DNA from: Bacteroidota bacterium | GTDB lineage: Bacteria > Bacteroidota > Bacteroidia > JACCXN01 | Length of the DNA stretch: 64,000 bases | Assembly: GCA_013696965.1 (NCBI GenBank) | Contig: JACCXN010000009.1 | Coordinates: 6,751 to 70,750 of the forward strand | Direction: 5' to 3' | In this document: one piece after another, positions 1 to 64,000 of the stretch | Numbering within the stretch: the first letter of the stretch is position 1 | Layout of the letters: the number at the start of each line of letters is the position of its first letter | Made by a program: the position numbers and the translations under genes | Notes under the pieces: model-generated | The model's database searches: none | Told to the model about the DNA's origin: nothing | What the model saw: the letters and a program-made list of their open reading frames with translations, nothing else

Positions 1-156
1 TTGGGTGTTCTATGGTTTTAAATTAAATAAAAAGCACTCAGTCTTAATTTAGTTTTACTCAGCAGTGAAATTACTTCACTTAACGAAAGCCAAGAGTTAT
101 CCGCATTAGGTTTAAATACATTTGCTCCATAAACAAACAAACTTATAACGGACAAC

Positions 157-789
157 ATGAAAACTCTAAACAACTCAAAAAAAGATTTGAAAAATTCTTT
201 AAACAGAAAAAAGTCATTCAATTTATTTGGAAATAAAATGGCATTAAATTGTTTTGGCAGCTTATTTCTTTTCCTATTAACAGGATTAACAATTACAACA
301 AGTGGTCAAAACAATTCAATTAAATACGGGGCCTCAATAAATAAGACTTTTACAGGCTCTGGAGTTAAAACTTTAATTAGTCCATCAGTATCAGTTCAAA
401 AAGAGCGATTTTCACTTTCTGCCGGACCAAATATAAAAAATGTGAATTTCGATCTGTCTGGAGGCCATTTGGAAGTAAGGTTTCTCCCACCAATAGAAAA
501 TCCGACTGTTTCCCTTTTCTTTCATTATTCTTCAGTGCTAAATGTGCATACAACTATGAATTATTCTTGTGAAGTAGAACGCAAGGTTAATTTAAGTGAA
601 AAACTGGACCAAAGGGTAAATGCCTATGAACATTATGTTGGCTTTGGTATTGAAAATACACTTACAAATGCAATTTTTCTACAAACTTCGATAGGTGTAG
701 GTGCTATTCATACAACCTTTAGTGACGGAAGCAATCTTACCATGGCTACAGTAATGTTTAAATTAGGAATAAACATAAGGAGTTTGTAA
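157..789 (+). CDS. Hypothetical secreted protein. The true start may be the internal Met near 238, which begins a signal-peptide-like stretch MALNCFGSLFLFLLTGLTITTSGQ.
   Basis: Intact 210-aa ORF with hydrophobic N-terminal segment and Ser/Thr/Asn-rich composition; I recognise no motif. The alternating hydrophobic pattern hints at a beta-rich fold. Confidence 0.4.
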   Translation: MKTLNNSKKDLKNSLNRKKSFNLFGNKMALNCFGSLFLFLLTGLTITTSGQNNSIKYGASINKTFTGSGVKTLISPSVSVQKERFSLSAGPNIKNVNFDLSGGHLEVRFLPPIENPTVSLFFHYSSVLNVHTTMNYSCEVERKVNLSEKLDQRVNAYEHYVGFGIENTLTNAIFLQTSIGVGAIHTTFSDGSNLTMATVMFKLGINIRSL

Positions 790-864
790 TAACTAAGCCT
801 GGTATTTATTCTTATTTGTAAAACTACACCCTTTTTATCCTAAATGTTTTTTAAAAATAAATCA

Positions 865-1290
865 ATGGAAAATATAATTGCATCAGAAACTGTAAAGCGA
901 AAATTGTTTTCTTTTTGAACGTATTCATAATAGGAAAAAAGAAGAAAATCTGCTTAATTTGAAACGTATTTTTGATTTGTCACCAGATATAATTTGTATT
1001 GCTGGACCTGATGGCAATTTTAAACTTATAAAATATGGTGGACGAAAACCTTCAAAGTCCTCGTTATGCCAGAAGTTTGCAGGAGGATATTGTGCCTTAT
1101 CCTAATTCTCTAGTGAACATTTTTCCTGATTCATTTATTTACAATAAACCAAAACAAATTGTATCGGGAGACTTTTTTTGATTTGATCAAACAGAAAACA
1201 ATGCTTTTATATCTGTGGGTGACTGTACCGGTCACGGTGTGCCGGGGGCAATGCTATCAGTAATGGGTGTAAATGTTTTCTTTTTAACTA
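865..1290 (+). pseudogene. Decayed PAS-domain SpoIIE/PP2C-type phosphatase gene with frameshifts and an in-frame stop; it is also truncated after the DCTGHGVPGAM motif.
   Basis: Three successive frames read, in order: MENIIASETVKRKLFSF(stop); then (E)ENLLNLKRIFDLSPDIICIAGPDGNFKLIKYGG, which is PAS-like; then RYARSLQEDIVPYPNSLVNIFPDSFIYNKPKQIVSGDFF(stop at 1179-1181)FDQTENNAFISVGDCTGHGVPGAMLSVMGV. The last segment is nearly collinear with the intact paralogs at 30271-31422 (…KYAQTIQEAILPDIDSI…YYNPKDIVSGDFYF…AVDCTGHGVPGALMSV) and 21215-23176. Confidence 0.6.
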
Positions 1291-1436
1291 ATTTTTTTAT
1301 TTTTATATATCTATTATAATTATATTTGAATAAATATCATTTCCAATAGTTGTTGTTTTAGCAATAACAAACCGGATTGCAACAGTGAGTTGTAAAAATT
1401 TTTACTTCTAAAAATACAACAAAAATTAGTTCAGCT

Positions 1437-2138
1437 ATGACCTGTGTAATTCTTGAAGATGATTCAATGGCAAGAAAACTGTTGGAACAAATGGTAAATG
1501 ACACTGAATCCCTGGAATTAATTAAATCTTTTTCTTCATCTGTTGAATGTTATAAATTTTTAATGGTCAATAAGGTTGATTTGATTTTTTTAGATGTAGA
1601 AATGCCGGAAATGTCTGGATTGGAAATGATATCCAATCTTCCAACTGAACCGCTTGTTATATTTACAACAGGGAATAAAGATTATGCCATAAACAGCTTT
1701 GATCATAGGGTTGTGGATTATTTGGTGAAACCATTTAGTTATGTAAGAATTCTTAAAGCTGTTATGAAAGCAGAGGGTATATTAAACACCGGTACTGCTT
1801 CTGTTACTATTGAAAAAAATGAAAAAGATGCAAATCACTTGTTTATCAAACAAGCTGGCCAATATATAAAACTTCCTTTTTCAGATATTTTATATATTGA
1901 AGCTTTGGGCGATTACATTAACATTCATGTACAGGAAAAGAAATACATAATACATGAAACCATGAAAAGTTTTCTTGGCAGGCTTCCTCAAAATTTTCTC
2001 CGGGTTCACCGTTCATTTGTAGTAAATACAAATTTAATAACATCCATTGAGGACAATACAATTTATATTCAAAAAAAGGCAATACCAGTAGGCGTTTCTT
2101 ATAGGGAAAGTGTATACAAGAGTTTGAAATTAAGTTGA
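1437..2138 (+). CDS. LytTR-family two-component response regulator: CheY-like receiver plus LytTR DNA-binding domain.
   Basis: N-terminal receiver signature (…LIFLDVEMPEMSGLEM…VIFTTGNKDYAINSF…YLVKPF) and C-terminal LytTR signature (FIKQAGQYIKLPFSDILYIEALGDYINIHV…FLRVHRSFVVN). No kinase gene is adjacent. Confidence 0.85.
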   Translation: MTCVILEDDSMARKLLEQMVNDTESLELIKSFSSSVECYKFLMVNKVDLIFLDVEMPEMSGLEMISNLPTEPLVIFTTGNKDYAINSFDHRVVDYLVKPFSYVRILKAVMKAEGILNTGTASVTIEKNEKDANHLFIKQAGQYIKLPFSDILYIEALGDYINIHVQEKKYIIHETMKSFLGRLPQNFLRVHRSFVVNTNLITSIEDNTIYIQKKAIPVGVSYRESVYKSLKLS

Positions 2139-2289
2139 TTTAAACGCCTTTGTCCTGCAGGATTTTTTTTCGCATGATTACTATGAACGCCATGCTTTGA
2201 AATCTTTTCTTATCTCTTCTATTGTTGGGGGATTTGAGTGTGGAGATAAAAAGTTAGGTATTTGCCCTGGAAAGCCTTTTTTTTGTAAT

Positions 2290-2529
2290 CTAATTTTCTG
2301 CTTTTGTTAATTTTATTGATGCAGATTTTTTTCTGTGTATCAATATGTAAATTAGTGGTAAAATACCTGCAGTATTAATAAGGGCAATACAAATAAACCA
2401 GGCAATATGATTGTTTCGCGCAGCTTTCCACATTGCTATTAATTTCCAAATGACTTCCCAAATAATTAGAATAATTATAAGTGGCATAAACCCTTCAAAT
2501 ACTTCCATGAAATAGTGTTTCTTGTCCAT
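2290..2529 (-). CDS. Small two-TM membrane protein with a PLDc_N-like (phospholipase-D N-terminal) motif.
   Basis: 79-aa ORF with two hydrophobic helices and a W…W…P…G…Y pattern (WFICIALINTAGILPLIYILI) reminiscent of Pfam PLDc_N; the assignment is from memory only. Confidence 0.35.
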   Translation of the reverse strand: MDKKHYFMEVFEGFMPLIIILIIWEVIWKLIAMWKAARNNHIAWFICIALINTAGILPLIYILIHRKKSASIKLTKAEN

Positions 2530-2673
2530 TTATTTTAAGTTTTTATTTTTAATTTCTATTGTTTAGTTTTTTCAATTTTTGGGGTAATTAAACCCTATAA
2601 ACAAATATAATGTTTAATTAAACAAAATAGGATTTTTATTAGATGGAAAAAGTATATGTATTTGAAAGCATAA

Positions 2674-2815
2674 AAGCGCAATGCCTTAATTTTTATGCTG
2701 CACTTGCCCATTGTTAGTGCAGGATCAGCTCAAACCATTTGTGCAGGAGATGCAATTACACTTTCTGGTTCAGGAGCAGTATCCTACAATTGGAATAATG
2801 GAGTAACCGATATGA
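2674..2815 (+). pseudogene. About 45-codon remnant of an adhesin-like gene (SprB/Ig-like repeat motif), cut off by repeat copy A.
   Basis: It translates to …SAGSAQTICAGDAITLSGSGAVSYNWNNGVTD. The C-x-G-D-x-x-T-L-x-x-S-G-A-x-x-Y-x-W pattern is typical of repeated modules in large Bacteroidota surface adhesins. The frame opens right after a stop at 2671-2673, and the protein-like signal ends where the repeat begins. Confidence 0.25.
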
Positions 2816-2817
2816 TT

Positions 2818-2905
2818 TGCTTTTTAACTGTCAGCCCGATTTATCGGGATAGCCCTGTTATATTCATTAGCGTTTGTGAATGGTTCGTGCATGGCTATTT
2901 CTATT
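2818..2905. repeat. Copy A of a REP/MITE-like intergenic repeat. It has the palindrome CCCGAT-TT-ATCGGG (2835-2848) and the core ATAGCC(C/A)TGTTATATTCATTAGCGTTTGTGAA(T/C)(G/A)GTTCGTGCATGGCTATTTC (2849-2901).
   Basis: The core matches 4172-4224 and 4261-4313 with 2-3 mismatches, compared by eye. The core ends ATAGCCATG…CATGGCTAT form a 9-bp terminal inverted repeat. This copy lies immediately 3' of the oxidase gene stop. Confidence 0.7.
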
Positions 2906-2907
2906 TT

Positions 2908-4128
2908 TTATCTCCCAATTATTATTTTTTTATTCAAATTATCATTCCCAATAAGAATGTTTAAATAATAGATTCCCGGGTTTAAATCACCGACTTCTAA
3001 TATAAGACTTTCATGAGTTTTTTCAGAATTTCCTGATTTAACAACTTGACCAAGAGCATTTATTAAAGTAAAATTAATTTTATCCTTATCCTTATTTTTG
3101 AAGGAAATTTCCAAATAATTATCCGTGGGGTTTGGAAATACATGAACAGGGTTATCTAAAGTATTTTCATTTAATCCAACATAACCATTAATGGCAACAG
3201 GAACATATTGCACATTCCAAACTGAATCAGTATTCATATTTAAATATTTAACAATGACATTTCCAGTAAATTGACCAGAAGCATTAAGCATAACTTCAAA
3301 ACGTTCACCTGGCATTATCTCCAGGGTATCACTTTGAATTGCATTAGGCATTGGCCTTCCATCTGAGGAAAGTATTGTAGCATTCAGTATTGAAGGAAAA
3401 ATAATTCGGTTATTAAAATAGCCAATGTTCGCAAGCCGCATATAAATTTTTTCACCCTGGGTTCCTGTTATTTTAATGGAATCATCCTGAGCTATTTGTT
3501 GTTCAGATTTACCATTAATAAGAAAATAATCAGGCAAATAAGCAGGTACAAGTATCATATCGCTCACGGTATCATGTTGAGGAGGATTTAAATGCCATTG
3601 CGAGTCAATTTCTGTCATTAACCATTTATAATCTTTATCAAATGATGGCCCACCTGTCCATGCCGATTTAACTCCATTGGCAGCACGAACCACTATTAAT
3701 CCATACATTCCCATTTGTAAATGCACCACATCTCCAACATGACAATGATAAATATAGGTGCCTGGATAATCAGCAACAAAAGTGTATGTAGTGTCCTGCA
3801 TGTGGCTAAGCCAGAATGAAGTAGCAGGGTCTCCATCATTGCGCGTATCCACATCCAATCCATGTAAATGAACGGTATGATGCTCTCCCTGTGATACATT
3901 TCGGGCAGTAATAATTACAGTATCTCCTTGTTCTGCATAAAGTATTTTTGCAGGCAAAGTGGGTGGGGTTGATAAAGTAGAGGAAAAACCCCAAATTGCA
4001 ACACTATTCCCGTCCCACATGCTTGCTGAACCGGTATTGCTACGCAGTATAACGGTATATTTAATTGTTTTTTGTGCCATTAACTGGAAAGAAGCTAAAA
4101 AAACAATCAGGGTAATTCTATATTTCAT
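2908..4128 (-). CDS. Secreted multicopper oxidase with a T9SS type A C-terminal sorting domain.
   Basis: Signal peptide MKYRITLIVFLASFQLMAQ. Copper-site motifs HHTVHLHGLD and YIYHCHVGDVVHLQMGMYGLIV (HCH…M). C-terminal …NYLEISFKN…INFTLINALGQVV…LNPGIYYLNI…KKIIIGR matches the Por_Secre_tail type. The six-frame ORF runs on to 4215, but that extension is just the upstream repeat translated. Confidence 0.8.
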   Translation of the reverse strand: MKYRITLIVFLASFQLMAQKTIKYTVILRSNTGSASMWDGNSVAIWGFSSTLSTPPTLPAKILYAEQGDTVIITARNVSQGEHHTVHLHGLDVDTRNDGDPATSFWLSHMQDTTYTFVADYPGTYIYHCHVGDVVHLQMGMYGLIVVRAANGVKSAWTGGPSFDKDYKWLMTEIDSQWHLNPPQHDTVSDMILVPAYLPDYFLINGKSEQQIAQDDSIKITGTQGEKIYMRLANIGYFNNRIIFPSILNATILSSDGRPMPNAIQSDTLEIMPGERFEVMLNASGQFTGNVIVKYLNMNTDSVWNVQYVPVAINGYVGLNENTLDNPVHVFPNPTDNYLEISFKNKDKDKINFTLINALGQVVKSGNSEKTHESLILEVGDLNPGIYYLNILIGNDNLNKKIIIGR

Positions 4129-4224
4129 ATGTAGATAATTTGTTTTTTTAAGGTCATCCCGATTTATCGGGATAGCCATGTTATATTCATTAGCGTTTGT
4201 GAACGGTTCGTGCATGGCTATTTC
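4128..4224. repeat. Copy B, a full 97-bp unit: a promoter-proximal segment ATGTAGATAATTTGTTTTTTTAAGGTCAT, then the CCCGATTTATCGGG palindrome, then the core with a perfect 9-bp terminal inverted repeat.
   Basis: It is directly repeated in tandem with copy C. It contains a -7-like TAtAATTTG element and overlaps the oxidase start codon at 4126-4128. Confidence 0.7.
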
Positions 4225-4313
4225 ATATGTATATAATTTGTTTTTTTAAGGTCATATGGTATAGCCCTGTTATATTCATTAGCGTTTGTGAACAGTTCGT
4301 GCATGGCTATTTC
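4225..4313. repeat. Copy C, a tandem duplicate of copy B (89 bp) in which the CCCGATTTATCGGG palindrome is replaced by ATGGT.
   Basis: ATATGTATATAATTTGTTTTTTTAAGGTCAT followed by ATAGCCCTGTTATATTCATTAGCGTTTGTGAACAGTTCGTGCATGGCTATTTC. Confidence 0.7.
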
Positions 4314-4445
4314 ATAATTTATTCGTTTTTTAATTATGCTCCAGGGAACTCATGAATGCTAAAGCATTTGTCTTTTAATTTTCATCCCCATATTCTGTAC
4401 GCCTGTTAACTTCATCGGTCTGTGTGCGGGATTGCGTAGGGTTTT

Positions 4446-5312
4446 TCATTGTTCTACTTTCATAATTAAAAACATTCCATTTGGATGAATCCCTCCTCCT
4501 GAAACTGCTACTAAATTATGATCATGCACGCTGTATTCTCCAATTTTATCGGGAACCAGTTCCAGAACCATTGCATCCATCCTCCTAAAAGGAAAAGTAT
4601 CTTTAGACCATCCTATTTGGTGATTCTGATTGGAATAAATGATGTTGCAATGAAAACCATGGAAATGTAAAGAATGGGCTGCCTGGCCTGTATTGGCTAT
4701 AAAAATATGAATTGTATCTCCTACATTACATTTTACCCTTGCGGTTGTATCGTTTTGCAAATCGGGAAAACTCTTACCATTAATAGTAAAATAATCAGGA
4801 TTGTACTGAGTCCAATCCACTGTATTGTTTTCAGAAATCAGGGTGTTAAATTCTGATTGAAAATCTTTTAAATTCCAGTAGTATTTTTTGGAAGTTGAAT
4901 TGTTTACACAAATCATTCCACCCGCTCCCATGTTTTTGTAATTGGGATATTGATATTCATCATAATAAATGTAAAGCCCTTGAGCAGCAAAAGTTAGAGT
5001 ATCAGTTATGGAATCTGCAGGACTAATTGTGGCATTAACACCTGAAAAGCCTTTAATATTAAAACCATGAATAATTGTGTCGTTGTTTATTATTTTAATT
5101 ACAAGTGTATCGCTGGTTGTACAGCTTATCACTGTATTTAATGAAACAAATGAACCTGTTTCATTAAATACAAAGCAAGGAAAAGTTGTGTTATTTACAG
5201 TTGTAAAAGTTCCTGAATTAATAAACAGTGTCTGATTTTTTATCGCAGCACTACTGTTAATTACAAACAGCAATGGCAAACAAGTCAAAAATAATTTTAT
5301 ACTTAATTGCAT
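4446..5312 (-). CDS. Secreted cupredoxin / multicopper-oxidase-domain protein; it is shorter than a full three-domain oxidase.
   Basis: Signal peptide MQLSIKLFLTCLPLLFVINSSAA. Copper-ligand-like motifs HSLHFHGFH and HDHNLVAVSGGGIHPNGMFLIM. Its loose paralogy to the 2908-4128 protein is visible in the NPDYFTINGKSFP versus PDYFLINGKSEQ stretch. Confidence 0.6.
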   Translation of the reverse strand: MQLSIKLFLTCLPLLFVINSSAAIKNQTLFINSGTFTTVNNTTFPCFVFNETGSFVSLNTVISCTTSDTLVIKIINNDTIIHGFNIKGFSGVNATISPADSITDTLTFAAQGLYIYYDEYQYPNYKNMGAGGMICVNNSTSKKYYWNLKDFQSEFNTLISENNTVDWTQYNPDYFTINGKSFPDLQNDTTARVKCNVGDTIHIFIANTGQAAHSLHFHGFHCNIIYSNQNHQIGWSKDTFPFRRMDAMVLELVPDKIGEYSVHDHNLVAVSGGGIHPNGMFLIMKVEQ

Positions 5313-5412
5313 CTTTTTCGTTTAATTGTAAATATATTGTAAATTTATTTAGCAGAGACTTTTCAAATTTGATTTTTTTAACTGCCTTGATGTAATTATA
5401 GTAAAACAAAGA

Positions 5413-5889
5413 ATGGAAACCGCAACCGATCCTAAAAAAAAAGAATTAAAAAAGCAGCTTAAATCACATTGCATTTACCTTTTAGAGCAAAGAATAACAA
5501 CCGCAAGAAAAGCCATGGAAATGGCCCAGGAATCGGCAAACAGTGAGGAAAAAAGCTCAGCTGGAGATAAGCATGAAACTGCCAGGGCTTCAAGCCAACT
5601 GGAACGGGATATGAATGCAAGACAACTTGACCAGGCAAAAAAGGAACTGGAACTTGCAAAAAAAATAGATGTCGAAAAGATTCATTCCTCTGCTTCAATT
5701 GGATCAGTTATAGTTACTTCTGAATTTTGGTTTTTTATTTCTATTGGATTAGGAGGAGTAACAATTGACGGAAAAAAAATTCTTTTCTTGTCTCCTAATG
5801 CCCCAGTTGCTGGATTATTGAATCAGAAAAAAACAGGAGAATCATTTATTTTTAATGGAAAAATTACTCAAATAAAAGAGGTTTTCTAA
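5413..5889 (+). CDS. GreA/GreB C-terminal-domain family protein: a coiled-coil N-terminus plus an FKBP-like Gre C-domain.
   Basis: The C-terminal …SIGSVIV…SPNAPVAGLLNQKKTGESFIFNGKITQIKEV resembles the GreA C-domain (…SxxSPLGKALLGKKVGDxVEV…YxIxxI). The N-terminus is charged and coiled-coil-like. The start may instead be the internal Met at MEMAQE. Confidence 0.5.
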   Translation: METATDPKKKELKKQLKSHCIYLLEQRITTARKAMEMAQESANSEEKSSAGDKHETARASSQLERDMNARQLDQAKKELELAKKIDVEKIHSSASIGSVIVTSEFWFFISIGLGGVTIDGKKILFLSPNAPVAGLLNQKKTGESFIFNGKITQIKEVF

Positions 5890-6041
5890 ATTTAAGCATT
5901 TCCTGAAATTTTCTATATTCCTTTCACTCGTTTTCTATTTTAAATGCTGAACTATTTATATTGGTGCAAATGATTCTGAAATAGAATAACTTATAAATGT
6001 TTAAATTTGCAACAATGAAAAATGCCATGCGTTTCTGATTT

Positions 6042-6485
6042 ATGTATCAATTTCTATCTTTATTTTTGCTAGTCCCTGTTTTTGCAATTAGCCAGGGAAA
6101 TTATGCAGGAACCTATTCAGGTCAAAATTTTGAAAAAGATTCACAGTTAAAGATCATATCTCAGGTGAATCACAAACTTATTCTAGAAAAAGATTCCAGT
6201 TTTACTTATTCCAAAATCAACAGCACCAATCATTGCAATTCTATTTATGCAGGATATTGGGAAACAAAAAACAGGGAAATTGTATTAAATTTTATTGACG
6301 AGGATCCTCAATTTTTATTCGTTAACGAAAAGGCGGGCTTTTGCACTTTAGAAAGCAGGTCTGAGCAGCTTTCACTTACTAAACAAGGGCATAGGCTCTA
6401 TGAATCTGAAAAAACAACAACAAAAGCAAATAATTTAAAAAAGAAGAGCAAAGAGCCGCCATGCCCAACGTTTAAAAAAAGATAA
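6042..6485 (+). CDS. Hypothetical small secreted protein.
   Basis: Signal peptide MYQFLSLFLLVPVFAISQ; Lys-rich C-terminus; no motif recognised. Confidence 0.4.
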   Translation: MYQFLSLFLLVPVFAISQGNYAGTYSGQNFEKDSQLKIISQVNHKLILEKDSSFTYSKINSTNHCNSIYAGYWETKNREIVLNFIDEDPQFLFVNEKAGFCTLESRSEQLSLTKQGHRLYESEKTTTKANNLKKKSKEPPCPTFKKR

Positions 6486-6523
6486 GATGAAAGCAATAGC
6501 ATTGTTATGAATATTAGGCTAAA

Positions 6524-7510
6524 ATGAATAAATCAAAACCTCTTTTTATTTTTTACCTGCTGGTAGGCTATGTATGCCTTCAGTTTATTTGGTGGGCCTT
6601 TATGTTGTTTGAATTAAACAATGAACTTTCTCAAAAGAAAGCTGAGTTATTGGTATCAAAACAAGAACAAGGAATCATTCAAAATGAAACACTTCCTGAA
6701 CTAAAAGGAAAACTGCATAAAAAATGGTTGATGATAGCCGGAGAAGGAACGGTTTTTTTAATTCTTCTTATAGTAGGAATAGCTAAAACTCATAGCACAT
6801 TTAAAAAAGAAATTGCTCTTTCGGACCAACAGAAAAACTTTCTGCTATCAATAACACATGAACTAAAATCACCACTTGCCTCAAACAAATTGCATCTGCA
6901 AACTCTTTTAAAACATGAGCTCGCAAGGGAAAAACAACAAGCATTATTACTTTCTGCCCTTAATGATACAGAGAGATTAATTAGTCTTGCGGATAATTTA
7001 TTAATGGCTGCAAAAATTGATTCCAATACATTTGATTTACTTCTAGAGTCTACAGATTTAGCCAAACTTATTGAAAATACAATTTCCAATGCCGAACATT
7101 TGAAAAAAAACAAGCATACGATTAAATTAGATCTTCAGGCTGAAATATTTTTTCCTGTTGACAGGCTGACTTTCCCTTCTATTTTATTAAATTTATATGA
7201 AAATGCTGTTAAATATTCACCCAATGAAACTGAAATACATATTTCTCTGAATAAAAAAAACAGGCAAATATTTATAAACGTATCCGATGAGGGAAGCGGA
7301 ATTCCTGAACTGGAAAGAGACAGGGTTTTTCAAAAATTTTACCGTATAGGAAATGAAGAAACAAGGAAAACAAAAGGTACTGGGCTAGGTTTATTCATAG
7401 TTAAGAATCTGGTGGAAAAACACAATGGAGTTATACATGTTAAAAACAACAATCCTAAAGGCAGTACAATTGAGATATGTTTTGACAACAATATAGAACA
7501 ACGTACATGA
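6524..7510 (+). CDS. Membrane sensor histidine kinase (HisKA plus HATPase_c) with two TM helices and a short periplasmic loop.
   Basis: H-box LSITHELKSPLAS; N/G boxes …NLYENAVKYSP…VSDEGSGIPE…GTGLGLFIVKNLVEKHNG. The 3' end overlaps the gpmI start by 4 bp (ATGA). Confidence 0.85.
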   Translation: MNKSKPLFIFYLLVGYVCLQFIWWAFMLFELNNELSQKKAELLVSKQEQGIIQNETLPELKGKLHKKWLMIAGEGTVFLILLIVGIAKTHSTFKKEIALSDQQKNFLLSITHELKSPLASNKLHLQTLLKHELAREKQQALLLSALNDTERLISLADNLLMAAKIDSNTFDLLLESTDLAKLIENTISNAEHLKKNKHTIKLDLQAEIFFPVDRLTFPSILLNLYENAVKYSPNETEIHISLNKKNRQIFINVSDEGSGIPELERDRVFQKFYRIGNEETRKTKGTGLGLFIVKNLVEKHNGVIHVKNNNPKGSTIEICFDNNIEQRT

Positions 7511-9027
7511 ATAATAAAAAAATAGCACTTCTTATACTGGATGGTTGGGGAAAGGGAAATGGATCAGAATCTGATGCAATTGCAAATGCACAAACCCCAT
7601 TTATTAATAGTCTTTATAAAAAATATCCCCATTCCCAATTAGTAACTTCAGGGGAATCTGTTGGGTTGCCTGAGGGGCAAATGGGAAATTCAGAAGTTGG
7701 CCATTTGAATTTGGGAGCAGGAAGAATTGTTTACCAGGATTTAGGAAAAATAAACATGGCCATCAAGGACAAGAGTATTGAAACAAATGCTGTTCTTAAT
7801 GATGCTTTTAATTATGCCAAAGAAAACAACAAACCTGTTCATTTTTTAGGTTTGCTATCTGAAGGGGGTGTTCATTCCTCGCAGGCTCATTTGCATAAAT
7901 TATGTGATATGGCAAAAGATCATAAAATAGAAAATGTATATATTCATGCCTTTACAGATGGCAGGGACACGGATCCAAAAAGTGGGTTGAATTATTTATC
8001 CCTTTTGCAAAAACATCTTGAAAATTCAGCAGGACAAATAGCTACCGTAATAGGACGTTATTTCGCAATGGACAGGGATAAGAGATGGGAAAGAGTTATG
8101 ATAGCTTATAACGCAGTGGTTAAAGGCCAGGGAAGCAAAACAAAAGATGTTCTTAATGCTGTAAGAGAATCCTATGAAAATGGTGTAAGCGATGAATTTA
8201 TTAAACCAATACTCAATACAGATGAAAACGGGACTCCCATAGGGTCAGTAAAACAGGGAGATGTGGTAATTTGCTTTAATTTTAGAACGGACAGGTGCAG
8301 GGAAATAACAATGGCTTTACATCAACAGGATTTTCCGGAATATGAAATGCATAAGTTGAACTTGTATTATGTTACAATGACAAATTATGATGATCGTTTT
8401 AAAAATGTTAAAATTATTTTTGAAAAGGATAATTTAATCAATACTATAGGTGAAGTACTTGCCAGGGCTAATAAAAAACAATTAAGAGTAGCGGAAACAG
8501 AAAAATACCCTCATGTTACTTTTTTCTTTTCAGGAGGACGCGAAAAAATATTTGAAGGCGAAAAAAGAATTTTGGTTGCCTCTCCAAAGGTTCCAACCTA
8601 TGATTTAAAACCTGAAATGAGTGCACAAGAACTTACATTAGAATTAATTCAGCAAATAGAAAATTCAGAGGCTGATTTCATTTGTGTTAATTATGCAAAT
8701 CCTGATATGGTAGGGCATACTGGCGTTTATAAAGCTATTGTAAAAGCAGTGGAAACGGTTGATAAATGTGCAGAACAGGTAGTTAAAAAAGGATTAGAGA
8801 AGGGTTATTCTTTTTTAATACTCTCGGATCATGGCAATGCTGATTATGTATTAAATAAAGATGGCTCCCCAAATACAGCCCATACTACCAACCCTGTTCC
8901 CTGTATATTGATTGATCGGGATTATAAACAAATAAAAAATGGCAAATTAGGCGATATTGCTCCAACTATTCTAAAAATGATGGCGGTAGAAATTCCAAAG
9001 GAAATGAATGGCGATTGTCTTGTTTGA
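7507..9027 (+). CDS. gpmI: 2,3-bisphosphoglycerate-independent phosphoglycerate mutase.
   Basis: Canonical iPGM N-terminus (ALLILDGWG…SGESVGLPEGQMGNSEVGHLNLGAGRIVYQDL) and C-terminal metal-site motifs (LSDHGNAD…TAHTTNPVP). 506 aa. Confidence 0.95.
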   Translation: MNNKKIALLILDGWGKGNGSESDAIANAQTPFINSLYKKYPHSQLVTSGESVGLPEGQMGNSEVGHLNLGAGRIVYQDLGKINMAIKDKSIETNAVLNDAFNYAKENNKPVHFLGLLSEGGVHSSQAHLHKLCDMAKDHKIENVYIHAFTDGRDTDPKSGLNYLSLLQKHLENSAGQIATVIGRYFAMDRDKRWERVMIAYNAVVKGQGSKTKDVLNAVRESYENGVSDEFIKPILNTDENGTPIGSVKQGDVVICFNFRTDRCREITMALHQQDFPEYEMHKLNLYYVTMTNYDDRFKNVKIIFEKDNLINTIGEVLARANKKQLRVAETEKYPHVTFFFSGGREKIFEGEKRILVASPKVPTYDLKPEMSAQELTLELIQQIENSEADFICVNYANPDMVGHTGVYKAIVKAVETVDKCAEQVVKKGLEKGYSFLILSDHGNADYVLNKDGSPNTAHTTNPVPCILIDRDYKQIKNGKLGDIAPTILKMMAVEIPKEMNGDCLV

Positions 9028-9077
9028 CCTGGTTTTAAAAACTCTTTTGCCGACTTTTTTAGAAAGTTTAAAGTCTT

Positions 9078-12000
9078 TTATCGGAGCAAGGTAACATGTC
9101 CAGAAAAAACAAAAGAACGGTTAAAAACATTAGTAAGTGAAATAATATAAGAATAAACCTCCTGTTGAGCAGGAAGTTTTCCATTCTTAGCTCTTCCATC
9201 CCAACCGATTTCTTTATCTGTTGTTTTAAAAATCATTTCTCCCCACCGGTTGAAAATCAACATTTCGTACTCCCTTTCACCAATTATTATTGGCTTAAAT
9301 ACATCATTAAGTCCATCTGAGTCAGGTGTAAAGGCATTTGGAACATAAAACCGATATTCTGGGTTTACCCTAACAATTCCTGAAGCAGTATCGGGACATT
9401 CAAATTGGGAGTAAACTATTTGAGTTATTTGATAATCTCCGGTATCAGCATAGAAATATTCAACATCACATTGTGATGAAGTATTTCCATCTCCAAAATA
9501 ATAAATACACCTTGAATCTCCTTTTGATTCATTGGTTAAAATAAATTTAGGTTCAAATATGGACGCTTCAAGAGGAAGAATGGTAAAATTTGCTTCAGGG
9601 AAAGGATGAACAGTAACTAATCTAGGAATTGAAATTGAGGACGAATCAATACAACCAGTTTCCGTTTTTACAGTAAGGCTAACATCATAAGATCCTGGGT
9701 TGAAAAACATGTGTTCAGGACTTTTTTCATCTGATTTGTTTCCGTCTCCAAAATTCCAGAGATAAGTTAAAGGAGTTGCCGAAGTTGAGGCCTCTTTAAA
9801 TTCAACTTTCAAAGGCATGCACCCTGATTTTTCAATGAGTTCGAGGGCAGCAACCGGACTAAGAAGTAATTCAACATTGGCTGATTTAACAGAGGTACAA
9901 CCATTTTCCTGGATTATTAAATTAACATTAAATATACCCGGGGAATTAAAGAAAACATTAGGAACCGTTGCATTAGTTGAGCTCTGAATGTTAGCATCAG
10001 GGCCAAAGTCCCAGAAAAAGGAAGCCGTTTCACCAAATACTCCACCTGCTGCAAAGCTTAAATCATGTGCCTTGAAACACAGTACACCCGGATTAACAAA
10101 ATCAGTCTTTAGAAGCGGATAAATTGAAAAGGTTTGGGAAACTGTACTGGAACAAAACGGTCCTGTAGCTACAAGTGTAACCGTATACCATCCACTATCG
10201 GGATAAGTATAGGATGGTTCAAATTCAGTGGAGTAAGCTCCCGGGTTTGATGGATCCCCAAAAGTCCAGTAATAAGTATCGGCATTTTGACTTAAATTTG
10301 TAAAATCATAGGTATAGCCTCCACAAAAAACACGCTGCTGGTCAATATCAGCAACAGCATCGGGCACTACCACAACAGTTGAAGAAACTGTTCTACTGCA
10401 GCCATTTTCTATTATTGTTAATGAAACCTGAAATAAGCCAGTATCAGGAAAGACTATACCTGTGGGATCTTGCTGGTTTGATGCATTCGGATTGCCTTCA
10501 GGAAATGACCAGTTAAAATTTGCATTAGCTCCAAAACTTCCTCCGGCATTAAAACCAAAATAATTCCCTGTAAAACAGGAGGGATTTGGAGCAGAAATAA
10601 GAGGCTCAAGCAAGGGATAAACTTCATATGTTGAATAGGCAGTATCAGCACAGGAAGTATAAGGATTTGCAACTAGAGTTATGGTATAAATACCGCTTGA
10701 GGGGTAAGTAAAAGTTGGTGTGGCAAAACTAGAGGTATCGCTGGTAATTCCAGGAACCCCAAAATCCCACAAATAAGAATTTGCATTGAAACTGTTATTT
10801 GAAAAAGAAACAGTAAAACCATCACAAAATATAGCTTGAGCAGGAAATTCAGCAATAACATCAGGGATTACATTCACACTGCCAGTAACTGTTTTACTGC
10901 AACCATTTTCAGATATTGTTAATGACACTGGAAAAGTACCTATATCAGGAAAAGTAATTCCTGCAGGATTCTGCTGATTTGAATTAGAGGGAACCCCTGA
11001 TGAGAATGACCAGCTAAATTCCGCTGATGAACCGAATACCCCTCCAGCATTAAAACCAAAACTGTTACCAGTTAAACATAAAGGATCAGAGGTTAACAAA
11101 ATAGGCGCAAGCAAAGGTTGAACATCGAATGTGGAATAAGAAGTATCAGAACAGGATGTATATGGATTTGCAATAAGAGTTACAGTGTAAGTACCACTTG
11201 TTGGAAATGTAAAAATTGGTGTGGCAAGAACAGAGGTATCATTTGAAACTCCTACAACCCCAAAATCCCATAAAAAGGAACTCGCATTGAAACTGTTATT
11301 CTGAAAGGCGACATCAAACCCATTACAAAACAAAGTTTGTGAAGGAAATGCTGAAACTATAAGTCCGGGACAATTTATTACGTTGAACTGAAAATCCCTT
11401 ATTGTCCTGCTTAATAATACTCCATTTCTATATTCACTTACACAAATTCCAACAACCCATTGTCCTGTCAAATTTGGTCTTCCTATTAGCACACCTGTCT
11501 GGGGATTTATAGAAAGAACAGGGTTTGAACTCATTGGATAGGAGCCATTGTATGGAGGATTCCAATTCACATAATAATATGGTGGGGGCATTGGAGGATC
11601 GGGCATTGGATCCGTATTTGTTGCCCCGGCAAATGGATCACAAATTTCATAAACAAGTGAATCACCATCTATGTCAGTTGCAGAATGATCAAATTCAAGG
11701 GACATTCCATTGCAAAGAAAAATAGGTGGAAATTCTTTGTAAACAGGATTGCTGTTACATGTAGTAATAACTTCCGTCCCCGGGATATGAGCGGTAAAAG
11801 TAGCTCCGGTTGCACCTGGATCAACTAAATTTAATATAGTATTATTACGGCAACAGCGTTGATAGGTAATTGTATAACCTCCTGGAATAGGGGGCAAATT
11901 ATTAACTATTACAGTATAAATTGCTTCTTCTACACAGATATTACTTGGTGGTGAATAACAGGGGCTGTTAATTGTTGTAGCCAATTGAACAGATCCAGGA

Positions 12001-12239
12001 AAAGGAATATCAATATCTTTAATAAGTACATTGGCAGAGTTATAAATAGCAACATTGGCAGGATTGTCAAATGCAGCAGTTCCGGATTTACAATCCCTGT
12101 ACATTGCAATAGTAATCCTATAACTGTTGTTTCCCAGGCATTCATAGCTTACAACACCTCCAATTATATGTGTGGCTTTAATACTGAAGGAATTACCCAA
12201 CAATAAAAAAATAATACATATAAAATTCAGTTTCTTCAT
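9078..12239 (-). CDS. Large secreted surface protein: an N-terminal ~300-aa domain, four PKD-like modules (two highly similar and in tandem), and a T9SS type B CTD (CHU_C, the gliding-motility-associated C-terminal domain).
   Basis: Signal peptide MKKLNFICIIFLLLGNSFSIKA. The repeats FCNGFDVAFQNNSFNASSFLWDFGV… and FCDGFTVSFSNNSFNANSYLWDFGV… are each about 165 aa, with weaker copies at …YYWTFGDP… and …YLWNFGDGN…. The C-terminal YVPNAFTPDSDGLNDVFKPII…FNRWGEMIFK… matches the type B CTD. Confidence 0.8.
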   Translation of the reverse strand: MKKLNFICIIFLLLGNSFSIKATHIIGGVVSYECLGNNSYRITIAMYRDCKSGTAAFDNPANVAIYNSANVLIKDIDIPFPGSVQLATTINSPCYSPPSNICVEEAIYTVIVNNLPPIPGGYTITYQRCCRNNTILNLVDPGATGATFTAHIPGTEVITTCNSNPVYKEFPPIFLCNGMSLEFDHSATDIDGDSLVYEICDPFAGATNTDPMPDPPMPPPYYYVNWNPPYNGSYPMSSNPVLSINPQTGVLIGRPNLTGQWVVGICVSEYRNGVLLSRTIRDFQFNVINCPGLIVSAFPSQTLFCNGFDVAFQNNSFNASSFLWDFGVVGVSNDTSVLATPIFTFPTSGTYTVTLIANPYTSCSDTSYSTFDVQPLLAPILLTSDPLCLTGNSFGFNAGGVFGSSAEFSWSFSSGVPSNSNQQNPAGITFPDIGTFPVSLTISENGCSKTVTGSVNVIPDVIAEFPAQAIFCDGFTVSFSNNSFNANSYLWDFGVPGITSDTSSFATPTFTYPSSGIYTITLVANPYTSCADTAYSTYEVYPLLEPLISAPNPSCFTGNYFGFNAGGSFGANANFNWSFPEGNPNASNQQDPTGIVFPDTGLFQVSLTIIENGCSRTVSSTVVVVPDAVADIDQQRVFCGGYTYDFTNLSQNADTYYWTFGDPSNPGAYSTEFEPSYTYPDSGWYTVTLVATGPFCSSTVSQTFSIYPLLKTDFVNPGVLCFKAHDLSFAAGGVFGETASFFWDFGPDANIQSSTNATVPNVFFNSPGIFNVNLIIQENGCTSVKSANVELLLSPVAALELIEKSGCMPLKVEFKEASTSATPLTYLWNFGDGNKSDEKSPEHMFFNPGSYDVSLTVKTETGCIDSSSISIPRLVTVHPFPEANFTILPLEASIFEPKFILTNESKGDSRCIYYFGDGNTSSQCDVEYFYADTGDYQITQIVYSQFECPDTASGIVRVNPEYRFYVPNAFTPDSDGLNDVFKPIIIGEREYEMLIFNRWGEMIFKTTDKEIGWDGRAKNGKLPAQQEVYSYIISLTNVFNRSFVFSGHVTLLR

Positions 12240-12411
12240 TTTTCTTGTGCAATTTACATTAAAAATAAGAAAAAAAAATTAATCCCCTTACAAGAAACAA
12301 TTGCAAACTTATTGAAAAACAGACAAGAATAAAGGGAACTAAGCCTGAAAACCAATGATGACTTAAAAAAAAGAAGGGCTGTTTTTTATCAAAAATTCTT
12401 ATTATATTTAA

Positions 12412-12419
12412 TACTTTTG
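12412..12419 (+). promoter_or_regulatory. Bacteroidota -7 promoter element TACTTTTG (consensus TAnnTTTG), 20 nt upstream of the M20 peptidase ATG.
   Basis: Exact match to the TAnnTTTG consensus in the divergent intergenic region. The -33 TTG is not clear. Confidence 0.35.
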
Positions 12420-12439
12420 CCTGAAAAATAGTTAAAAAA

Positions 12440-13807
12440 ATGATAAAGGCATACATTCAGGCAAATAAAGACAGATTTATACAAGAACTTGTTGATTTAT
12501 TGAAAATTCCCTCTGTTAGTGCTGATTTAAAATACAAAGAACATATTAATCAGGCAGCCCTTATGGTTAGCCAAAGGTTAACTGAGGCAGGAGCAGATAA
12601 TGTGGAAATATGTGAAACCGCTGGCCATCCTGTTGTTTATGGACAAAAAATAATTGACCCTGAATTGCCTACTGTTTTAGTGTATGGCCATTATGATGTT
12701 CAACCTGCTGATCCAATTGAGTTATGGGATTCTCCTCCATTTGAACCAATAATAAAGGATGATAAAATATACGCACGTGGAGCTGCTGATGATAAAGGAC
12801 AGATTTATATGCATGTTAAGGCTTTTGAATTAATGATGAGAACGAATTCGCTCCCCTGCAATATTAAATTTATGATTGAGGGGGAAGAAGAAATTGGTTC
12901 TCAACATTTAGGTTTATTTATTCAGGCAAATAAAGAAAAACTTAAAGCGGATGTCATTCTTATTTCTGATACAAGTATTATAGCAAACGATGTTCCCTCA
13001 ATTACAGTAGGACTGAGAGGACTAAGTTACTTACAGGTAGAGGTTACGGGGCCGAATCGCGATTTACATTCGGGCCTTTATGGTGGAGCAGTTGCAAATC
13101 CTATTAATATTTTGTGTATAATGATTGCCTCTCTTGTAGATGAAAACAATCATATTGCTATACCTGGTTTTTATGATGATGTAATTGAATTATCCTCTGA
13201 AGAAAGAATGGAAATGGCCAAGGCACCTTTTGATTTAGAAGAATATAAAAAGGCCTTGGATCTAAAAGATATTCATGGTGAAAAAGGGTATACAACCAAT
13301 GAACGAGCATCTATAAGACCTACCATGGATGTAAATGGAATTTGGGGAGGTTATACTGGTGAGGGGGCAAAAACTGTTATTCCATCAAAAGCACATGCTA
13401 AAATATCGATGAGGCTTGTACCTGGTCAGGATCCTGATAAAATCACTCTATTGTTCAAAGAATATTTTGAATCCATTGCACCAAAATCAGTAAGGGTGAA
13501 AGTAGAGCCACATCATGGAGGAAAACCTTATGTTACTTCAATAGATTCTCCAGCTTACAAAGCAGCAATCAAGGCAATGGAAGTTACTTTCGGTAAAAAA
13601 CCAATTCCTGAAAGAAGTGGTGGAAGCATACCAATAGTGGCCCTTTTTAAAGAAGTTCTTGAGCTTGATTCAATAATGATGGGCTTTGGTCTTCACTCGG
13701 ATGCTATACATTCTCCAAATGAACATTTTGGTGTTTTCAATTATTTAAAAGGAATTGAAACTATCCCCTACTTTTTTCACTATTTCTCTGAACTTAACAA
13801 TAAATAA
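12440..13807 (+). CDS. M20/M25/M40-family metallopeptidase (dipeptidase/deacylase type).
   Basis: Motifs VYGHYDVQPAD, ARGAADDKGQ, IEGEEEIGS; length 455 aa. Confidence 0.9.
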   Translation: MIKAYIQANKDRFIQELVDLLKIPSVSADLKYKEHINQAALMVSQRLTEAGADNVEICETAGHPVVYGQKIIDPELPTVLVYGHYDVQPADPIELWDSPPFEPIIKDDKIYARGAADDKGQIYMHVKAFELMMRTNSLPCNIKFMIEGEEEIGSQHLGLFIQANKEKLKADVILISDTSIIANDVPSITVGLRGLSYLQVEVTGPNRDLHSGLYGGAVANPINILCIMIASLVDENNHIAIPGFYDDVIELSSEERMEMAKAPFDLEEYKKALDLKDIHGEKGYTTNERASIRPTMDVNGIWGGYTGEGAKTVIPSKAHAKISMRLVPGQDPDKITLLFKEYFESIAPKSVRVKVEPHHGGKPYVTSIDSPAYKAAIKAMEVTFGKKPIPERSGGSIPIVALFKEVLELDSIMMGFGLHSDAIHSPNEHFGVFNYLKGIETIPYFFHYFSELNNK

Positions 13808-13819
13808 AGTTTTTTAAGA

Positions 13820-13854
13820 GTTATTGCAGCACCAATATTTAATTCTGTAATAAC
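13820..13854 (+). terminator. Possible terminator hairpin after the M20 peptidase: 10-bp stem GTTATTGCAG/CTGTAATAAC with one G·U, a 15-nt loop and a weak U-tract.
   Basis: Inverted repeat 13 nt downstream of the stop codon, followed by CCACTTTTACTT. Confidence 0.3.
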
Positions 13855-14004
13855 CCACTTTTACTTATGAAATTGTAAGATAGCCACCATACACAAACAG
13901 GAATAAATTTAACATGGCTATTCAATATCAAAATTAAAAAACAAATGCTTTTGCATTCATGAGTTCCATAGAGGATTAATTAAAAAACGAATAAATTATA
14001 TACT

Positions 14005-14469
14005 ATGAAAAAGCCTGTTTTATATTTGTTTATTCTGCTTGCAGTTGTTTCATTTTCTGCATGCTCATCAATTGAACCTTTGAGTGTAAGTAAAGTTGAG
14101 AATATTAAACTTCAAAATTTCAGTAAAAATTCCCTTGCCCTGGAAGTTACTTTTATAATAAAAAACCCAAACCGCTACAAATTCAAAATTACAGACAATA
14201 ATTTCAACGTTTTTTTGAACAATGCAGAGTTAGGAACAGCAAAAATTAAAAAGAAATTAATCATTCCAAAAAAATCTGAGGATTCCTACACCTTTATTAT
14301 TGAAACACAATTCTCAAAATTGGCAATGGGAAGTATACCAAGCCTATTGAACATGTTCAGGACAAAACAGGTGGAATTTAAACTCATAGGCGAAGTAAAA
14401 GTTAAGACATTGGGGGTAGGCAAAAGATTCCCAGTTGAAATTGTTGAAAAAGTGGCTATTGGAAAATAA
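14005..14469 (+). CDS. Lipoprotein with an LEA14 / LEA_2-like (NDR1/HIN1-type) fold.
   Basis: Lipobox …SFSAC; the pattern …NPNRYKFKITDNNFNVFLNNAELGTAKIKKKLIIPKKSEDSYTFIIETQF is typical of LEA_2 beta-sandwich proteins. Confidence 0.5.
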   Translation: MKKPVLYLFILLAVVSFSACSSIEPLSVSKVENIKLQNFSKNSLALEVTFIIKNPNRYKFKITDNNFNVFLNNAELGTAKIKKKLIIPKKSEDSYTFIIETQFSKLAMGSIPSLLNMFRTKQVEFKLIGEVKVKTLGVGKRFPVEIVEKVAIGK

Positions 14470-14523
14470 ATAACAAAGAATTGTTATTCTCTAATTCGTT
14501 TCTAAAAAGGTGGCTTTGAAACA

Positions 14524-15741
14524 ATGAAAAATAAAAGCATTATAATTGTTGGAGCGGGTGCAGCCGGAATTTTTGCAGCAATAAACGCTGCAAAAAAAAA
14601 TCCTCAAATAGAGGTTACAGTGCTTGAAAAGTCTTCAAAATTATTGGCTAAGGTAAAGGTTTCAGGTGGCGGAAGGTGCAATGTTACCAATGCTTGCCAG
14701 GAGACAAAGGAACTAGTAAAAAACTACCCCCGGGGAAATAAAGAACTTGCCTTGTCTTTTTCAAAGTTCAATACAACCGACACTGTTAATTGGTTTTCAC
14801 AAAGAGGAGTAGAACTTAAAGCAGAAGCTGATGGCAGAATGTTTCCTCTCACCAACAGTTCGCAAACAATTATTGATTGCCTGCTTAAAGAATGTAAGGA
14901 TTTAGGAGTAAAAATATATACTAATTCAGATGTTAAATCGATAGTTAAAAAAGCAAATAGCTTTGACCTTTCTCTTGCTTCGGGACAAATCCTTGAATGC
15001 AATAAATTATTAATTGCAACTGGAGGAAGCAATAAAGCAGAATCTTATAAATGGCTTGAAGTTCTTGGGCATAGCATTGAGATTCCCCTCCCCTCTTTGT
15101 TCACTTTTAATATAAAGAATAATAGTCTTTCTCAATTAGCAGGTATTTCGGTTAAACTGGCCACTGTAAAAATTGCAGGAACAAAATTAATTCAAAAAGG
15201 CCCTGTACTTATAACCCATTGGGGATTAAGCGGGCCTGCAGTTCTTAAACTATCTGCGTGGGGAGCACGCATACTTTATGAAAAAAAATACATCTATACG
15301 GTATTAATTAACTGGCTTTTGGAGCAAAACGAAGAACAGGCCAGGGAATTTCTGGAAGAATACAAAACTGCAAACCCTTTAAAAAAAGTTTCAGGAACAT
15401 CTCCTGTTAATCTTCCTTTAAGACTATGGCAGTATTTGGTTTCAAAAGCAGAAATAGATGCAGAAACAAAATGGAACAATCTTTCGGGGAAAAATTTCAA
15501 TAGGTTAATAAATAATCTTGTTTGTGATGCATATGAAGCTTCAGGAAAAACAACATATAAAGAGGAGTTTGTTACCTGCGGAGGAATTAAACTAAATGAA
15601 GTAGACATGCAAACTATGGAAAGCCGTTTATGCAAAGGACTATTCTTTGCAGGTGAGGTAATAAATGTTGATGGAGTAACCGGAGGTTTTAATTTCCAGG
15701 CAGCATGGACAACAGGCTGGCTAGCATCCCAGGCAGTGTAA
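14524..15741 (+). CDS. HI0933-family NAD(P)/FAD-dependent flavoprotein (BaiN / aminoacetone-oxidase-like).
   Basis: N-terminal Rossmann motif IIIVGAGAAGIFAAINAAK and family signature KVSGGGRCNVTN; 405 aa. Confidence 0.85.
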   Translation: MKNKSIIIVGAGAAGIFAAINAAKKNPQIEVTVLEKSSKLLAKVKVSGGGRCNVTNACQETKELVKNYPRGNKELALSFSKFNTTDTVNWFSQRGVELKAEADGRMFPLTNSSQTIIDCLLKECKDLGVKIYTNSDVKSIVKKANSFDLSLASGQILECNKLLIATGGSNKAESYKWLEVLGHSIEIPLPSLFTFNIKNNSLSQLAGISVKLATVKIAGTKLIQKGPVLITHWGLSGPAVLKLSAWGARILYEKKYIYTVLINWLLEQNEEQAREFLEEYKTANPLKKVSGTSPVNLPLRLWQYLVSKAEIDAETKWNNLSGKNFNRLINNLVCDAYEASGKTTYKEEFVTCGGIKLNEVDMQTMESRLCKGLFFAGEVINVDGVTGGFNFQAAWTTGWLASQAV

Positions 15742-15798
15742 GGAACATTGCATTTTGAACATTGCTGCTTGTTTATTATGACTTGCTGCTAAAAACAC

Positions 15799-17187
15799 CT
15801 AGAACAATTGGTTATTCAGGTGTGTTTTATATCCCATTATGCCATTTCCAAACTTAATTCTAAGTGTTGTATATCCCTTTTCATATATAGTATCTGGAAT
15901 AGAGGATTTTTTCATTGTTCGAATCAATGGATATTTTCCATAGGAATCATTTTCTAATTGAAACACAATTTCTTCACCCCGGTTTATTATGTTAATAATT
16001 TTATGATCTTCCACAACAATACCACTACTTACAAGAAAATTTGTTAAAAAAAACAGGCACAGTACAGCTGGCATAATTCCAAAAAAAGCATAAAGCACAA
16101 AGTCCATGGGCTTTAGAATATTGTTATTAATTACCAGATACCGATACTGAAAAAGTGTGGCCAAGACTGCTCCAATCAATGCAATTTTCACTAAATCTTC
16201 AATTGGTATAATGGTAAAAGACGGGAAAAGCATCATGGTAATAATGCCCAGGAATATGCCAAATAACATTACAGAATAGGTCCAGTGCCAGGTGTGGTAT
16301 TTGTAATTCTTTTTTATTGTTTTTGGAATTGGAATTAATCGTGCATTCCTGTTAACACTTTCCAAAAAATTTACATTGAGCATGTAATTGCTGTTATTAT
16401 TTAGTGGATCCTGATTGAGTAAAAAACATAGGTGATTGTAAATATCCGGTAGTTCCTCCTTGAAAGAAAGGGGATTTTCAAAAAAATGTTCTATACATAC
16501 TGCGAAAAATTCATGTCTGTTTGTTCCACCGTATTCCCTTAATAGAGATTTATTTTTTCTTTGAAGCCTTGCAAATTCTGTTTTGCCAATTTTAAGCCAT
16601 TCATCCAGATAAAAAGAAAATTTTTCATCAAAATGCTTTCCCTTTAAAACGTTAATCTTAAGGACATGGGCCATTTCATGCAAACCCAGGTTATAATTGT
16701 CATGCGGGTATTTATAGCCTTTTAAAAAATCTTCCCATGAAATCATTAGAACTCCTTTATTTGAAGCACCACCTTTTATCTCCGCCTGCAAAAGTTTTGA
16801 ATAAAAATAACGTGGGTAAATTTTAATTGTAGTAAAAAAATCCAATAAAAATTCATCCAGGCCAAAAGTAAGCTGAATGGCTGAAGCCGAAATTAAAACC
16901 TTCATTTCATTTGTAACCTTTAGTTTTTCCATCCCCTGAAATTTCTTTAATCTGATAAAATCCACTAACCTGGCCATAAATTTTACTTTTCCTTCCTTAT
17001 TCAAATTTGTGTAATATTGAAAGTATCGGGATAATATTTCATCGTATTGGGAATAATCAGAAAAATTAAAGGATGAATACTGGATTGCTTTTTTTTTGAC
17101 TAAATTCAAAATGCTATCCCTGAACTCTGTAAGTGAGAGCATAATTAGGGAAATAGCAGCAAAAAAAACCAGGTAGGGTAATATCAT
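15799..17187 (-). CDS. Membrane-anchored MtfA-like (peptidase M90) zinc peptidase fused to a C-terminal polytopic membrane domain.
   Basis: HExxH zinc motif HEMAHV plus YGGTNRHEFFAVCIEHFFENP, which matches the MtfA family. The N-terminus has a TM helix and the C-terminal ~160 aa hold 3-4 predicted TM helices. Confidence 0.6.
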   Translation of the reverse strand: MILPYLVFFAAISLIMLSLTEFRDSILNLVKKKAIQYSSFNFSDYSQYDEILSRYFQYYTNLNKEGKVKFMARLVDFIRLKKFQGMEKLKVTNEMKVLISASAIQLTFGLDEFLLDFFTTIKIYPRYFYSKLLQAEIKGGASNKGVLMISWEDFLKGYKYPHDNYNLGLHEMAHVLKINVLKGKHFDEKFSFYLDEWLKIGKTEFARLQRKNKSLLREYGGTNRHEFFAVCIEHFFENPLSFKEELPDIYNHLCFLLNQDPLNNNSNYMLNVNFLESVNRNARLIPIPKTIKKNYKYHTWHWTYSVMLFGIFLGIITMMLFPSFTIIPIEDLVKIALIGAVLATLFQYRYLVINNNILKPMDFVLYAFFGIMPAVLCLFFLTNFLVSSGIVVEDHKIINIINRGEEIVFQLENDSYGKYPLIRTMKKSSIPDTIYEKGYTTLRIKFGNGIMGYKTHLNNQLF

Positions 17188-17328
17188 GCATTGAATATAT
17201 ATAAAAAAAACGAATTGTTAAAAAATTTCAAAAATAATAACAGGAGTTTTTAACTAGAAATTAATGCGTTTTTTTTATTAAATTTAACTATTGAAATTTC
17301 AGAAAAATCAAAATGTAAAACTATTTTT

Positions 17329-19365
17329 ATGGGGAAAGAAACGACATTTACAAATAGGCTTGCAGAGGAAACAAGTCCTTATCTTTTACAGCATGCACAC
17401 AATCCTGTTGATTGGTTTCCCTGGAGTGATGAGGCTTTTGAAAAAGCAAAGAAAGAGGATAAACTAGTTTTGGTTAGTATAGGATATTCAGCCTGTCATT
17501 GGTGCCATGTTATGGAGCGGGAATCTTTTGAGAATCAAGAAACAGCAAGATTAATGAATGAAAAGTTTATTTGTATTAAAGTTGACCGTGAAGAAAGACC
17601 AGATGTTGATCAGGTATATATGACAGCTGTTCAATTAATGACAGGTACTGGTGGATGGCCTTTGAATTGTTTTACCCTCCCTGATGGAAGACCAGTTTAT
17701 GGAGGCACCTATTTCTCACCAGAGGATTGGAAAGCGGTTATCAATGATCTTTCTGAAGTATATAAAACTCAACCTGAAAAAGTACTTGAATATGCAGAAA
17801 AGTTGACGCAAGGGGTTCATTCAAGTGATTTTGTTCAGGTGAATACAAAAGCTCCTGAATTTACTATAGATACATTAAAAAGTGCAGTAAGAAAATGGTC
17901 GAAAAAATTCGACCGAATTGAGGGAGGTACCACACATGCACCAAAATTCCCTATGCCAAACAACTACTTGTTCCTTCTTCAATATGGGTATTTAAGCAAA
18001 GATGAACAAGTAAACAATTATGTAAAAACCTCACTTGAGAAAATGGCAATGGGTGGAATTTATGATCAGGTAGGGGGAGGTTTTTCACGGTATTCAACAG
18101 ATATGCTATGGAAAGTTCCACATTTTGAAAAAATGCTATATGACAACGCTCAACTTGTAAGTTTGTATTCGGAGGCATATCAGGCTGAAAAAAATCCGTT
18201 GTATAAACAAATAGTTTACGAAACAATTGAATTTGTAACCCGGGAATTAACAGCGGCAAATGGTGCTTTTTATTCCGCACTCGATGCCGATACTGAGGGT
18301 GAAGAAGGCAAGTATTATGTTTGGAAAAAAAACGAATTGGAAAACCTGTTAGGAACAAATTTTAAAACTGCCGTTGAATATTACAATATCAACAATTATG
18401 GAAAATGGGAAGATGGTTTTATTTTGTTAAGAAGGCATAGTGATGAGTATGTATCAAAAAAACTCAACATTGGTTTAGATGAGTTACAAAAGCAGGTGAA
18501 AGACATTAAATCTGTGCTTTTTCAGGCAAGGGAAAAAAGAACCAAGCCAGGTCTTGATGACAAATCTTTGACCTCCTGGAATGCTTTAATGCTAAAAGGT
18601 TTTACTGATGCATACAAAGTTTTTGGAGAACAGGAGTTTTTATTTGCTGCACTTAAAAACGCGAATTTTATTTCCGGTACTCAAAAGACTACTGATGGAG
18701 GATTATACCACAATTACAAAGAAAACAAATCAACGATAAACGGATACCTGGAGGATTATGCATTCACCATTGAAGCTTTTATAAGCCTATATGAAGTAAG
18801 CTTTGACATCCAATGGCTGGAAAAAGCAAAAGAGTTGATGGAATATACAATTGATAATTTCTATAACACGGAAAATGGGATGTTCTATTTTACTTCAAAA
18901 AAAGACAAGCCATTAATTTCCCGTAAAATGGAAATTACTGATAACGTAACTCCTGCATCAAATTCAAGCATTGCAAAATCTTTGTTTATGCTGGGGAAAT
19001 ATTACGAAAATGAAAAATATGCATCCATGTCTAGCAAAATGCTTAACAACATAAAGGATGAATTGGTTGAATTTGGAGCTAGTCATAGCAATTGGGCTAT
19101 TTTGATGCTTTATTATACTATGCCGTTTTTTGAAATTGTAATAATGGGGGTTGATGCTGAATTTAAAAGACAAGAACTCTCCAATTATTATATCCCTAAC
19201 AAAATTCTTGCAGGCGGAACACAGGAAAGCCATTTGCCGCTTTTCACAGACCGCCATATTCATGATAAAACAACTATTTATGTTTGTGTAAACCAGTTTT
19301 GTAATCTTCCGGTTAACGATATTAATGATGCTGTTAAGCAAATAGATGAATTGTTGGGTGGATAA
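17329..19365 (+). CDS. Thioredoxin-domain (DUF255 / YyaL) protein with a six-hairpin glycosidase-like C-terminal domain.
   Basis: N-terminal …[46 protein letters not shown]… is the DUF255 thioredoxin-like signature; 678 aa, as in YyaL/SPATA20-like proteins. Confidence 0.85.
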
Positions 19366-19501
19366 AAGAGGGTTTTGTTAAATAAATGTATTTAAAAATT
19401 ATTAAGCCAATTTTTCGAGCTGTGTTGCAGATTGAGGGTGATCATAACCTTGTTTGGTTGGTTAAGTCTTTTCAAGGGAATAATAAGAGTGATGTTTCCC
19501 A

Positions 19502-20986
19502 TTAAAAAAAATCTTCTTTGGGTAAACTAAATGTAATTGTTGTTCCTTTCTCTTCTTCACTTTCAATGGTAATTTTCCCTTTATGCTTTTCAACAAAGCT
19601 TTTTACAAGTGTTAAACCTAATCCGCTGCCAGCTTCATTTTCTGTCCCTATTGATGTTGGGAATATATTTTCCCTAAATAAATTATCTCTAATTTGAGCA
19701 GTCATTCCAACTCCGGTATCTTTAATTTTTATCTCAACCCTTTCGCCTTTAACCTGCGCATCTACTGTTATTTTCCCATATTTAGGGGTGAATTTTATGG
19801 CATTGGTTATTAAATTTTGAATTATTGAGCGCAGCATATTTATATCGGCTTTAACTCTAATTTCAGCACTAACATGGTTATTGATTTGAATTTCTTTCTT
19901 CTGTGCTAACTCCCTGATTAATTTTATGGAATCTTCAACTGCCCCGTATAATTCAATTTTTTTAGGTAAAAAGATTATTTTATTCTGCTGTGATTTAGCC
20001 CAATCTACTAATTCATCAAATTGCTTTACTAGTTTATTCGTTGAATTGTTTATTACCAGGGCCATTTGTTGAATGTCATTTAAGTCCATTTTATAAATAT
20101 TTTTAGCTAAAATCTCGGAAGAACCTGCCATTGCTGCGAGGGGATTTTTTAGATCATGAGAAATTACTTGAATGAATTTATCCTTGCCTTTATTGAGTTC
20201 CTGCAATTCGAAATTTACATTTTCAAGCTCCAGGGTTCGCGCCTCCACCCTTTTTTCCAGTTGCTCATTCATTTTTTTTAGTTCTTCCTGTGATATTTTT
20301 AAAAGGCGATAATCATTGCTTATTCTTTTGTACATTCTAATAAGGAAAAAGGTCATAAAAAACACCGTGAGTATTCCAATGGCAATAAGACAATTACTGA
20401 TTTGTTTAAATCCATTGATTTTAGCAATTGATTTATTGGTTTCATATTCAGCATCTTTAATCATTAGGTCTGAAAGTTCATCCAGTTCAGTTATATAAAT
20501 GTCAAAATAAGGCCTTATTTGCTGCTTTTCATAATTTATTGGAATAGAAAGGGCTTCCCTATTACTCAATGAAATTCCTTCATTCAATTTCTGCAAATAT
20601 TTATCCCTTGCTCTTTTAGCATCATCAAATTTATTTCTTACTAAAGGATCTACAATTGAAATAGGGAGATCAACATAAAGTTCAAAACTTTCCTGAAGCA
20701 TTCCATGCAACTCTTGTTCTAATAAAAACTTTTCCTTTATATCAGTTTCATCTAAATGATGTAGCAAATATATTTCCTGTAAGCCTGCATTGAGCTGAAT
20801 TTTTCCAATTGAAGAAAGTTGTTCCAGTGAGGTTCGCTTTAAAAATTCTATTGCTCTTTTATAATTCTGAATACTTAAATAATTATAAATGGCGACTGTA
20901 ATTAACAGTGTTGTAATTATTATGAAGATAAAAAGAATTTGTTTTCTAATTGAAAATCCTCTTGTTTGTATATCCTTAAATATCAT
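19502..20986 (-). CDS. Membrane sensor histidine kinase: two TM helices flanking a ~150-aa periplasmic domain, then a coiled-coil, HisKA and HATPase_c.
   Basis: H-box ISHDLKNPLAAMAGSSEIL; ATPase …NAIKFTPKYG…DTGVGM…GSGLGLTLVKSFVEKHKG. Confidence 0.85.
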   Translation of the reverse strand: MIFKDIQTRGFSIRKQILFIFIIITTLLITVAIYNYLSIQNYKRAIEFLKRTSLEQLSSIGKIQLNAGLQEIYLLHHLDETDIKEKFLLEQELHGMLQESFELYVDLPISIVDPLVRNKFDDAKRARDKYLQKLNEGISLSNREALSIPINYEKQQIRPYFDIYITELDELSDLMIKDAEYETNKSIAKINGFKQISNCLIAIGILTVFFMTFFLIRMYKRISNDYRLLKISQEELKKMNEQLEKRVEARTLELENVNFELQELNKGKDKFIQVISHDLKNPLAAMAGSSEILAKNIYKMDLNDIQQMALVINNSTNKLVKQFDELVDWAKSQQNKIIFLPKKIELYGAVEDSIKLIRELAQKKEIQINNHVSAEIRVKADINMLRSIIQNLITNAIKFTPKYGKITVDAQVKGERVEIKIKDTGVGMTAQIRDNLFRENIFPTSIGTENEAGSGLGLTLVKSFVEKHKGKITIESEEEKGTTITFSLPKEDFF

Positions 20987-21214
20987 TTTCTATTTCTTTC
21001 ATTTGTTCCATTTCATTAACAGTTTTGACAAAAATTAGTCCTAAGTTCAGGGCTAATGAATACAATGCTCTTTGTACCTTTTTTAGATAAATAATCTACT
21101 AAAAATTGAGTATAAATTGAAACACCGATAGAGCAGCTTTTCACCATTTTTACTTTTTTTATGGACTTAATGAAAAGGAATAATAGCAAAATCATAAAAA
21201 CAATTAAACCAATA

Positions 21215-23176
21215 TTATACCCTCACTCCCATTACACAAACATCATCCACTTGTTCGTAATTTCCTTTCCATTTGGTGAACTCAGTGTCTAAAACCTGCA
21301 TTTGAACACTTGGCAGATCATTCATTATTCGAATAAGGTTTTCTTTAAATGCTTTATACTTGTATTTCTTTCCATTAGGGCCACCGAACTGATCGGGAAA
21401 ACCATCGGAAAATATACAAATGATGTCTCCTTTATGAAGTTGTATGATATGATTTGTATAGGCAGTTCTTTCGGAATGAATGCCTATTGGTTGTTTATTT
21501 GGTTTAAATTCCACTAACTGTGGCTTGACAGCTAATTTTTCCGGGAAAAATACAACTTTTGAGCTTGCCTTAAATCTTTCATTAGCTCTATGGGGAAGTA
21601 TGTAAAGGGGGTTATTGGCTCCTGCCCACTGCAACTCATGAGTTTGAGGATTAAAGGAGCACAAGGAAATATCCATTCCGTCTTTTACTTCCTGCTCACT
21701 TTTTTCAAATGCTTCGATTACCAACTCGCGTGTTTTATTTAATATTTGCGCTGGTTCAGTAAGGAGAAATTCTCTCACACTCCTGTTTAATGCATTCACA
21801 CAAACAATGCTAACCATAGCTCCGGGCACACCATGACCTGTGCAATCAGCAACTGCAAACAATATAAGCTTTTCTGCTTTTCTGCCTTTTGGTGTAACTG
21901 TTTCTAACCAATAAAAATCGCCACTAACAACATCCTTTGGTTTGTAAAACAAAAAACTTTCAGGCAGAACCTGGGTTAACAATTTAGCAGGAGGCAAAAT
22001 CGCTTGTTGGATTCTGAGTGCATATTTTATGCTGTCCTTAAGTTCTCCGTGGAACTCTTCTATCAGCTCCTTTTGCTTGGAAATTTCTTCGTTTTTAATT
22101 TTAAAGAATTTGGTTTGCTGTTCAGAAAACATATTGGATTTTATTTCCTCATATCTTTTAAAATAGTCAAGGGATTGCTTCCAATCGTTTAACTTTTCAT
22201 AACATTCTGCAAGATATTTATAAATGGATTGCGTTTTAACTATTGCATTGTATTTAAGGGTAGATACCAAGGCTTCTTTAAAAATGAAAATTGCATGGTT
22301 AAGGTCTCCTTTTTTAATGTTAAGACTACCCATTAGAATATACGAGGTTGTAGCTGCATCCAAAAGATTGGATTCAATCCTGAGTTCATAGCTTTTTCTG
22401 CAATATTCTATTGCTTTATCAATCTCTCCAACTAATTCATAATAAACAGCCATATCATACCAGCTCCTTGCTAGTTGGGAACCCGGACGCGCAGCTTCTA
22501 TTGCAGCTATAAAATGTTCTTCGGATCTGGCATAATCCTTATTGTTTAGGTAAAGATTCCCTAAACCACTATAGAGTCTGAATTTTGCTGAATGAATTAT
22601 ATTCTCCTTTCCAAAATTAAGGCCCTGCTTGTAATAACTTTCTGCCGATTTAAATTCTCCTAATGTAACATGCAATTCGCCAAGGAAATAATATGCCAAT
22701 AAGGCATAAGTAGCATAGGAGCCCAGAGGGTTTATTAATCTTGGAACTTCAAGCAGGTGAAACAAGGCTTTATCATATTGGCCAAGACTCCTATAGTTAC
22801 CACCACAGAACAATCTTGCCATTGCCTCAATCTCTTTGTTTTCCCATAGAACATTTGGAGGCAGAACAGCTAAAAAATTTATTTCGGCTTCTGCACAATT
22901 ACTTTCAAAGAAACCCTCTATTGCGCATACCAGCCTTATATAATCCTCTGCGTGAGGGCTTAAAGAATAAATTGAACACAGTTCCTTAACGATTACGGAC
23001 TGCTTTTTCAATTCATTCAAATCGCCATTTGAGGCTACATCCCAAAATGCTATAATTGCCTCATGTAATTTATCGGGGTTAAACTGAATTTGTGGAATTG
23101 TTAGCTTTATAACACTCATACTAATAATAATTGCGCCATTGAAAGGAGTTTGTGTTACTTTGCATCCTGTTTTCAA
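21215..23176 (-). CDS. TPR-repeat sensor fused to a SpoIIE/PP2C-type serine phosphatase.
   Basis: Multiple TPR-like helices (…YYELVGEIDKAIEYCRKSYELR…) and a C-terminal phosphatase signature VVSGDFYWLE…AVADCTGHGVPGAMVSIV…ICIFSDGFPDQFG. The true start may be an internal Met (MSVIKL…). Confidence 0.8.
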   Translation of the reverse strand: MKTGCKVTQTPFNGAIIISMSVIKLTIPQIQFNPDKLHEAIIAFWDVASNGDLNELKKQSVIVKELCSIYSLSPHAEDYIRLVCAIEGFFESNCAEAEINFLAVLPPNVLWENKEIEAMARLFCGGNYRSLGQYDKALFHLLEVPRLINPLGSYATYALLAYYFLGELHVTLGEFKSAESYYKQGLNFGKENIIHSAKFRLYSGLGNLYLNNKDYARSEEHFIAAIEAARPGSQLARSWYDMAVYYELVGEIDKAIEYCRKSYELRIESNLLDAATTSYILMGSLNIKKGDLNHAIFIFKEALVSTLKYNAIVKTQSIYKYLAECYEKLNDWKQSLDYFKRYEEIKSNMFSEQQTKFFKIKNEEISKQKELIEEFHGELKDSIKYALRIQQAILPPAKLLTQVLPESFLFYKPKDVVSGDFYWLETVTPKGRKAEKLILFAVADCTGHGVPGAMVSIVCVNALNRSVREFLLTEPAQILNKTRELVIEAFEKSEQEVKDGMDISLCSFNPQTHELQWAGANNPLYILPHRANERFKASSKVVFFPEKLAVKPQLVEFKPNKQPIGIHSERTAYTNHIIQLHKGDIICIFSDGFPDQFGGPNGKKYKYKAFKENLIRIMNDLPSVQMQVLDTEFTKWKGNYEQVDDVCVMGVRV

Positions 23177-23332
23177 ATATACCCAAAATGTTAACTGTGT
23201 GTTTATAATGGAAAAAAAATATTAACATATTGAGAAATAATATATTTTTGATTACGAGTAGGAGGGCTTATCAGGGAACAAGAAGGGTTAAAAGTAAATC
23301 ACAACTTAAGTATAAAATTTAAACTGAAAAAC

Positions 23333-23749
23333 ATGAGCATAATAAAGGAATTCAAAGAATTTGCCATGAAAGGCAACTTAATTGACATGGCTGTTGCATT
23401 TGTAATGGGAGTGTCCTTTGGAAAAGTAGTAAGTGGATTTATTGATGGTATTGTTATGCCGGTTGTGGGTAAAATTATTTCAGGAGTTGATTTTAAATCA
23501 TTGAAATATATTTTATCAGAGGCACAAATAGACGCCTCAGGTAAAGTAATTGCACCGGAAACATCAATTAAATATGGCGAATTTATTACAATTTTAATCG
23601 ACTTCATTTTAGTTGCTTTTTTTATGTTTATGGTAATTAAAACAATGAATAAGTTAAAGAAAAAACAGGAGGTTGCACCCGTAACACCTCATCTTACTAC
23701 ACTGGATCAAAAACTTTTGAAGGAAATACGTGATTTATTGAAAAAATAA
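23333..23749 (+). CDS. mscL: Large-conductance mechanosensitive channel.
   Basis: MSIIKEFKEFAMKGNLIDMAVAFVMGVSFGKVVSGFIDGIVMP… is canonical MscL; 138 aa. Confidence 0.9.
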   Translation: MSIIKEFKEFAMKGNLIDMAVAFVMGVSFGKVVSGFIDGIVMPVVGKIISGVDFKSLKYILSEAQIDASGKVIAPETSIKYGEFITILIDFILVAFFMFMVIKTMNKLKKKQEVAPVTPHLTTLDQKLLKEIRDLLKK

Positions 23750-23838
23750 AAAGAATAAACTGAAGTGGTAAACCAATTTAGAAAAGTTAATTGGAATCGA
23801 AAAATTTTAAAAAATAAATTGAATTAACTCAAAATAGT

Positions 23839-24474
23839 ATGGTAATGAATCCTAACATGAGTAGATTGGTTTTAACTACTCATATTACATTTTCAGCAGG
23901 CTGGCTTGGTGCAGTGGTGGTTTTCCTTGCCCTTGCCATAACAGGTATAACTAGTCAGGACACCCTTCTGGCCCATTCGGCTTATCTTGCAATGGAATTA
24001 AGTGCATGGTTTGTTATCATACCATTTTGTTTGGCTTCATTAATTACTGGAATTGTTCAAGCATTGGGGACTAAATGGGGCTTGTTTAAACGTTATTGGA
24101 TAATAGTTAAATTATTTCTGACACTTGTTTCCACAGTTGTTTTGTTGCTTCATATGCAGCCTATTAGTCATCTTGGAGCATTAGCAAGTGATTTATCATC
24201 ATCAAAAATTTTACAATCAAATTTCCGCATACAAGTAATAGCAGAAGCAGGTGCCGCTATTTTAGTTTTACTTGCAGCAACAACAATTTCTGTTTATAAA
24301 CCATGGGGGAAAACAAAGTTTGGCCAGGATGAAAAAATTCAAAAATTAAATACGCAAGAAAAGACTGTGCAAACCAAAAAAACATTGAAATTTTATATGA
24401 TTTTTGGTTTAATAAGTTTAATTCTTATTTTTATTTTAATGCATCTTTTAGGGGGAGGTATGGGAAGACATTAA
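23839..24474 (+). CDS. Hypothetical polytopic membrane protein (about 5 TM helices).
   Basis: Hydrophobicity pattern only; no motif recognised. Confidence 0.45.
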   Translation: MVMNPNMSRLVLTTHITFSAGWLGAVVVFLALAITGITSQDTLLAHSAYLAMELSAWFVIIPFCLASLITGIVQALGTKWGLFKRYWIIVKLFLTLVSTVVLLLHMQPISHLGALASDLSSSKILQSNFRIQVIAEAGAAILVLLAATTISVYKPWGKTKFGQDEKIQKLNTQEKTVQTKKTLKFYMIFGLISLILIFILMHLLGGGMGRH

Positions 24475-24519
24475 CTTTTAAATCAAATAGAAAAATTAGT
24501 TGAAAAAAAATAACCTTGC

Positions 24520-25068
24520 ATGAAACTCCACGCTAATAAAAAATCCCTTGTTTTAATATTACTCTTGTTTTGCTTTATAAGTTGTGTTCAAACTAACAAG
24601 ATGGATGATTACTTGATTTCTTTTTCAGATGAAGAAAACAATGATTATGGCTATAAAAATAAGATGGGAGATACCATAATTCCACCTGGGAAGTACACAA
24701 TTTGCTTTACTGATACTTTTAAAACTTATGCTATTGTATTTGAATCAAGCATTGGCTTTGTAGCTATCGACAGGCAGGAAAATATATTATATAAAGTTTA
24801 TCCTTTTGATAATGGCCCTGATTATCAATCTGATGGATGTTTTAGAATAACACATGAAAACAAAATCGGGTTTGCTGAAGCTGAAAGCGGAAAAATTATT
24901 ATTGAGCCCCAGTTCGATTGTGCTTATCCATTTGAAAAAGGCCTTGCCAAGGTGAGCATAAATTGCCAGGCACAGTCAGAGGGTGAACATGCATTATGGA
25001 TCAGTGAAAATTGGTTTTACATCGATAAAACAGGAAAAAAGTTTCACAGCCCGACAAATACTAAATAA
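24520..25068 (+). CDS. WG-repeat (KWG-like) lipoprotein.
   Basis: Lipobox …LLFCFISCVQ. The repeated pattern …IGFVAIDRQENILYKVYPFD… / …KIGFAEAESGKIIIEPQFDCAYPFEKGLAKVS resembles WG-containing repeats (KIGfid.sGkivIeP.FD.a..F.eGLA.V). Confidence 0.5.
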   Translation: MKLHANKKSLVLILLLFCFISCVQTNKMDDYLISFSDEENNDYGYKNKMGDTIIPPGKYTICFTDTFKTYAIVFESSIGFVAIDRQENILYKVYPFDNGPDYQSDGCFRITHENKIGFAEAESGKIIIEPQFDCAYPFEKGLAKVSINCQAQSEGEHALWISENWFYIDKTGKKFHSPTNTK

Positions 25069-25403
25069 TGAACTTAAAGGGTATATAAACAGGAAAAAAT
25101 TCAATAAAGTCAGCTCCGGACAGCAAACAAATGAAAAAGGAGCAAATTTTTGGCAAACTATATTCATTCTTTTGTTTATTAATTCCCTTAACATGAAAAG
25201 GAAAAACCAATTGGCAGAAAAAATTTATGGTTTTCTATTTCCTAAAATTGAAACTTCAAAAAAACATTTCAACACAATTCAATAAAAGGTTTTAATTGTT
25301 TAAAACCCGAATATTTTTAAATTCTCTTTTTGAACATTGATTGTAATAACAAAAACAAATATTACGTTTGTGCAACATAAATCAATTACAGCTTTCGCAT
25401 TTT

Positions 25404-26303
25404 ATGATTAAATTTTATTTCAGCCTTTTAATGGTGGTTTTTATTGTATTAAAATGCGATGCACAAATAATTGATGCCGATAGAAATCCTTATTCAAAAG
25501 AGCCTTTTTTTAATCCGGAATTTATTCTGAGTGAAAACATAAAATCAATTACAGGCGCATTTCATTACAAAAGAGACAACGAAAAAATGTATGACAAGGG
25601 CATTATTGTAAAATATGAATTTGACTGCAATGGAAGGCTCGAAAGACTGTATAACACCTTTAAAAAATATGGAGGGGAAACGGATACGCTTTTTGTTTTT
25701 TATGAATATGACAGCATTGGTAGATTAAATGTAAAACGAACTACCGACAATTTTGGCTTCTATTCAATAAATTACTCCTATAATGAATCCGGGAACATCT
25801 TTCAGGAAACCTATTCCAGGGAATTAAATGCAAATTCATATTCTGGACAGTTTATACTTTCTAAGCAATATGCAATGGGCGTTGAAAAGTTCGAATTTAC
25901 TTATGTTTCCCCTGTTTATTATACCAAAAAGCTGCTAAATAGCTTGGGTTTGCCTTTTAAGGAAATTAGTTATTTGATGAATGAAAATGGAAAGTTAATT
26001 GAAGAAACAGGAACTTTCCTTTCCATTAGGCATGTTGAACGAAAAAAATATATTTATAACGATAATGGAAAGCTTAGTGAAAGCAATGAATCTTCTGATT
26101 TGGGGCAAAATAGTACCATACACTATATTTATGCTTATGATCAAAAAGACCAATTAATTGAAATAAAAAAACTGAAAAATGAAGAGCCGGTTAAGGTTAC
26201 TGAATTTATGCTAAATGAGAAAGGTTTTTTAACCAATGCTCTCAGCAGGGATATTGCCGGGAAAATTATTGATGTTACTAAATTCAGTTATGAATTTTAT
26301 TAA
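25404..26303 (+). CDS. Small secreted YD-repeat (RHS-type repeat) protein, about 300 aa.
   Basis: Signal peptide MIKFYFSLLMVVFIVLKCDAQ. At least five YD-like repeats (YEFDCNGRLERL, YEYDSIGRLNVK, YLMNENGKLIEE, YIYNDNGKLSES, YAYDQKDQLIEI) match the Y-x-Y-D-x-x-G-R/K-L consensus. Confidence 0.5.
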   Translation: MIKFYFSLLMVVFIVLKCDAQIIDADRNPYSKEPFFNPEFILSENIKSITGAFHYKRDNEKMYDKGIIVKYEFDCNGRLERLYNTFKKYGGETDTLFVFYEYDSIGRLNVKRTTDNFGFYSINYSYNESGNIFQETYSRELNANSYSGQFILSKQYAMGVEKFEFTYVSPVYYTKKLLNSLGLPFKEISYLMNENGKLIEETGTFLSIRHVERKKYIYNDNGKLSESNESSDLGQNSTIHYIYAYDQKDQLIEIKKLKNEEPVKVTEFMLNEKGFLTNALSRDIAGKIIDVTKFSYEFY

Positions 26304-26334
26304 GTAAGGACTGGCTTTTTTAAACAGTAGAAAA

Positions 26335-27030
26335 TCAGAATTTTTTTTTGGGTACTGTGCTTACAAAATCTTTTAAATAATAGGGTTCAAAATAAGCGGT
26401 ATCTACGAACATCCTTTTATTAAAAGAGTTTTCTGCAAGAGGCGCCATTGTTGCAGATGATGGATAAACCTCATTCAAAAAAAAAGCATTTGGATTAGCT
26501 CCTAACAGATCTTTGCATTTTTGAGAACCATCTCCAAAAAAATATATTTTGTTCCTAGCCAAAAGATCATTAAAAGAATCATCCTGAATAATTTTAGCCT
26601 CAATTTCTTGTATCAGTACATTTTCTTTATTAAAAACAGCACAGTATACCTCCATTCTCCTTGCATCAATCATTGGGCAAAAAAGAACATCAGGGGAAGT
26701 ATTTTTTAATTTTAAAGCAGCAGACAGAGCCATTTGTTGCAATGTACTCACAGCTATAAGTGGAATATCAAGGGCATAACAAAATCCTTTTGCTGCAGAT
26801 ACCCCTATTCGTAATCCTGTATATGAACCTGGGCCCATGCTTACTGATATTGCGTGCAGCCTATCCATTGTAAGGCCAGCTTGTTTTAATACATCAGAAA
26901 CAAAAACAGTAAGTTTTTCAGCATGTGCATACTCTCCGTGATGTTCCTTTATTGCAACTACTTCTCCATTGTTAGATATGGATACAGAACAGACCTGAGT
27001 AGCTGATTCCAAATTTAATATTAACGCCAC
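26335..27030 (-). CDS. tsaB: tRNA threonylcarbamoyladenosine (t6A) biosynthesis protein TsaB (YeaZ).
   Basis: MALILNLESATQVCSVSI…MGPGSYTGLRIGVSAAKGFCYALDIPLIAVSTLQ is the TsaB/YeaZ signature; 231 aa. Confidence 0.85.
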   Translation of the reverse strand: MALILNLESATQVCSVSISNNGEVVAIKEHHGEYAHAEKLTVFVSDVLKQAGLTMDRLHAISVSMGPGSYTGLRIGVSAAKGFCYALDIPLIAVSTLQQMALSAALKLKNTSPDVLFCPMIDARRMEVYCAVFNKENVLIQEIEAKIIQDDSFNDLLARNKIYFFGDGSQKCKDLLGANPNAFFLNEVYPSSATMAPLAENSFNKRMFVDTAYFEPYYLKDFVSTVPKKKF

Positions 27031-27035
27031 CTAAT

Positions 27036-28364
27036 CTATTTCCTTTTAATTATTTCTTCCTCTTCAATTTTCAATACCACAGGGTCGCCTTCTTTAAGGG
27101 TTTTGGAAACCAAAGAATAGGGACCGGTTATTATTTGTTCACCGGCATTGATTCCAGAAACAATTTGAATGAATTTATTATCCTGAATACCAATTTTAAC
27201 TTTTTTCATTACAGCTTTATCATTTTCCATCACAAATACACATTCCTGCATTACCGGGTCCACTTTAGCACTGTTGCCTGCTTTTGTTTTTTCTAAACTT
27301 GTGGCAGCAGTATCCTCCCTGGTAGTTACCGCCTGTATAGGTACGCTAATAACATCATATTCGGTTTTGGTTTGTATTTCAACCGTTGCAGACATTCCTG
27401 GTCGAAAAGGAGAAAGATGTGGCTTGTCTTCAAGAATTAAATCTGAATAGGAAGAGCGTAGGATCCTTATCCTTACTTCAAAATTAGTAACCTGGTCTGC
27501 ACTTAAACCAAAAGTTTTAGCTGAGTTGGCAATCTGAGTGACTATCCCTTTAAATTTCCTGTCTTTATACGCATCAACTTCAATAATAGAAGTATCTCCA
27601 ACCATAATCCTAACAATATCATTCTCGTTAACATCCACCTTCACCTCCATTTCTTTCAAATTTGCAATGCGCATCATCTCTGTACCTGCCATTTGTAAAG
27701 TTCCTACCACCCTTTCGCCCTGCTCAACATTAAGCATGGAAACGGTACCATCCACCGGGGCGAAAATAGTTGTTTTAAGCAAATTGTCACTTGCTTCTTT
27801 TACAGAAGCCTCTGCACTTTTCACATTATATTGGGCTGCAATAATACTTTGGTCAGCAGACTCTACTTCTGCTCTTGCAACCTCATAGGCTGATTTTGCC
27901 GCATCAAATTCAGATTCAGAAATTGCCCCGTCCTTAAATAAAGATTGATTTCTTTTGAAGATGGCCTCAGAATTTAAAAACTGGGCATTTGCCTGTGATA
28001 ATCTTGCTTTTGAATTTGCAAGATTAGCTTTAGTTGTATTTAAAGCCGCAACCATTCTTTCCCGCATGGAGAGATAGATATCAGGATTTATTTTTGCCAA
28101 AAGTGTTCCTTGTTTTACTTCCTGGCCTTCCTTTATCAAAAGTTGAACTATTTCACCAGAAACATCAGGACTAATTTTTACCTCAACCTCGGGCTGTACC
28201 TTTCCATTTGCTGAAACAGTTTCGATAATTATTTTTCGCTCGGATAATTCCATGACCACTGATTCTGCCTCATTTGTCATTTGTTGATTAACTATAACTC
28301 CAACAAATAAAACAACTCCTGCAATAAGAAAATACCAGTAAGTTTTAATTTTTTTTCCTGCCAT
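27036..28364 (-). CDS. Efflux periplasmic adaptor (HlyD/MacA-family membrane fusion protein).
   Basis: N-terminal TM anchor, long coiled-coil hairpin (…LANSKARLSQANAQFLNSEAIFKRNQSLFKDGAISESEFDAAKSAYEVARAEVESAD…), beta-barrel C-terminal domain. Confidence 0.85.
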   Translation of the reverse strand: MAGKKIKTYWYFLIAGVVLFVGVIVNQQMTNEAESVVMELSERKIIIETVSANGKVQPEVEVKISPDVSGEIVQLLIKEGQEVKQGTLLAKINPDIYLSMRERMVAALNTTKANLANSKARLSQANAQFLNSEAIFKRNQSLFKDGAISESEFDAAKSAYEVARAEVESADQSIIAAQYNVKSAEASVKEASDNLLKTTIFAPVDGTVSMLNVEQGERVVGTLQMAGTEMMRIANLKEMEVKVDVNENDIVRIMVGDTSIIEVDAYKDRKFKGIVTQIANSAKTFGLSADQVTNFEVRIRILRSSYSDLILEDKPHLSPFRPGMSATVEIQTKTEYDVISVPIQAVTTREDTAATSLEKTKAGNSAKVDPVMQECVFVMENDKAVMKKVKIGIQDNKFIQIVSGINAGEQIITGPYSLVSKTLKEGDPVVLKIEEEEIIKRK

Positions 28365-28378
28365 AACTCTATTCTTTT

Positions 28379-29815
28379 TTATTCTAATACCAAAGGTTTT
28401 CCCTGGTAAAAATCCAGTACTTTCAACTTAAAAATATAATCGTACTTGGCCTGAAGCAAATTGGATTCAGCATTCACCAAACGATTTTTAGCATTGTTGT
28501 ATTCAATCGCATTTAACATTCCCACATTAAAACGTTGTTCAGCATATTTAAAAGATTCCTTAAGTGCTTCCATTGATCGTGCAGTTGCATGGTGTTTTTT
28601 CAATGCAGCCACTGCATCGGCATGGGCCTGTGTCACTGTTCTGCTTAGTTGCAATTCGGCAAGTTCTAAATTATATTGAGCATTGTAACGTGCAATTTTT
28701 GCTCTTGAAACAGCCGAGCGAGTTTGAAGTCCGTTAAATATTGGAATAGTCATGAAAAAACCAATTGATTTGTTGTAATTCTCATTAATTTGATCATTAA
28801 AAGGAATTGGCTCAAAAACAGGGTTGAATGCAGGAGTAACAACAAGTTCCTGGGTGTTTGCCGTATAACCTATGGTTTGAAAACCATCCGGTTCAGCTCC
28901 AATCAGCCGCTGTCTTAATCCTGAATAACCTGTTCCTAAAGCTCCATTTACAAATATTCTTGGGCTTATTCCACCTTTTGCAATTGCAACTCCCTTATCT
29001 GAACTTCTAACTCGGGCTTGTGCACTTTTAATTTCAGGCATTTCCTTTGCAGCATAGGTAAAAATAGTCTCTGGACTAGCAGTTAATATGTCTCCAACAG
29101 GAAGTTGCAGAATAGGTCTTACTATATTTAATTCCTTATCAAGCGGCAAGGCTAAAAAATGCCTGAGTGACAAGTAGGCCATATCCAATTGATTTTGAGA
29201 ATTTACAAGGTTCAATTCTTCGGTAGCTAATTGTGCTTCCACTTCCAGAAGACTTCCCCTGGCAAGAGTTCCGGCCTCAACAAGCCTGGTGGTTCGCTTT
29301 ACCTGCTGTGTTGTAATGTCAACCTGATTAATTGCAATTTGCATTAATTCCTCACTAAATAATATCTGCAAATAAGCAGTGGCAATGCTAAGAGAAATAT
29401 CGTTTTTTATTCTTTCTGAATCATACTTGTTTGCCTGGTATTCAAGCTGTCCCTGCTTTATGCTATTTACGTTTTGAAAGCCACTAAACAAATTCAATCC
29501 TCCGGTTAAGGAAAAATTATTCGAACGAATCATGTCATCCGCAAATTGATTTGTAAAGGGATCAATGGTGCGTCCAAAATTATATGAATGTGATGCATTT
29601 CCATTTACACTTGGAAGGGAATTAGCTCTGTTTTGCCATGAATTTACATTGGCCAATTCAATGTTCAAATTAGCCTGCTTTACCTGTATGTTATGTTCAA
29701 GAGCATAATCAATGCATTGTTTCAAATTCCATTTCTCCTGTGAAAAAGAAATGATTGTTGTAAAGGATAAGAGCAACGAAAGCCAAATAGTGCTGTTTTT
29801 CTTAATCAGGTTCAT
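28379..29815 (-). CDS. TolC-family outer-membrane efflux channel.
   Basis: Signal peptide, two tandem coiled-coil/beta repeats typical of OEP/TolC (…ANKYDSERIKNDISLSIATAYLQI…, …NLELAELQLSRTVTQAHADAVAAL…); 478 aa, 14 nt upstream of the adaptor gene. Confidence 0.85.
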   Translation of the reverse strand: MNLIKKNSTIWLSLLLSFTTIISFSQEKWNLKQCIDYALEHNIQVKQANLNIELANVNSWQNRANSLPSVNGNASHSYNFGRTIDPFTNQFADDMIRSNNFSLTGGLNLFSGFQNVNSIKQGQLEYQANKYDSERIKNDISLSIATAYLQILFSEELMQIAINQVDITTQQVKRTTRLVEAGTLARGSLLEVEAQLATEELNLVNSQNQLDMAYLSLRHFLALPLDKELNIVRPILQLPVGDILTASPETIFTYAAKEMPEIKSAQARVRSSDKGVAIAKGGISPRIFVNGALGTGYSGLRQRLIGAEPDGFQTIGYTANTQELVVTPAFNPVFEPIPFNDQINENYNKSIGFFMTIPIFNGLQTRSAVSRAKIARYNAQYNLELAELQLSRTVTQAHADAVAALKKHHATARSMEALKESFKYAEQRFNVGMLNAIEYNNAKNRLVNAESNLLQAKYDYIFKLKVLDFYQGKPLVLE

Positions 29816-29930
29816 TTATCTTTTGATCTTTTGGAAATAAATAGAATTACAAATGTAAATATACTTAAAGCAAACAATTGTGACCCGGAATACTTAATGA
29901 ACGGATTTAAATGATTATGAATGGCATTAA

Positions 29931-29956
29931 AAAGCCCCGTTAAATAACGGGGCTTT
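29931..29956. terminator. Strong intrinsic-terminator hairpin with an 11-bp stem AAAGCCCCGTT/AACGGGGCTTT, a 4-nt loop, and U-tracts on both strands (5 U on minus, 4 U on plus).
   Basis: The perfect GC-cored inverted repeat is read directly. It lies 315 nt downstream of the PAS-SpoIIE stop (minus strand) and 115 nt upstream of the tolC start. Confidence 0.5.
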
Positions 29957-29991
29957 TCATCCTTTTTAACTCTACAAGTAAACAGTAAAGC

Positions 29992-30033
29992 TTCAGTAGT
30001 CAAAATGAAAATTAATTCATTTTGACTACTGAA
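29992..30033. repeat. 18-bp perfect inverted repeat TTCAGTAGTCAAAATGAA-(AATTAA)-TTCATTTTGACTACTGAA.
   Basis: Read directly, with no mismatch over 18 bp; it sits in a 315-bp non-coding gap. No U-tract follows on either strand, so it is unlikely to be a simple terminator. Confidence 0.6.
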
Positions 30034-30270
30034 AGGTTTGAAATCTGTTTTACTGATAAAGTCTTATCGGAATTAGACATTTGAACCCTCCTTTCTATTT
30101 GTTAGACATAAGATTAGAAGCATGGGTAAATATCTTATAACCTGCTTTCAAACCCTGTAACAACCGTTACTATTATAAAACGCAGTATTTTTATTTTAAT
30201 TTTCAAAAGATTTCTTTTTTTTGAAACAGATTATTAAACGGTTTTATATAACTTCCTTATCTAAAAGTGC

Positions 30271-31422
30271 TCAAATCCCAATTCCAATTATCAAAATATC
30301 ATCGGTTTGCTCCTCCTCCTGTTTCCAATTTGTAAGGGCATAATCAAGAAAGCTTTCCTGCTCATCAGCTTCCATTTCATTAATTGTCAAAAGAAGGTCC
30401 TTAAATCTTTTCCGGTTGAGTTTTTTTCCCTGTTCACCTCCGAATTGATCGGCATAACCATCAGAAAAAAAATAAAAGGAATCATCCTGCTGCAATGGAA
30501 TTTCCACTGACTCAAATGACTTCACAACATCCTGATAAAAACCAATAGGATACCGGTTTCCTTTGACCTCAAGAACTTCTTGATTTCTTACATATAGCAA
30601 GGTTCTGAATGCACCTGAGTAAGTAAGTACTTTCTTGTCGAAATCAAAAACCCCTATTGCTACATCCATCCCATCACTTGTTACAGTTTTACCTGAACGA
30701 TTAATTGCCGTAAACAATTCCTCATCAAGAAAACGTAAAATTTGGGCAGGATCGTTTGTTCCTCTTTTTACTACAATATCCTTTAATAAAGAATTACCAA
30801 TTACTGACATTAAAGCTCCCGGAACTCCATGGCCAGTACAGTCCACGGCAGCAACAAACACTCTGTTTCCTGTTTTATAGTGAAAATAAAAATCACCACT
30901 TACAATGTCTTTTGGATTATAATAAACAAATGCTTTTTTAAAAGAGGCCTTAATGGAATCTATATCAGGCAAAATTGCTTCCTGGATTGTTTGTGCGTAT
31001 TTCAGACTATCCAGTAGTTCAGAGTTTTTCTTTTGCAATTCTCTGTTTTTTTCCTGTATCCTTTCTTCGGCAATTTTTCTTTCGGTAATATCATAACCAA
31101 TGCCAATAACGCTATTATCTGGGCCTTTGGATGGGCTCCACAATATCCAGCGTTTTTCTCCCCTTGCAGTTTTGAATTCTCTTTCAAAAGGAGCAGGTAG
31201 AACCTCTGACTGAATCATTAATTTCACCTCCTCCTTTACATGAATCATTTCAGCCGCATTTTTCCGGGTTAAATTAAACCAACCCTGGCCATTTAAAATT
31301 TCAGGAGAAACCCCAAGCGCTTTTGAAACAGAAGGACTAACATAATCAAGTTTACCTTGATTGTTAATTACAACAAGGAGTGTATTGAGTTTTTCAAGTA
31401 TTATATCAGATATAACAGTCAT
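30271..31422 (-). CDS. PAS-domain sensor fused to a SpoIIE/PP2C-type serine phosphatase.
   Basis: N-terminal PAS (…LVVINNQGKLDYVSPSVSKALGVSPEILNGQGWFNL…), a linker coiled-coil, and the phosphatase signature IVSGDFYFHY…AAVDCTGHGVPGALMSVIG…FFSDGYADQFGG. Confidence 0.85.
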   Translation of the reverse strand: MTVISDIILEKLNTLLVVINNQGKLDYVSPSVSKALGVSPEILNGQGWFNLTRKNAAEMIHVKEEVKLMIQSEVLPAPFEREFKTARGEKRWILWSPSKGPDNSVIGIGYDITERKIAEERIQEKNRELQKKNSELLDSLKYAQTIQEAILPDIDSIKASFKKAFVYYNPKDIVSGDFYFHYKTGNRVFVAAVDCTGHGVPGALMSVIGNSLLKDIVVKRGTNDPAQILRFLDEELFTAINRSGKTVTSDGMDVAIGVFDFDKKVLTYSGAFRTLLYVRNQEVLEVKGNRYPIGFYQDVVKSFESVEIPLQQDDSFYFFSDGYADQFGGEQGKKLNRKRFKDLLLTINEMEADEQESFLDYALTNWKQEEEQTDDILIIGIGI

Positions 31423-31751
31423 AACAAAAATTATTTAGCCTCTAAAGGCTTTAAAAAAGAAAAAAAAGAGAAAAAAATCGGGATTGCCTTTTAAAGGCGG
31501 TCAATTATTGATGAATGGAACAATAACGCATTCGATTATGCCAGGGGGTTGGCATCGAATTATAATAAATTGCGGTATTGTTTTTCATTTTCATTACTAA
31601 ATCAGGGTGCAATGTTAAAAGAAATTAATCGATTATGCAAATTACCAATAAAGGATTTGTCCTTTAAAATTCCTGGAACTTAATCCCCTAATTATTTATT
31701 ATCCTGTTGAATTCCCACTACAACAGTACTCCTGGAGTTTTTTAGCAATAA

Positions 31752-31786
31752 AAAAAAATGCTGAGTCCATCTATTTTGTCTCAGCT
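31752..31786 (-). terminator. Putative intrinsic terminator of metH: 6-bp GC-rich stem GCTGAG/CTCAGC, 14-nt loop, then A plus nine U on the minus-strand transcript.
   Basis: GCAGCTGAGACAAAATAGATGGACTCAGCATTTTTTTTT read on the minus strand, 28 nt downstream of the metH stop. Confidence 0.5.
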
Positions 31787-31813
31787 GCTTTCAAAAAAAT
31801 CATAATGAATGTA

Positions 31814-34800
31814 TCAATAACTAAGATTGCTACTTAGCCATTTTTCAATTTCAGTTACAGGCATGTTTTTTCTTTTAGAATAATTTTCAACCTGTTCTTT
31901 TGTAATTTTTCCAAGGCCGAAATATTGGGATTCAGGATGAGAAAAATACAAACCAGAAACCGAAGAAACAGGATACATTGCCATGCTTTCTGTAAGATTA
32001 ATCCCTGTTGTTTTCTCTACTTCAAAAAGTTTGAATTGCAATACTTTTTCTGTATGGTCAGGACAGGCAGGATAACCTTGTGCTGGCCTAATTCCCCGGT
32101 AATTTTCTTTAATAATGCTTTCCTTATCCAGCTCTTCATCCTTTGCATAACCCCAAAACTCTTTCCTTACTTTAAGATGCATTAATTCTGCAAAGGCCTC
32201 TGCAAGACGATCGGCAAGAGCTTTTAACAGTATTGAATTGTAATCATCATGATCTTGTTCAAATTGCTGCACCCATTTTTCCATGCCAATACCAGTAGTT
32301 ACAGCAAATCCTCCAATATAATCAGTTACACCGGAATCTTTTGGAGCAATAAAATCAGACAAAGCAAGATTACTATGGCCCTGAGGTTTCAAAGTCTGCT
32401 GCCTAAGGGTATGTAACACTGTTTTAACTTTCCCAGATGGCTCATCATCATAAATAATAATATCATCATTTGTGGAATTAGCAGGATAAAAACCTACTAC
32501 GGCATTGGCTTGTATCCATTTCTCATTAATAATCCTTGAAAGCATCAGCTTTGCATCATTATACAATTTTGTTGCTTCCATTCCTTTTTCAGGATCGCTT
32601 AAAATTTTAGGATAACTTCCCTTCATCTCCCAGGTATGAAAAAATGGAGTCCAGTCAATAAATTCAGCAATTTGATCTAAGGGAAAAGCTTCGAAAAATT
32701 TATTCCCTATAAAAGCAGGTTTTTGTATTTGTGTTTGTTCCCAATTAATTTTAAGTTTATTTCTGCGTGCCTGATCCAAAGAAATGAATTTAACAGCTGA
32801 ATGCGCATTCTTGTTTGCTTCCCTTAATCGTTCATATTCAACATTTGTCTTTTCCAAAAAATCAGCCCTCAAGTGATCAGATAATAAAGTGCTGGCAACA
32901 GTAACACTCCTTGATGCATCGTTTACATGAACAACAGGCAAAGAGTAACAGGGAGCTATTTTAACAGCTGTATGAACCTTTGAAGTAGTTGCCCCGCCAA
33001 TTAACAAAGGCACCTTGAATCCTTGTCTTTGCATTTCTTTGGCAACATGTACCATTTCATCAAGAGATGGAGTAATTAAACCACTCAAACCAATAATATC
33101 AACATTTTCTGCCCTTGCAGCCTCCAGAATTTTTTCGGCAGGAACCATTACCCCCAAATCAATTATTTCGAAATTATTGCAAGCAAGCACCACCCCTACT
33201 ATGTTTTTTCCTATATCATGCACATCCCCTTTCACAGTAGCTAAAAGCACTTTCCCTGCATTTTTTGAAACATCGCTTGCTGATTTTTCTGCCTCAAGAA
33301 AGGGGAGTAAATAAGCCACTGCTTTTTTCATTACCCTGGCGCTTTTTACAACCTGTGGTAAAAACATTTTTCCTGATCCAAACAAATCCCCAACCACATT
33401 CATTCCCTCCATCAAAGGCCCTTCAATAATATGCAAGGACCTGTCAAATTTCTTCCTTGCTTCATCTAAATCTTCTTCAATATAATCTACCACGCCCTTT
33501 ACCAAAGAATGTGTGAACCTTTCTTGCAAATCAAGTTTTCTCCAGGACAAATCCTTTTCTATCTTTTTTCCTTCTCCTTTTAGCGTTTCTGCATAGGTAA
33601 CCAGCGTTTCTGTTGCATCCTCTTTTCGGTTCAATAAAACATCTTCTACTAGTTCAAGTAATTCTTTTGGAACCTGGTCATAAACCTGCAACATTCCAGG
33701 ATTTACTATTCCCATATCCATTCCCGCTTTAATTGCATGATAAAGAAAAGCAGAATGAATGGCCTCTCTCATTAAATCATTGCCACGAAACGAAAAAGAA
33801 ACATTACTTACTCCCCCACTTACTTTTGCTAATGGAAGATTCTTCTTTATCCATTTTGTAGCGTTAAAAAAATCAAGTGCATTTAATTTATGTTCATCCA
33901 TTCCTGTTGCAACAGGAAAGATGTTTGGATCAAAAATTATATCCTGGGCAGGAAAGTTAAGTTTATCTACCAAAATAGAATAAGCTCTGCTGCATATTTC
34001 TATTCTTCGCTCGTAGGTATCAGCCTGGCCTTTTTCATCGAAGGCCATTACGATTACTGCTGCTCCGTATCTTTTTACTTTAAGGGCCTGATCAATAAAC
34101 ACTTTCTCTCCCTCTTTCAAACTTATGGAATTAACAATTCCTTTACCCTGTACACATTTCAAACCTGCTTCAATCACATTCCATTTTGAAGAATCAATCA
34201 TAATTGGAAGTTTGGAAATATCAGGTTCTGCAGCAATAAGGTTAAGAAATTTTACCATCGCAGCTTCAGAATCAATCATACCTTCATCCATGTTCACATC
34301 AATAACCTGTGCGCCACCTTCAACCTGGTCTCTGGCAATGGCAAGGGCACCCTCATAATCCCCTGAAGTAATTAATTTAGCGAATTTCCTTGAACCAGTA
34401 ATATTAGTTCTCTCACCTACGTTCATGAAATTGCTTTCCTTTCGCATTGTTACGGGCTCTAATCCACTTAACCTTAACAAAGATTCAATAGCAGGTACAA
34501 TCCGGGGCTTACCTTTAGCAGCAGCTTCAGCAATATGCCTGATGTGATCAGGAGTTGTTCCGCAGCAGCCTCCCACAATGTTTACAAATCCACTTGAAAT
34601 AAAATCATGAATATGCCCGCACATATCAGAAGGAGATTGGTCATACTCACCAAATTGATTTGGCAATCCGGCATTTGGATATGCACTGATATAAAATGGT
34701 GATTTTTGTGAAAGCTCTTCAATATAAGGGCGCATATCAGCTGCTCCAAGTGCACAATTCAATCCTATACTAAGCAAACCTAAATGAGATACTGAATTAA

Positions 34801-35479
34801 TAAAAGCCTCAACTGTTTGTCCGGACAATGTTCTTCCACTGGCATCTGTTATAGTTCCAGAAACCATTACAGGAAGTCTCTTTCCACAAAATTCGAAATA
34901 GCTATCAAGGGCATAAAGGGCTGCTTTGCAATTCAGGGTGTCAAAAACAGTTTCTATCAAAACTAAATCTACCCCTCCCTCTATTAGTCCTTTGGCTTGA
35001 ACAGTATATGCATCAACCAATTCATCAAATGTAACTGCACGATATCCCGGATCATTTACATCAGGAGACATAGAGGCTGTGCGATTAGTGGGGCCAATAG
35101 CCCCAGCTACAAAACGTGGTTTATCTGGATTTAACAGTGTAAATTCTACTGCTGCCTTTTTTGCTATAACTGCAGAATTAAAATTAAGTTCATAAGCAAG
35201 TTCTTGCATATCATAATCTGCAAGGGAAATAACATTGGCATTAAAAGTATTGGTTTCAATAATATCTGCCCCGGCATTAAGATATGCTTTGTGGATGGCC
35301 TCTATAATTTCGGGTTGGGTGAGTGATAAAAGATCATTATTACCTTTAATATCTTTATGAAAATTTTTAAATCTTTCTCCACGGTAATCTTGTTCTGTTA
35401 ACCTGTAATCCTGAATCATGGTACCCATTGCACCATCAATTACAAGTATCCTTTTTTCTAATTCTTTATTTATATTCAC
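31814..35479 (-). CDS. metH: Cobalamin-dependent methionine synthase with all modules: Hcy-binding, pterin-binding, B12-binding and AdoMet activation.
   Basis: N-terminus [25 protein letters not shown]…; cobalamin-binding DxHxxG region (…[15 protein letters not shown]…); 1221 aa. Confidence 0.95.
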
Positions 35480-35579
35480 TTTTATACAGTTTTAAAGGTG
35501 CAAATAAAATTGCCATGGAATAATTTAAGGGCGGTATTTGAACCTGAAATTATAATGCTTGGGGAAGAAACATCTTAAA

Positions 35580-35858
35580 TTAAAAAAGTTTAAATCCTGA
35601 AGCCTTAAACTTCATAAACTTCTCATTTATTTTATCCTTAAAAAACAGGTAAAACATTCCCATTAACAGCAAATACGGAACAGCCATTAAATAAAGTATG
35701 CCGGTATTCAAACCTTTTCCCACATTATTGGATTCATTTTCAATATTTGAGGTTGCTACTGCTTTACACATGGCGCACTGCCCAAAAACTGAATCCTGCT
35801 CAAGAACCAGGATCAAAAGCAGGATAAGGGGAAGAAAAAATTTCAATAGCTTTTGCAT
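35580..35858 (-). CDS. Hypothetical small membrane protein with a CxxC pair.
   Basis: 92-aa ORF with an N-terminal hydrophobic segment, CAMCK, and a second TM helix; it lies between metH and the oxidase-accessory cluster. Weak. Confidence 0.3.
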   Translation of the reverse strand: MQKLLKFFLPLILLLILVLEQDSVFGQCAMCKAVATSNIENESNNVGKGLNTGILYLMAVPYLLLMGMFYLFFKDKINEKFMKFKASGFKLF

Positions 35859-35880
35859 AAATCAAAATTAATAAAAGCGA

Positions 35881-36408
35881 TTAATAATAAGGGGCTATCA
35901 TTAAATAAACAATTACACCTGTAATTGAAACATAAAGCCAAAGGGGCAATGTCCAACGGGCAATTTTTTTGTGCTTGTCAAACTTTTCCATTAGAGCCCT
36001 TGAATAAGTTAGCAATACCAATGGCACTATTAAGGCGGCAAGTACAATATGAGTAAGCAGGAAAAAGTAGTATACATTTCTTATCATTCCAACTCCGCCA
36101 AAAATAGCTGGCTCAGCCGTTGCATGATAAGCAATATACAGAAGTAAAAATAATACCGAGAGAAAAAAAGCTGCATACATGAGTTTTTTATGACGGTCTA
36201 TGTTTTTGTTTTTTATAGCCACAAATGCAAGAATCAAAACAAGGGCTGTTAATGCATTTATAACTGCATTGATTGCTGGAAGAATTGTAATTCTTCCACC
36301 TAAATCAGCTTTAGGAGCAAAAAACAAAATTGCTACGGCAAGGGGAATAACAATTGAAACTGCAATTATCAAAGGCAACAATGATTTTTCTTTTATGACA
36401 ATATTCAT
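35881..36408 (-). CDS. DUF420-family membrane protein, commonly associated with cytochrome oxidase and SCO.
   Basis: Four-TM, 175-aa protein overlapping the SCO gene by 4 bp. Family assignment rests on gene context and size plus my recollection of DUF420. Confidence 0.5.
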   Translation of the reverse strand: MNIVIKEKSLLPLIIAVSIVIPLAVAILFFAPKADLGGRITILPAINAVINALTALVLILAFVAIKNKNIDRHKKLMYAAFFLSVLFLLLYIAYHATAEPAIFGGVGMIRNVYYFFLLTHIVLAALIVPLVLLTYSRALMEKFDKHKKIARWTLPLWLYVSITGVIVYLMIAPYY

Positions 36409-37112
36409 TTTTCTTTTTTCTTAGATTTTTTTGGAACCATTTCCTCAGCAATAAGCACTTTTATGGCATCAATCAATTTGTTTATTTCTGTAAGACTTGT
36501 GCCATCATAGAATCCTCTTATTCTTTTTTTCTTATCAATCAAAACAAAAAGTTCCGAATGCAGAAACCCACCAGGAGCTAGTACATCCTCTTCTGCACTA
36601 ACTAAATAGCTATAAACTCCTTGCTTGTATATCTCATCTTTATTGCCGGTTACAAAATGCCAGTTTTCCCCTGCATGTGCTTGTTGAGCATAAGCTGCCA
36701 GAGCTTCAACAGTGTCTTTTTCTGGGTCAACTGTATGCGAAAGAAACATTACCTGTGGAAAATCTTTTAGCTTTTCCTGAACCCTTAGCATTCCTGCGGT
36801 CATTTTAGGACAAATACCTGGGCAAGTGGTGAAAAAGAAATCGGCTACATAAATTTTATCTTCGAAATTCTTTTGCGTAACTATATCACCATGCTGATTA
36901 ACAAAAGCGAAATCCTTAACAGTATGATATATTGTATCAACTACTTGCTTTCCATCAACCACGCTTATTTCAACATCCTTTTCACCATAAAAAGGAAGGG
37001 AAAGCATATTGTGCTTTCCCAAAGTAAGAATAAAGTAAACTGATGCAGGTAAAAGCAGCAGAACTACTAAAAAAATGGTTTTTAAATACCTGTTCCTTTT
37101 ATTTTCTGACAT
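36405..37112 (-). CDS. SCO1/SenC-family copper chaperone (thioredoxin fold).
   Basis: CPGICP metal-binding motif (…FFFTTCPGICPKMT…), N-terminal TM anchor, 235 aa. Confidence 0.85.
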   Translation of the reverse strand: MSENKRNRYLKTIFLVVLLLLPASVYFILTLGKHNMLSLPFYGEKDVEISVVDGKQVVDTIYHTVKDFAFVNQHGDIVTQKNFEDKIYVADFFFTTCPGICPKMTAGMLRVQEKLKDFPQVMFLSHTVDPEKDTVEALAAYAQQAHAGENWHFVTGNKDEIYKQGVYSYLVSAEEDVLAPGGFLHSELFVLIDKKKRIRGFYDGTSLTEINKLIDAIKVLIAEEMVPKKSKKKEK

Positions 37113-37118
37113 TTCAAA

Positions 37119-37487
37119 TTACCATCCAAACAATTTGTCGATTTGAAAAATATAAGTCGCCTCGATAAGTGAAATAAATATCAGATAAAAGATAAAGAAT
37201 AAAAATGGTCCCAGGATAGTAATCCGTAGCGATTTAACCTCATCACCAAGATGCATGTATGACATTACTATATAACCTGCTTTTACAAGAGTAAGTGTAA
37301 TAAAGGTAACAAATAGAAATGTTTTCATTCCTGGATCTCTGGAGAACATTAAACCAAGTGTAACCTCAACAATAGTTACAATTAGCAGTATCCAGAATAT
37401 CTGCCATATTTTTTTTCTTTTTTTAACACCTTCCTCTTCTGAATGATGTGCATCCAATGAGTATTCAATTATGTCATCTCTCTTCAT
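37119..37487 (-). CDS. Cytochrome c oxidase subunit IV-family small membrane protein (caa3-type CoxD-like).
   Basis: 122 aa with three TM helices, immediately downstream of the subunit III genes. Confidence 0.5.
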   Translation of the reverse strand: MKRDDIIEYSLDAHHSEEEGVKKRKKIWQIFWILLIVTIVEVTLGLMFSRDPGMKTFLFVTFITLTLVKAGYIVMSYMHLGDEVKSLRITILGPFLFFIFYLIFISLIEATYIFQIDKLFGW

Positions 37488-37525
37488 TTGACTATTTTAT
37501 TTGTTAACGTGTGTTTATGTTTTTA

Positions 37526-38323
37526 TTATAGAAGGTAGAAAAAGGTAAATACAAATACCCATACTAAATCCACAAAATGCCAGTAAAGACCAGTTTTTTC
37601 AACCATTTCATAATGACCCTTACGTTCGAATTCTCCATCAATTACCTTTGTAAGAATTAAAATGTTAATTATAACTCCGCTAAAAACGTGGAATCCGTGA
37701 AAACCAGTTATAAAAAAGAAAAAATTAGCAAAAAGTGGCACACCATATTCATTAACTACCATATTTGCTCCATGAACTACAGTGCCTGCCTCAATCATTG
37801 CAGCAGCTTCTGCTCCGGTAACAACAGCACCATTAACACCAGGGAATTTAAGACCATCCTGGATAAATTGTACAACAGTACCATCAGCAAGCATTAATGC
37901 ACCTTGCTCAGTTCCATGAATGAAATGATACCACTCCCAAGCCTGGGAGCCAACGAAGATAAACCCTCCGATAATAGTTAATATCATCCATTTAATTACA
38001 TTTTTCTTATCCATCCTGTGACCGGCTTCTACAGCAAGAACCATAGTAACAGAACTCATAATTAATATAAAAGTCATAAGACCTACATATGCAAGTTCTA
38101 TATGTCCGGCATAAAACGGGAAATGTGTAAAAACATCTCCTGCTACGGGCCATACATCTTCAAACCTATGGCGCATAAAGCCATAAGCAGTTAATAATGC
38201 GGAAAATGTAAAAGCATCAGAAATGAGGAAAAACCACATCATCATTTTTCCGTAACTTATCTTAAAGGGAGATTGTCCTCCACCCCAAGGGTTTCCTTCA
38301 GCGGTTTGAGCTGCACCAGCCAT
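37526..38323 (-). CDS. coxC: Heme-copper oxidase subunit III.
   Basis: Seven-TM pattern; conserved subunit III motifs …GFHGFHVFSGVI… and …YWHFVDLVWVFVFTFFYL. Confidence 0.75.
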   Translation of the reverse strand: MAGAAQTAEGNPWGGGQSPFKISYGKMMMWFFLISDAFTFSALLTAYGFMRHRFEDVWPVAGDVFTHFPFYAGHIELAYVGLMTFILIMSSVTMVLAVEAGHRMDKKNVIKWMILTIIGGFIFVGSQAWEWYHFIHGTEQGALMLADGTVVQFIQDGLKFPGVNGAVVTGAEAAAMIEAGTVVHGANMVVNEYGVPLFANFFFFITGFHGFHVFSGVIINILILTKVIDGEFERKGHYEMVEKTGLYWHFVDLVWVFVFTFFYLL

Positions 38324-38379
38324 ACTTATTCTAGGTTTTAGTTAAAAATGTAATCTGTTATAAAATATTTTGTGCAAGT

Positions 38380-38961
38380 TTAACGAATTAAAAGCAAAAA
38401 GAGGAACAAATATATCCACAAAAAATCTAAAAAATGCCAATAAATAGAACACAACTGCAAACCTAGCAGATTTTTTGAATGATAAATATTATATAATGCC
38501 CTTACTCCTGTAATGAGCAAAGCAGCTAATCCGCCCAGTACATGAGCAAGATGAAGCCCGGAAAGAACATACAAATAAGAACCAGAGGCATTTCCCCCAG
38601 AAAAATAAATATCCTGAGAAATCAAATCTTTCCACCCTGAAAATTGAAAGCCAACAAAAGCAACTCCTAGAACAAAGGTTAACCATATAAATGATTTTAC
38701 CCTTGCCATATCATCTCTTTTAGCTGCACTCATGGCCATGTTCATGGTTATGCTGCTTAACAAAAGCACGGCTGTACTAAAATAAAACATTTGAGGCAAT
38801 GCAAAATCCTGCCAGTTTCCTTCGGCCATACGTACTATATACGCACTGGTAAGACCGGCAAACATCATTATTATACTTACCAACCCTACCCATAGAAGGG
38901 TTTTCTTTGCCTTTTTCCTGAGCTCTAACTCTTCCTGAGGACTTCTTAATGCCATTTCCAT
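38380..38961 (-). CDS. Heme-copper oxidase subunit III-family paralog (a shorter, 5-TM form).
   Basis: …LSGLHLAHVLGGL…IYWHFLDFLWIYLFLFLLL matches the subunit III family C-terminal signature. Confidence 0.6.
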   Translation of the reverse strand: MEMALRSPQEELELRKKAKKTLLWVGLVSIIMMFAGLTSAYIVRMAEGNWQDFALPQMFYFSTAVLLLSSITMNMAMSAAKRDDMARVKSFIWLTFVLGVAFVGFQFSGWKDLISQDIYFSGGNASGSYLYVLSGLHLAHVLGGLAALLITGVRALYNIYHSKNLLGLQLCSIYWHFLDFLWIYLFLFLLLIR

Positions 38962-38964
38962 TAA

Positions 38965-39858
38965 TTATAATTTATCCATTAATATTAATAACTGCACAAT
39001 TGGAAGGAAAATAAAAGAAGCGAACATTAAACGCGAAGCATCTTTTGTTGAACAGTTACTGTAAACTTTATAAGCCATAAATGCAAAAACTGAAGCGCAA
39101 ATAAATATAATAACTGCCGAAATATTTCCTGACATTTTGAACATTAATGGTAGTAAACTAATCGGTATAAGTCCGAGTGAATAAATAAAAATTTGAAATC
39201 CGCTACTTTTATCTCTTCCTGCTTCAGATGGCAACATTTTGAAGCCTGCTTTGCGGTAATCCTCATCAATTACCCAGGCAATGGCCCAAAAGTGGGGAAA
39301 TTGCCAAATAAACTGAATTGCAAAAAGTATTAGTCCCTGCACATCTATTGCATTGGTTGCTGCTACATACCCCAATAAAGGTGGAATTGCACCTGGAAAA
39401 GCTCCTACAAAAACGGCAAATGGGGTTACTTTTTTTAATGGGGTATAAAGTGTAGTATACAATAACAATGCTAGTAAGCCAAGTATTCCACTTAAGGGAT
39501 TCATGAAAAACCACAGTATAAAAATACCAATAACACCCATTAAAGATGCAAGCACCAAAGCCTCTGGTATGCTCATTCGTTCCTGTGGCAGTGGTCTGTT
39601 TTTGGTTCTTGTCATTAACTTATCAGTTTCCTTTTCCATAATTTGGTTAAAACCATTAGAGGAACCAGTAACAAGAAAACCTCCTATTACTAGCCATATC
39701 AGCTTTGTCCAGTCAAGATTTGAGGAGCCATAAATAAAGCAAATAACAGCAGAAAAAACTACAAGTGATGTAAGTCGGAATTTAATAAACTGAAAGTAAT
39801 CAGATATCTTTGCCGTGATATTGAATTTTTCTTGGGTGTATATTTCTTCAGCCAGCAA
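38965..39858 (-). CDS. ctaB: Protoheme IX farnesyltransferase (heme O synthase).
   Basis: UbiA-family motifs …GFNQIMEKETDKLMTRTKNRPLP… and a polytopic membrane topology; 297 aa. Confidence 0.9.
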   Translation of the reverse strand: MLAEEIYTQEKFNITAKISDYFQFIKFRLTSLVVFSAVICFIYGSSNLDWTKLIWLVIGGFLVTGSSNGFNQIMEKETDKLMTRTKNRPLPQERMSIPEALVLASLMGVIGIFILWFFMNPLSGILGLLALLLYTTLYTPLKKVTPFAVFVGAFPGAIPPLLGYVAATNAIDVQGLILFAIQFIWQFPHFWAIAWVIDEDYRKAGFKMLPSEAGRDKSSGFQIFIYSLGLIPISLLPLMFKMSGNISAVIIFICASVFAFMAYKVYSNCSTKDASRLMFASFIFLPIVQLLILMDKL

Positions 39859-39984
39859 AATTGCGTATTGTATAAGATTCTTTAGGGTTGCAATTTTACC
39901 AAAAAAATGCTAAACCGCCAAGAATTTGCAACTAGAAATTATAAATTATTTTGCACAAGGGGCAGTTCCATAACTTTTTCCATC

Positions 39985-41616
39985 CTACCTATCATAGTAA
40001 GCGTTAAAAAGAGTTGTACGAATTCCGGCATAAATAAAATGTGTTTTTTGCCTGTTGTCAATAAGCCCCTGCCACATCTCTCTGCCGGTATAGCCAATTT
40101 CTGCCTGTATATTACTTTTAGTGTTTATTAAGTAAGAAACTTTAAAATCTTTTACCAGCAAGTAGGTCTTTATTCCCTGTCCGGTATAATGTCCATGCTC
40201 ATATGGTCTTTCACGGTAGGAACGGTAAATGTCTCTGCCATAATAAACATTATTCAAATCAGAACCAAAATCAGTGTATACAAGTTTTGCCTCTAAGGAC
40301 AACCTGTTACGGAAATACCTTAAAATAGCCAGGGACTCCTTGAAATTGGCCCCTAATGGATGGGCTAAAGGTTGATTGAAGTGCCCGTAATTTTGGTAAA
40401 CGCTTCCATGGGAATACGTGTAAGGCCGGGTAAAATTATACTCTGCTTGTAGTTGAAGATTTTTAATGGTTAAAAAATCAAACCATTTGTAACCCAGCTG
40501 GAATCCATATTTATTTGCCCACCAGCCCCACTTCCTTGTAGAATCTGGAAGTATTGCCTGGATAACATCTGAACGAATTTCTTTGAGCAAAAACTCATCA
40601 ATAAAGGCTTGCCCATAAATTAAATGCTTATTAAATAATTTGTATTTAAAATTAAGTCCCATTAAAACATTATCTCCTGATCCTACTGAATATTCAACAG
40701 GACGGTAAAAAATAACCGGGTTCAGATAATTAATATCATAAGTGAATTTCTGCCCTAGTGTATCCCTGTTTTCAAAAATAACAGCCTCGAAAACACCAAT
40801 ATTTAAACGCTTTCCAATATTTAAACTTAAGAAATGAAATGTTCCGTATTTGTTGTAAAAGGAGCTGGAATTGCCTAAAGAACCACTAATGTCACTTAAA
40901 TTAGTAAAAAGGTTTACGTACTGAAGTTTCCAAATTGTAGTTGTGATTTTAAAATAGGGATAACTGTATGCATTATCAGAAAGCAACAAGGAACGATAGC
41001 CATCGCCAATAAAATTTCTACCAAAGCCGGCCTGCAGGTCAACATACTTAATTGGGGAGTAGGACAAATAACCGCTATTGTTTTTATAATTCCAGGAATT
41101 GCCTCTTTCATTAGCATAAGCACCTCCTGGAACAACCTTTTCATTGTCAACTATGGAATCCAAATAAGAAGGAAAAATAGAATTTCCCTGAGAAAAAACA
41201 GTATTGAAATGCAATTTGTTTCCCAATGACACATCAAATGAAGCTCCATAAGCAGATTCAAAAGGAATTACTGTGTTTGCAGTTTCAAAACCGCTTATCA
41301 AATTAATTACAGGATTAACCTTTATTGATAATATTCCTCTTTTGTATGCTAATAGATTTTCATTAAAAAAGCGATTTGCAAACTTTGATTCGCTTTGCTT
41401 TTCCAGGGAATGGTTTATGGAATCAATTGCAAGCAATTCACTTAATTTAGAAATCTGGTAAGGTTTGCTTGCAGTATGGAAACCAACATCCTTACTATTT
41501 AGAAATGCATCGTATCGGCTTAATATATTTTTATTTAGCGATGCGTTTTGAGCGTGCATCTGAAAAATTTGCATCAGGGCAAATGCGATAAGAAATATTC
41601 TTACAAAATTTTTCAA
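39985..41616 (-). CDS. Predicted outer-membrane beta-barrel protein; possibly a capsule-assembly Wzi-like family member. Paralog of 42759-44366.
   Basis: Signal peptide, Tyr/Gly/Asn-rich beta-strand-like sequence, aromatic C-terminus. It is collinear with the paralog (FHFLSLNIGKRLNIGVFEAVIF vs FHYLSFNATKRLQIGVFEGIIW; LAHPLGANFKE vs LAHPLGAGFKE). It lies in a polysaccharide locus and overlaps the GT gene by 4 bp. Confidence 0.45.
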   Translation of the reverse strand: MKNFVRIFLIAFALMQIFQMHAQNASLNKNILSRYDAFLNSKDVGFHTASKPYQISKLSELLAIDSINHSLEKQSESKFANRFFNENLLAYKRGILSIKVNPVINLISGFETANTVIPFESAYGASFDVSLGNKLHFNTVFSQGNSIFPSYLDSIVDNEKVVPGGAYANERGNSWNYKNNSGYLSYSPIKYVDLQAGFGRNFIGDGYRSLLLSDNAYSYPYFKITTTIWKLQYVNLFTNLSDISGSLGNSSSFYNKYGTFHFLSLNIGKRLNIGVFEAVIFENRDTLGQKFTYDINYLNPVIFYRPVEYSVGSGDNVLMGLNFKYKLFNKHLIYGQAFIDEFLLKEIRSDVIQAILPDSTRKWGWWANKYGFQLGYKWFDFLTIKNLQLQAEYNFTRPYTYSHGSVYQNYGHFNQPLAHPLGANFKESLAILRYFRNRLSLEAKLVYTDFGSDLNNVYYGRDIYRSYRERPYEHGHYTGQGIKTYLLVKDFKVSYLINTKSNIQAEIGYTGREMWQGLIDNRQKTHFIYAGIRTTLFNAYYDR

Positions 41617-42680
41617 GTAGCCAGGACTGCTTTATTTTTAACTTTTTTAAAGACAAAAGGTATTTGTGCAACCAAAATTGCAAAACCTGCAACAACAACA
41701 AAAGCCATTGTAGCTCCCATTTTTTGAGCCATAAAGGCTAATGCAATAGTAGAAATACTATAAAGGTATATCACAATTACAGTTTGTCTTTGATTGAGAC
41801 CAATATCTAACAGCCTGTGATGAATGTGATTTTTATCTGCAGAAAAAGGAGAAACGCCTCTAACGGTCCGGTAAATAAAAATTCTTAGTGTATCTACTAA
41901 AGGATAAACAAGAATGGATAATGCCAGGATGGGTTTTGAAACATTTGCTAACTCGGCTGGCAGATATGCTACATTAAATTCAATCATTTTTATTGCCAGT
42001 AAAGAAAAAATAAAGCCCAGAGTAAGTGATCCGGAATCTCCCATAAAAATTTTGGCGGGAGAGAAATTATAAAACATAAATGCCAAGAGTGCTCCACCAA
42101 GAGAAATGGCCAAAACAGCCATTTCATTATTACCAGCAGTAAAAAACCAGAACCCAAAAGCAAACGAGGCAATTACGCCAACTCCCGAGGCCAATCCATC
42201 CACTCCATCAATAAGGTTAAATGCATTTACAATTACAATATATGCATACAAAGAAAGGAAAACGCTTGCCCAATGCGGAATATCCCTTATTCCAAAAAGA
42301 CCATACAAGCTGGTAATTCTCACATCTGCCATCATTATTAGCATTAAGCCAACCAAAACGTGAGCTAAAAGTTTTTTAACCGGTGCAGTACCTATTATAT
42401 CATCTTTAACGCCCACAAAAAACAATAACAGTCCTCCTGCTATTACATATTTAAGATTTTCAGGTGATTGTCCTGGGTACCAAAGTGAATATGTAAATAA
42501 AGCAGCCGCGAAAATAATAATCCCACCAATAGAAGGAATTCTCCTGGTATGGAGCTTTCTATCATCATCCGGGTTATCGGTTAAGCCCTTCATAATTGCA
42601 ACTTTTATAAGTGCAGGTGTAGAAAGCAACACGATAAAAAAAGAAGTTAAAAATGTGAGTACAAGCAGTTCCAAGTTCAT
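41613..42680 (-). CDS. MraY/WecA-family (GT4) undecaprenyl-phosphate N-acetylhexosamine-1-phosphate transferase, WbpL-type initiating transferase.
   Basis: Polytopic membrane protein with family motifs …NAFNLIDGVDGLASG… and …IFMGDSGSLTLGF…; 355 aa. Confidence 0.85.
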   Translation of the reverse strand: MNLELLVLTFLTSFFIVLLSTPALIKVAIMKGLTDNPDDDRKLHTRRIPSIGGIIIFAAALFTYSLWYPGQSPENLKYVIAGGLLLFFVGVKDDIIGTAPVKKLLAHVLVGLMLIMMADVRITSLYGLFGIRDIPHWASVFLSLYAYIVIVNAFNLIDGVDGLASGVGVIASFAFGFWFFTAGNNEMAVLAISLGGALLAFMFYNFSPAKIFMGDSGSLTLGFIFSLLAIKMIEFNVAYLPAELANVSKPILALSILVYPLVDTLRIFIYRTVRGVSPFSADKNHIHHRLLDIGLNQRQTVIVIYLYSISTIALAFMAQKMGATMAFVVVAGFAILVAQIPFVFKKVKNKAVLAT

Positions 42681-42758
42681 TTAAGCTAAAGGGTCAACAA
42701 AATTGCATATAATTCTTGAATTTTCTATTAGGTAACGCTGTTTTTAAACTTAATTATA

Positions 42759-44366
42759 TTAAAAGTCATAATACCTGTTGAATAAATCCGTTCGCAATGC
42801 AAAAAACAAAATTCGGCTTTCCTGTCTTCTGTTTACATTTGCACTGATTCTTTCAGAAAAACCAACCATTATTTTCATATTCGTTTTCCGGTTAATAATA
42901 TACCCAACTGAAATCTCTTTCCAAAACAAGGATGCTTCCAAAGACTTATCAGGCAATTGGGTTCCGGATAATTCTCCCTGAGCTAAAAAAATATTGCCAC
43001 CATTATTATAACCGGAAGTATCATAATTCATTGTGGCATAATTAAATTTTACACCCAGGAACAAATCCTTTATTCCATAATCAATAAAACCTACAAATTC
43101 TTTAAACCCTGCACCAAGTGGATGAGCTAGAGATTGATTATAGTGCCCGTAATTTTGAATCGGATTTTGAAAAGAATAGGTATAAGGCTCTACAGAATTG
43201 AATTCTGACTGAAGGTGTAGGTTTTTAATCGAAAACAAATCAAAAGTTTTAAAACCAGCCTGCCATCCATAATCATTTGTTTTCAGTCCATTTATTAAAA
43301 ACTGTCCGTAAAGTGTGGTTTTATTCAGGAGCTTATATTTAATATTTATTCCTGTAAAAACATTATTTAAAGTATCATTTAGTAATGCCACAGTATTAAC
43401 AAAAATTACTGGATTGTAAAAAAGCGGGCTTACCTTTTGAGGGTAATTGTTTTCCGAGGCTTTCCATATAATTCCTTCAAAAACCCCAATCTGCAATCTT
43501 TTAGTGGCATTGAAACTCAGGTAGTGGAAAGTGCCTTGTTTTCTTATAAATAATTCCTCCCTTTGCGACACAACCTGAGTTTTCATTCGAATCAATGTTT
43601 GAAGAGAACTATATATATTGGTGTAATTTAAACGGTTTTTAAAAAATGCGGTATTGATTTTAAGGTAAGGATAAACAAAAGCATTATCGGAAAGTATTAA
43701 GGAACGATAACCTTCTCCTATGAAATGGTTTCCATGGCCAAGTTGAAGGTTTATGTTTTTAATGGGAGAATAGGATACGTTTCCTGAAGCCCAGGCATAA
43801 TCATAACCGGATTTTTTAAACTCCTTTACCCTCCCCTGACCAGGCACAACACCCCATTGCTGCACATAATCATCAAGGTAACTTACAAAAAAAGATTGGT
43901 TTTCAAGGAAAGTAGTTTCAAAAGAAAACTTAGTAGTAATATCTCCGCTGGCCCTAAATCCTCTGGAATTTGTATAAAAACTGGAAGTATCAGCCCTTAA
44001 AGAAACATCTGCATTATCCTGATGAAATGAAAAATTAAAAAGCGGATCAATATGAAGTTTGAAATCTCCAGTATCAACATGAATTAAACTTTCGTATTTT
44101 ATTTTCCTGGCAAATTTTGATTGAAATTGCCTGTGTTTTTGAATTTCATTTTCACTATTTGCAATGGAATCGCTATTAATTAATGAGCCAAGATAAGGCT
44201 TTACAGCTGTATGAGAGGAATTTCCAGGATGAGCAAGATGCTTTTCAATATTTAAAAGATAAGACCTGTTTAAGGGAAGATTTTCCTGCTGCGCATTTCC
44301 AACAAGAGGAAAAATCAAAAGAAAAATCAGAATATACTTGAAAAAATTCAAAAAGGTAGAAATCAT
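42759..44366 (-). CDS. Predicted outer-membrane beta-barrel protein, paralog of 39985-41616 (Wzi-like?).
   Basis: See 39985-41616; 535 aa with signal peptide MISTFLNFFKYILIFLLIFPLVGNAQ. Confidence 0.45.
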   Translation of the reverse strand: MISTFLNFFKYILIFLLIFPLVGNAQQENLPLNRSYLLNIEKHLAHPGNSSHTAVKPYLGSLINSDSIANSENEIQKHRQFQSKFARKIKYESLIHVDTGDFKLHIDPLFNFSFHQDNADVSLRADTSSFYTNSRGFRASGDITTKFSFETTFLENQSFFVSYLDDYVQQWGVVPGQGRVKEFKKSGYDYAWASGNVSYSPIKNINLQLGHGNHFIGEGYRSLILSDNAFVYPYLKINTAFFKNRLNYTNIYSSLQTLIRMKTQVVSQREELFIRKQGTFHYLSFNATKRLQIGVFEGIIWKASENNYPQKVSPLFYNPVIFVNTVALLNDTLNNVFTGINIKYKLLNKTTLYGQFLINGLKTNDYGWQAGFKTFDLFSIKNLHLQSEFNSVEPYTYSFQNPIQNYGHYNQSLAHPLGAGFKEFVGFIDYGIKDLFLGVKFNYATMNYDTSGYNNGGNIFLAQGELSGTQLPDKSLEASLFWKEISVGYIINRKTNMKIMVGFSERISANVNRRQESRILFFALRTDLFNRYYDF

Positions 44367-44387
44367 TGCATTAGCTCAACTACAAAG

Positions 44388-45323
44388 TTACTCAAAAACT
44401 TTTGAAGTTTCAACTTCTTTATATACAGATTTTACACCTTCTTCTAGCCCTATGAGGTGCTTCCAGCCCATTTTATGGATCTTGGCAACGTCAAGTAATT
44501 TTTTAGGCGTGCCATCAGGTTTACTGGTATCAAATTTAATTTCACCTTCAAATCCGGTTATCTGCTTTACTAGCATGGCGAGCTCTTTAATTGTTAAATC
44601 CTTACCAGTGCCAATATTCACAAATTCCGAATCATTGTAGTTTAACATCAGAAAAAAACAAGCATCTGCAAGGTCATCCACATGAAGAAACTCTCTCATA
44701 GGTGCGCCTGTCCCCCATATTTCAACTACTTCCCTGTTCTCGATTTTAGCTGTATGAAATTTTCTAATCAAGGCAGGCAAAACATGTGAATTCTTAAGGT
44801 CGTAATTGTCGTTAGGCCCATACAAATTCGTAGGCATGGCACTTATAAAATTACATCCATATTGACTTCTATAAGTTTCACACATTTTTATACCTGCTAT
44901 TTTAGCAATGGCATAAGGTTCATTGGTTGGTTCAAGAGGGCCGGTTAACAGATATTCTTCTTTTAAAGGCTGAGGAGCAAGTTTGGGATATATACATGAA
45001 GAACCTAAAAACAATAACTTTTTTACTTTATTTAAATAAGAGGCATGAATTACATTGTTTTGTATTTGAAGGTTTTCATAAAGAAATTCCCCCCTGTAAA
45101 TATTATTTGCCAATATTCCGCCTACTTTGGCAGCTGCCAAAAAAACATAATCAGGTTTTTCATGGTTAAAAAAATCAAAAACATCTTGCTGGTTTCTTAA
45201 ATCCAACTCCATAGATGTACGGGTAATAATGTTATTAAACCCTGATGCATCTAATTTTCTAACTAATGCGGAACCAACCATGCCACGATGGCCTGCTACA
45301 TATATCTTTGCTTGTTTTTCCAA
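44388..45323 (-). CDS. fcl: GDP-L-fucose synthase (GDP-4-keto-6-deoxymannose 3,5-epimerase/4-reductase).
   Basis: N-terminus [19 protein letters not shown] and …[20 protein letters not shown]…; 311 aa. Confidence 0.9.
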
Positions 45324-45346
45324 TTTAACTTTTCTTTAACTGATTC

Positions 45347-46441
45347 TTATTCATAAGAATTTAAAACCTTATGCCCACCTTCCAATAAATATTTATCTCT
45401 TTTGAAAAGCTCCAAATCTGAAAGCACCATTTCCTTTACAAGTTGTTCAACCGTAATTTCAGGTTCCCAACCCATATTTGCTTTTGCTTTAGAGTAATCT
45501 CCAACCAATAAATCTACTTCTGTTGGACGGAAATATTTGGGATCAATTTCAACTATAACTTTTCCAGTTGCAGCGTTAATTCCCTTTTCATCAACTCCTT
45601 TTCCCTTCCATTCAATTTTAATATTCATATGTTCAAAAGCCATTTCAATAAACCTTCTCACAGAAACTTTTCGTCCAGTTGCAAGAACATAATCGTCTGC
45701 TGTTTCCTGTTGTAGCATCAACCACATTCCTTTTACATAATCTCTTGCATGACCCCAATCTCTTTCCGAATCAATATTACCCATAAATACCTTTTCTTGC
45801 AACCCCAAACTTATACGGGCTGCTGCTCTTGTTATCTTCCTTGTAACAAAGGTCTCTCCTCTTACCGGGCTCTCATGATTGAACAAAATTCCATTGCAGG
45901 CATACATGTTATAAGCCTCCCTGTAGTTCTTTACTATCCAAAAAGCATACAATTTGGCCACTCCGTATGGACTACGGGGATAAAATGGAGTAGTTTCCTT
46001 TTGAGGCACTTCTTGCACTTTCCCATACAATTCAGAGGTGGAGGCTTGATAAAACCTGGTTTTTTCCTCTAACTTCAATATTCTCATTGCCTCAAGTAAA
46101 CGAAGTGTGCCTAATGCATCTGAATTAGCAGTATACTCAGGAGTTTCAAAAGAAACCTTAACATGAGACTGGGCGGCAAGATTGTAAATTTCATCCGGTT
46201 GTACATCTTGTACAATTCTTATAATATTTGTTGAATCAGTAAGATCCCCATAATGCAAAGTAAAATTTACTTTTTCTTCATGTGGATCTTTATATAAATG
46301 ATCTATTCTATCCGTATTAAAAAGGGAGCTTCTTCTTTTAATTCCGTGAACTATATATCCCTTGGAGAGAAGCAGTTCACTTAAATAAGCTCCATCCTGC
46401 CCAGTGACTCCTGTAATTAACGCAACTTTTTTCTTTGACAT
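45347..46441 (-). CDS. gmd: GDP-mannose 4,6-dehydratase.
   Basis: [22 protein letters not shown]…[33 protein letters not shown]…[20 protein letters not shown]; 364 aa. Confidence 0.95.
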
Positions 46442-46462
46442 TTTTCTTACTTTTATTATTTG

Positions 46463-47350
46463 TTAATATCCTGCTTTTGACGATCCTATGTTTTCAACCG
46501 GATGCCAGGTTGTTTTTATTTCAAGGGTATCTAAAATCAGTTCCGGGCCTTGAGATTCTTGCTTATTCCAATCAATAGTGTCATAAACAAAAACTCTTTT
46601 CATATTGTTAACGGCTGTTTGCTGAATTACTTTTATTTCTTCCTTATTGTCTCTTGCATATACAACCGCATTTACATCCATATGCGATGCAAAATGAGTA
46701 TGCAATTCCTTACTCTTGCCTGTCAAAATATTTATTACCCCTCCAGGCACATCAGAAGTGACTAAAACCTCAGCAAAAGAAACAGCACATAAAGGTTTAT
46801 TTTCAGAAGCAAGCACTATGCAAGTATTGCCACCGGCAATCGCAGGTGCTACTACTGAAACCAATCCCAGCAAAGAAGTTTTTTCAGATGCAATAATTGC
46901 AACCACGCCAGTTGGTTCAGGAACTGAAAAATTAAAATGAGAGGAAGCAACAGGATTTACAGAACTGTAAATCTGTGTAAACTTATCGCACCATCCAGCA
47001 TAATAAACAAGCCTGTCAATGGCAAGATCAACCTCAACTTCTGCAGCTTTGTTAGTTCCTCCCTGAAAAACGATTTCAGAAATGAATTGCGCTTTCCTTC
47101 CTTCCAGCATTTCAGCAATTCTGTATAAAATCTGGCTGCGATTAAAAGCAGATCTGTTACTCCAATCACCAAAGGCTTTGCGCGCTTCAACTACTGCATT
47201 TCTAAAATCCTTTCTTGAAGAAAGACAAATGTTCGCTAAATGCTTCCCCTGCTTGTTTTCTAAAGGATAAAACCTTCCTGATTCAGTTCTTGGGAATTTT
47301 CCTCCAATATATATTTTATATGTTTTTAAGATTTCCAATCGCTTCATCAC
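46463..47350 (-). CDS. Aldehyde-dehydrogenase-like protein lacking the catalytic Cys/Glu region and the C-terminal third (non-catalytic paralog or truncated gene).
   Basis: ALDH N-terminal and NAD-binding-region similarity (…YKIYIGGKFPRT…, …DVPGGVINILTG…), but no ELGGK or catalytic Cys segment. It is only about 295 aa from MKRLEIL, and the adjacent full-length ALDH has FNQGHVCCAGSRLFV. I moved the start to the internal Met because the upstream part of the ORF looks like read-through. Confidence 0.55.
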   Translation of the reverse strand: MMKRLEILKTYKIYIGGKFPRTESGRFYPLENKQGKHLANICLSSRKDFRNAVVEARKAFGDWSNRSAFNRSQILYRIAEMLEGRKAQFISEIVFQGGTNKAAEVEVDLAIDRLVYYAGWCDKFTQIYSSVNPVASSHFNFSVPEPTGVVAIIASEKTSLLGLVSVVAPAIAGGNTCIVLASENKPLCAVSFAEVLVTSDVPGGVINILTGKSKELHTHFASHMDVNAVVYARDNKEEIKVIQQTAVNNMKRVFVYDTIDWNKQESQGPELILDTLEIKTTWHPVENIGSSKAGY

Positions 47351-47505
47351 TGAATTTGAGTAAATAGAGAATTTCAAAGATATAATAAATAGGTTATTTC
47401 TGCCTAATAAAACCAACAAAAAAACTTCTTGAATTTGGTGTATACCTAAGCAATATTTAAAAAAGAGGTTAAATTAATTGCCCAAATTCATCACCACAAA
47501 TAGGA

Positions 47506-48969
47506 TTAAACCTCTAAATAAGCTGCTAAACCATGTAAACCGCCCTCTCTGCCAAATCCACTTTCTTTGTATCCTCCAAAAGGGGACACAGGATCGAATT
47601 TGTTATACGTATTTGCCCAAACAACCCCGGCCCTTAATTTGCTTGTAAGGTTAAAAACTTTTGATCCTTTATCTGTCCAAACTCCTGCTGAAAGTCCATA
47701 AGGAGTATTGTTTGCTTTTTCAATAACTTCTTCAATGGTTCGGAAAGTTTGAACGGCCAACACAGGGCCAAAAATTTCCTCCTGAACAATTCTGTGTGAC
47801 TGGCTGGCATTTAAAAAAAGGGTTGGTTTACACCAAAATCCTTTTTTGGGAACAGAACAGGAGGGTTGATAAAACTCAGCTCCTTCATCCTTACCAATTT
47901 TTAAATATTTATTAATGGTGTTGAGTTGTTCTTTAGAATTAATAGCTCCAATGTCCGTGTTTTTATCTAGAGGATCACCTACAATCAGGGTATTCATCCT
48001 GTCTTTTAGTTTTAAAATAACTTTTTCAGCCACATTTTCCTGCACAAACAATCTGGATCCGGCACAACATACATGCCCCTGGTTAAAGAATATTCCATTG
48101 ATAATCCCTTCAACGGCCTGATCAATAGGAGCGTCTTCAAAAATTATATTTGCAGCTTTTCCACCAAGTTCCATGGTTGATCTTTTGCCGGTTCCTGCAA
48201 TGGCTTTTTGTATGCTTTTACCCACATTGGTAGATCCTGTAAAGGCAATTTTATTAATTCCGGGATGATTAACAAGTGCGGCCCCTGTTTTTCCAGCTCC
48301 TGTAATAATATTAACTACTCCATCCGGCAGGCCTGACTCCTGAATAATCTCTGCCAGTATAAGTGCTGTTAATGGAGTGGTTTCAGCGGGTTTTAAAACA
48401 AGTGTATTTCCTGTTGCAAGGGCAGGTGCAATTTTCCAGGCAGCCATTAAAAGCGGGAAATTCCATGGAATAATTTGTCCTGCAACCCCTATTGATTTAG
48501 GATTTTTACCTGGAAAAGCATACTCTAATTTATCTGCCCATCCTGCATAATAAAAGAAATGATTTGCCGCCAATGGAATATCAATATCCCTGGATTCGCG
48601 AATTGTCTTTCCTGAATCAAGAGTTTCAACTACTGCCAATTCCCTGGCTCTCTCTTGTATTAATCGCGCAATTCTATATATATATTTACCTCTTTCCTTG
48701 GAAGGCATTTTACTCCAAACTTTCTCGTATGCAACACGTGCCGCTTTTACTGCTTTGTCCACATCCTCATCAGTAGCCTCTGCTACATCGGCTAGTTTTT
48801 CCTCAGTTGCCGGGTTTATAGTTGTGAAATATTTTCCTTTAACCGGATTTACAAACTTTCCATTAATGAACAGTTGATATTGTTTTTTTATATTTATATG
48901 ATCTGTACTTTCCGGGGCTGGCTCGTATGCCCAGGTTGAAGTAAAGTCTAATACCGGTTTTTTACTCAT
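47506..48969 (-). CDS. NAD(P)-dependent aldehyde dehydrogenase.
   Basis: Full-length ALDH (487 aa) with MELGGKAANIIFEDA and the catalytic FNQGHVCCAGSRLFV motif. Confidence 0.85.
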   Translation of the reverse strand: MSKKPVLDFTSTWAYEPAPESTDHINIKKQYQLFINGKFVNPVKGKYFTTINPATEEKLADVAEATDEDVDKAVKAARVAYEKVWSKMPSKERGKYIYRIARLIQERARELAVVETLDSGKTIRESRDIDIPLAANHFFYYAGWADKLEYAFPGKNPKSIGVAGQIIPWNFPLLMAAWKIAPALATGNTLVLKPAETTPLTALILAEIIQESGLPDGVVNIITGAGKTGAALVNHPGINKIAFTGSTNVGKSIQKAIAGTGKRSTMELGGKAANIIFEDAPIDQAVEGIINGIFFNQGHVCCAGSRLFVQENVAEKVILKLKDRMNTLIVGDPLDKNTDIGAINSKEQLNTINKYLKIGKDEGAEFYQPSCSVPKKGFWCKPTLFLNASQSHRIVQEEIFGPVLAVQTFRTIEEVIEKANNTPYGLSAGVWTDKGSKVFNLTSKLRAGVVWANTYNKFDPVSPFGGYKESGFGREGGLHGLAAYLEV

Positions 48970-49072
48970 TTCAATTGTTTTATTTTTTTAAACATTTAAA
49001 TTGTATGCTTAATTTGATTTTTTTTGAAAAAATGATCCTAATTAAACTAATTATAATAAATCTGATAAAATA

Positions 49073-50002
49073 TCAGTCTTTAGAAAAATAATCCCCGCTT
49101 TGATAAGCTCCCGTTTCTTCCTTTGCTAATTGCATCAATATATCATTCGCTAAACTACTGGCGCCAAATCGGAACCATTCATTTGACAGCCAGGCATTGC
49201 CAAGAGTTTCCTTAACCATTACCAGATTTTGCAAAGCGGCTTTAGCAGTAGAAATTCCACCTGCTGGTTTCATTCCAACCATTTTACCTGTTGAATAATA
49301 AAAATCGCGAATGGCCTCAAGCATTACTAAAGTAACAGGCATTGTAGCTGCCGGAGAAATTTTTCCTGTTGAAGTTTTTATAAAATCCGCTCCTGCATAC
49401 ATGGCAATTTCACTCGCTTTTCTTACAGCATCAAGGGAACTTAACTCACCGGTTTCAAGTATAACCTTAAGTCTTGCATGTGCACATGCTTCTTTAATGG
49501 CAATAATTTCATCAAATACAAAATTGTAATTTCCCATTAAAAACGCCCCTCTTGATATTACCATATCCACTTCATCTGCTCCATTTTCTACAGCATACCT
49601 TGTATCCGCTAATTTAATTTCCAGAGTAGATTGTCCTGATGGAAAAGCAGTGGCAACGGATGCAACCTTTATGGCAGTGCCTTTTAAAGCATCTTTTGCT
49701 GTTTTTACAAAAGTTGGATAAACACATACAGCAGCAACACATGGAATTCCAGTCATGACATCATGCATATGGGCTGCTTTATAGCACATTTGCCTTACTT
49801 TCCCCTCTGTATCCTTTCCCTCCAAAGTAGTAAGGTCAATCATATTCATTGCCATTTTTAAACCTGCAACCTTTGCTGATTTTTTAAGGCTTCGTGTATT
49901 AAACCGAGCAACCCTTTCTTCTACACCTACTTGATCTATACTCTGAGACTTGGTGAAATCAAGCATTTCAACTATCCTGCGCTTATCTGTTTTCATTGTC
50001 AT
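49073..50002 (-). CDS. deoC: Deoxyribose-phosphate aldolase (long form).
   Basis: …GADEVDMVISRGAFLMGNY…LKVILETGEL…GADFIKTSTGK… with the Schiff-base Lys context. Confidence 0.85.
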   Translation of the reverse strand: MTMKTDKRRIVEMLDFTKSQSIDQVGVEERVARFNTRSLKKSAKVAGLKMAMNMIDLTTLEGKDTEGKVRQMCYKAAHMHDVMTGIPCVAAVCVYPTFVKTAKDALKGTAIKVASVATAFPSGQSTLEIKLADTRYAVENGADEVDMVISRGAFLMGNYNFVFDEIIAIKEACAHARLKVILETGELSSLDAVRKASEIAMYAGADFIKTSTGKISPAATMPVTLVMLEAIRDFYYSTGKMVGMKPAGGISTAKAALQNLVMVKETLGNAWLSNEWFRFGASSLANDILMQLAKEETGAYQSGDYFSKD

Positions 50003-50211
50003 TGGTTAATCAGCTGGAAAGATAGGAAATTTAGAAATAAATCCATTTATAGAAATCAATGAAATACAAAAAAGAGTAAAAGAAATTTTAAAAATTTGCT
50101 TGTTCAATTAAATTATTTTCAAAGAATTTAATCTCATTTATAAACAAAAACAATTGGCAGGGTCTGATAAACGGGAACAACTACATTTCTTTGTTTTCCA
50201 GGTTTTATATT

Positions 50212-50237
50212 AAGCCTGCTCAAAGATGAGCAGGCTT
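50212..50237 (-). terminator. Hairpin immediately 3' of the TonB gene: 11-bp stem AAGCCTGCTCA/TGAGCAGGCTT, loop AAGA, weak U-tract.
   Basis: Perfect inverted repeat 6 nt after the stop codon, but only AAUAUAAAA follows, so its terminator function is uncertain. Confidence 0.35.
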
Positions 50238-50243
50238 GGAAAA

Positions 50244-50942
50244 TTATCTTCTGCTAAATTTAAAAGGCAGAGTATATGCAACAGTTACAGGCTTTCCCCT
50301 TTGTTTGCCAGGGCTAAAAACCGGGAAAGATTCAATTACCCTTATTGCTTCATCGTCAAGTCCCTTTACACCCCTTGCAATGGAAATGTTTTTTGTTTTT
50401 CCATCAGGACCTATAGTAAAACTAACATATACAGTGCCTGTAATACCTGCATCAAAAGACATTTGAGGATATTTTGTGTTTTTGAACAGAAACTGCTGAA
50501 TCTTTTCATCCGTACACATTTTTCTCTGGTCAAAATCTACAATACTTTCACAACCAGGAAAAGAGGGCATTTCTTCAACAATTCGAAAAAATTCCACCTC
50601 GTCAATACTTTCCACCTCTGGAATAATTTCAACATATGTTGTTTGATCGGATTCTGTGCTATTTATTTCCACTTGCTTTTCAATTGCAATTTCATTATCA
50701 ACCAATACCAATTCAATTATTACTGGAGGAGCAGGAGGCAATGGGATTTCAGGAATTGTTATTGGTATCATTTCCTCCTCTGCATGGTTAATAAGTAATT
50801 CACCAAGGCCAGAGGAATTTCCTTCATAACTTTTCCATTCTAAGGCCATTAATACTAATGAAATTGAAATTACAAGACCTATTTTAAGAAACATGGGCTT
50901 CTTTTTTTCGAGATCTACCTGAGAATTTTTCTTTAATTCCAT
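50244..50942 (-). CDS. Energy transducer TonB (Pro-rich spacer plus TonB C-terminal domain).
   Basis: MELKKNSQVDLEKKKPMFLKIGLVISISLVLMALEW… TM anchor, a PPAPP spacer, and a C-terminal …GITGTVYVSFTIGPDGKTKNISIARGVKGLDDEAIRVIE…; start placed at MELKKN by homology to the downstream paralog. Confidence 0.75.
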   Translation of the reverse strand: MELKKNSQVDLEKKKPMFLKIGLVISISLVLMALEWKSYEGNSSGLGELLINHAEEEMIPITIPEIPLPPAPPVIIELVLVDNEIAIEKQVEINSTESDQTTYVEIIPEVESIDEVEFFRIVEEMPSFPGCESIVDFDQRKMCTDEKIQQFLFKNTKYPQMSFDAGITGTVYVSFTIGPDGKTKNISIARGVKGLDDEAIRVIESFPVFSPGKQRGKPVTVAYTLPFKFSRR

Positions 50943-51383
50943 ATATGATTTATTTAGGGGGTTACAAATTAAAGCCGCTCCAAAATTATCCTTGCACATT
51001 CAATAACAAATTCAAGAAGAAACAAAAAATGAATCTTTAAATTTTTACTATTTTAGTGTGTAAAGATCAAATCATATATTTAGTGTTTTATAGAAAGGTT
51101 AAAAAAATAGTAATTGTACTAATTTTAAAATTTCGAGAACCCTAAAAAAATCAAGGTTGAATAAATTTCTTTAACTTGTATTACGAAAAACTAAAAGAAA
51201 CAGTTTCTAAAAAAGGTGTTTTTATATCTAAAGTGAAACTTTTAAGCAATTCAAAGTAAAAACACAATTAGGCCTTTGCCAAAAACGATGCGTCTTTTGC
51301 GGAAATTCCAATCATTTCTCTTTAAAGAGGCTCATTAAATAAATATATAAAGCCCAGGAATAAGGTTAAGTTAAACAAAAAAA

Positions 51384-51411
51384 AGCGTCTGTTCAAAATT
51401 GAACAGACGCT
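51384..51411 (-). terminator. Intrinsic terminator after the second TonB gene: 11-bp stem AGCGTCTGTTC/GAACAGACGCT, 6-nt loop, then 8 U on the minus-strand transcript (an A-run on plus makes it bidirectional in form).
   Basis: CAAAAAAAAGCGTCTGTTCAAAATTGAACAGACGCTTAAAATTT read directly; 26 nt downstream of the stop. Confidence 0.6.
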
Positions 51412-51436
51412 TAAAATTTCTATTAAATCTAAAGGC

Positions 51437-52099
51437 TTATTTTAAAACAAATCTTATTGGCAAATTGTATTGAACTGATACTGCCTTTCCTCTTTGTTTA
51501 CCAGGAGACCATGCAGGCATTTTTTGAACTACGCGTACTGCTTCATCATCCAATCCTTTCACTCCCCTTAATATTTTAACATCCTTTACTTTACCGTCAG
51601 ATCCAATAACAAAAGTAACATAAACTGTTCCTTGAATACCTGCATCCTTAGCCATTTGAGGATATTTCATTTCATTACCCAGAAATTTAAACAATGCTTC
51701 TTCACCACCTGGAAAAGAGGGCATATTTTCAACTATCGTAAAAATTTCATTTTCAACAATTACCTCATCTTTTTGCACAATATCAACAAATGTTGATTGA
51801 TCGGCTTCGGATTCCTTTATTTCAACTTCGTTTTTAATTACAACATCATCTTCCACTACTTGTAATTCTATAACTGCAGGAGGAGGAGGTGGGGGTGGTA
51901 ACAATTCTGGCTGAGTTATAGGAATCATTTCTTCCTCTGTCTGGTCAATAACTAATTGGCCAAGATCCGCCAGGCTACCTTCGTAGCTTTTCCATTCTAA
52001 ACCTATTAATACTAAACCAAGGGAAACAACAAGACCTATTTGAAGAAACAGGGATCTCTTTTTTTCAAGATCAGCATTAGGATTTTTCTTTAATTCCAT
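51437..52099 (-). CDS. Energy transducer TonB (paralog of 50244-50942).
   Basis: MELKKNPNADLEKKRSLFLQIGLVVSLGLVLIGLEWKSYEG…PPPPPPPA…GIQGTVYVTFVIGSDGKVKDVKILRGVKGLDDEAVRVVQ… is collinear with the upstream paralog. Confidence 0.75.
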   Translation of the reverse strand: MELKKNPNADLEKKRSLFLQIGLVVSLGLVLIGLEWKSYEGSLADLGQLVIDQTEEEMIPITQPELLPPPPPPPAVIELQVVEDDVVIKNEVEIKESEADQSTFVDIVQKDEVIVENEIFTIVENMPSFPGGEEALFKFLGNEMKYPQMAKDAGIQGTVYVTFVIGSDGKVKDVKILRGVKGLDDEAVRVVQKMPAWSPGKQRGKAVSVQYNLPIRFVLK

Positions 52100-52440
52100 T
52101 TTGAATTAATTTTAAGTCTTTAATATGCAAATATAAAAATTACGGTTGCTAAAATTACGGTTTTTATAGAATATTACACTATTTTATTCCACAAATAAAT
52201 GTTGTTTGTATTATAAACAGTAAAGCTGCATTATTCAACACATTAACTCTGAATTCGTGATTTTATTTTCTGCCTTAAAAATCGTTTGAATTTACACTTA
52301 AATGAATTTTAAAAAAGTTTAGCGTAAATAAAATGCTTGAACATGTATTATTTTGCTTCTTATTTGGCTATTTATAACAGCAATTACAGGGTTTATTATA
52401 ACATCGTTAAAGGTGAAATCCAAGAAACTTAATAAATTAG

Positions 52441-52863
52441 TTATTCGTTCGAACTAAACCTAAAGGTATTCTCTTTACCATAAATAACATAAAAAGTAAT
52501 TAGCCCTAAAATGCTTCCGCTTAAATTGGCTATTACATCATAAACATCAGCATTGCGCTCGATAAATAACTGATCTTGCAAAACTTCTGTAATTATACTC
52601 AAGAAAAAGGCATATCCTAAAGCTAGTTTAATCGAGTTGTACCGGAGAGTTTTAAATGCAGGCTGAATTTTAAGTCCTTTTATGGAAAGAAGCACTAAAA
52701 CCAAGAATAAAAAAGCATGTACAAATTTGTCAAAAGACAAGAGTTTCCATTTAATTGCATCGGGAAAATCAGAGCCAGGCAATCCGCATAAAACAAGAAT
52801 GAACAGGGACCAGAAAATAGGGAAAAGATTCCATCGAATAAATACAATAAAACTACTCTTCAT
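52441..52863 (-). CDS. VanZ-family membrane protein.
   Basis: Four-TM 140-aa protein with …DKFVHAFLFLVLVLL… and a C-terminal …DVYDVIANLSGSILGL typical of VanZ-like proteins. Confidence 0.55.
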   Translation of the reverse strand: MKSSFIVFIRWNLFPIFWSLFILVLCGLPGSDFPDAIKWKLLSFDKFVHAFLFLVLVLLSIKGLKIQPAFKTLRYNSIKLALGYAFFLSIITEVLQDQLFIERNADVYDVIANLSGSILGLITFYVIYGKENTFRFSSNE

Positions 52864-52903
52864 AACAAAATGAAAAACATTAACTCAAATAAATTTACAA
52901 AAA

Positions 52904-53281
52904 TCAAGCCCCTATAACTTCCTTATATTGTGAAGCAGATAAAAGATCTTCCACTTCCGAATTATCAGAAAGTTTAATTTTAACCATCCAGCCTTCGCCA
53001 TAAGGATCGTTATTAACCAGGTCTGGATTTGACTCAAGTGCTTCATTTACCTGGGTAATTTCACCGCTCAGGGGCATAAAAAGATCAGAAACTGTTTTTA
53101 CAGCTTCCACTGAACCAAAAATCTCTTCTTTTTTAAAGGAATCTCCACTGTTAACCTCTACGTAAACAATGTCACCAAGTTCTTTTTGGGCAAAATCTGT
53201 GATGCCAATAGTTGCTGTATCACCTTGTATTTTTACCCATTCGTGATCTTTGGTGTATTTTAAATCTGCAGGAATATTCAT
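52904..53281 (-). CDS. gcvH: Glycine cleavage system lipoyl carrier protein H.
   Basis: …[35 protein letters not shown]…[18 protein letters not shown]… includes the lipoyl-Lys context; 125 aa. Confidence 0.95.
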
Positions 53282-53358
53282 TATTAAATTTGTTAAATAT
53301 TTTACTAAGAGTGAATTTTAAAAGTTGTCAAAATTACATTTTTTTTAATTATATTCCT

Positions 53359-56300
53359 TTAAGAAAGTGTAAACCTTAAACTAATTCCTGCATTGGTGTT
53401 TGATGAAGGAAACGAGTTTGTAATTACTGGTGAGGTAAGTATTTTATCAAAGAATAAACGAAGATTAACCCTGGAGTTAAGCACATAATCTGCAGCTAAT
53501 TTAATTGAAATAATTCGCTGGCCTCCGGTTGGTTGATGTAAATTATCATCTATTGACCTCATCATAATTCTATTGTCCCTTACCGATATATCTGCCCTGC
53601 AATTCAAATCACTTTGAACTTTTGTTTTTGTAGGACCTATTTTGAATGGGAAAGGAACATTTTTAAACCTATATCCAAAACCAACTATAACTTCATTCCC
53701 TTTGCTTTCCTGTAATCTGTTATCGGTAAAGTTAAAAGCAAGGTTCCTGTCACGTTTTAGTTCAATACGAGTAATTAAACTGTTGTGCCAGGTCATGTCC
53801 ATATTTATTAAAGGACTGAATTGTTCTGTAATTGAAATTTGAGCAATCTGAAATTGAGGAATGTAATTATCATTGATATCCATTTTATCTGTATAACCTG
53901 GTCCTGCATTTTCTACAAAAAGCATATTGGTTGAATAGGAGCCAATATTGTATGAGGAGCGGTAAGCATGACTTAATGTAAATGACTTGAAATATTTTTT
54001 AAACAAGTCCAGTTTAGATAAACCATCATATGTTATCCTCCAGTTAGGCTTAGGTATTTTAGGCATAAGGCTGGTGGAAGCTGAATTAGCATCAGTGCCG
54101 GAATAAGCAGCAAGGAAAGCAGGAATTAATACATCCTGAGAAGTAGCACCATAACCTTCCCTGTAACCATCCTGGTTTACACCCACCGGAAGCCCTGTTT
54201 CTGCTTCCCTTTCATTTGCTAATTTGTTTGAAATTGCAATTCGGTTATCCATGAATTGCTGGAAAACAGGTGATGATCCATCTTCCAGATCCCTTATAAA
54301 TGAAGTATTCCAACTCACATAAGACATGCTAAAGTTGCCAGTCTCCATGCGGCTTTCCCTTACAAATTCACCTAAATCATCATTCCACCTTATAAACTCC
54401 GAATTACTTTTACCAACGTTCCTTGTAACATTAAGCTCCAGGCGCAAATCTTTAAGAGGCTCTATATTCGTTCTTGCATTAAAGTTTTTACTGTTTGTTG
54501 TTGCATATGGTGTCATAAGCAATGATTCTTCCATAAGCCACCCCTCTCGCACAGCTCGCATTGCAAAACTTGTATCCTGGTGACCAGAAATAAAACCCCA
54601 TCCTGGTGCATTGAAATTATCCATTCCAAGGAGTGTGGTTGGTTTAGAATAACCTGGCAAAATTGTTCCTGAATTGTCTGTATAAGTGAAAGATGCATTC
54701 TTTACACTCATTATCACTCTTGCTGATTGTTCGTAAATATTAAATTTATTCGGATCTTTTTCCTTTTCTTTTCCTTTTAAGCTATCTGGAAGGGCGGGCT
54801 TTGGAACAGGTGGCTTAGGAGCCTGGCGGGCACCTCCTTTTCCTGAATACTTTTGGTTGACTTTCTTTAAATAAGGTACTTTGTTATAAAGTGTTAAAAA
54901 ATTAAACTGTCCGTTCCATTGTTCTGATCGTGAATTTTTAATTGTATTTCCAAGTTCATTGGCAGCAAAAGGGGCCCTCATCCAATCATATGTTCCTCCG
55001 ATACGTGTAGTTAAATTAACCCAATCAGTGAGTGGAAATTTATTTATTGGCCAGGTATAATTCAAATTCATAGCATGGTTATACAAAACATTGGTTCCTA
55101 ATTCTTTTAGACTTTGATTTATTGAATCCTTTTTTTCCTGGGTATCTATTTTACCGTCCGGCTCCATGATCCTTGCATTGTTGGTGGCAGTAAAATCAAA
55201 TTTCAATGATTTGGTTATATCATGTCTTACTTCATACATCCTTGTCATTGTGAAGTTTTTATTAAAGGTGGGAGGTATTACATAATCAGCGAATCCACTG
55301 TTATTTCTTATCTGTACTTCGTTAAACATCCTGTCTAGGCTAGTAGAGAAGGACAGCCTGCTTGGCATTAAATTGAAATTAAAATCAGTGATGAGCTTAG
55401 CATATTTAGATTTATTAAGCAATTTAGATTTTGAAAAAGGCTTGATGTTTTTTGGCGAAGTGGAAAAACTATACATTACAGCACCACGATAAAGCTTGGT
55501 TTCATTGTATTCTGTATTAATGTCACGCTTAAATATTTCATTGTAAGAGTAGGTGAAGGATAAATTTTCCACATCATATATCCTGCTTTTAGAGGCTCCC
55601 TTGCCTTTTTCTTTTTTTACATTGGCAAAATTGATGCTTCGTCTGCGGGTGTAGTCCTGTACCGATTCCTTAATTGAATCCCTTACTGATTTATCATCGA
55701 TTTTCAAAAGATCATCAAATTCAATATCCGGGTCATTTGGATGAAATTGGGGATTAATAAAACCTTCGGAATAACCAAGGAACATAGGGATACTTAAATT
55801 AAAATTCTCAGGTAAAAGTCTGCCCATTCTGAAATTACCAGAAAGATCATAGGATCTAATATCTGCCCTTTGTCTTTCACTGATCTTCTTTTCTATTGAA
55901 CCAAAGCCAGGAGTACTCATATTTCCGGCAACGGTTACATCTCCAAAATCAGCAAGCTTTGCAGATACTCTTCCTGTAGTTGCCCATCCATTTCTTTTAT
56001 CAAAATCCGAGAGCCTTAACTCATTCACCCATATTTCAACACACTTAGCAAAGCCATCATCACTGTCATCTGTTCCTTCTTTTTTAGGATTTCTAACCCC
56101 AATCATAATTGAACTGATTTCACTTAACTGAGGATTTCCCACTACAGCTAATACATGTTCCCCATTTTTTCGTGTATAAGGAATATTAAAAGGTACCTGG
56201 GCTGCATTTCTGTCCAGTTTAAGGGCTGTAAGCAATTCAAAAGGAAGATCAATTTCATTTATAAGCGGCCAAACTTTAATTCTATCTGCCTCCGAATCAC

Positions 56301-59300
56301 CATTGTATTTACCAGGCGGGGTAACCACCAGGGGTATTTCATATTCGTAATAATTTTCATTGTAGTCTCTTCCCAATCTTACGAACAACCTTAAATCACC
56401 ATCATTAAGTACTTGATTGTTTAATGCCTCTGCATGAACAAACATTTTTAGCTTTTTATAGGATCTTACATCAAAATTTGTATTTCTGTAAGCGGCCTTT
56501 GCATCTCCATCCTCAAGATCACAGGCTTTTAAAACCATTGATTGTTCATTTAATCTTCTTAATTGAGGGTTAGCAGCATCAATTACTCGGTCTATTCCAG
56601 GAGGCAAAATATAATTTACAGGAGTTTTCACTCCATTTTCTTCAATATTCACTGCTCCAACATCAAAAAGGGTGGAACCCGAAGCATCATCCGCAAGGTA
56701 TTCACCTGGTGATCTAAGATCATAAAGATATTTTCGCCATTCTCCACGAACAAGTTCAAGTCTTCCAAAACGACAAATTACTGAATCTGTAAAACCTGTT
56801 AAAAACATTCTTACAAACCGTATAGAGGTAAAATCCTGAATCCCTCCAATTACTTTTTCCGGGTTACGAACAGGGATTTTAAACTGATACCAGTCCACAT
56901 CAATTTGCTCTCCGTCTTTTGTTTTGCCTGATCCTGTTACTTTATCCGTTATGTAATTCTGTCCAACCACCATATCCTGTGGCCTTAAACTTACCTTGTA
57001 CTGGTAATAACTTTCATTTGTACTTAATGTATTGTCACGATTTATGTCTTCAATGTTTGGAGATGGTGATGAAGCAGTTGGAAATGCTTCTGTTTCGTTT
57101 TGGCTTGTTTTGGAATTTCCTTCAACCCCATTAAACTCTTTATATCTTTCAAGAATATTTCTTTGATCATCATCTTGTGCAGTTCCCCTGAAGTATTTAA
57201 AATTATCTCCCGAAGGATCCTGTAATGCCTTTTGATAAGCCGGGCTATTAACTCCATATATACTGGCAATATTTGCAAGATAAATATTATCAAAAAAAGT
57301 TTTTTCATCCTCATCGGATAACCCATCATACCCAATATCTTGAAAAGGCCTTGCTTCCTCCTTGGTATCAAAAGCATTAACAAGGGACTGAAGAGAAGAA
57401 ACCCGCCCCCATGCAGTGGTGTCAACATTGGTAACGCTAGCGGTTGTAGGCAATCCATGCTCAAAACTTTTTCGATCATCTCTTAATATATCCTCTGAAA
57501 TGTTACCAAGATTGAAATATAAATCTCCTCCCGAATGTGTTGCTACCCCATTATCAGAATGAAAGGGGTCCATTACCCAAAACTGTATATATTCAATATT
57601 CGCAGTTTCGAAGTCATTCTGGTCAATCTTTCGCATAATACCCGCCCAACGACTTGCCGGATCATTCAATAATCCATTTTGATCAATACCAGCAGAATAA
57701 GCTGAGGGTTGAACATCATAATTATAAGGCCCTTTTTCATTTGGATAAAGTGCAAGGTCAAGAACAGGCATATTCATAACTTGCCCTTGAGGTGGAACCC
57801 TGTTAGGAAAAATTTCTGTTTCCAGAATCTCCCTCATATAATGATTGGATTGCATTTCAGAGCCTTTTATATGCGTAGGCGTTAAATTATTGTCTCTCCA
57901 AAACAAGGGGTCAATTGTATACCAGGCTAGCTTTGCCCTGTTAAAACCATATCTAAGGTCATTAACGAAATTCGCTTCTGGAAATAAATTTGTTTGCTTT
58001 TGAGGAGTACTAGCAAGGCTCCAGGCAAAACTAGATCGAATATCAATCACAGATTGGCTTCCTTCAAAATCATCAAGGTAAGAAACTCCTTCCTTGCCTA
58101 TTGCCTTTGAATTACCCGGAATTAAATGAGCGAATTCTCCCTGAAAAGTAATTGTTGACATTTCTTTTGTAGCAAGAAATGGAAGCTTGTCTACTAATTT
58201 AGTTAGTATAGGAGCATCAGTGCGGTAGTTTGCATCAAGACCCCAAATGGTATTTGACATGGGTTCATCACCGAAATTTACTTTTTGGGTTAATGGTCTT
58301 TCTGTCAAATTCATTATAGTTGCACCTACAGTAAAATCATTGCTTATCTTATAGTCCAAATGAGTACCAAACAAGGATTTAGACTGAATTGCAAAAAGCT
58401 GGTTACTTTCAAGGGAAACCTTAATTGGAGTATTTGACTCCAAAAGACTTGCATTAATAATTTTCACCCTTCCTAAGGTATAATCAACTGTGTAGTCGGA
58501 ACCTTCTACTAAAGTCGCTCCCCCTGCAGTAACTACAACTGAACCCTGTGGAACATTCATTGCATTAAGTGAAATTTCAGAACTACTGGTTGATTGATAG
58601 GAACCTTTTATTCTAAACCTATTAAGATCAGGCCTCTGTTGGGCAGCAATCTTGGTTGTATCGTAAAGGGGCTCAAAAACATATTTATTTGCAACTGTTT
58701 GCAAATTATCATCCCCACCTGTAATCTGCTTTCTCAAATGACTCCCAAAAGGTTCAATAACAGGAAAGTAAATTCTTCCGTTTTGTGGGTTAATTGTTCG
58801 TCCGGGTAAAAAATCAAAAACCCCATCTGAGGATGCATCTTCCTGAGCATTTAATCGGTCGAGCCCAAGAACCTGAATTAATGGCCTTCCCCTATATGCC
58901 CCTTCAGGTAAATAAGGGATGTTTATACCTTGCTCAATACTGTTATAAACAACATCCAATTTAAAGCCTTCCTTATTGACGCTATATGCACCAATGGAAT
59001 AAATATTTTTCATCATTAAATCCCACAAAGGAATCTGAGTATTTAAATTAGTGCTTTTAAGTAACTTCAATACAAGTGCTTTTTCTCCATTTATACCATC
59101 TGTGGAAAACTCCCCTACTTGATAAATATCTGGAGAACCACCTACAGTATATTGAAAAGCCACAGAAAGAACCTGGTCAGGATTTAAGGTTTGATTAAGT
59201 GAAATAAATCCTAACTGAGGATGGAAAGTATATTCAGCAGGAGTTAACAATCTGGCTCCTTGTGCCACATCATAATCAATGGCAAATTCAAGCTGAGTTT

Positions 59301-60609
59301 GATTATTTAGATATGAATTGGCTTGTAAGAAATTCCTTACAGGTTCCAAATTGCTGACTTTGTCATAAAGACTATTCACTTTATTGTCAGGATATGTTCC
59401 GGAATTTTGTGTTATATATCCTGATTGATGATAAAAATTTGGTTCACCCAAATCCATAAAACCTACAACATTACGAATGTTTGTAGTGGAGGAAATATTG
59501 GTATTTGTAATCCAAACCTCAACCTTTGTAATATTAACAGTGGAACTGATAATTGGCATTGTTGCCATGGAATTGTCATAATTTTCCCTGAAATAATTAG
59601 CAAGAAAAAAGTGCTTGTTATATTCATAATTGTCGGCAGAAATATCAAAATAACTGGTTTGTGCACCACCCGAAGTTTCAACCTCCTGCTTTTTCCCCCT
59701 TTGTTGAGAGAAAACACTTGTTACAGTTAATCTTCCGAACTGCAATTGAGTTTTAATCCCAAACAAACTTTGGCTACCGGTAATTAGGGATCCGGTAAGT
59801 GGAAGATTAACATTTCCTGCTTCTATTTTTTTAATGATTTCATCTTCATAACCAGTATATTCTAGTTTCATTTGATTTTCAAAATCAAATGTTGCTTCTG
59901 TATTGTAGCTGGTTGTAAGTTTTAATTTTTCACCGATATTTCCAACTACATTAAGTTGAATTTTTTGATTGAAATCAAATGCTGTTTGTCGCCTGTTCCT
60001 TTCAGGTATAGCAGGATTATCAATCCTATTGGACATAACCCCAAAAATCAACTCTGCTGTTCCCTGAGGTTTAATATCTACAATATTCCCCCCAAATATT
60101 CGGTCAAAAGCCTCTCCCCCTACATGAATTTTTGGAATAATGGGATTTTCTTTGTCAATGGTCTCTGCATCAATTTTTTGTCGCCAATAATCCTTGGTAG
60201 ACTTATCCATTTTGTAATTGACGTATTCATCAAAAGTCATATAAACAGGGCTTCTGTAATTCCTATCGCCTAACTTTTGTTCATAATTGTAATTTCCTGT
60301 TTCAACATCATACGAAAATTCACTTTGTATATTTGATGGGTCCTTTAAATACATAGAACCATTGGAACCAGAACTAGGGAAAGGATCCCAACTTTGATCA
60401 TTAAATGGAAAAGGAAGTGGTTCAGACTCCTTAGTGTTGGGAATTGTATCATCGAGGGTCAAAATAGATTGACCTTCCGTTTTCTCATCTCCAGCTTCTA
60501 GAGCATAAAGATATTCTGCCGGAGAGATTTCTGCATTTGAAACCCAGGCAATTGTAAAAAACGAAATAGCCGACAATGCGGAAATAATAATGTTTCTGCT
60601 GTTTTTCAA
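53359..60609 (-). CDS. sprA: Cell-surface protein SprA (the Sov-type T9SS outer-membrane translocon).
   Basis: The 2416-aa length matches SprA family members of about 2400 aa. It has a signal peptide, an enormous beta-rich sequence with an aromatic C-terminal residue, and a conserved position next to ruvA. Confidence 0.9.
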   Translation of the reverse strand: MKNSRNIIISALSAISFFTIAWVSNAEISPAEYLYALEAGDEKTEGQSILTLDDTIPNTKESEPLPFPFNDQSWDPFPSSGSNGSMYLKDPSNIQSEFSYDVETGNYNYEQKLGDRNYRSPVYMTFDEYVNYKMDKSTKDYWRQKIDAETIDKENPIIPKIHVGGEAFDRIFGGNIVDIKPQGTAELIFGVMSNRIDNPAIPERNRRQTAFDFNQKIQLNVVGNIGEKLKLTTSYNTEATFDFENQMKLEYTGYEDEIIKKIEAGNVNLPLTGSLITGSQSLFGIKTQLQFGRLTVTSVFSQQRGKKQEVETSGGAQTSYFDISADNYEYNKHFFLANYFRENYDNSMATMPIISSTVNITKVEVWITNTNISSTTNIRNVVGFMDLGEPNFYHQSGYITQNSGTYPDNKVNSLYDKVSNLEPVRNFLQANSYLNNQTQLEFAIDYDVAQGARLLTPAEYTFHPQLGFISLNQTLNPDQVLSVAFQYTVGGSPDIYQVGEFSTDGINGEKALVLKLLKSTNLNTQIPLWDLMMKNIYSIGAYSVNKEGFKLDVVYNSIEQGINIPYLPEGAYRGRPLIQVLGLDRLNAQEDASSDGVFDFLPGRTINPQNGRIYFPVIEPFGSHLRKQITGGDDNLQTVANKYVFEPLYDTTKIAAQQRPDLNRFRIKGSYQSTSSSEISLNAMNVPQGSVVVTAGGATLVEGSDYTVDYTLGRVKIINASLLESNTPIKVSLESNQLFAIQSKSLFGTHLDYKISNDFTVGATIMNLTERPLTQKVNFGDEPMSNTIWGLDANYRTDAPILTKLVDKLPFLATKEMSTITFQGEFAHLIPGNSKAIGKEGVSYLDDFEGSQSVIDIRSSFAWSLASTPQKQTNLFPEANFVNDLRYGFNRAKLAWYTIDPLFWRDNNLTPTHIKGSEMQSNHYMREILETEIFPNRVPPQGQVMNMPVLDLALYPNEKGPYNYDVQPSAYSAGIDQNGLLNDPASRWAGIMRKIDQNDFETANIEYIQFWVMDPFHSDNGVATHSGGDLYFNLGNISEDILRDDRKSFEHGLPTTASVTNVDTTAWGRVSSLQSLVNAFDTKEEARPFQDIGYDGLSDEDEKTFFDNIYLANIASIYGVNSPAYQKALQDPSGDNFKYFRGTAQDDDQRNILERYKEFNGVEGNSKTSQNETEAFPTASSPSPNIEDINRDNTLSTNESYYQYKVSLRPQDMVVGQNYITDKVTGSGKTKDGEQIDVDWYQFKIPVRNPEKVIGGIQDFTSIRFVRMFLTGFTDSVICRFGRLELVRGEWRKYLYDLRSPGEYLADDASGSTLFDVGAVNIEENGVKTPVNYILPPGIDRVIDAANPQLRRLNEQSMVLKACDLEDGDAKAAYRNTNFDVRSYKKLKMFVHAEALNNQVLNDGDLRLFVRLGRDYNENYYEYEIPLVVTPPGKYNGDSEADRIKVWPLINEIDLPFELLTALKLDRNAAQVPFNIPYTRKNGEHVLAVVGNPQLSEISSIMIGVRNPKKEGTDDSDDGFAKCVEIWVNELRLSDFDKRNGWATTGRVSAKLADFGDVTVAGNMSTPGFGSIEKKISERQRADIRSYDLSGNFRMGRLLPENFNLSIPMFLGYSEGFINPQFHPNDPDIEFDDLLKIDDKSVRDSIKESVQDYTRRRSINFANVKKEKGKGASKSRIYDVENLSFTYSYNEIFKRDINTEYNETKLYRGAVMYSFSTSPKNIKPFSKSKLLNKSKYAKLITDFNFNLMPSRLSFSTSLDRMFNEVQIRNNSGFADYVIPPTFNKNFTMTRMYEVRHDITKSLKFDFTATNNARIMEPDGKIDTQEKKDSINQSLKELGTNVLYNHAMNLNYTWPINKFPLTDWVNLTTRIGGTYDWMRAPFAANELGNTIKNSRSEQWNGQFNFLTLYNKVPYLKKVNQKYSGKGGARQAPKPPVPKPALPDSLKGKEKEKDPNKFNIYEQSARVIMSVKNASFTYTDNSGTILPGYSKPTTLLGMDNFNAPGWGFISGHQDTSFAMRAVREGWLMEESLLMTPYATTNSKNFNARTNIEPLKDLRLELNVTRNVGKSNSEFIRWNDDLGEFVRESRMETGNFSMSYVSWNTSFIRDLEDGSSPVFQQFMDNRIAISNKLANEREAETGLPVGVNQDGYREGYGATSQDVLIPAFLAAYSGTDANSASTSLMPKIPKPNWRITYDGLSKLDLFKKYFKSFTLSHAYRSSYNIGSYSTNMLFVENAGPGYTDKMDINDNYIPQFQIAQISITEQFSPLINMDMTWHNSLITRIELKRDRNLAFNFTDNRLQESKGNEVIVGFGYRFKNVPFPFKIGPTKTKVQSDLNCRADISVRDNRIMMRSIDDNLHQPTGGQRIISIKLAADYVLNSRVNLRLFFDKILTSPVITNSFPSSNTNAGISLRFTLS

Positions 60610-60755
60610 CTGCTAGGCTGTTTATTTTTTTAGAAAATGAATTTCTAATTTAAGTAGATATTCAATCGATAGGCTATAGCAGTTTTATATTTTTCATAGG
60701 AGAAATAAAGATGAATATACACCTTTTTTTATTTATTAACAATAGGGTTTTTATA

Positions 60756-61346
60756 TTACAAACTTTTTAATGCATCCTTAATTAATTGCTCAACCAATAA
60801 CTCATGCTCACTATTTTTTATTGCTTTGTCAACTGCCTTTTCTGCAGCCAATTTTCCAAAACCTAGCATTACCAATGCAGACAGAGCTTCATTTCTGGTA
60901 TTATTTGTTTGCGTTAATTCTATTCCTTGCAATAAGGATTCTTTTGAGAGTTTATCTTTCAAATCAACAATTAACCTTTGAGCTGATTTAAGACTGACTC
61001 CCTTAACCCTTTGCAGCAATGTTACATCTCCATTTGAAATTGCTTGTATGATCTCTCTGGGATTTAAGGAAGATAAAACCATTCGTGCCGTACCAGGTCC
61101 AATTCCTGAAACAGAAATCAGGTTTTTAAATAGATTTCTTTCTTCATTGTCTGCAAAACCGTATAGAATTGGGGTTCCCTCCCTTGCAACAATATGCAGG
61201 TGAGCAAATAATTTAACACGATTCCCTTCTGTTAAAACAGAAAAGGTATTGAGTGAAATATTAAGGTAATAACCAACTCCGCCGCAATCTATCACTGCAT
61301 AAGTAGGTGTTTTTTCTACAAGTTTGCCTTCTAAATGAGTTATCAT
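60756..61346 (-). CDS. ruvA: Holliday junction branch-migration complex subunit RuvA.
   Basis: MITHLEGKLVEKTPTYAVIDCGGVGYYLNISLNT… plus HhH motifs …LISVSGIGPGTARMVLS…; 196 aa. Confidence 0.95.
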   Translation of the reverse strand: MITHLEGKLVEKTPTYAVIDCGGVGYYLNISLNTFSVLTEGNRVKLFAHLHIVAREGTPILYGFADNEERNLFKNLISVSGIGPGTARMVLSSLNPREIIQAISNGDVTLLQRVKGVSLKSAQRLIVDLKDKLSKESLLQGIELTQTNNTRNEALSALVMLGFGKLAAEKAVDKAIKNSEHELLVEQLIKDALKSL

Positions 61347-61357
61347 AGTATAGGTAA

Positions 61358-63634
61358 TTATTTTCTGATTCTTGACTGGGCATCCACTACAGCAATGGTT
61401 ACCATATTTACAATTTCTCTAATTGAACTTCCGAGTTGAAGTATATGTACGGGCTTTTTCATTCCGATCAAAATCGGCCCAATTGCTTCTGCTGCACCCA
61501 ATTCCTGTATAAGTTTATAGGCTATATTTCCTGAAACAAGGTTTGGGAATATCAAAACATTTGCATTGCGATCAGCCAATTGTGAAAATGGAAATTGTTC
61601 ATTGCGCAATTCTTTATTTAAAGCCATATTTGCCTGCATTTCCCCATCAACAACAAGATCAGGATGGTTTTTATGTAAAAAGGAAACCGCTTCTCTTATT
61701 TTGCGTGTCTCATCACTTTCCGAGGAACCAAAATTGGAATATGAAAGCATAGCAACATGAGGTTGAATACTAAGTTGTTTAACTGCTTCAGCTGTAAGTA
61801 AAGTTATATCAACCAGATCTTCAACAGTAGGATTCACATTTACTGTTGTATCAGCAAAAAACAAAGGCCCAGACTTGGTAATCATTATATACATTCCTGC
61901 AACTCTTCTTACATCTGCCCTTTTACCAATAATTTGAAGAGCAGGCCTTATTGTATCGGGATATTTTCTGGTTAGGCCAGAAATTAATGCATCTGCCTCA
62001 CCCATTTCCACCATCATTGATCCAAAATAATTTCTTTCCTGCATTACTTTCCTGGCTTCATATAAAGTAAAACCACGTCTTTTCCTTTTATTAAAAAGAA
62101 TATCTCCGAAAGTTTTTCTTCTCTCCTCCTCTTGCTTACTTCTAGGATCTATGATTTGAATATGACCCAAATCCAAAGCGTTTTCCTTTATCAAATGTTT
62201 TATTTTTTCCTTATCTCCTAAAAGTATCGGAACGGCTATACCTTCATCTGAAACTATCTGGGCTGCTTTTAAAATTTTATAATTATCTGCTTCTGCAAAA
62301 ACAACCCTTTGTGGATTTTGTTTGGCCTTGTTGGTTATATTCCTGATTAATTTGTTGTCAAGGCCAAGTCGTTTTTTAAGTTCTTCATTATATGCTTCCC
62401 AATCAGTAATAATATTACGGGCAACACCTGATTTAATTGCAGCTTTGGCCACTGCAGGAGCAACATTTGTAATAAGCCTTGGATCAAGTGGTTTTGGAAT
62501 TATATAATCACTTCCGAACATAATGTTTTTTGAATCATAGGCAACATTTACTATTTCAGGAACATTTTCTTTCGCAAGGGCTGCAATGGATTTTACTGCT
62601 GCCAGCTTCATTTCTTCATTTATACAGGTTGCCCTTACATCTAGTGCTCCCCGGAAAATATATGGAAAGCCAAGTACATTGTTTACCTGGTTAGGGTAAT
62701 CAGATCTGCCAGTTGCCAAAATTATATCTTTTCTTGCTGCAATGGCATCTTTATATGCAATTTCAGGATCAGGATTGGCAAGAGCAAATACAATAGGTTT
62801 TTTAGCCATTGATTTAACCATGGCAACTGAAACAACATTACCTTTTGAAAGACCAAGAAAAACATCTGCATTTTTCATAGATTCCTCTAAAGTGTATATA
62901 TTTCTAGAAGTAGCAAAATATTTTTTCTGTACATCCAAATCTGCAATATCCTTTCGTATCACACCTTTGCTATCACACATTACCAGGTTATCCAATTTTG
63001 CACCCATTGCAATATATAGTTTTGCACAAGATATGGCAGAAGCCCCAGCACCATTTACTACTATTTTAACTTTTTCAATTTTTTTCCCAGCAATTTCAAG
63101 TGCATTTAACAGGGCTGCCGATGTTATAATAGCAGTGCCATGCTGATCATCATGCATTATTGGAATATCAAGTTCCTCTTTTAATCTTCTTTCTATCTCA
63201 AAACATTCGGGAGCTTTAATATCTTCCAAATTAATTCCTCCAAAAGTAGGGGCTATTGCTTTTACCGTATTTACAAATAGATCAATATCCTTTGCATCTA
63301 CTTCAATATCAAAAACATCTATGTCTGCAAAAATTTTAAACAACAATCCTTTTCCCTCCATAACGGGCTTTGAAGCCTCTGGGCCAATATCCCCCAGACC
63401 TAAAACTGCAGTTCCATTCGAAATTACTGCAACAAGGTTTCCCTTCGCAGTATATTTATATACGTCTTCTTTATTTTTTTCTATTTTAAGACAAGGTTCA
63501 GCTACCCCTGGGCTATAGGCCAATGAAAGATCCCGTTGTGAACTGTATGGTTTAGTGGGTACAACTTCAATTTTCCCAGGTCTACCCTGAGAATGATAAT
63601 CTAATGCCTCTTGTTTTCTGATTTTAACTCCCAT
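61358..63634 (-). CDS. maeB: NADP-dependent malic enzyme (malic enzyme plus a phosphotransacetylase-like C-terminal domain).
   Basis: N-terminal malic-enzyme motifs (…DLSLAYSPGVAEPC…VISNGTAVLGLGDIG…) and a PTA-like C-terminal domain; 758 aa. Confidence 0.95.
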   Translation of the reverse strand: MGVKIRKQEALDYHSQGRPGKIEVVPTKPYSSQRDLSLAYSPGVAEPCLKIEKNKEDVYKYTAKGNLVAVISNGTAVLGLGDIGPEASKPVMEGKGLLFKIFADIDVFDIEVDAKDIDLFVNTVKAIAPTFGGINLEDIKAPECFEIERRLKEELDIPIMHDDQHGTAIITSAALLNALEIAGKKIEKVKIVVNGAGASAISCAKLYIAMGAKLDNLVMCDSKGVIRKDIADLDVQKKYFATSRNIYTLEESMKNADVFLGLSKGNVVSVAMVKSMAKKPIVFALANPDPEIAYKDAIAARKDIILATGRSDYPNQVNNVLGFPYIFRGALDVRATCINEEMKLAAVKSIAALAKENVPEIVNVAYDSKNIMFGSDYIIPKPLDPRLITNVAPAVAKAAIKSGVARNIITDWEAYNEELKKRLGLDNKLIRNITNKAKQNPQRVVFAEADNYKILKAAQIVSDEGIAVPILLGDKEKIKHLIKENALDLGHIQIIDPRSKQEEERRKTFGDILFNKRKRRGFTLYEARKVMQERNYFGSMMVEMGEADALISGLTRKYPDTIRPALQIIGKRADVRRVAGMYIMITKSGPLFFADTTVNVNPTVEDLVDITLLTAEAVKQLSIQPHVAMLSYSNFGSSESDETRKIREAVSFLHKNHPDLVVDGEMQANMALNKELRNEQFPFSQLADRNANVLIFPNLVSGNIAYKLIQELGAAEAIGPILIGMKKPVHILQLGSSIREIVNMVTIAVVDAQSRIRK

Positions 63635-63794
63635 AACAGTATTTTAATAACCGTCAAAAGTAATAAAATTCGGCAATTTGTTAATTTCATTAATAAAATG
63701 ATTGAATTAAATTTTATTTATTAATATTGTTTCTTGAACTTTGATTTACTTAAATTATTAATAGTGTTTAAATGCGGTAGTTCATAAAAGTAGG

Positions 63795-64000
63795 ATGACA
63801 AAAAAAGAACTGGTTGTATTTACGGGAGCTGGAATTAGCGCAGAAAGTGGCATAAAGACCTTCAGGGACAGTGGAGGCCTGTGGGAAGAATTTGATATAT
63901 ATGAAGTTGCAACTCCTGAGGCTTGGAATAAAAATCAAAAGTTAGTTCTGGAATTTTACAATGCACGAAGAAAGCAGGTTCTTTCTGCTATTCCTAATGC
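63795..64000 (+). CDS. NAD-dependent protein deacylase (sirtuin, CobB-like); the 5' part continues past the window edge.
   Basis: [44 protein letters not shown]… is the canonical Sir2 N-terminus (GAGIS…FR). It is not in the supplied ORF track because it is truncated by the window edge. Confidence 0.8.

Follow-up and report, generated by a model that had tools for sequence, protein, structure and literature searches.

A lineage-specific family of short non-coding MIRU-/REP-like repeats at ATGAAA gene starts in a Bacteroidota bacterium

Near one end of the 64-kb stretch of DNA analysed here (the window), repeats bracket a gene that a sequence-only reading had taken for a T9SS-secreted multicopper oxidase. 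Pfam domains (Cu-oxidase, Cu-oxidase_2, Cu-oxidase_3 and Por_Secre_tail) bear out this identity, and one repeat copy does adjoin the 3' end of the gene as proposed, unit A lying downstream, 6 nt past the stop codon (Table 1). The true start of the oxidase is the ATG at 4126-4128 (MKYRITL...), whose AT corresponds to the final two bases of unit B. In one assembly the oxidase was called at 435 aa because unit B provides an in-frame ATG, and we rejected this longer ORF as a read-through of unit B and not a real start. The oxidase-like gene upstream overlaps the oxidase gene in relatives, and the two can therefore be considered an operon. The TGA inside the left ATGAAA copy (4446-4448) is the stop codon of the upstream gene, and this copy is probably the ancestral ATGA stop/start overlap. 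The entire 317-nt spacer upstream of the oxidase (4129-4445) is repeat DNA, made of unit X, module 2 and units C and B.

The three-copy repeat described around the oxidase gene is real. A repeat finder returned a single family with copies at 2812-2901, 4135-4224 and 4224-4313 (91% and 69% ungapped identity to the reference), and the 24-nt core GTTATATTCATTAGCGTTTGTGAA occurs exactly three times, with no other occurrence at up to 3 mismatches in the 64 kb and 0 expected from 100 shuffles. The palindrome reported in two of the copies, CCCGATTTATCGGG, was found in the window only at 2835-2848 and 4158-4171 as a perfect 6+6 dyad; it has no counterpart in units C, D, J and L2 and is thus an optional part. 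Two further descriptions hold in part. The 9-bp inverted repeat ATAGCCATG/CATGGCTAT said to bound the core is present and perfect in copy B, but it matches at 8/9 positions in A and C and does not mark the unit ends, as it bounds only a 53-nt core while 35-45 conserved nt continue on one side. Units B and C are arranged head to tail over the 5' end of the oxidase, but the repeat DNA is not limited to two tandem units and goes on to 4445, including the 70-nt module 2.

On the strand of the flanking genes, a unit starts with (TAT)GAAAT followed by a hairpin ATAGCC(ATG)...(CAT)GGCTAT with a conserved 35-nt loop, then by the optional second hairpin CCCGATAAATCGGG and by an A-rich tail ATGAC(C/A)(T/G)TTAAAAAACAAATTATATACAT. 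In unit B these parts read GAAATAGCC, the core hairpin ending in GGCTAT, the CCCGATAAATCGGG hairpin and the tail ATGACCTTAAAAAAACAAATTATCTACAT.

Table 1. Features of the window that carry or border the repeats (coordinates in window positions)
Feature	Coordinates	Strand	Evidence or remark
ORF fragment AGSAQTICAGDAITLSGSGAVSYNWNNGVTD	2674..2815	+	truncated at the end of unit A; no Pfam domain
Unit A, type I, 92 nt	2810..2901	-	repeat finder, nhmmer; 3' tail shortened to AAATCATAT
Multicopper oxidase gene, T9SS C-terminal sorting domain, 406 aa	2908..4128	-	bracketed by repeats
Right ATGAAA copy, Met-Lys start of the oxidase gene	4123..4128	-	sequence
Unit B, type I, 98 nt	4127..4224	-	nhmmer E = 1.9e-33
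Unit C, type II, 89 nt	4225..4313	-	repeat finder; ACCAT replaces the CCCGAT palindrome
Module 2, 70-nt repeat	4314..4382	-	short hairpin AATGC(T)/(A)GCATT; 3' end TTAAAAAACGAATAAATTAT
Unit X, old diverged unit	4383..4443	-	nhmmer E = 1.1e-5, partly carried by module 2
Left ATGAAA copy	4444..4449	-	compared with this junction in L050 and L049
Upstream oxidase-like gene, 288 aa	4446..5312	-	overlaps the oxidase gene in relatives
w14k, diverged composite copy (unit + module 2)	13869..14006	+	nhmmer E = 4.2e-15
w14k unit part	13880-13921	+	stem ATAGCCA/TGGCTAT
w14k module 2 part	13927-13999	+	after the w14k unit part

Module 2 at 4314..4382 is 90-91% identical to 13930-13999 on the plus strand, inside the composite copy w14k. 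This copy sits between the stop codon of an M20 dipeptidase gene (13807) and the start of a LEA_2 lipoprotein gene (ATG at 14005), and it is bordered by TATGAAA at both ends. Unit X begins immediately past the left ATGAAA copy and has the stem TACGC/GCGTA where the other units have TAGCC/GGCTA; from its sequence, homology to the family is plausible, though not certain.

We also looked at the other assemblies of the species and at a close relative, and found at least a dozen additional units at four additional loci. In total, about 16 distinct units are contained in about 150 kb of examined sequence, concentrated at 6 loci. Beyond the three original copies, units occur at M20 peptidase/LEA_2, DUF1365/cfa, DUF2339/hypothetical (a 410-aa gene, in the relative MAG bin33), oxidase/DUF4907 and in an array beside the gene remnant. 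In another assembly of the species (99.9% nucleotide identity), units A', D and E follow the oxidase gene and units A'', F, G, H and I extend to the contig end, while unit J lies on contig 108 of the window's own MAG and the DUF1365/cfa junction is occupied by a unit in both lineages. At all of the loci (6/6), units have the orientation of the flanking co-oriented genes. Arrays contain 2, 3 or at least 5 units; module 2 is followed by 2 units in one assembly of the species and by 3 in another. They combine subtypes (C next to B, H next to G), and unit C is nearer to L2 than to the adjacent B, having 95% identity over 102 nt with a unit of bin33 (L002); F and G are near-identical neighbours. 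Copies are 85-100% identical along their full length, linkers included, suggesting recent copying rather than constraint. The REP/MITE-like character proposed from the sequence is therefore right in substance: extra units occur at unrelated loci, and orthologous junctions, instead of carrying one conserved copy, are empty.

The family was seen in two closely related lineages only. An exact 22-mer search of GTDB genomes, which did not extend to the window's own genome, matched only one MAG, on two contigs. An 18-mer search of 241 million metagenome records gave 23 loci, all of them chance matches with unrelated, mostly coding flanks. There was no match in viral contigs, none in plasmids and phages by distant blastn, and no scored match in a protein search with the concatenated six-frame translations of the unit. 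Considering this confinement to two close lineages, the spread of the family may have been old and slow. We had considered horizontal transfer between distant hosts, as the cfa of bin33 had no homologue above 71%, but this was ruled out by a cfa 98% identical between the two unit-carrying lineages, which surfaced via a 90% cluster and has a unit at the same junction in the window's species. The cfa copy is thus orthologous in both lineages and vertically inherited.

Comparison with relatives, which are 63-71% identical at the protein level and not sister strains, gave the empty state of two junctions. In the syntenic oxidase pair of GCA_030154785.1 (70% amino acid identity) and in a 63% homologue pair, the genes overlap by 1 or 4 nt (TAATG and ATGA), against 317 nt at the same junction in the window, and removing the insert together with one ATGAAA restores the ATGA overlap. 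Similarly, orthologues at 66-71% identity have DUF1365/cfa spacers of 9 and 4 nt, compared with 99-108 nt where a unit is present, and the 9-nt spacer is restored once the unit is removed. The nhmmer profile of the unit found zero units in these empty-site relatives. An empty site for the 14-kb copy was not found in the relative, where synteny stops short of that junction.

Filled sites share a short border. The sequence (T)ATGAAA borders L2, w14k and the oxidase composite and is found at every array junction, and most units or arrays are so bounded, the 3' copy being usually the Met-Lys start of the downstream gene. The final bases of the unit make up the ATG at 4 gene starts. Among the window genes, 5/46 begin with ATGAAA and only 2 with TATGAAA, which are exactly the two located behind units. 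Two exceptions were noted at the flanks, as GAAA is missing 3' of unit A, and the 5' flank of L1 reads GATAAAA. Because the flanking heptamer is the same at all sites, a target-site duplication, a duplication-free site-specific insertion and a heptamer belonging to the unit itself would look alike.

Taken together, these observations make it probable, in our opinion, that the units form a lineage-specific, 80-100-nt, non-coding and non-autonomous MIRU-/REP-like interspersed repeat family that inserts at ATGAAA start codons and gives the downstream gene a new A-rich leader. The entry point of a unit would be (T)ATGAAA at a Met-Lys gene start, typically abutting or overlapping the stop codon of the preceding gene on the same strand. 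The hexamer or heptamer would remain on either side of the insert, so that the upstream gene would retain its stop and the downstream gene its ATG AAA, now placed behind the unstructured A-rich tail of the unit. Each insertion would recreate the target at both ends, and mixed head-to-tail arrays may grow by repeated insertion, unequal crossing-over or both, then vary in copy number by strain, serve as recombination substrates and break short-read assemblies. We infer that this insertion is active and site-specific rather than a passive spread.

Bacteroidota do not rely on Shine-Dalgarno-led initiation, and the A-rich tail may therefore itself be an initiation region. Most units also contain a 10-codon mini-ORF, MT[L/V/F]KKQIIYI, whose TGA overlaps the downstream ATG (ATGA). 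Units B, C, D, E, J and L1 have this ending, and units F, G and H have an identical mini-ORF sequence. We infer that tail and mini-ORF may sustain translation of the downstream gene; the mini-ORF, being frame-shifted in both L2 copies and absent in w14k, may also be incidental. As a whole the units are non-coding, since their frames are open in some copies and closed in others, and a coding unit was rejected for this reason.

The arrays could also be explained passively, considering the repeats as a minisatellite that spreads only by local tandem duplication and unequal crossing-over, helped now and then by ectopic recombination or gene conversion, and needs no insertion machinery of its own, the ATGAAA position reflecting the survivorship of insertions that preserve start and stop codons. 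Such a process would fit the head-to-tail arrays of variable number, the similarity of F to G, the exchange of subtypes at one orthologous locus, which resembles gene conversion, and the A'/A'' crossover, where units recombine or are misjoined. We nevertheless find it unlikely, as lone units are present at dispersed loci distant from arrays (cfa, L1 of bin33, w14k) and adjacent units often differ in subtype (C/B, H/G). Moreover, the junction heptamer is identical at 4-5 independent loci, while microhomology should give variable junctions and neutral intergenic sites should be targets too.

Within the insertion reading, the units may be PATE- or REP-type passengers of a Y1 (HUH) transposase of the IS200/IS605 family, a proposal to which we give a similarly low probability, keeping the enzyme as only a lead. 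In this case the hairpins would be acted on as single-stranded DNA and the insertion would occur 3' of TAT (on the other strand, 3' of TTTC), with no duplication and in one orientation. Members of this family have no terminal inverted repeats, carry subterminal hairpins, insert in one orientation and have a fixed flank (PMC6006769); the units share these traits, their fixed flank being their own 3' end. In both assemblies of the species, a 153-aa Y1_Tnp gene (Pfam 3e-26) is found at 4 kb from the cfa unit, and its protein scores 68 bits with the NCBIfam IS200 model (cutoff 55) and 27.6 bits with REP_Tyr_transpos (cutoff 80). Inverted hairpins CCC(C)GAAGGG(G) occur in the flanks of the gene, with (A/G)TGAAAT after each of them, and ATGAAAT, the heptamer of every unit junction, appears 4 times in 246 nt there, compared with 0.31 per kb in the window. 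In addition, TCCCGA...GGGATGA is common to the second hairpin of the unit and to the flank hairpins. On the contrary, the inverted CCCCGAAGGGGTGA hairpins framing the gene differ from those of the unit, whose core hairpin is unmatched at the gene ends, and the unit profile gives no nhmmer match at the gene. REP-like hairpins of the CCCTTCGGG type are not found in the 64-kb window, and its gene lists contain no transposase. The motif likeness consists of short AT-rich strings, type II units are without the second hairpin and yet occupy separate loci, and the single such gene seen was by chance within an examined locus.

We then consider improbable that function keeps the copies, that is, that the unit is a structured cis-acting RNA (a leader, riboswitch-like element, processing site or stabiliser hairpin) selected in polycistronic mRNAs. 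Units are indeed co-oriented with transcription between co-oriented genes at 6/6 loci, their hairpins are predicted to be stable (fold z-scores -2 to -4.4), and the diverged w14k and X retain a stem at a similar place with another sequence (TAGCC/GGCTA versus TACGC/GCGTA). Yet the stem is disrupted in D, E and L1, and covariation of both hairpins across 14 units gave observed values not above the shuffled controls. Rfam gave 0 matches in the 64 kb at the gathering score and, at E up to 10 over 2500-4500, a single 15.7-bit chance match to a plant miRNA. The full-length identity speaks for recent copying, mixed tandem arrays and an orphan copy beside a gene fragment are ill-suited to a dedicated leader, and related genomes exist without the family.

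Bacteroidota promoters of the sigma-A type, as in Bacteroides and Flavobacterium, have the consensus -7 TAnnTTTG and -33 TTTG. The sequence-only reading had proposed for the repeats, as an alternative, a duplicated, locus-specific regulatory module with tandem promoters or operators for a copper-responsive gene, in which TAtAATTTG would be a -7-like element and the palindrome would bind a dimeric, possibly copper-responsive regulator. The position of units directly 5' of the oxidase start, the perfect 6+6 dyad CCCGAT-TT-ATCGGG and the AT-rich TATAATTTG contained in each unit are what this idea had in its favour. The element turned out to lie on the plus strand, opposite the oxidase, and does not fit TAnnTTTG. 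No TAnnTTTG was found on either strand of the units or of 4129-4445, while clear ones precede neighbour genes at 2602-2609 and 12412-12419. Sigma-70-like matches were at chance level, no more frequent than in shuffles, and intrinsic terminators numbered 0. The repeat also precedes genes unrelated to the oxidase (cfa, the LEA_2 lipoprotein, DUF4907 and a hypothetical gene) and trails the oxidase itself. The palindrome, missing in C, D, J and L2, is swapped in and out between orthologous copies at one locus, and orthologous oxidase pairs have zero spacer. The promoter/operator reading is thus not supported and largely refuted, and we regard it as very unlikely.

Least probable of all is that the repeats or their arrangement were made by the metagenome assembler: every source is a MAG or a unitig-like contig, but the independent assemblies DASRQY01 (NCBI), JAITZC01 and Logan SRR35771314, which come from different samples, show identical sequences for units B and C and for the w14k composite, long contigs with intact flanking genes contain units, and the protein numbering of a third annotation (MBA258...) matches the window gene order. 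Such a concern would bear on how unit A is arranged and leave the family itself unaffected. At unit A, the oxidase-A-remnant join of the window contradicts assembly JAITZC01, and a chimera formed over 46 identical bases could account for it. An integron attC/cassette array was also rejected, as no RYYYAAC ... GTTRRRY bounds the unit, the window gene lists contain no integrase and units are found within a conserved operon.

Unit A had been linked to insertion or recombination because it coincides with the truncation of an adhesin-like gene remnant. The truncation is confirmed, as the shortened 3' tail of the unit touches the ORF remnant and the same truncation point recurs in a second assembly. 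The adhesin nature is marginal: the Pfam scan of 2674-2815 found no domain and the similarity to the PKD/CHU_C protein of the window has E = 0.055; an origin from an Ig-like repeat surface protein is possible. The link with rearrangement is real: two assemblies of one species part ways exactly at unit A, which may reflect either recombination or a chimeric join, and the order of genes to the left of 2810 calls for caution. Metagenome-assembled genomes are the source of all data, and arrays may be collapsed or misjoined in them.

Among known repeats, MIRUs are described, in the passages on them in PMC12548453 (citing Supply et al. 1997, Mol Microbiol 26:991) and PMC3184786, as insertions at the start codon that carry an internal ORF in -4 coupling. 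The units resemble them in size (89-99 nt here, 40-100 bp in MIRUs), in direct tandem arrays whose copy number varies by strain, and in lying between genes of a single operon with the same orientation as these. Moreover, both are inserted at start codons with empty orthologous sites in relatives (here oxidase and cfa) and show short direct repeats at filled sites. The short internal ORF of MIRUs, with its 4-nt overlap (ATGA) of stop and downstream start, has a putative counterpart in most units. By contrast, the phylum and the G+C content differ (35% here versus 65%) and sequence homology is not expected. The units also feature a strong hairpin whose loop is large and conserved, a second hairpin in some copies, a fixed (T)ATGAAA flank instead of a tetranucleotide, and a mini-ORF spanning only the last third of the unit and not present in all copies. 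The likeness is, by analogy, one of functional class, and we do not file the units as members of the mycobacterial sequence family.

BOX elements of Streptococcus pneumoniae consist of boxA, a variable number of boxB and boxC, with predicted stable folding in intergenic transcripts. The units share the modular build, the variable tandem module number and the predicted folds, but are made of other modules, and we know of no association of BOX with start codons. Strictly, the family is neither a MITE nor a classical REP. Short extragenic palindromes, module mosaics, clustering, an intergenic but transcribed location and a genomic Y1 (HUH) transposase gene between inverted hairpins recall REP/BIME/REPIN sequences and their RAYTs (PMC2817692, PMC3733652, PMC3337134). 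However, the units are 2-3 times longer, their copy number seems low against over 100 per genome for REPs, and their clusters are head to tail in a single orientation while those of REPs alternate. A REP is a 20-40-bp palindrome with a GTAG or CGTC tag (PMC3733652), whereas here the tag is absent, the core stem starting with ATAG and the second hairpin CCCGATAAATCGGG being untagged; unlike a RAYT, the Y1 protein scores as IS200 and its flank hairpins are unlike the unit core. With bacterial MITEs (Correia/NEMIS of Neisseria, Porphyromonas gingivalis; PMC4596501, PMC3184786) the units have in common that they are small, non-coding, non-autonomous and intergenic beside gene starts, may alter neighbour-gene expression and cause misassembly. 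They differ in that the unit ends GAAATAGCC and ACATAT are not inverted repeats, the 9-bp repeat stopping at the borders of the 53-nt core, and in that the orientation is strictly single and the site specific to the start codon. The examined loci yielded no parent IS to match, and the ends of the single Y1 transposase encountered are different. PATEs derived from IS200/IS605 (PMC6006769) are alike in missing terminal inverted repeats, in subterminal hairpins, in single orientation and in a short left-flank sequence identical to the element's own right end, but the unit carries two dissimilar hairpins, neither of which resembles those at the Y1 gene.

The oxidase case allows a different view of the locus, as its long and odd 5' region is repeat DNA inserted in a formerly overlapping two-gene operon and not a regulatory region. 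A broader proposal, which we advance tentatively and hold to be possible rather than probable, is that the family is a Bacteroidota counterpart of MIRUs, a mobile non-coding element with a machinery recognising the ATGAAA start, its own SD-independent A-rich initiation region and a coupled mini-ORF, perhaps moved by the Y1 enzyme. By splitting or duplicating the start codon, keeping the stop and start of the neighbours and bringing its own initiation region, such an element could invade tight operon junctions at little cost. To our knowledge, mycobacteria are the only group in which small repeats placed precisely at start codons have been characterised in detail, and how MIRUs move has been an open question since 1997. 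A family of independent origin in Bacteroidota, whose rules of translation initiation differ, would show that the strategy is convergent and, if the proposal is true, would offer a tractable model for the movement of start-codon-targeting repeats.

At a practical level, unit B accounts for the gene-calling artefact of the 435-aa oxidase, and the repeats explain the contig breaks and the disagreements between assemblies of this species here, as MAG contigs break at units and Logan contigs terminate inside them. In addition, the variable arrays could act as strain markers.

The repeats that the sequence-only reading had placed in three copies around a T9SS-secreted multicopper oxidase gene proved to be one family, and the oxidase likewise held up, with three multicopper-oxidase domains and a Por_Secre_tail domain. 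A 24-nt core had three matches with 0 mismatches; a tolerance of up to 3 mismatches added no further site in the 64 kb, and shuffles expect 0. The three-repeat observation is thus confirmed and extended, as repeated DNA reaches beyond these copies into a second repeat (module 2), a putative old, diverged unit (X) and a diverged composite on the plus strand (w14k). The true start of the oxidase is the ATG at 4126-4128, with the signal peptide next, and the 435-aa ORF results from reading through unit B in frame. An in-frame ATG lies at 4213-4215 within unit B (window 4126-4215; protein P0123), so the length called for the oxidase differs between assemblies, at 435 aa in one and 406 aa in another. 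In the related MAG bin33 (locus L002), the cfa ORF can also be extended into the unit, by 18 codons. Such lengthening is an annotation artefact from the repeat.

Repeat units and other features, by position in the window or by contig
Feature	Position	Description
Unit A (type I)	2810-2901	repeat finder: 2812-2901
Oxidase gene	2908-4128 (-)	
Unit B (type I)	4127-4224	repeat finder: 4135-4224
Unit C (type II)	4225-4313	repeat finder: 4224-4313
Module 2	4314-4382	70 nt; 90-91% identical to 13930-13999 (+)
Unit X	4383-4443	aligns to a unit over its full length; stem differs (TACGC/GCGTA)
w14k	13869-14006 (+)	diverged unit then module 2; fills gap between M20 dipeptidase gene and LEA_2 lipoprotein gene; ends ...ATATACT/ATG AAA
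bin33 unit L1	L001	DUF2339 / hypothetical gene; tail adjoins downstream ATG AAA
bin33 unit L2	L002	DUF1365 / cfa; tail adjoins downstream ATG AAA
JAITZC01 oxidase contig		oxidase, A'-module 2-D-E, short ORF, DUF4907
JAITZC01 second contig		response regulator-DUF5652-ORF remnant-A''-F-G-H-I; contig ends within array
Contig 108, window's own MAG		begins in array J-D-E, holds DUF4907; one unit more than JAITZC01
Palindrome	5133-5172	16-nt arms TGTATTTAATGAAACA; within 5' part of oxidase-like gene
Palindrome	29992-30033	intergenic, 3' of minus-strand gene; possible terminator
Palindrome	51383-51412	intergenic, 3' of minus-strand gene; possible terminator
Duplication	10252-10848/10753-11349	
Duplication	40349-41015/43111-43726	
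Duplication	50266-50955/51459-52111	

Read on the gene strand (minus at the oxidase), a unit consists of GAAAT, a hairpin ATAGCC(ATG)...(CAT)GGCTAT whose 35-nt loop is conserved, then a second hairpin CCCGATAAATCGGG in type I (A, B) or, in type II (C), the pentamer ACCAT, and finally an A-rich tail ATGAC..TTAAAAAACAAATTATATACAT that is continuous with an ATG. Its ends can be written TAT/GAAATAGCC...GGCTAT (5') and ...CGGGATGAC...ACATAT/GAAA (3'). The palindrome CCCGATTTATCGGG, described before in two copies, is indeed confined to A and B within the window. As the tail runs into an ATG, units stand head to tail, and all unit junctions read ACATAT/GAAATAGCC, with ATG AAA TAG within the junction. 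Most units carry a 10-codon ORF, MT[L/V/F]KKQIIYI, which starts just 3' of the second hairpin and whose TGA overlaps the next ATG. The tail is unpaired in the predicted gene-strand fold of B alone; in a longer two-unit predicted fold, the tail of B pairs with the first oxidase codons. This tail is 71% complementary to those codons in the signal-peptide region, GATTGTTTTTTT (4079-4106 / 4140-4167), and the predicted RNA pairing spans the start codon, which may reflect chance in AT-rich sequence or an effect on translation.

Comparison with relatives suggests that the units were inserted. The closest homologues of the oxidase, at 70% and 63% identity, come directly 3' of an equivalent oxidase-like gene, and the 70% homologue also has the upstream iPGM-kinase neighbourhood in common with the window. 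Both homologue pairs overlap (TAATG, ATGA), and the window has a spacer of 317 nt. Its left junction reads CA-ATGAAA-AACCC, where TGA is the upstream stop, and its right junction CAT-ATGAAA-TAT; deleting the insert with one ATGAAA leaves an ATGA overlap as in the relative. At cfa, the spacer behind DUF1365 is 9 or 4 nt in 66-71% orthologues, and L002 minus its unit reads TAA-CGCTAAATT-ATG, again a 9-nt spacer. A profile search of these oxidase and cfa relatives found no units. The motif (T)ATGAAA stands on both sides of L2, w14k and the oxidase composite and at every internal junction; it is partial at L1 and missing on the 3' side of unit A. Among the 46 window genes, ATGAAA starts 5, and TATGAAA is present at only 2, exactly the two that lie behind units. 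At all six loci (6/6) the units point in the direction of the co-oriented flanking genes.

Further copies, whose count had been proposed as a check, were found at other loci and in two lineages; counting all loci, about 16 distinct units were seen, spread over 6 loci. When one genome per species was scanned for an exact 22-mer, the MAG 'MDV bin33' alone matched, on two contigs. A metagenome scan returned chance 18-mers and nothing else, and no unit was found in the viral contigs, plasmids and phages searched. The window was matched to contig DASRQY010000008.1 of MAG GCA_035696205.1. Exact-protein look-ups led to further assemblies of the window's species (99.9-100% nucleotide identity), among them JAITZC01, with additional units (A', A'', D-I); unit J is on contig 108 of the window's own MAG, and Logan contigs end within units C and A. 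MAG bin33 is a close relative of the window's species, and its cfa is 98% identical. The DUF1365-cfa junction is filled in both, by a type I unit in the window's species (CCCGATAAATCGGG hairpin, L043 1445-1470) and by a type II unit in bin33 (ACCAT, L002 3335-3350). This difference at an orthologous junction indicates that the 14-nt palindrome has been acquired, lost or converted on its own, separately from the remainder of the unit.

The earlier label of REP/MITE-like was right in kind, and the closest behaviour is that of the mycobacterial MIRUs. Passages in two papers (PMC12548453; PMC3184786; citing Supply et al. 1997) describe MIRUs as 40-100-bp tandem units that lie in operon spacers in gene orientation, insert at start codons and carry an internal ORF coupled at -4 to the downstream gene. 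We infer that the units here behave in this way, that their tails may initiate translation and that arrays build up as follows. In the phylum Bacteroidota, translation initiates without Shine-Dalgarno pairing. The A-rich tail may act as an initiation region, and with an initiating tail a unit could settle where stop and start lie close together and still leave the downstream gene unsilenced. Every insertion would remake (T)ATGAAA at both ends, so that further insertions, or unequal crossing-over, would lead to mixed arrays; such an origin is consistent with C resembling L2 more closely than it does its neighbour B, and with the near-identity of the neighbours F and G. The units had no relatives in any library searched and are a new family of a known type.

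A duplicated promoter or operator of a copper-responsive gene, offered before as the alternative, was rejected. The palindrome is optional and was exchanged at one orthologous site, which argues against a dedicated operator. The -7-like element proposed for the oxidase, TATAATTTG, lies on the opposite strand, no TAnnTTTG occurs on either strand in 4129-4445, and sigma-70-like sites are at chance level, all of which speaks against a duplicated promoter; good TAnnTTTG sites stand upstream of the DUF5652 and M20 genes, and no terminators were found. A known RNA was rejected because no Rfam family matches the units, covariation among 14 units was not above shuffled controls and stems are broken in three units. 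A coding unit was rejected, its frames being open in some copies and closed in others.

The window matches the JAITZC01 remnant contig up to 2904 and the oxidase contig from 2815, so unit A is where these contigs overlap, and A' and A'' have 46 identical bases in common. Truncation of the remnant at unit A was borne out in both assemblies, and its adhesin-like identity is only marginal. The assemblies are 99.9% identical yet conflict exactly at unit A (window 2810-2907 vs L034 5401-5760, L038 5376-5795 and L046 1-310). In the window the oxidase adjoins remnant-DUF5652, whereas JAITZC01 joins it to A'-module 2-D-E-DUF4907 and puts the remnant beyond array F-G-H-I; in the window's MAG, DUF4907 is on a separate contig whose array has the extra unit J. 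A third annotation follows the window order in its protein numbering, possibly coming from the same reads. The join at unit A is either a recombinant between two direct units in the window's strain or a chimeric contig. The recombination suspected earlier at this copy falls on the conflict.

The sole enzyme lead, and a candidate only for mobilising the units, is a 153-aa IS200/IS605-family Y1 transposase gene, which both assemblies place 4 kb away from the cfa unit. The gene is flanked by inverted hairpins CCC(C)GAAGGG(G) with (A/G)TGAAAT after each, and ATGAAAT is about 50-fold enriched there. These hairpins differ from the core hairpin of the units, the unit profile had no match at the Y1 gene, and no hairpins of this type occur in the window. 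If shown, start-codon targeting and the Y1 link would raise the significance of the family. We also noticed that the gene (L043 6363-6824, within the region L043 6240-7070; also L042 9750-10580) has at its flanks the inverted hairpins CCCCGAAGGGGTGA and a tandem duplication of about 105 nt, which holds more CCCGAAGGG hairpins with ATGAAAT after each. The inverted arrangement is RAYT-like, and NCBIfam scores the protein as IS200.

Over window 1-64000, no Rfam family reached its gathering score, and therefore no tRNA, rRNA, riboswitch or other known RNA was found in the 64 kb. Three near-perfect palindromes of 30-42 nt were seen, as well as diverged paralogous duplications (67-76% nucleotide identity) involving two TonB_C genes that are neighbours (50266-50955/51459-52111), two large genes around a glycosyltransferase (40349-41015/43111-43726) and an internal domain repeat in the PKD/CHU_C protein (10252-10848/10753-11349). 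In a related genome, a long GC-rich hairpin, GGTTAAGATGCGGCTTTGCCGCATCTTAACC (L049 5440-5479), forms the end of a contig about 250 nt 3' of the oxidase gene; it is a different repeat or a terminator, at the position that unit arrays occupy in the window's species.

Follow-up and report, generated by a model that had tools for sequence, protein, structure and literature searches.

A predicted type B T9SS surface protein with a conserved head and a PKD-module stalk, encoded without an adjacent PorP/SprF-family gene

In Flavobacterium johnsoniae, 3 of the 12 type B T9SS substrates are orphans, which have been experimentally shown to share one unlinked shuttle, Fjoh_1677 (PMC12618676). [quoted passage not shown] All are predicted to be large repetitive surface proteins following the same logic of a shared partner encoded elsewhere, a likeness that is one of CTD class and gene context. 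A second relevant system is the F. johnsoniae mobile gliding adhesin SprB with its cognate shuttle SprF, which likewise has a type B CTD and a beta-rich stalk made of repeats, and is expected to depend on T9SS/SprA. However, SprB is a 669-kDa protein made of SprB repeats (PF13573) and has sprF immediately downstream, whereas our cargo consists of 1053 aa, carries PKD domains, and has no adjacent sprF. Indeed, PF13573 found no match in the 1053-aa protein, and an sprCDBF-type operon was not found at the locus, which is flanked by gpmI and an M20 peptidase gene. The same CTD class further occurs in operons that join a type B cargo to PorP-like and PorE-like genes (Fjoh_3952/3951/3950 and the P. 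gingivalis PG1035-PorP-PorE system), but both of these partners are missing from the vicinity of our gene and of 62 of its 65 relatives. In P. gingivalis, the sole type B protein, PG1035, associates with the core PorP and requires PorE (PMC9143113, PMC10202324). Finally, the modules of cadherin-like and Ig-like type found in fibrillar adhesins of Gram-positive bacteria (for example, the SraP binding region and Rib domains) display no detectable sequence homology to the cargo (11-22% identity), and secretion and anchoring would proceed through T9SS here versus Sec/sortase in those proteins.

Taken jointly, the observations below make it probable that this gene specifies a T9SS type B surface protein, with an adhesive head on a PKD stalk and a shuttle encoded elsewhere. 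Within this reading, the analysis shows what domains the protein contains, the class of its CTD, that SprA is encoded and that no PorP/SprF gene is adjacent, how old the duplication is, and the pattern across the family; secretion itself, anchoring at the surface, the shuttle that serves the cargo, and adhesion are inferred. For T9SS biology this result is confirmatory; it opens no long-standing question and contradicts no current model. The cargo itself is of an already known type, and its unmodelled head family is an only mildly novel by-product.

The cargo locus

We analyzed a 64-kb stretch of DNA (hereafter, the window), whose relevant features are compiled in Table 1. Translation of the cargo ORF yielded 1053 aa, in agreement with the length given in the original prediction, in which a predicted signal peptide precedes a two-domain head of 275 aa, followed by three di-PKD modules of 167 aa each, one terminal pair of PKD domains, and the CTD, so that eight PKD-like domains lie between head and CTD. 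Database entries for the identical protein, derived from MAGs, annotate it as 'PKD domain-containing protein'. Pfam matches also substantiated the earlier assignment of the neighbours as convergent gpmI downstream and a divergent peptidase upstream. The M20 peptidase gene recurs in L004, L005, and L009 with 77-85% aa identity, and gpmI also flanks the orthologue P0005 in L009. Positional orthologues adjoining the M20 peptidase gene in other species are 40-66% identical to the 1053-aa cargo.

Table 1. Positions in the window of the cargo gene, its parts, and associated features
Feature	Positions	Strand	Evidence
T9SS type B cargo gene	9078..12239	-	ORF list/translation and Pfam/NCBIfam matches
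Predicted Sec signal peptide, aa 1-22 (MKKLNFICIIFLLLGNSFSIKA / THIIGG)	12174..12239	-	translation inspected
Head subdomain N1, aa 23-160; Cys-rich Ig/FnIII-like beta-sandwich; motifs THIVGGE, YRDC, YQRCCRN	11760..12173	-	
Head subdomain N2, aa 161-297; cadherin-like beta-sandwich; invariant FDHSA-D-DGD motif	11349..11759	-	
Di-PKD module M1, aa 298-464	10848..11348	-	501-nt period; both halves match PKD/PKD_4, each below gathering cut-off
Di-PKD module M2, aa 465-631; tandem duplicate of M1	10347..10847	-	501-nt period, alignment, PKD matches
Di-PKD module M3, aa 632-798; older diverged copy	9846..10346	-	alignment and PKD matches
Terminal PKD pair, aa 799-965	9345..9845	-	255-nt internal period; PKD_4 E 5e-16 and 3e-6
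Type B T9SS C-terminal sorting domain, aa 966-1053	9081..9344	-	PF13585 and TIGR04131
Candidate own promoter TAAGTTTG, ~65 nt upstream of ATG	12304..12311	-	read from sequence; weak evidence
gpmI, convergent downstream neighbour (outside the system; defines locus)	7507..9027	+	iPGM_N E 2e-83; Metalloenzyme
M20 peptidase gene, divergent upstream neighbour (outside the system; conserved synteny marker)	12440..13807	+	Peptidase_M20 E 3e-32
SprA/Sov, T9SS outer-membrane translocon that the cargo would use	53359..60609	-	PF14349 SprA_N E 2.5e-202; 2416 aa

The gene may be transcribed from a promoter of its own, since the candidate element TAAGTTTG matches TAnnTTTG, the Bacteroidota -7 promoter consensus. 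A scan for sigma-70 promoters returned fewer sites than in shuffled sequences, but this type of scan is ill-suited to Bacteroidota.

Secretion signals and the PorP/SprF partner

Inspection of the N-terminus revealed the features of a predicted signal peptide, that is, a basic n-region (MKK), a hydrophobic core, and a small residue at -1 (IKA/T); in the homologues, the conserved head invariably begins at residue ~20-30. The last 88 residues (966-1053 of 1053), at the very C-terminus, had originally been assigned to the type B class, and profile searches bore this out with scores that exceed the curated cut-offs of both models. PF13585 (CHU_C) matched residues 966-1037 with 51.2 bits (cut-off 27), and TIGR04131 matched residues 966-1053 with 50.1 bits (cut-off 35), covering profile positions 3-85 of 85. 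Type B CTDs are characterised by five motifs, A-E, over their final 100 residues. This CTD can be aligned with those of 71 family members, and the conserved columns PN.F..P...N...RWG...W.G...Y...G..L are present in the 1053-aa cargo. Besides SprA, the window encodes a protein with a type A CTD (2908-4215), and, judging from these two genes, the host organism possesses T9SS machinery, the other components of which map outside the window. We envisage that the Sec signal peptide would deliver the cargo to the periplasm, from where the uncleaved type B CTD would mediate its passage through the SprA translocon. An outer-membrane shuttle of the PorP/SprF family, encoded elsewhere in the genome, would then collect the cargo and hold it on the surface.

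The earlier claim that no PorP/SprF gene lies within ~3 kb on either side of the cargo gene not only stood but extends to the whole window. The PorP/SprF models PF11751 and TIGR03519 had no match among the window ORFs of at least 120 aa that were scanned, a set that excluded a few ORFs of 122-140 aa and ORFs nested in larger genes, and a custom PorP HMM run against six-frame ORFs (stop-to-stop, at least 80 aa) gave no match even at E<=50. The size of a 311-aa ORF at 25368-26303 raised the possibility of a hidden PorP, but this ORF was discarded as a YD-repeat-like secreted sequence matching neither Pfam/NCBIfam models nor the custom PorP HMM.

Comparison of 65 related loci revealed that an adjacent PorP/SprF gene is missing at 62 and present at only 3, so that the absence of a neighbouring partner is the norm in the family of this cargo. 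Nor is such absence an anomaly in itself, because orphan type B substrates of F. johnsoniae have been published, and the original proposal of a partner that is encoded elsewhere or generic matches those experiments (PMC12618676). The same paper reports ipTM >0.8 for cognate pairs. At the scale of the family, the count suggests that, for a very large group of type B cargos, having an unlinked and presumably shared shuttle is the rule, in contrast to the minority status of orphans in F. johnsoniae (3/12).

The cargo could alternatively be secreted by T9SS through the core PorP of the machinery, or with no dedicated shuttle, and end up either free in the medium or held by PorP-PorE as a static anchor, a scenario that differs from our main reading only in the PorP/SprF paralogue used and in the final destination. 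We deem it unlikely, even though the P. gingivalis type B protein, with its core PorP and PorE, sets a precedent (PMC9143113, PMC10202324) and neither a cognate shuttle nor a PorE-like gene was found at the cargo locus. The three paired exceptions (L011, L018, and L072) are operons of PorP and PorE-like genes within the cargo's own head family. These operon-linked relatives have stalks of other kinds (with nine PKD_5 domains or with a SprB repeat), and their CTD motif is NDILYVRG, as opposed to ND.F.P in the orphans, a contrast drawn from only three paired examples. Against the scenario, these differences hint that the orphans use another partner than the operon-linked members. Our preferred reading remains that of an unlinked PorP/SprF-family shuttle with surface retention of the cargo.

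The head domain

A confident structure model of the head (pLDDT 92.7) resolved an Ig-like N1 and a cadherin-like N2 subdomain. No Pfam or NCBIfam model matches the 275-aa head, a sequence search of the PDB with a head profile returned 0 matches, and Foldseek against the PDB retrieved nothing at E<0.01. The head family is nonetheless very large, with 13,693 matching cluster representatives, and has no database model; building a Pfam entry for it, and undertaking initial structural or ligand work, would be worthwhile. We assessed whether an invariant His close to the start of the mature protein could form an LPMO-like histidine brace. This reading was rejected because the His occupies position 2, with D, E, or N as preceding residue, and therefore cannot be residue 1 after signal-peptidase cleavage; no LPMO fold appeared among the significant structure matches of the head.

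We propose that the head, whose two conserved domains are an Ig-like sandwich and a cadherin-like one bearing a DxDGD motif, would serve as the functional tip of the protein, which the stalk of eight PKD domains would keep away from the cell. It is very improbable that the head is instead a carbohydrate-binding or enzymatic module, rendering the protein a surface-tethered factor for polysaccharide capture or processing. Matches to GH2 were indeed obtained, but these correspond to accessory sandwiches, not to catalytic barrels, no catalytic-domain family was matched in the Pfam, NCBIfam, and PDB sequence searches, and the flanking genes have housekeeping functions and do not form a polysaccharide utilisation locus. 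Returning to the putative adhesive tip, we tentatively speculate, with more doubt than confidence, that the head defines a major class of surface proteins in Bacteroidota with a function of its own, nearly all of them orphan type B cargos that would rely on one shared shuttle and whose tip reach would be tuned in 167-aa double-PKD steps. Mobile adhesins loaded on the gliding track are one possible role of the proteins of this family.

The PKD stalk and its module number

Searches with the whole protein placed its repeated PKD domains above threshold (PKD_4, 188 bits, E 3e-56; PKD, 140 bits, E 3e-41). When the eight ~83-aa stalk segments were scanned singly, 8/8 matched PKD or PKD_4, several of them below the Pfam gathering cut-off. 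The four PKD-like modules described at the outset proved to be four ~167-aa double-PKD units, as delimited by the blastn period, MAFFT alignment, and a module HMM. By comparison, blastp of the 1053-aa protein against itself returned the self-match only, and Tandem Repeats Finder reported nothing, the copies being too diverged and the 501-nt period exceeding the longest period of this tool (500).

The tandem duplication that had been noticed by eye is real, as blastn aligned M1 and M2 with an E of 5e-75 and 70.8% identity over 602 nt. Its period is however 501 nt (167 codons) and not ~490 bp, which shifts the module boundaries from 11324-10835 and 10832-10340 to those listed in Table 1. Aligned in register, both modules are 71.1% identical at the nucleotide level with no indel and 63% identical in aa sequence, their longest exact run is 17 nt, and they differ by dN 0.27 and dS 0.83, values which indicate that both copies have been kept functional. 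By its identity, longest exact run, and dS, the duplication is old. Together, M1 and M2 are co-orthologous to module 1 of P0002-P0004, whereas M3 is 57-66% identical in aa sequence to module 2 of these homologues and shares only 36-40% protein identity with M1 and M2. Similarly, the terminal pair is 57-66% identical to the terminal pair of P0002-P0004, and such a pair was found in the inspected homologues irrespective of module number. The likely history is that module 1 was duplicated long ago in this lineage and that both copies have since been under purifying selection.

Across species, homologue lengths fall into 167-aa steps (about 719, 886, 1053, 1220, and 1377 aa), and the formula 22+275+n*167+167+88 reproduces the observed length classes; the positional orthologues at the M20 locus measure 874, 1000, and 1380 aa. 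Module number thus shifts between species over evolutionary time, and stalk length would evolve by gain and loss of 167-aa double-PKD units. Within the species, the cargo gene is 100% identical at the nucleotide level in three independent assemblies (L001, L002, and L003), among which one shows differences at other places in the region, and the identical protein is present on 6 contigs. Among the best 120 matches in a 5.8-billion-protein database there was no near-identical variant of other length, the next match being 66% identical. Hence, this small sample revealed no repeat-number polymorphism within the species. The gene itself carries no tandem repeats similar enough for recombination or slippage. 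At the cargo promoter, the search for invertons detected short imperfect repeats only, and comparison of the assemblies showed no strain-variable homopolymer.

At 71% identity and with no exact run beyond 17 nt, the copies have diverged too far for unequal exchange to proceed efficiently through RecA. The suggestion of a phase- or antigen-variable adhesin, switching its module number at the population level by recombination between similar 501-nt modules, is accordingly hardly credible, since the genuine in-frame duplication of M1/M2 and the 167-aa length steps of the homologues, which favour it, are outweighed by the divergence of the two copies (dS 0.83), the identity of the gene in the three assemblies compared, the lack of any protein of other length above 66% identity among the best 120 matches, and a promoter with neither inverton-like repeats nor a strain-variable homopolymer. 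The module pair of L082 that appeared to be 100% identical resulted from overlapping HMM envelopes, with no DNA repeat at that place. Elsewhere in the family, adjacent modules are 95% identical in P0040 and 88% identical in P0013, which is a further point in favour of the phase- or antigen-variable reading and suggests, from these two sequences, that duplication is ongoing somewhere in the family.

The cargo protein and its head

The C-terminus of the 1053-aa cargo protein scored above the cut-offs of both CHU_C/PF13585 (Pfam; residues 966-1037, 51.2 bits against 27) and the T9SS type B sorting domain TIGR04131 (NCBIfam; residues 966-1053, 50.1 bits against 35, whole profile covered), in agreement with its original assignment as a type B cargo. 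Pfam also recovered PKD_4 (E 3e-56) and PKD (E 3e-41). The four proposed PKD-like modules are four double-PKD units, since all eight ~83-aa stalk segments, scanned singly, matched PKD or PKD_4, several individually below the gathering cut-off. Judged from the fold, the protein would form a chain of about ten beta-sandwiches followed by the sorting domain, an architecture typical of fibrillar surface adhesins. It is an ordinary, intact and conserved T9SS type B cargo.

Features of the cargo gene, its surroundings and the operon-linked relatives (window coordinates unless a locus is named)
Feature	Residues	Coordinates	Strand	Remarks
Cargo gene	1-1053	9078-12239	minus	type B cargo
Signal peptide	1-22		minus	putative, by inspection of the translation
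Head	23-297	11349-12173	minus	without Pfam or NCBIfam match
Module M1	298-464	11348-10848	minus	167 aa, two PKD-like halves
Module M2	465-631	10847-10347	minus	167 aa, two PKD-like halves
Module M3	632-798		minus	167 aa, two PKD-like halves
Terminal PKD pair	799-965		minus	
Type B CTD	966-1053		minus	PF13585, TIGR04131
gpmI		7507-9027	plus	downstream of cargo gene, convergent
M20 peptidase		12440-13807	plus	upstream of cargo gene, divergent
SprA/Sov T9SS translocon		53359-60609	minus	2416 aa; PF14349, E 2.5e-202
Cargo - PorP - PorE-like operon		L011 7938-16239		
Cargo - PorP - PorE-like operon		L018 40-7790		
Cargo - PorP - PorE-like operon		L072 7878-14912		

Neither Pfam nor NCBIfam matched the 275-aa N-terminal head, which comprises subdomains N1 and N2, even when its halves were scanned separately at E<=1, and sequence searching of the PDB gave no hit. 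AlphaFold2 yielded a confident all-beta model from a 21-sequence alignment (pLDDT 92.7, pTM 0.89), with which Foldseek found nothing significant. The first half modelled alone (pLDDT 86) retrieved generic Ig/FnIII/macroglobulin sandwiches only and no cadherins, which places the cadherin-like part in N2. N1 is modelled as a Cys-rich Ig-like sandwich with invariant motifs THIVGGE, YRDC and YQRCCRN, and N2 as a cadherin-like domain with an invariant FDHSA-D-DGD motif. The head profile matched 13,693 representatives of 50%-identity clusters (3,700 at E<=1e-30), always at residues ~20-300 and directly after the signal peptide; the head would suit a domain-family entry of its own. At least 579 head-encoding loci occur in GTDB species genomes, the hosts among those listed being Flavobacteriales, Crocinitomicaceae, Chitinophagales, Saprospiraceae and Sphingobacteriales. 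All of the 120 best homologues combine this head with one or more di-PKD modules and the CTD, and a type-B-like CTD terminates 115 of 140 further head-family representatives (P0121-P0260), the remaining ones being mostly short and possibly fragments. Only the size and uniformity of this unmodelled head family, together with its stepwise stalk, are mildly new.

Partner genes

The claim that no PorP/SprF-like partner adjoins the cargo gene holds, and extends to the 64-kb window. PorP_SprF (PF11751) and TIGR03519 had no match among the ORFs of at least 120 aa scanned there (all but a few of 122-140 aa and those nested in larger genes), and a custom PorP HMM, built on three genuine PorP/SprF neighbours from related loci, found none among the six-frame ORFs (stop-to-stop, >=80 aa) even at E<=50. 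A 311-aa ORF (25368-26303, plus strand) was rejected as a PorP candidate, as it shows no family match, YD-repeat-like sequence and a single, signal-peptide-like N-terminal hydrophobic stretch. SprA and a multicopper oxidase with a type A CTD are both encoded in the window, which means that the secretion system is present. The SprA gene is 41 kb away from the cargo gene, just upstream of ruvA (60756-61346) and a malic enzyme gene.

[quoted passage not shown] The window cargo resembles them in lacking such a neighbour; by this analogy, the absence of a linked partner would be expected and already explained by experiment. Type B CTDs are probably uncleaved (PMC10202324).

We called genes in 71 loci of the head family and scanned with Pfam 68 immediate neighbours of PorP-compatible size. 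Only 3 of the 65 loci with enough downstream sequence (L011, L018 and L072) had a PorP_SprF neighbour; thus, orphan status is the norm within the family. The custom HMM revealed no further PorP/SprF in any flank of the surveyed loci. L011, L018 and L072 each have the classic cargo - PorP - PorE-like operon, their PorE-like genes featuring OmpA/SPOR, or TPR plus PD40. Their cargos share the head of the window protein but differ from it in the stalk, with nine PKD_5 domains in one and an SprB repeat in another. The CTD motif reads NDILYVRG in them versus ND.F.P in orphans, a split that is suggestive with three operon-linked examples.

Stalk modules within and across species

Comparison of the cargo gene with itself (blastn, 70.8% identity over 602 nt, E 5e-75) confirmed the proposed tandem duplication, although its period is 501 nt (167 codons) rather than roughly 490 bp, which moves the M1 and M2 boundaries to those tabulated; a repeat finder placed a third, weaker copy in register. 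M1 and M2 align with 71.1% nucleotide identity, zero indels and a longest exact run of 17 nt (58% identity at third codon positions; dN 0.27, dS 0.83). At the protein level M1 and M2 share 63% identity, and M3 reaches 36-40% with each of them. In the closest relatives (P0002, P0003 and P0004), module 1 is co-orthologous with both M1 and M2 (57-65%), and module 2 corresponds to M3. Since M1 and M2 are about as similar to that module 1 as to each other, their similarity reflects an old duplication, of about the age of the split from those relatives, with both copies kept by purifying selection.

The repeats had been read as a hint of module-number variation of the phase- or antigen-variable type. 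Sequence comparisons do not support such switching within populations: the cargo gene is nucleotide-identical in three assemblies (GCA_035696205.1, GCA_020063705.1 and SRR35788915), the best 120 homologues include no near-identical protein of other length (the next one is 66% identical), and the promoter contains neither an inverton-like repeat nor a strain-variable homopolymer.

Across species, homologue lengths group at ~719, 886, 1053, 1220 and 1377 aa, fitting 22 + 275 + n x 167 + 167 + 88. Next to the same divergent M20 peptidase, positional orthologues are 874 (L004), 1000 (L005) and 1380 aa (L009) long, and around the last of these the whole M20 - gene - gpmI - histidine kinase order is conserved. 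On L005, a 4.5-Mb contig, the orthologue is directly followed by a 724-aa PKD + CHU_C (type B) protein (9151-11325), probably its paralogue; neither has a PorP/SprF neighbour. The flanking genes are far better conserved (M20 peptidase 77-85%, gpmI 68%) than the surface protein (40-66%). The best intra-protein module identity has a median of 41% in 143 family proteins, the window protein being near the top with 63%. In P0040 and P0013 (1377 aa each), the adjacent di-PKD modules 3 and 4 (residues 619-956) are 94.7% and 88.2% identical, respectively, so duplication still occurs elsewhere in the family; unlike the old M1-M2 event, these pairs stem from gene conversion or from duplications of recent date. 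Only the middle modules vary, the CTD-adjacent PKD pair being present in the homologues inspected, and this constancy would fit published evidence for type B secretion signals reaching about 200-235 residues.

Neighbouring genes

Pfam identified both predicted neighbours, convergent gpmI and a divergent peptidase, the latter of the M20 type. The window is 100% identical over 22.2 kb to a contig of GCA_035696205.1 and identical over 9.1 kb to SRR35788915; GCA_020063705.1 matches it at 99.98% across 19.4 kb and diverges beyond. This abrupt break between two same-species MAGs, at window ~2815 and below, lies beside the multicopper oxidase gene and looks like a strain-level replacement: the window and contig L001 continue with DUF5652 and a LytTR response regulator, and contig L002 (19426-23162) with DUF4907 and a Kelch/PKD type A CTD protein. 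The multicopper-oxidase-like sequence occupies two adjacent minus-strand ORFs (2908-4215 and 4446-5312), with a type A T9SS CTD (PF18962) at the end of the downstream one, which is called at 406 versus 435 aa in two assemblies. Two minus-strand ORFs of ~540 aa (39985-41616 and 42759-44366), without Pfam or NCBIfam match, lie within a polysaccharide-type cluster (GT4 glycosyltransferase, GDP-mannose dehydratase, epimerase). A 318-aa ORF (46463-47419, minus) matches the 461-position aldehyde dehydrogenase profile over positions 14-232 only, adjoins a full-length 487-aa aldehyde dehydrogenase (47506-48969, minus) and may be its truncated duplicate.

Follow-up and report, generated by a model that had tools for sequence, protein, structure and literature searches.

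A Bacteroidota M90 peptidase with an N-terminal membrane anchor is fused to an undescribed membrane module that also occurs alone

The gene described here lies at positions 15799..17187 on the (-) strand of a 64-kb window, by which we mean the whole stretch of DNA that was analysed (64,000 nucleotides). According to the list of open reading frames, its stop codon is at 15799-15801 and it encodes a protein of 462 aa, in which a Peptidase_M90 domain is fused to a C-terminal module made of three transmembrane (TM) helices and a beta domain. The protein is identical to an NCBI entry named 'zinc-dependent peptidase' from a Bacteroidetes MAG, and no second copy of either the M90 domain or the C-terminal module was found within the 64-kb window. 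The gene shares an intergenic region of 141 bp (17188..17328, read from the sequence) with a divergent neighbour encoding a DUF255 (Thioredox_DsbH) thioredoxin-domain protein (17329..19365, (+) strand; PF03190, E 1.5e-70), which bears out the divergent arrangement reported in the preliminary description of this DNA. On the other side lie genes for an M20 dipeptidase (12440-13807, (+) strand; Pfam, and NCBIfam PRK08201 with 573 bits against a cut-off of 441) and a LEA_2 protein (14005-14469, (+) strand; Pfam), with an HI0933-like flavoprotein gene (14524-15741) between the LEA_2 and M90 genes.

All parts of the protein are encoded on the (-) strand. An N-terminal membrane anchor, TM1 (aa 2-18; 17134..17184), is followed by the M90 catalytic domain, which is predicted to be cytoplasmic (aa 47-253; 16429..17049), a conserved linker (aa 254-301; 16285..16428), the helices TM2-TM4 of the C-terminal module (aa 302-385; 16033..16284) and a C-terminal beta domain that is predicted to be periplasmic and is OB-like at best (aa 387-462; 15802..16029). 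The N-terminal hydrophobic helix, at aa ~1-19, is supported both by hydropathy (2.38) and by the AlphaFold2 model, where it spans residues 2-18, in agreement with the TM helix that had been claimed there. In the module, AlphaFold2 places helices at aa 302-323, 329-354 and 360-385, and these coincide with hydropathy peaks of 2.22, 1.77 and 2.46. The preliminary description had assigned three to four TM helices to a C-terminal segment of ~160 aa; three helices were found (302-385), but the remaining ~75 aa (387-461 in the AlphaFold2 model) form a soluble, beta-rich domain. The model of the whole protein, with four TM helices and the beta domain, has a pLDDT of 89.9, and a Kyte-Doolittle scan, the model and the charge bias concur on a membrane-embedded architecture.

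The assignment of the central region to the MtfA-like M90 peptidases was confirmed by a Pfam search, in which PF06167 matched residues 47-253 with 134.1 bits (gathering score 26.2), an E-value of 7.9e-39 that is far beyond chance and coverage of profile positions 18-238 of 243. The only other Pfam match of the 462-aa protein was a sub-threshold one to ATLF (23 bits). Similarly, Foldseek matched Klebsiella MtfA (3dl1) with an E-value of 7.4e-10, a probability of 1.00 and a target-normalised TM-score of 0.79, and phmmer aligned the M90 domain to 3dl1 and 9srw. In the ORF translation, the two sequence blocks that had been singled out earlier are found at residues 170-175 (HEMAHV) and 223-239 (NRHEFFAVCIEHFFENP). 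The zinc-binding and catalytic motif HEMAH (H170, E171 and H174; 16666..16680, (-) strand) aligns with HEVAH of MtfA in the phmmer alignment. Residue E226 (16510..16512, (-) strand), the third zinc ligand in the EFFA motif of a gluzincin site, aligns with the zinc-ligand Glu of the MtfA ECFA (EXXA) motif, which is E211 in E. coli numbering (PMC13482132). All four residues are invariant across 30 homologues with 31-67% identity, and HExxH is kept in 86 of 86 M90 ORFs from related loci. We conclude that the 462-aa protein belongs to peptidase family M90 and has an intact gluzincin zinc site; the M90 domain is predicted to be catalytically competent.

The protein is not assigned to MtfA itself. 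The NCBIfam equivalog model for MtfA (NF011939) gave only 41.5 bits against a cut-off of 400, identity to Klebsiella MtfA is about 20%, and E. coli MtfA is a soluble monomer of ~265 aa that binds an Mlc dimer (PMC13482132). These values agree with the earlier suggestion that the role of the membrane protein is distinct from that of the soluble enterobacterial MtfA.

The orientation in the membrane was predicted from the distribution of charges and from relatives that lack TM1. TM1 lacks a preceding basic n-region and is followed by a K/R-rich stretch. Across 30 homologues the K/R bias is +1.9 after TM1, +3.1 before TM2 (positive in 97% of the sequences), -0.6 in the loop between helices 2 and 3, and +1.3 in the loop between helices 3 and 4. 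The value of +3.1 is the net charge of the linker, in whose consensus LLNQDPLN and a P-x-P segment occur together with a basic patch and, at the predicted cytoplasmic entry of TM2, a WHW motif (W300-H301-W302). Additionally, stand-alone forms of the module carry K/R-rich N-tails. Of 52 fused genome loci, 33 have TM1 and 15 leave no space for it or for a signal peptide ahead of the M90 domain, so that the domain has to be cytoplasmic in those 15 relatives. Charge bias and TM1-less relatives thus predict a peptidase in the cytoplasm and a beta domain outside.

The part of the protein that comprises TM2-TM4 and the beta domain is an autonomous, undescribed membrane module and constitutes a separate family. 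Modelled alone, it reached a pLDDT of 90.8. Residue W302 is nearly invariant in the alignment of 30 homologues, as is N383, close to the outer end of TM4, and the beta domain bears a conserved G449-x-x-G452 motif. We found no Pfam or NCBIfam model for the module, nor any Pfam match at E-values up to 10 for the module or up to 5 for any of 26 members. Neither Pfam nor Foldseek gave a significant sequence or structure match for the beta domain that would point to a ligand; its Foldseek matches were OB folds only, weak and non-significant. An exhaustive search with a module-only profile retrieved 806 representative clusters, while a seed-type homologue search with the module alignment gave no match, probably because word seeding is of limited use with a membrane profile this divergent. 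Among the best 150 of the 806 matches, about half are stand-alone proteins of 160-240 aa (~190 aa), all of them unnamed or 'hypothetical' in databases. A module that lacks a Pfam or NCBIfam model and yet occurs in ~800 clusters, both fused and alone, is a candidate new domain family.

Within Bacteroidota the M90 membrane protein is widespread and has at least 571 species representatives. As to whether it belongs to an already well-annotated family, the fused architecture is indeed common (52 of the best 80 species-level loci), but its database names are generic ('zinc-dependent peptidase', or in JGI 'Mlc titration factor MtfA, ptsG expression regulator') and its module is without a model. In one related locus (L005) the module is a separate ORF of 191 aa that lies 16 bp upstream of a short gene encoding TM1 and M90, and in two others (L023 and L090) a stand-alone module gene is found directly upstream of a fused gene. 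Stand-alone modules also take the same DUF255/LEA_2 slot that the fusion gene takes in relatives. The module is thus linked to M90 by fusion and fission, being either fused or encoded by a separate, often adjacent gene. Loci with a module but without M90 (L008, L089 and L091) and loci with M90 but without the module (L006, L047 and L080) show that neither part strictly requires the other in cis. Short forms consisting of TM1 and M90 alone also occur, and the M90 domain can be followed by a 2TM segment with a soluble domain, by a divergent 3TM segment or by no extension at all, with some paralogues that carry different modules sharing one MAG. Such swappable C-termini suggest a regulatory or targeting module. 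In Bacteroidota, M90 proteins are thus for the most part integral to the membrane, and the membrane modules at their C-termini are interchangeable.

Several neighbours recur around these genes. In 24 of 80 species-level loci, a DUF255 gene lies upstream of the gene for M90 or the module and points away from it, and DUF255 is a neighbour also in L005, L089, L090, L091 and L092; LEA_2 is found in 20 and M20 in 19 of the 80 loci. These three recurrent neighbours lie on opposite strands and are not regulators, and in distant relatives the neighbours are unrelated. We conclude that DUF255 is a recurrent syntenic partner and that any functional link is putative. Scans for promoters and terminators around the M90 gene gave promoter-like matches no better than those in shuffled controls, and shared regulation of the M90 and DUF255 genes is at this point conjectural.

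Based on these results, the reading we prefer, which we hold to be about evenly poised between right and wrong, is that of a cytoplasm-facing membrane M90 peptidase that works together with the C-terminal module and is controlled or targeted by it. In this mechanism the peptidase would be set in the cytoplasmic membrane so that its active site faces the cytoplasm. TM1 would cross the membrane from outside to inside, leaving the M90 domain and the basic linker in the cytoplasm, and the three crossings of TM2-TM4 would deliver the 75-aa beta domain to the periplasm. The module would contact the peptidase and may relay a periplasmic or membrane cue to an enzyme that is otherwise kept inactive; alternatively, it may recruit substrates. 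The enzyme would be expected to cut cytoplasmic or membrane-proximal peptides, or protein termini. The signalling logic might then resemble, by analogy, that of sensor-proteases of the BlaR1/MecR1 type, with an M90 domain and without a dedicated repressor gene nearby. Counting against this mechanism, the M90 gene has no conserved neighbour that encodes a partner regulator or a substrate.

A more specific form of this proposal, which we consider rather doubtful, is that the module is a new and widespread Bacteroidota sensor or adaptor that acts in cis or in trans and switches on the cytoplasm-facing M90 peptidase upon an envelope cue. If this were true, these proteins would be transmembrane sensor-proteases of a new class, made of one piece or of two, and the M90 family would for the first time be placed in a physiological context; the recurrent pairing with DUF255 thioredoxin-like and LEA_2 proteins would then suggest a circuit that responds to envelope or redox stress.

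A plainer explanation, possible although on the whole unlikely, is that of a constitutive housekeeping membrane peptidase, in which the TM helices and the beta domain serve as an anchor or stabiliser and receive no signal. Such an enzyme might trim or degrade peptides or protein termini at the inner membrane face in the manner of HtpX, or take part in peptide catabolism; HtpX-type proteases are thought to act in membrane quality control. A gene that stands alone without a conserved regulator, the wide conservation in Bacteroidota, the M20 dipeptidase gene that is often near, the active site that is always intact and the existence of short TM1-M90 forms are all consistent with this explanation. 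A mere anchor, however, would not be expected to form a conserved stand-alone family with invariant motifs (WHW, N383 and GxxG), nor would paralogues within one genome be expected to carry other modules in its place.

The preliminary description had proposed an anti-sigma-like role, in which the protease would cut a regulator tethered to the membrane; such proteolysis would form part of a dedicated regulatory cascade. In principle, the cytoplasmic domain of an anti-sigma factor would be within reach of a membrane zinc protease whose active site faces the cytoplasm, and E. coli MtfA acts on a transcription regulator through binding (PMC13482132). The genomic context argues against this proposal, which we now regard as improbable. 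In the 16 loci with Pfam-annotated neighbours, no sigma-70, ECF sigma or anti-sigma gene and no recurrent DNA-binding or other regulator adjoins the gene, and ECF sigma and anti-sigma genes are absent from the flanks in the 64-kb window and from all annotated related loci. An AsnC-type gene in L006 is a single, non-recurrent regulator, and in the window a histidine kinase beyond DUF255 is the only regulator shown.

An exported peptidase is very unlikely; in that topology TM1 would serve as a signal peptide or N-in signal anchor, M90 would be periplasmic and the beta domain cytoplasmic. An N-terminal hydrophobic segment is present, and M90 does occur in other multi-domain contexts, for example in the annexin fusions of Haliangium, which are proposed toxins (PMC3894181). 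Nevertheless, the missing basic n-region, the strong alternating charge bias in the opposite sense, the 15 of 52 fused relatives without any N-terminal hydrophobic segment and the basic N-tails of the stand-alone modules all speak for the reverse orientation. An arrangement like that of NfeD, in which a protease with TM helices and a C-terminal OB domain acts on an SPFH/stomatin-type scaffold, is equally hard to credit: the layout is parallel, with long protease-fused and short stand-alone forms, and the weak matches of the beta domain are all to OB folds, but the module has no Pfam NfeD match, NfeD is not among its non-significant OB-like Foldseek matches, and no Band_7/SPFH family was found among neighbours in any annotated locus. 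Finally, it can hardly be entertained that the protein is orthologous to MtfA and acts on PTS sugar uptake by titrating an Mlc-like ROK repressor: in spite of the shared Pfam family and fold and some JGI names, the equivalog score is well below its cut-off, identity to Klebsiella MtfA is about 20%, the protein is a 462-aa integral membrane protein rather than a small soluble monomer, and no ROK or PTS gene was found in any neighbourhood examined.

With regard to the preferred reading, the occurrence of both fused and split genes provides a ready means of testing for regulation of the peptidase by the module. The design of a membrane M90 domain with this module is common in uncultured Bacteroidota and is widespread yet poorly annotated. 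When cultured hosts were sought with a divergent member as query, only MAG-derived names were returned; because all named members that were found come from uncultured MAGs, the practical value is limited for now. The JGI label 'ptsG expression regulator' is misleading for the Bacteroidota membrane M90 proteins. We found no literature on membrane-bound M90 proteins, or experiments on any member.

Several known systems share parts of this design. At a greater distance, the M90 core is structurally related to the catalytic domain of anthrax lethal factor (M34) and to the PPEP Pro-Pro endopeptidases (Foldseek E 5e-3 to 3e-2); these are secreted toxins or endopeptidases without a membrane module, and the ATLF score falls under the family threshold. 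The Haliangium proteins in which M90 is fused to annexin repeats represent a different architecture (PMC3894181).

In the membrane proteins BlaR1 and MecR1 (MEROPS M56), TM helices flank an HExxH zinc protease that faces the cytoplasm, and the C-terminal domain is extracytoplasmic. A similar overall layout is predicted for the M90 protein, and the likeness is one of analogy only. The 462-aa protein has no Peptidase_M56 match in a Pfam search, its predicted outside domain is a beta domain of 75 aa where BlaR1/MecR1 have a penicillin-binding domain, and, unlike in those systems, there is no adjacent BlaI/MecI-type repressor gene, none being found in the 64-kb window or in 16 annotated related loci. 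Similarly, NfeD proteins occur in long protease-fused forms and in short forms with TM helices and an OB domain, so that TM helices with a small beta barrel are found both alone and behind a protease, as is the case for the M90 module. The NfeD protease is a ClpP-like serine enzyme whereas the one here is an M90 zinc peptidase, and SPFH/stomatin neighbours typical of NfeD systems are lacking.

Knowledge of M90 peptidases goes back about twenty years, to E. coli MtfA, and MtfA/YeeI (MEROPS M90; PDB 3dl1, 3khi and 9srw) has PF06167, the fold and the HExxH + Glu zinc site in common with the protein described here. A paper on Svx mentions MtfA for comparison only. The natural substrate of MtfA is still unknown (PMC13482132). 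Unlike MtfA, the Bacteroidota protein contains four TM helices together with an additional module of ~160-175 aa, and the Bacteroidota membrane proteins show that the name 'Mlc titration factor' denotes a lineage-specific use of the M90 fold.

The window protein, 462 aa long and encoded on the minus strand by an ORF spanning exactly 15799..17187, is an intact, membrane-embedded M90 gluzincin joined to an autonomous C-terminal module of three TM helices and a beta domain. Over residues 47-253 the Peptidase_M90 profile (PF06167) scored 134 bits (E 7.9e-39), where its gathering score is 26.2, and phmmer matched the protein to both solved MtfA sequences, from Klebsiella (3dl1/3khi) and E. coli (9srw). 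Residues 170-175 read HEMAHV and residues 223-239 read NRHEFFAVCIEHFFENP; in the phmmer alignment H170 and H174 fall on the histidines of the MtfA HEVAH motif, and E226 coincides with the Glu that binds zinc in the ECFA (EXXA) motif, as defined in PMC13482132. The core of an AlphaFold2 model built with 30 homologues as input (mean pLDDT 89.9, pTM 0.76) was matched to Klebsiella MtfA by Foldseek (E 7.4e-10, TM-score 0.79 on the target). Because the Pfam match, the phmmer matches, the aligned zinc ligands and the modeled fold all agree, the M90 assignment made in the preliminary description is secure. Residues H170, E171, H174, E226 and E233 are among those invariant in 30 full-length homologues (31-67% identity), and HExxH is kept in all 86 M90 ORFs of the related genome loci.

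Hydropathy analysis and the AlphaFold2 model agree on the layout of the protein: TM1 at residues 2-18, the M90 domain at about 42-280, a conserved basic linker that extends up to residue 302 and ends in W300-H301-W302, TM2 at 302-323, TM3 at 329-354, TM4 at 360-385, and a beta-rich domain at 387-461. The C-terminal region had been described as some 160 aa with 3-4 TM helices; three helices are present, and the remainder is a ~75-aa soluble domain. W302, N383, G449 and G452 are nearly invariant in the same 30 homologues and conservation, as judged from this alignment, covers the entire architecture, beyond the peptidase alone.

Several features suggest how the protein sits in the membrane. Across the 30 homologues, net flank charge is positive after TM1 (+1.9) and before TM2 (+3.1, with 97% of the sequences positive), negative in loop 2-3 (-0.6) and positive again in loop 3-4 (+1.3), an alternation that fits the positive-inside rule for an N-out orientation. 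Stand-alone copies of the module carry K/R-rich tails at the N-terminus. Furthermore, of the 52 fused relatives encoded in species-representative genomes, 15 have a stop-to-stop frame with room for fewer than 25 residues before the M90 profile; these lack both TM1 and a signal peptide, and thus their M90 domain must be cytoplasmic. Since these three lines agree, the peptidase of the window protein is predicted to be cytoplasmic and membrane-tethered at both ends, with a periplasmic beta domain.

No Pfam or NCBIfam model matched the module at permissive thresholds, with every alignment member checked. An exhaustive search of 1.84 billion representative proteins with a module-only profile (alignment A2) returned 806 proteins at E ≤ 1e-3, of which 333 reached E ≤ 1e-10. 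Among the top 150 matches, about half are stand-alone proteins of 160-240 aa and the others are M90 fusions of 420-490 aa, matches of intermediate length being N-truncated fusions. The module is thus an independent family, and probably a new domain family. The sole non-M90 fusion partner seen is P0164 (NCBI PCI31418.1, partial), a 1663-aa protein from an Elusimicrobia MAG, outside Bacteroidota, which carries the module at its C-terminus (residues 1481-1659) and has no Pfam domain whatsoever.

The short relatives P0098 (298 aa) and P0100 (285 aa) consist of TM1 and M90 and end at the linker. At L005, the P0098 locus, a same-strand gene 16 bp upstream encodes a 191-aa protein that is the module, complete with the WHW motif, three TM segments, the TM4 Asn and a GILGY motif. 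Similarly, L023 and L090 each have a stand-alone module gene immediately upstream of a fused gene. That fusion, fission and adjacency all occur argues for joint action of peptidase and module. They need not be linked in cis, since L008, L089 and L091 have a module without a nearby M90 and L006, L047 and L080 a short M90 without a nearby module.

When one genome was scanned for each GTDB species, at least 571 loci encoding relatives were identified. The best 80 all derive from Bacteroidota MAGs, submitted as Flavobacteriales, Cryomorphaceae, Vicingaceae, Chitinophaga or Bacteroidia; no cultured species was found among named members, all of which come from MAGs. Classed with profiles built in this analysis, these 80 comprise 52 fused loci of the window type, 11 short forms, 11 with another C-terminus of two TM helices and a ~100-aa soluble domain (3 from TM positions only), 4 with a divergent 3TM and beta form, 1 truncated and 1 frameshifted. 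The second architecture (TM1, M90, two TM helices, soluble domain) occurs at L035:4905-6278, L052:4887-6182, L066:4851-6209, L067:4839-6173, L068:4887-6296, L075:4824-6188, L083:4737-6242 and L088:4983-6269; its soluble domain has recurring FYxNGI and KKxAVKL motifs, and its sole Pfam match was a weak one to DUF6585 (E 0.002, below cut-off). In two MAGs it is a paralogue beside the 3TM form (L037 with L068, L069 with L075), so that different modules coexist within one MAG. M90 genes split into two or three adjacent frames at L028:4827-6243 and L058:4827-6185 are either frameshifts (pseudogenes) or assembly errors. Overall, the membrane-integral M90 architecture is widespread in uncultured Bacteroidota and annotated only generically, and no characterization of it was found in the literature searched.

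The divergent thioredoxin-domain (DUF255) gene noted in the preliminary description belongs to a recurring order, [DUF255 <-][-> M90/module][<- LEA_2][<- M20 dipeptidase]. Of the 80 genome loci, 24 contain DUF255, 20 LEA_2 and 19 M20, and the arrangement also occurs at L005 and L089-L092. The order on alternating strands is seen in the window (12440-19365) and at L023, L025, L026, L033, L037, L041-L043, L045, L049, L050, L069, L076, L078 and L092, is maintained to about 34% M90 identity, and is wholly absent from other subclades. The alternating strands mean that it is not an operon. Further genes often continue the order: one of unknown function (~290-330 aa) running in the same direction as DUF255, TsaD, and one for a PKD/CHU_C giant protein. 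The DUF255-LEA_2 slot is variously occupied by a fused or a short gene, by module plus M90, or by the module alone; at L089:4001-4609 and L091:4001-4597 it holds only the module at a locus without an M90 gene, and thus the module is kept where the peptidase gene is locally absent. Tandem duplications in the slot consist of a short M90 and then a fused M90 (L076:4773-7053), or of a stand-alone module and then a fused gene (L023:4860-6867, L090:4001-5992). M90 and LEA_2 are separated in the window by an inserted HI0933-like flavoprotein gene (14524-15741). The LEA_2 protein (14005-14469, plus strand) matched no NCBIfam model and looks like an envelope lipoprotein because of the lipoprotein-like signal at its start, a hydrophobic segment ending in FSAC. 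This synteny is a lead rather than functional evidence, and perhaps points to an envelope or redox theme. Elsewhere in the window, a sensor histidine kinase gene (19502-20986, minus strand), convergent with DUF255, has best NCBIfam matches of 146-148 bits, all below equivalog cut-offs, and falls outside the synteny that other loci conserve. Very large minus-strand ORFs lie at 53359-60609 (2416 aa), 31814-35479 (1221 aa) and 9078-12239 (1053 aa).

We give an even chance to a model in which the active site would face the cytoplasm near the membrane, the beta domain would face the periplasm, and the module would control or target the peptidase. The main rival, which we consider doubtful, is a constitutive membrane-proximal housekeeping peptidase with the module as an anchor only; the lack of a conserved partner gene favors it, whereas it is opposed by the conserved motifs that the module has of its own, by its occurrence as a stand-alone family and by its being swapped for other modules in paralogues. 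The anti-sigma-like regulator proteolysis first suggested is improbable, as no sigma gene, anti-sigma gene or recurrent regulator was present in any annotated neighborhood. Specific tests likewise make an exported peptidase very improbable, given the N-out flank charges and the relatives lacking TM1, and an NfeD-like system equally so. True MtfA function is scarcely credible: the protein scored 41.5 bits with the NCBIfam MtfA equivalog, for which the cut-off is 400, shares about 20% structure-based identity with Klebsiella MtfA, and is not an MtfA orthologue. The JGI name "Mlc titration factor MtfA (ptsG expression regulator)" on its relatives is an over-annotation.

A protease with an unknown membrane domain is, as an architecture, unsurprising to a specialist; the present analysis delimits what is probably a new domain family and puts right a misleading annotation. 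The window protein combines an M90 peptidase with an undescribed partner domain in a modular architecture integral to the membrane. E. coli MtfA, in contrast, is soluble and monomeric; it inserts like a wedge between the DNA-binding domains of an Mlc dimer, and the substrate of its peptidase activity has yet to be found (PMC13482132). Although the window protein lacks the M56 domain and adjacent repressor of BlaR1/MecR1, the proposed control of its cytoplasm-facing peptidase by the module would resemble the logic of these sensor-proteases.

Follow-up and report, generated by a model that had tools for sequence, protein, structure and literature searches.

Between mscL (23333-23749; PF01741, 127 bits) and tsaB (26335-27030, minus strand; PF00814, 100 bits), the window – that is, the whole 64-kb stretch of DNA that we analysed – carries three ORFs on one strand: gene 1 (23839-24474, plus strand; 211 aa), encoding a membrane protein with five TM segments, gene 2 (24520-25068, plus strand; 182 aa), encoding a WG-repeat probable lipoprotein, and gene 3 (25404-26303, plus strand; 299 aa), encoding an exported standalone YD-repeat protein. 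This layout, which a preliminary description of the DNA had proposed, was borne out by the ORF calls and by the Pfam assignments of the flanking genes. The gene 3 ORF has an alternative upstream limit at 25368; alignment of the homologs (alignment A1) favours the ATG at 25404. A 100-aa ORF with a GTG start that overlaps gene 2 (24983-25285) is without support as a gene. To the right of gene 3, and convergent with it, tsaB forms a conserved flank together with an MFP gene (27036-28364) and an OEP gene (28379-29815). On the far left, an HI0933-like flavoprotein gene (14524-15741, plus strand) and a Peptidase_M90 gene (15799-17187, minus strand), both assigned by Pfam, constitute the left part of a conserved block. 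They are followed by a gene for a 678-aa DUF255/Thioredox_DsbH protein (17329-19365, plus strand; PF03190 at 236.8 bits) and by an intervening segment of about 5.7 kb (19366-25068) that contains a histidine kinase gene (19502-20986, minus strand), a TPR-SpoIIE gene (21215-23176, minus strand), mscL, gene 1 and gene 2.

The product of gene 1 contains five hydrophobic 19-residue segments, in agreement with its earlier assignment as a polytopic membrane protein. We found 2130 homologs at 57-69% identity, and the contexts of its relatives (L016-L018) feature CusA/CusB, HMA P-type ATPases, Csp and AraC; gene 1 is a member of a large conserved family that is located elsewhere in copper/heavy-metal efflux clusters. 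While its alignment to DUF2269 (PF10027) spans the profile, the score of 11.8 bits lies below the cut-off of 28; one homolog has a precomputed PF10027 match. Gene 2 scores 38.3 bits against WG_beta_rep (PF14903; cut-off 25.6) and has a lipobox-like ...FISC sequence, with a similar Cys in 63 of 118 homologs. Score and lipobox together uphold the earlier reading of gene 2 as a WG-repeat probable lipoprotein. It has 456 homologs (55-67% identity), among which the name ‘WG repeat-containing protein’ is in use, and its relatives elsewhere (L011-L015), part of a large Bacteroidota family, lie downstream of an OmpA-like gene.

Could genes 1-3 constitute a joint envelope module of a membrane protein, a WG lipoprotein and a YD protein? 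The common strand, and the separation of genes 1 and 2 by just 45 nt, are consistent with such a module, but genes 1, 2 and 3 co-occur in none of the 20 loci from other genomes, and even in the loci of the nearest relatives (L007, L018; 68-69% identity) each gene is found without the other two. Furthermore, genes 2 and 3 are set apart by 335 nt of spacer and by a promoter-like box that is conserved, and each gene has a different usual neighbourhood, with the relatives of gene 1 found in metal-efflux clusters and those of gene 2 after OmpA-like genes. The trio had been proposed as a functional unit; synteny led us to reject it as an operon or system, and a joint module of all three genes is, in our estimate, highly improbable. 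The trio is rather a chance juxtaposition or local rearrangement, and annotation of this window should not present it as a system. The suggestion of a ‘new small envelope module’ fails for the trio, and could hold only for gene 3 alone or for gene 3 with the DUF255 gene.

The claim that gene 3 packs at least five YD repeats into about 300 residues proved accurate: YEFDCNGRL, YEYDSIGRL, YIYNDNGKL, YAYDQKDQL and YLMNENGKL are all found in the protein, and there are two further cores, YSYNESGNI and FMLNEKGFL. The resulting counts – five cores under a strict and seven under a loose definition – compare with chance expectations of 0.03 and 0.20, respectively, and none of 5000 shuffles equalled the observed count. 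Taken alone, gene 3 is a near miss for both repeat profiles, scoring 19.4-19.7 bits against PF05593 (curated cut-off 22) and 14 bits against TIGR01643 (curated cut-off 15.8), whereas 54 of the 70 family members match PF05593 (best E 5.6e-12) and 38 of the 70 match TIGR01643 (best E 3.2e-9). The YD call by HMM is thus sustained for the family and falls short for the single protein. Likewise, direct phmmer comparison of gene 3 with the PDB sequences returned nothing significant and only the family profile succeeded, its matches being exclusively Rhs, teneurin and Tc proteins, with solved Rhs proteins matched down to E 1.4e-14 (7q97) and 8h8a at E 1.2e-10. On this sequence evidence, the gene 3 family is recognisably built of YD repeats, and the initial view of gene 3 as a small YD-repeat protein with a signal peptide and without a housekeeping assignment holds.

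Gene 3 is a real and complete member of a widespread Bacteroidota family of exported YD-repeat proteins of about 300 residues. The relatives amount to 2429, 437 and 158 cluster representatives at E<=1e-3, 1e-10 and 1e-30, respectively; at E<=1e-10 the family thus comprises 437 or more clusters (50% identity), and the 158 representatives are a lower bound. Nearly all relatives are about 300 aa long, with a single match spanning the full length. Profile scans with alignment A1 located three loci in metagenomes and four in genomes. The ORF is intact, and its signal peptide, an N-terminal PFFN motif (in a helix at residues 34-43) and the C-terminal strand are conserved; K56, E161 and N179 are invariant. 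Since the family consists of full-length proteins of about 300 aa, gene 3 is not the orphan RHS fragment that had been suggested: this length is the family norm, the matches run end to end, the signal peptide is the family’s own and a promoter-like box is conserved in gene 3’s clade. Decay of a large Rhs gene into a remnant or pseudogene fragment would be in line with the small size and with the sub-threshold HMM scores of the single protein, but full-length conservation extends over hundreds of ~300-aa proteins, and gene 3 itself retains the intact ORF and the conserved elements listed above and yields a very confident single-domain model; we give such decay next to no chance. The description of the protein as atypical was also overstated. 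Relatives are already labelled ‘YD repeat-containing protein’ or ‘RHS repeat domain-containing protein’ by public pipelines, and the structures of small ‘porin-like’ YD-related Bacteroides proteins (DUF4595, 4ghb; BVU_2266, 3tzg) have been solved since 2011-2012. There is no dedicated Pfam or NCBIfam model for the family, and no study of its function turned up when we searched the literature on DUF4595, DUF255 and small YD proteins.

Residues 1-20 of gene 3 (MIKFYFSLLMVVFIVLKCDA; 25404-25463, plus strand) constitute its signal peptide, with SPase I predicted to cleave between A and Q and thereby to expose Gln21. Cleavage that leaves Gln at position +1 is known as the Q-rule of Bacteroidetes (PMC5837995, PMC10653852). 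Position +1 is occupied by Q in 68 of the 70 family members, and position -1 by A, G or S in 66; because of this small residue at -1 and the Gln at +1 across the family, the gene 3 protein is predicted to be a Sec/SPase I substrate that obeys the Q-rule. We also considered gene 3 as a lipoprotein, and rejected this assignment: among the 70 members Cys18 is not conserved and Q21 is nearly invariant.

AF2 models of gene 3 reached a pLDDT of 82.8 and 94.3, the latter with a pTM of 0.86. According to the high-confidence prediction, the mature protein has two short N-terminal elements, after which come nine YD-type beta-hairpins, i.e. 18 antiparallel strands, with the Y-x-Y-[DN]-x-x-G-x-L core located in the turns of seven of the nine hairpins. 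The sheet is curled and resembles a 16-19-strand barrel, and the 299-aa protein has no domain beyond the last hairpin. The preliminary description had put forward structure prediction as a check on the YD protein, and the outcome, at pLDDT 94, is a barrel-like sheet of YD hairpins. When the model was used as a Foldseek query, the top matches were Rhs, teneurin and TcBC, with E-values from 5e-9 to 1e-5 for the Rhs and teneurin shells.

We considered whether the gene 3 protein might be inserted by BAM into the outer membrane, as an integral beta-barrel that forms a porin-like channel of about 18 strands. No lipid-like strand face is seen in the 70 family members: both faces are charged at roughly 10-45% of positions, with a mean hydropathy that is mostly below 0, and strands such as LSESNESS, LNVKRTTD and LIEETGTF have a polar character along their whole length. 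A C-terminal aromatic residue, the beta-signal, is present in only 24 of the 70 members; this position, with Y, F or W in those 24, is not conserved. Furthermore, the sequence homology of the family is to soluble YD shells, and the crystal structures of its nearest small relatives, 4ghb and 3tzg, labelled ‘porin-like’, are of soluble proteins. A membrane channel is, in our view, quite unlikely. Because polar or charged residues populate both sides of the sheet, gene 3 is predicted to form a soluble barrel-like shell rather than a membrane pore.

The AT-rich non-coding gap noted earlier between genes 2 and 3 is real: the spacer (25069-25403) measures 335 nt up to the ATG, has a GC content of 0.25-0.26 and is conserved only in its promoter-proximal ~70 nt (alignment A3). 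About 35 nt upstream of the ATG lies a promoter-like box of the Bacteroidota type (25341-25370, plus strand; TTG, 19 nt, TAcgTTTG), the Bacteroidota promoter consensus being TAnnTTTG. The block TTGTAATAA..AAACAAA..TTA.GTTTGTG.AA is shared with L007 and L019, and the remainder of the gap is not conserved. In the window’s clade, gene 3 therefore appears to have a conserved promoter-like box of its own. A scan for sigma-70 promoters and terminators gave fewer promoter-like sites than were found in shuffles, the sigma-70 model being uninformative for a Bacteroidota genome. As to an ncRNA or a riboswitch in the gap, we rejected both: an Rfam search of 25069-25403 produced no match at E<=1.

The most recurrent companion of gene 3 lies outside the trio. 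In 10 of 12 informative loci, which represent only about 3-5 independent lineages, a DUF255 homolog is located directly upstream of the gene 3 homolog on the same strand, and the DUF255-paired loci cover gene 3 identities from 68% to 24%. The two neighbourhoods without DUF255 are L002 and L004. The DUF255 gene and gene 3 of the window are about 6 kb apart, and according to the colinearity table it is only in this genome that they are separated. The HI0933-like flavoprotein and Peptidase_M90 genes occur in the same order in L002, L003, L005, L007 and L022, and the right flank of tsaB, MFP and OEP recurs in L003, L005, L006 and L022. This colinear block – HI0933, M90, DUF255 ... gene 3 ... tsaB, MFP, OEP – indicates that gene 3 has been vertically inherited, and gene order marks the DUF255 gene as its putative ancestral and conserved upstream partner. 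A mobile-element insertion between the two was also examined and rejected: we found no signs of a mobile element in the segment 19366-25068, nor any direct or inverted repeats at its boundaries other than short, AT-rich matches attributable to chance.

The same neighbourhoods bear on the proposal that gene 3 is an immunity or adaptor component, or a decoy, of an Rhs/polymorphic-toxin or T6SS system located elsewhere in the genome. The YD-repeat homology of gene 3 to Rhs shells speaks for it, as does the suggestion, based solely on annotation, that a lipoprotein from B. fragilis belonging to DUF4595, a distantly related family, acts as a T6SS immunity protein (PMC11854122). However, toxin, RHS-core, PAAR, VgrG and T6SS genes are absent from the vicinity of gene 3 in the window and in the 11 related loci that could be judged (L019 is too short), and the 64 kb contain neither a second YD-rich ORF nor a very large one that resembles RHS. 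Moreover, unlike polymorphic cassettes, gene 3 sits in a colinear block of housekeeping type and diverges in step with its neighbours. We regard a toxin-related role, which the preliminary description had raised for immunity and adaptor functions, as very improbable.

In Flavobacteriales the spacing between the DUF255 and gene 3 homologs ranges from 1 nt (L008, L010) to about 40 nt, which points to co-expression of the two genes and to some link to thiol-redox or envelope maintenance. A direct physical partnership between the two proteins is unlikely, since the DUF255 protein of the window, which bears a CHWC motif at residue 56, has no signal peptide and the gene 3 protein is exported. Several observations speak against the pairing: the 6-kb distance in the window, the lack of DUF255 in L002 and L004, and the separate promoter-like box in the window’s clade.

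Taken together, we consider it likely that gene 3 encodes a complete, vertically inherited soluble YD shell with a role in binding or containment, that genes 1 and 2 are unrelated to it and that DUF255 is its ancestral partner. Once exported and probably pyroglutamylated, the protein would be located in the periplasm or at the periplasmic face of the outer membrane, where it may act as a non-catalytic binding or containment module, the tyrosine-lined face of the shell holding a ligand or a polypeptide segment. Its role could then be that of a one-domain miniature of the Rhs and teneurin shells, and by analogy with these a periplasmic non-catalytic binding or containment shell is our best inference. 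Genes 1 and 2 would be mere neighbours, lying in the ~6-kb segment between gene 3 and the gene for DUF255, a cytoplasmic thioredoxin-fold protein.

A farther-reaching version, which we put forward as a speculation that is more probably wrong than right by a good measure, is that the ~300-aa YD proteins form closed and soluble ‘mini-cocoons’, which would make them the smallest YD shells to be self-contained, and that together with DUF255 they make up an unrecognised thiol-redox or maintenance module of the Bacteroidota envelope. The Flavobacteriales version of such a module would add two secreted proteins, a TlpA-like thioredoxin and a basic protein of ~100 aa. Within the module, a specific ligand or peptide of the periplasm would be sequestered or chaperoned by the YD barrel. 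Were this the case, the YD shell would represent a fold for containment in general, one older than toxin delivery or independent of it. Research on YD/RHS repeats has dealt almost solely with the giant cocoons that they form in toxins and teneurins, and the gene 3 family suggests that the repeat also serves, outside the toxin context, as a small stand-alone envelope module exported by Sec. The recurrent pairing with DUF255, itself an uncharacterised thioredoxin-fold protein, offers a concrete experimental handle.

How does the predicted gene 3 shell compare with known systems? Membrane beta-barrels of 16-19 strands – Wzi, Tom40/VDAC and the OprD-family porins – share 3-8% identity with gene 3 and have no sequence relationship to it; unlike these, the gene 3 protein has a polar and charged surface, no lipid-facing belt and no conserved C-terminal aromatic residue. 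The periplasmic open barrels LolA, LolB and RseB, which have 11 strands and a helical lid and are without YD repeats, gave much weaker matches, and the likeness to them is one of functional analogy only. Further candidates for comparison are DUF4595 (PF15283), for which gene 3 scores 10.2 bits against a cut-off of 34.2 and which weakly matches four of the 70 family members, and the BVU_2266-like proteins (PF22054), for which gene 3 falls below the model and a single one of the 70 members matches. The gene 3 family is longer than either, and its profile misses 4ghb at E<=1; by sequence, DUF4595/BVU_2266-like would be a sister family and not the same one.

The larger Rhs, Tc BC and teneurin shells (7q97, 8qjd, 8cp6, 4igl, 7bam) exceed 600-1500 aa, as compared to about 300 aa and nine hairpins in gene 3. 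Unlike Rhs and Tc, gene 3 lacks an N-terminal plug domain, a toxin enclosed in the shell and PAAR/VgrG/TcA partners; neither in the window nor in the 11 loci that can be judged (L019 being too short) is it associated with PAAR/VgrG/T6SS, TcA or an immunity cassette. The RHS-associated core/aspartyl autoprotease is likewise absent from gene 3 and the 70 family members, in which NCBIfam and Pfam match the repeat only. Delivery differs as well, with a Sec signal peptide in gene 3 in place of the T6SS or Tc route of Rhs/Tc. TM-scores between the gene 3 model and the big Rhs and teneurin shells are low (0.2-0.37), and the likeness is therefore local rather than global. What gene 3 has in common with all of these shells is the Y-x-Y-D-x-x-G-x-L hairpin repeat and, in its predicted structure, the curved antiparallel sheet from which the shell is built (Foldseek E 5e-9).

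Three co-oriented ORFs lie where the preliminary description had placed them, as judged by ORF calls and Pfam matches to the flanking genes: gene 1 (23839–24474, + strand, 211 aa), gene 2 (24520–25068, + strand, 182 aa) and gene 3 (25368/25404–26303, + strand, with the ATG at 25404 backed by homolog alignment). To the left of the trio is mscL (23333–23749; PF01741, 127 bits), and to the right, convergent with gene 3, is tsaB (26335–27030; PF00814, 100 bits). As a functional unit, which is how the three genes had been proposed to act, the trio was rejected: a tblastn survey of all 22 fetched loci holding relatives of gene 1, 2 or 3 (L001–L022) recovered the three together only in L001, the window's own genome, and neither gene 1 nor gene 2 was found near gene 3 relatives in the loci examined. 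The trio itself is ordinary.

Gene 1 is polytopic, as had been proposed, with five hydrophobic segments, and matches no Pfam family above threshold (DUF2269: 11.8 bits, cut-off 28). Its family is large (2130 matches, 57–69% identity). In three of the three independent loci examined for its context (L016, L017 and L018), the relatives sit inside copper/heavy-metal resistance clusters, next to CusA/CusB, HMA-domain P1B ATPases, a Csp copper-storage protein and AraC regulators, which suggests that the family is an unrecognised metal-homeostasis membrane protein; the window's copy (~210 aa, five transmembrane segments, weakly DUF2269-like and unannotated) has no such cluster genes adjoining it. 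The WG-repeat assignment of gene 2 holds as well (WG_beta_rep, 38.3 bits against a cut-off of 25.6), and the protein carries a lipobox-like FISC sequence. This family, too, is large (456 matches, 55–67% identity). Downstream of its relatives in L012–L015 come unannotated proteins of 188–199 aa and 110 aa, joined in L012–L014 by a DUF3592-like protein (~419 aa). In L011 and L012 an OmpA-like gene lies directly upstream, and in L011 PorP/SprF comes before it. In the window, gene 2 adjoins none of these recurrent neighbours (L011–L015).

Gene 3 contains all five of the YD motifs noted in the preliminary description and two further ones: 5 strict and 7 loose YD cores, where 5000 shuffles give an expectation of 0.03 and 0.20. 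Taken alone, the protein narrowly misses the cut-offs of both PF05593 (19.4 bits, cut-off 22) and TIGR01643 (14 bits, cut-off 15.8), whereas at the family level the YD call stands: among 70 aligned members, PF05593 is matched by 54 (best E 5.6e-12) and TIGR01643 by 38 (best E 3.2e-9). Among PDB sequences, the family profile matched almost nothing but Rhs, teneurin and Tc proteins (RhsA 7q97 at 1.4e-14, 8h8a at 1.2e-10, Tse15 at 5e-7, Tse5 at 1.5e-6 and, weakly, BVU_2266). Because of these family-level HMM and profile matches we consider the YD-repeat identity of gene 3, as read from its sequence, to be correct; NCBI and IMG already give some members the label ‘YD repeat-containing protein’ or ‘RHS repeat domain-containing protein’. 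A word-indexed search with gene 3 found just 11 close clusters. When a profile was run exhaustively against 1.84 billion representatives, 2429 proteins matched at E≤1e-3, of which 437 reached E≤1e-10 and 158 reached E≤1e-30; almost all are ~300 aa long and align end to end. Since this length is the family norm, we rejected the reading of gene 3 as a truncated piece, that is, an orphan fragment of an RHS system. Two very large ORFs elsewhere in the window (53359–60354, − strand, 2331 aa; 9078–12239, − strand, 1053 aa, with a signal peptide) are both devoid of YD cores and seem to resemble surface, gliding or T9SS-type proteins of Bacteroidota.

The signal peptide is followed by Gln at +1 in 68 of the 70 aligned members, with Ala, Gly or Ser at −1 in 66. 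This pattern is the signature of the Bacteroidetes ‘Q-rule’, under which SPase I substrates have an N-terminal Gln that is cyclised to pyroglutamate (PMC5837995, PMC10653852). A lipoprotein was ruled out because Cys18 of the window protein is unconserved in the family, and HMM scans detected no T9SS C-terminal domain in gene 3 or its relatives.

AlphaFold2 models built from 11 sequences (pLDDT 82.8) and from 70 sequences (pLDDT 94.3, pTM 0.86) have the same topology: a signal-peptide helix and a short, conserved PFFNxxFI segment near the N-terminus are followed by nine hairpins built from 18 antiparallel strands, and the turns of seven hairpins carry a YD core. Foldseek against the PDB ranked Rhs cores, Tse5, Tse15, teneurins and TcB/TcC at the top (E 5e-9 to 1e-5), with low TM-scores of 0.2–0.37 that point to local matches; among hits of similar size, the best are the ‘porin-like’ Bacteroides structures 4ghb (DUF4595, TM 0.41/0.46) and 3tzg. 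From the model and these matches, the sheet is predicted to be strongly curved and barrel-like, and we infer that the barrel closes. A genuine porin of the outer membrane, the obvious alternative, is hard to reconcile with the family's strands, none of which has a lipid-like face: both faces have ~10–45% charged positions and mostly negative mean hydropathy, and the C-terminal residue is aromatic in just 24 of 70 members. Given these polar, charged faces and the unconserved C-terminal aromatic, the gene 3 product is best interpreted as a YD shell that is soluble.

The AT-rich gap upstream of gene 3 is real (335 nt from gene 2 to the ATG at 25404, GC ~0.25) and has no Rfam match. A 100-aa GTG ORF (24983–25285, + strand) overlaps the 3′ end of gene 2 and continues across most of the gap; as no homologs support it and relatives do not conserve the region, it is probably spurious. 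Conservation with L007 and L019 is confined to the ~70 nt just 5′ of the gene 3 ATG, so the AT-rich gap is mostly gene 3's own 5′ region. This conserved block includes TTG, 19 nt and then TAnnTTTG, an arrangement that fits the Bacteroidota promoter consensus. A sigma-70 consensus scan of 23200–26500 gave 7 promoter-like sites against 16 ± 4 in shuffled sequence, a shortage consistent with a Bacteroidota genome using TTG/TAnnTTTG promoters rather than the −35/−10 type.

To establish the conserved context of gene 3, neighbouring ORFs were clustered across the loci of the gene 3 family and confirmed with Pfam. In 10 of 12 informative loci, a DUF255/Thioredox_DsbH protein (665–679 aa; CHWC motif present, signal peptide absent) is encoded directly upstream and in the same orientation. 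These loci are L003, L005, L006, L007 and L022 from the window's clade (48–68% gene 3 identity) and L008, L009, L010, L020 and L021 from Flavobacteriales (24–27%). The pairing is broken in the window and in two other loci. The window's ortholog (17329–19365; PF03190, 237 bits) is preceded by an HI0933-like gene (14524–15741) and a Peptidase_M90 gene (15799–17187, − strand), common to the window, L002, L003, L005, L007 and L022; after gene 3, tsaB–MFP–OEP (MFP, 27036–28364; OEP, 28379–29815) is common to the window, L003, L005 and L022. With left and right sides shared, the window is colinear with its relatives except for two differences: ~5.7 kb (19366–25068) with five genes (histidine kinase, TPR-SpoIIE, mscL, gene 1 and gene 2) separates DUF255 from gene 3 in this genome only, and a small START-domain gene found between gene 3 and tsaB in L003, L005, L006 and L022 is absent. 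The segment amounts to a local rearrangement in an otherwise colinear block, and no repeats, mobile-element signs or mobile-element genes were found at its boundaries; in L007, gene 3 has a related TPR-(GAF)-SpoIIE gene on its other side.

In L008 and L010 just 1 nt separates DUF255 from gene 3; in L009, L020 and L021 the two genes overlap or are at most ~40 nt apart. The pair belongs to a tightly packed four-gene cluster in these Flavobacteriales loci, which in L008 (4628–9214) reads as follows: a secreted Trx-like protein (449 aa, CSHC), then, after 3 nt, the cytoplasmic DUF255 protein (CHWC), after 1 nt the YD-barrel protein and after 8 nt a secreted, extremely Lys/Arg-rich protein of 98–101 aa that ends in ...HSWGKDVPWYKRWFRKDKF and matches no Pfam family.

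Gene 3 thus encodes a complete, exported, single-domain YD-hairpin protein with a soluble surface and barrel-like curvature, without toxin or RHS-core features, that is vertically inherited and recurrently adjoins DUF255. We propose that it may serve in the periplasm as a non-catalytic shell for binding or containment, resembling an Rhs or teneurin shell in miniature, and that it would present a Tyr-rich face, since both Tyr of each YxY lie on one strand face. In some lineages it may be co-expressed with thioredoxin-fold proteins, which hints at an envelope redox or maintenance role; this step is weak, given the cytoplasmic location of DUF255, the interrupted pairing in the window and at two further loci, and the small number of lineages sampled.

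Gene 3 is a standalone YD-repeat protein of a sizeable family without a dedicated model, of interest for its predicted ‘mini-shell’ and for its pairing with DUF255. Its nearest small relatives, the DUF4595 and BVU_2266-like proteins, have solved structures. Gene 3 does not pass their Pfam models; the DUF4595 profile co-matches RHS regions (PMC6079546), and one B. fragilis member was speculated, from annotation alone, to be a T6SS immunity protein (PMC11854122). An immunity or adaptor-like role had also been raised for gene 3, and its locus offers nothing in favour of T6SS immunity. While gene 3 stands outside the Rhs toxin class, from which it departs in size, core domain, toxin and partners, each of which we tested, its product is homologous to Rhs/YD shells at the level of the repeat and would work alike.
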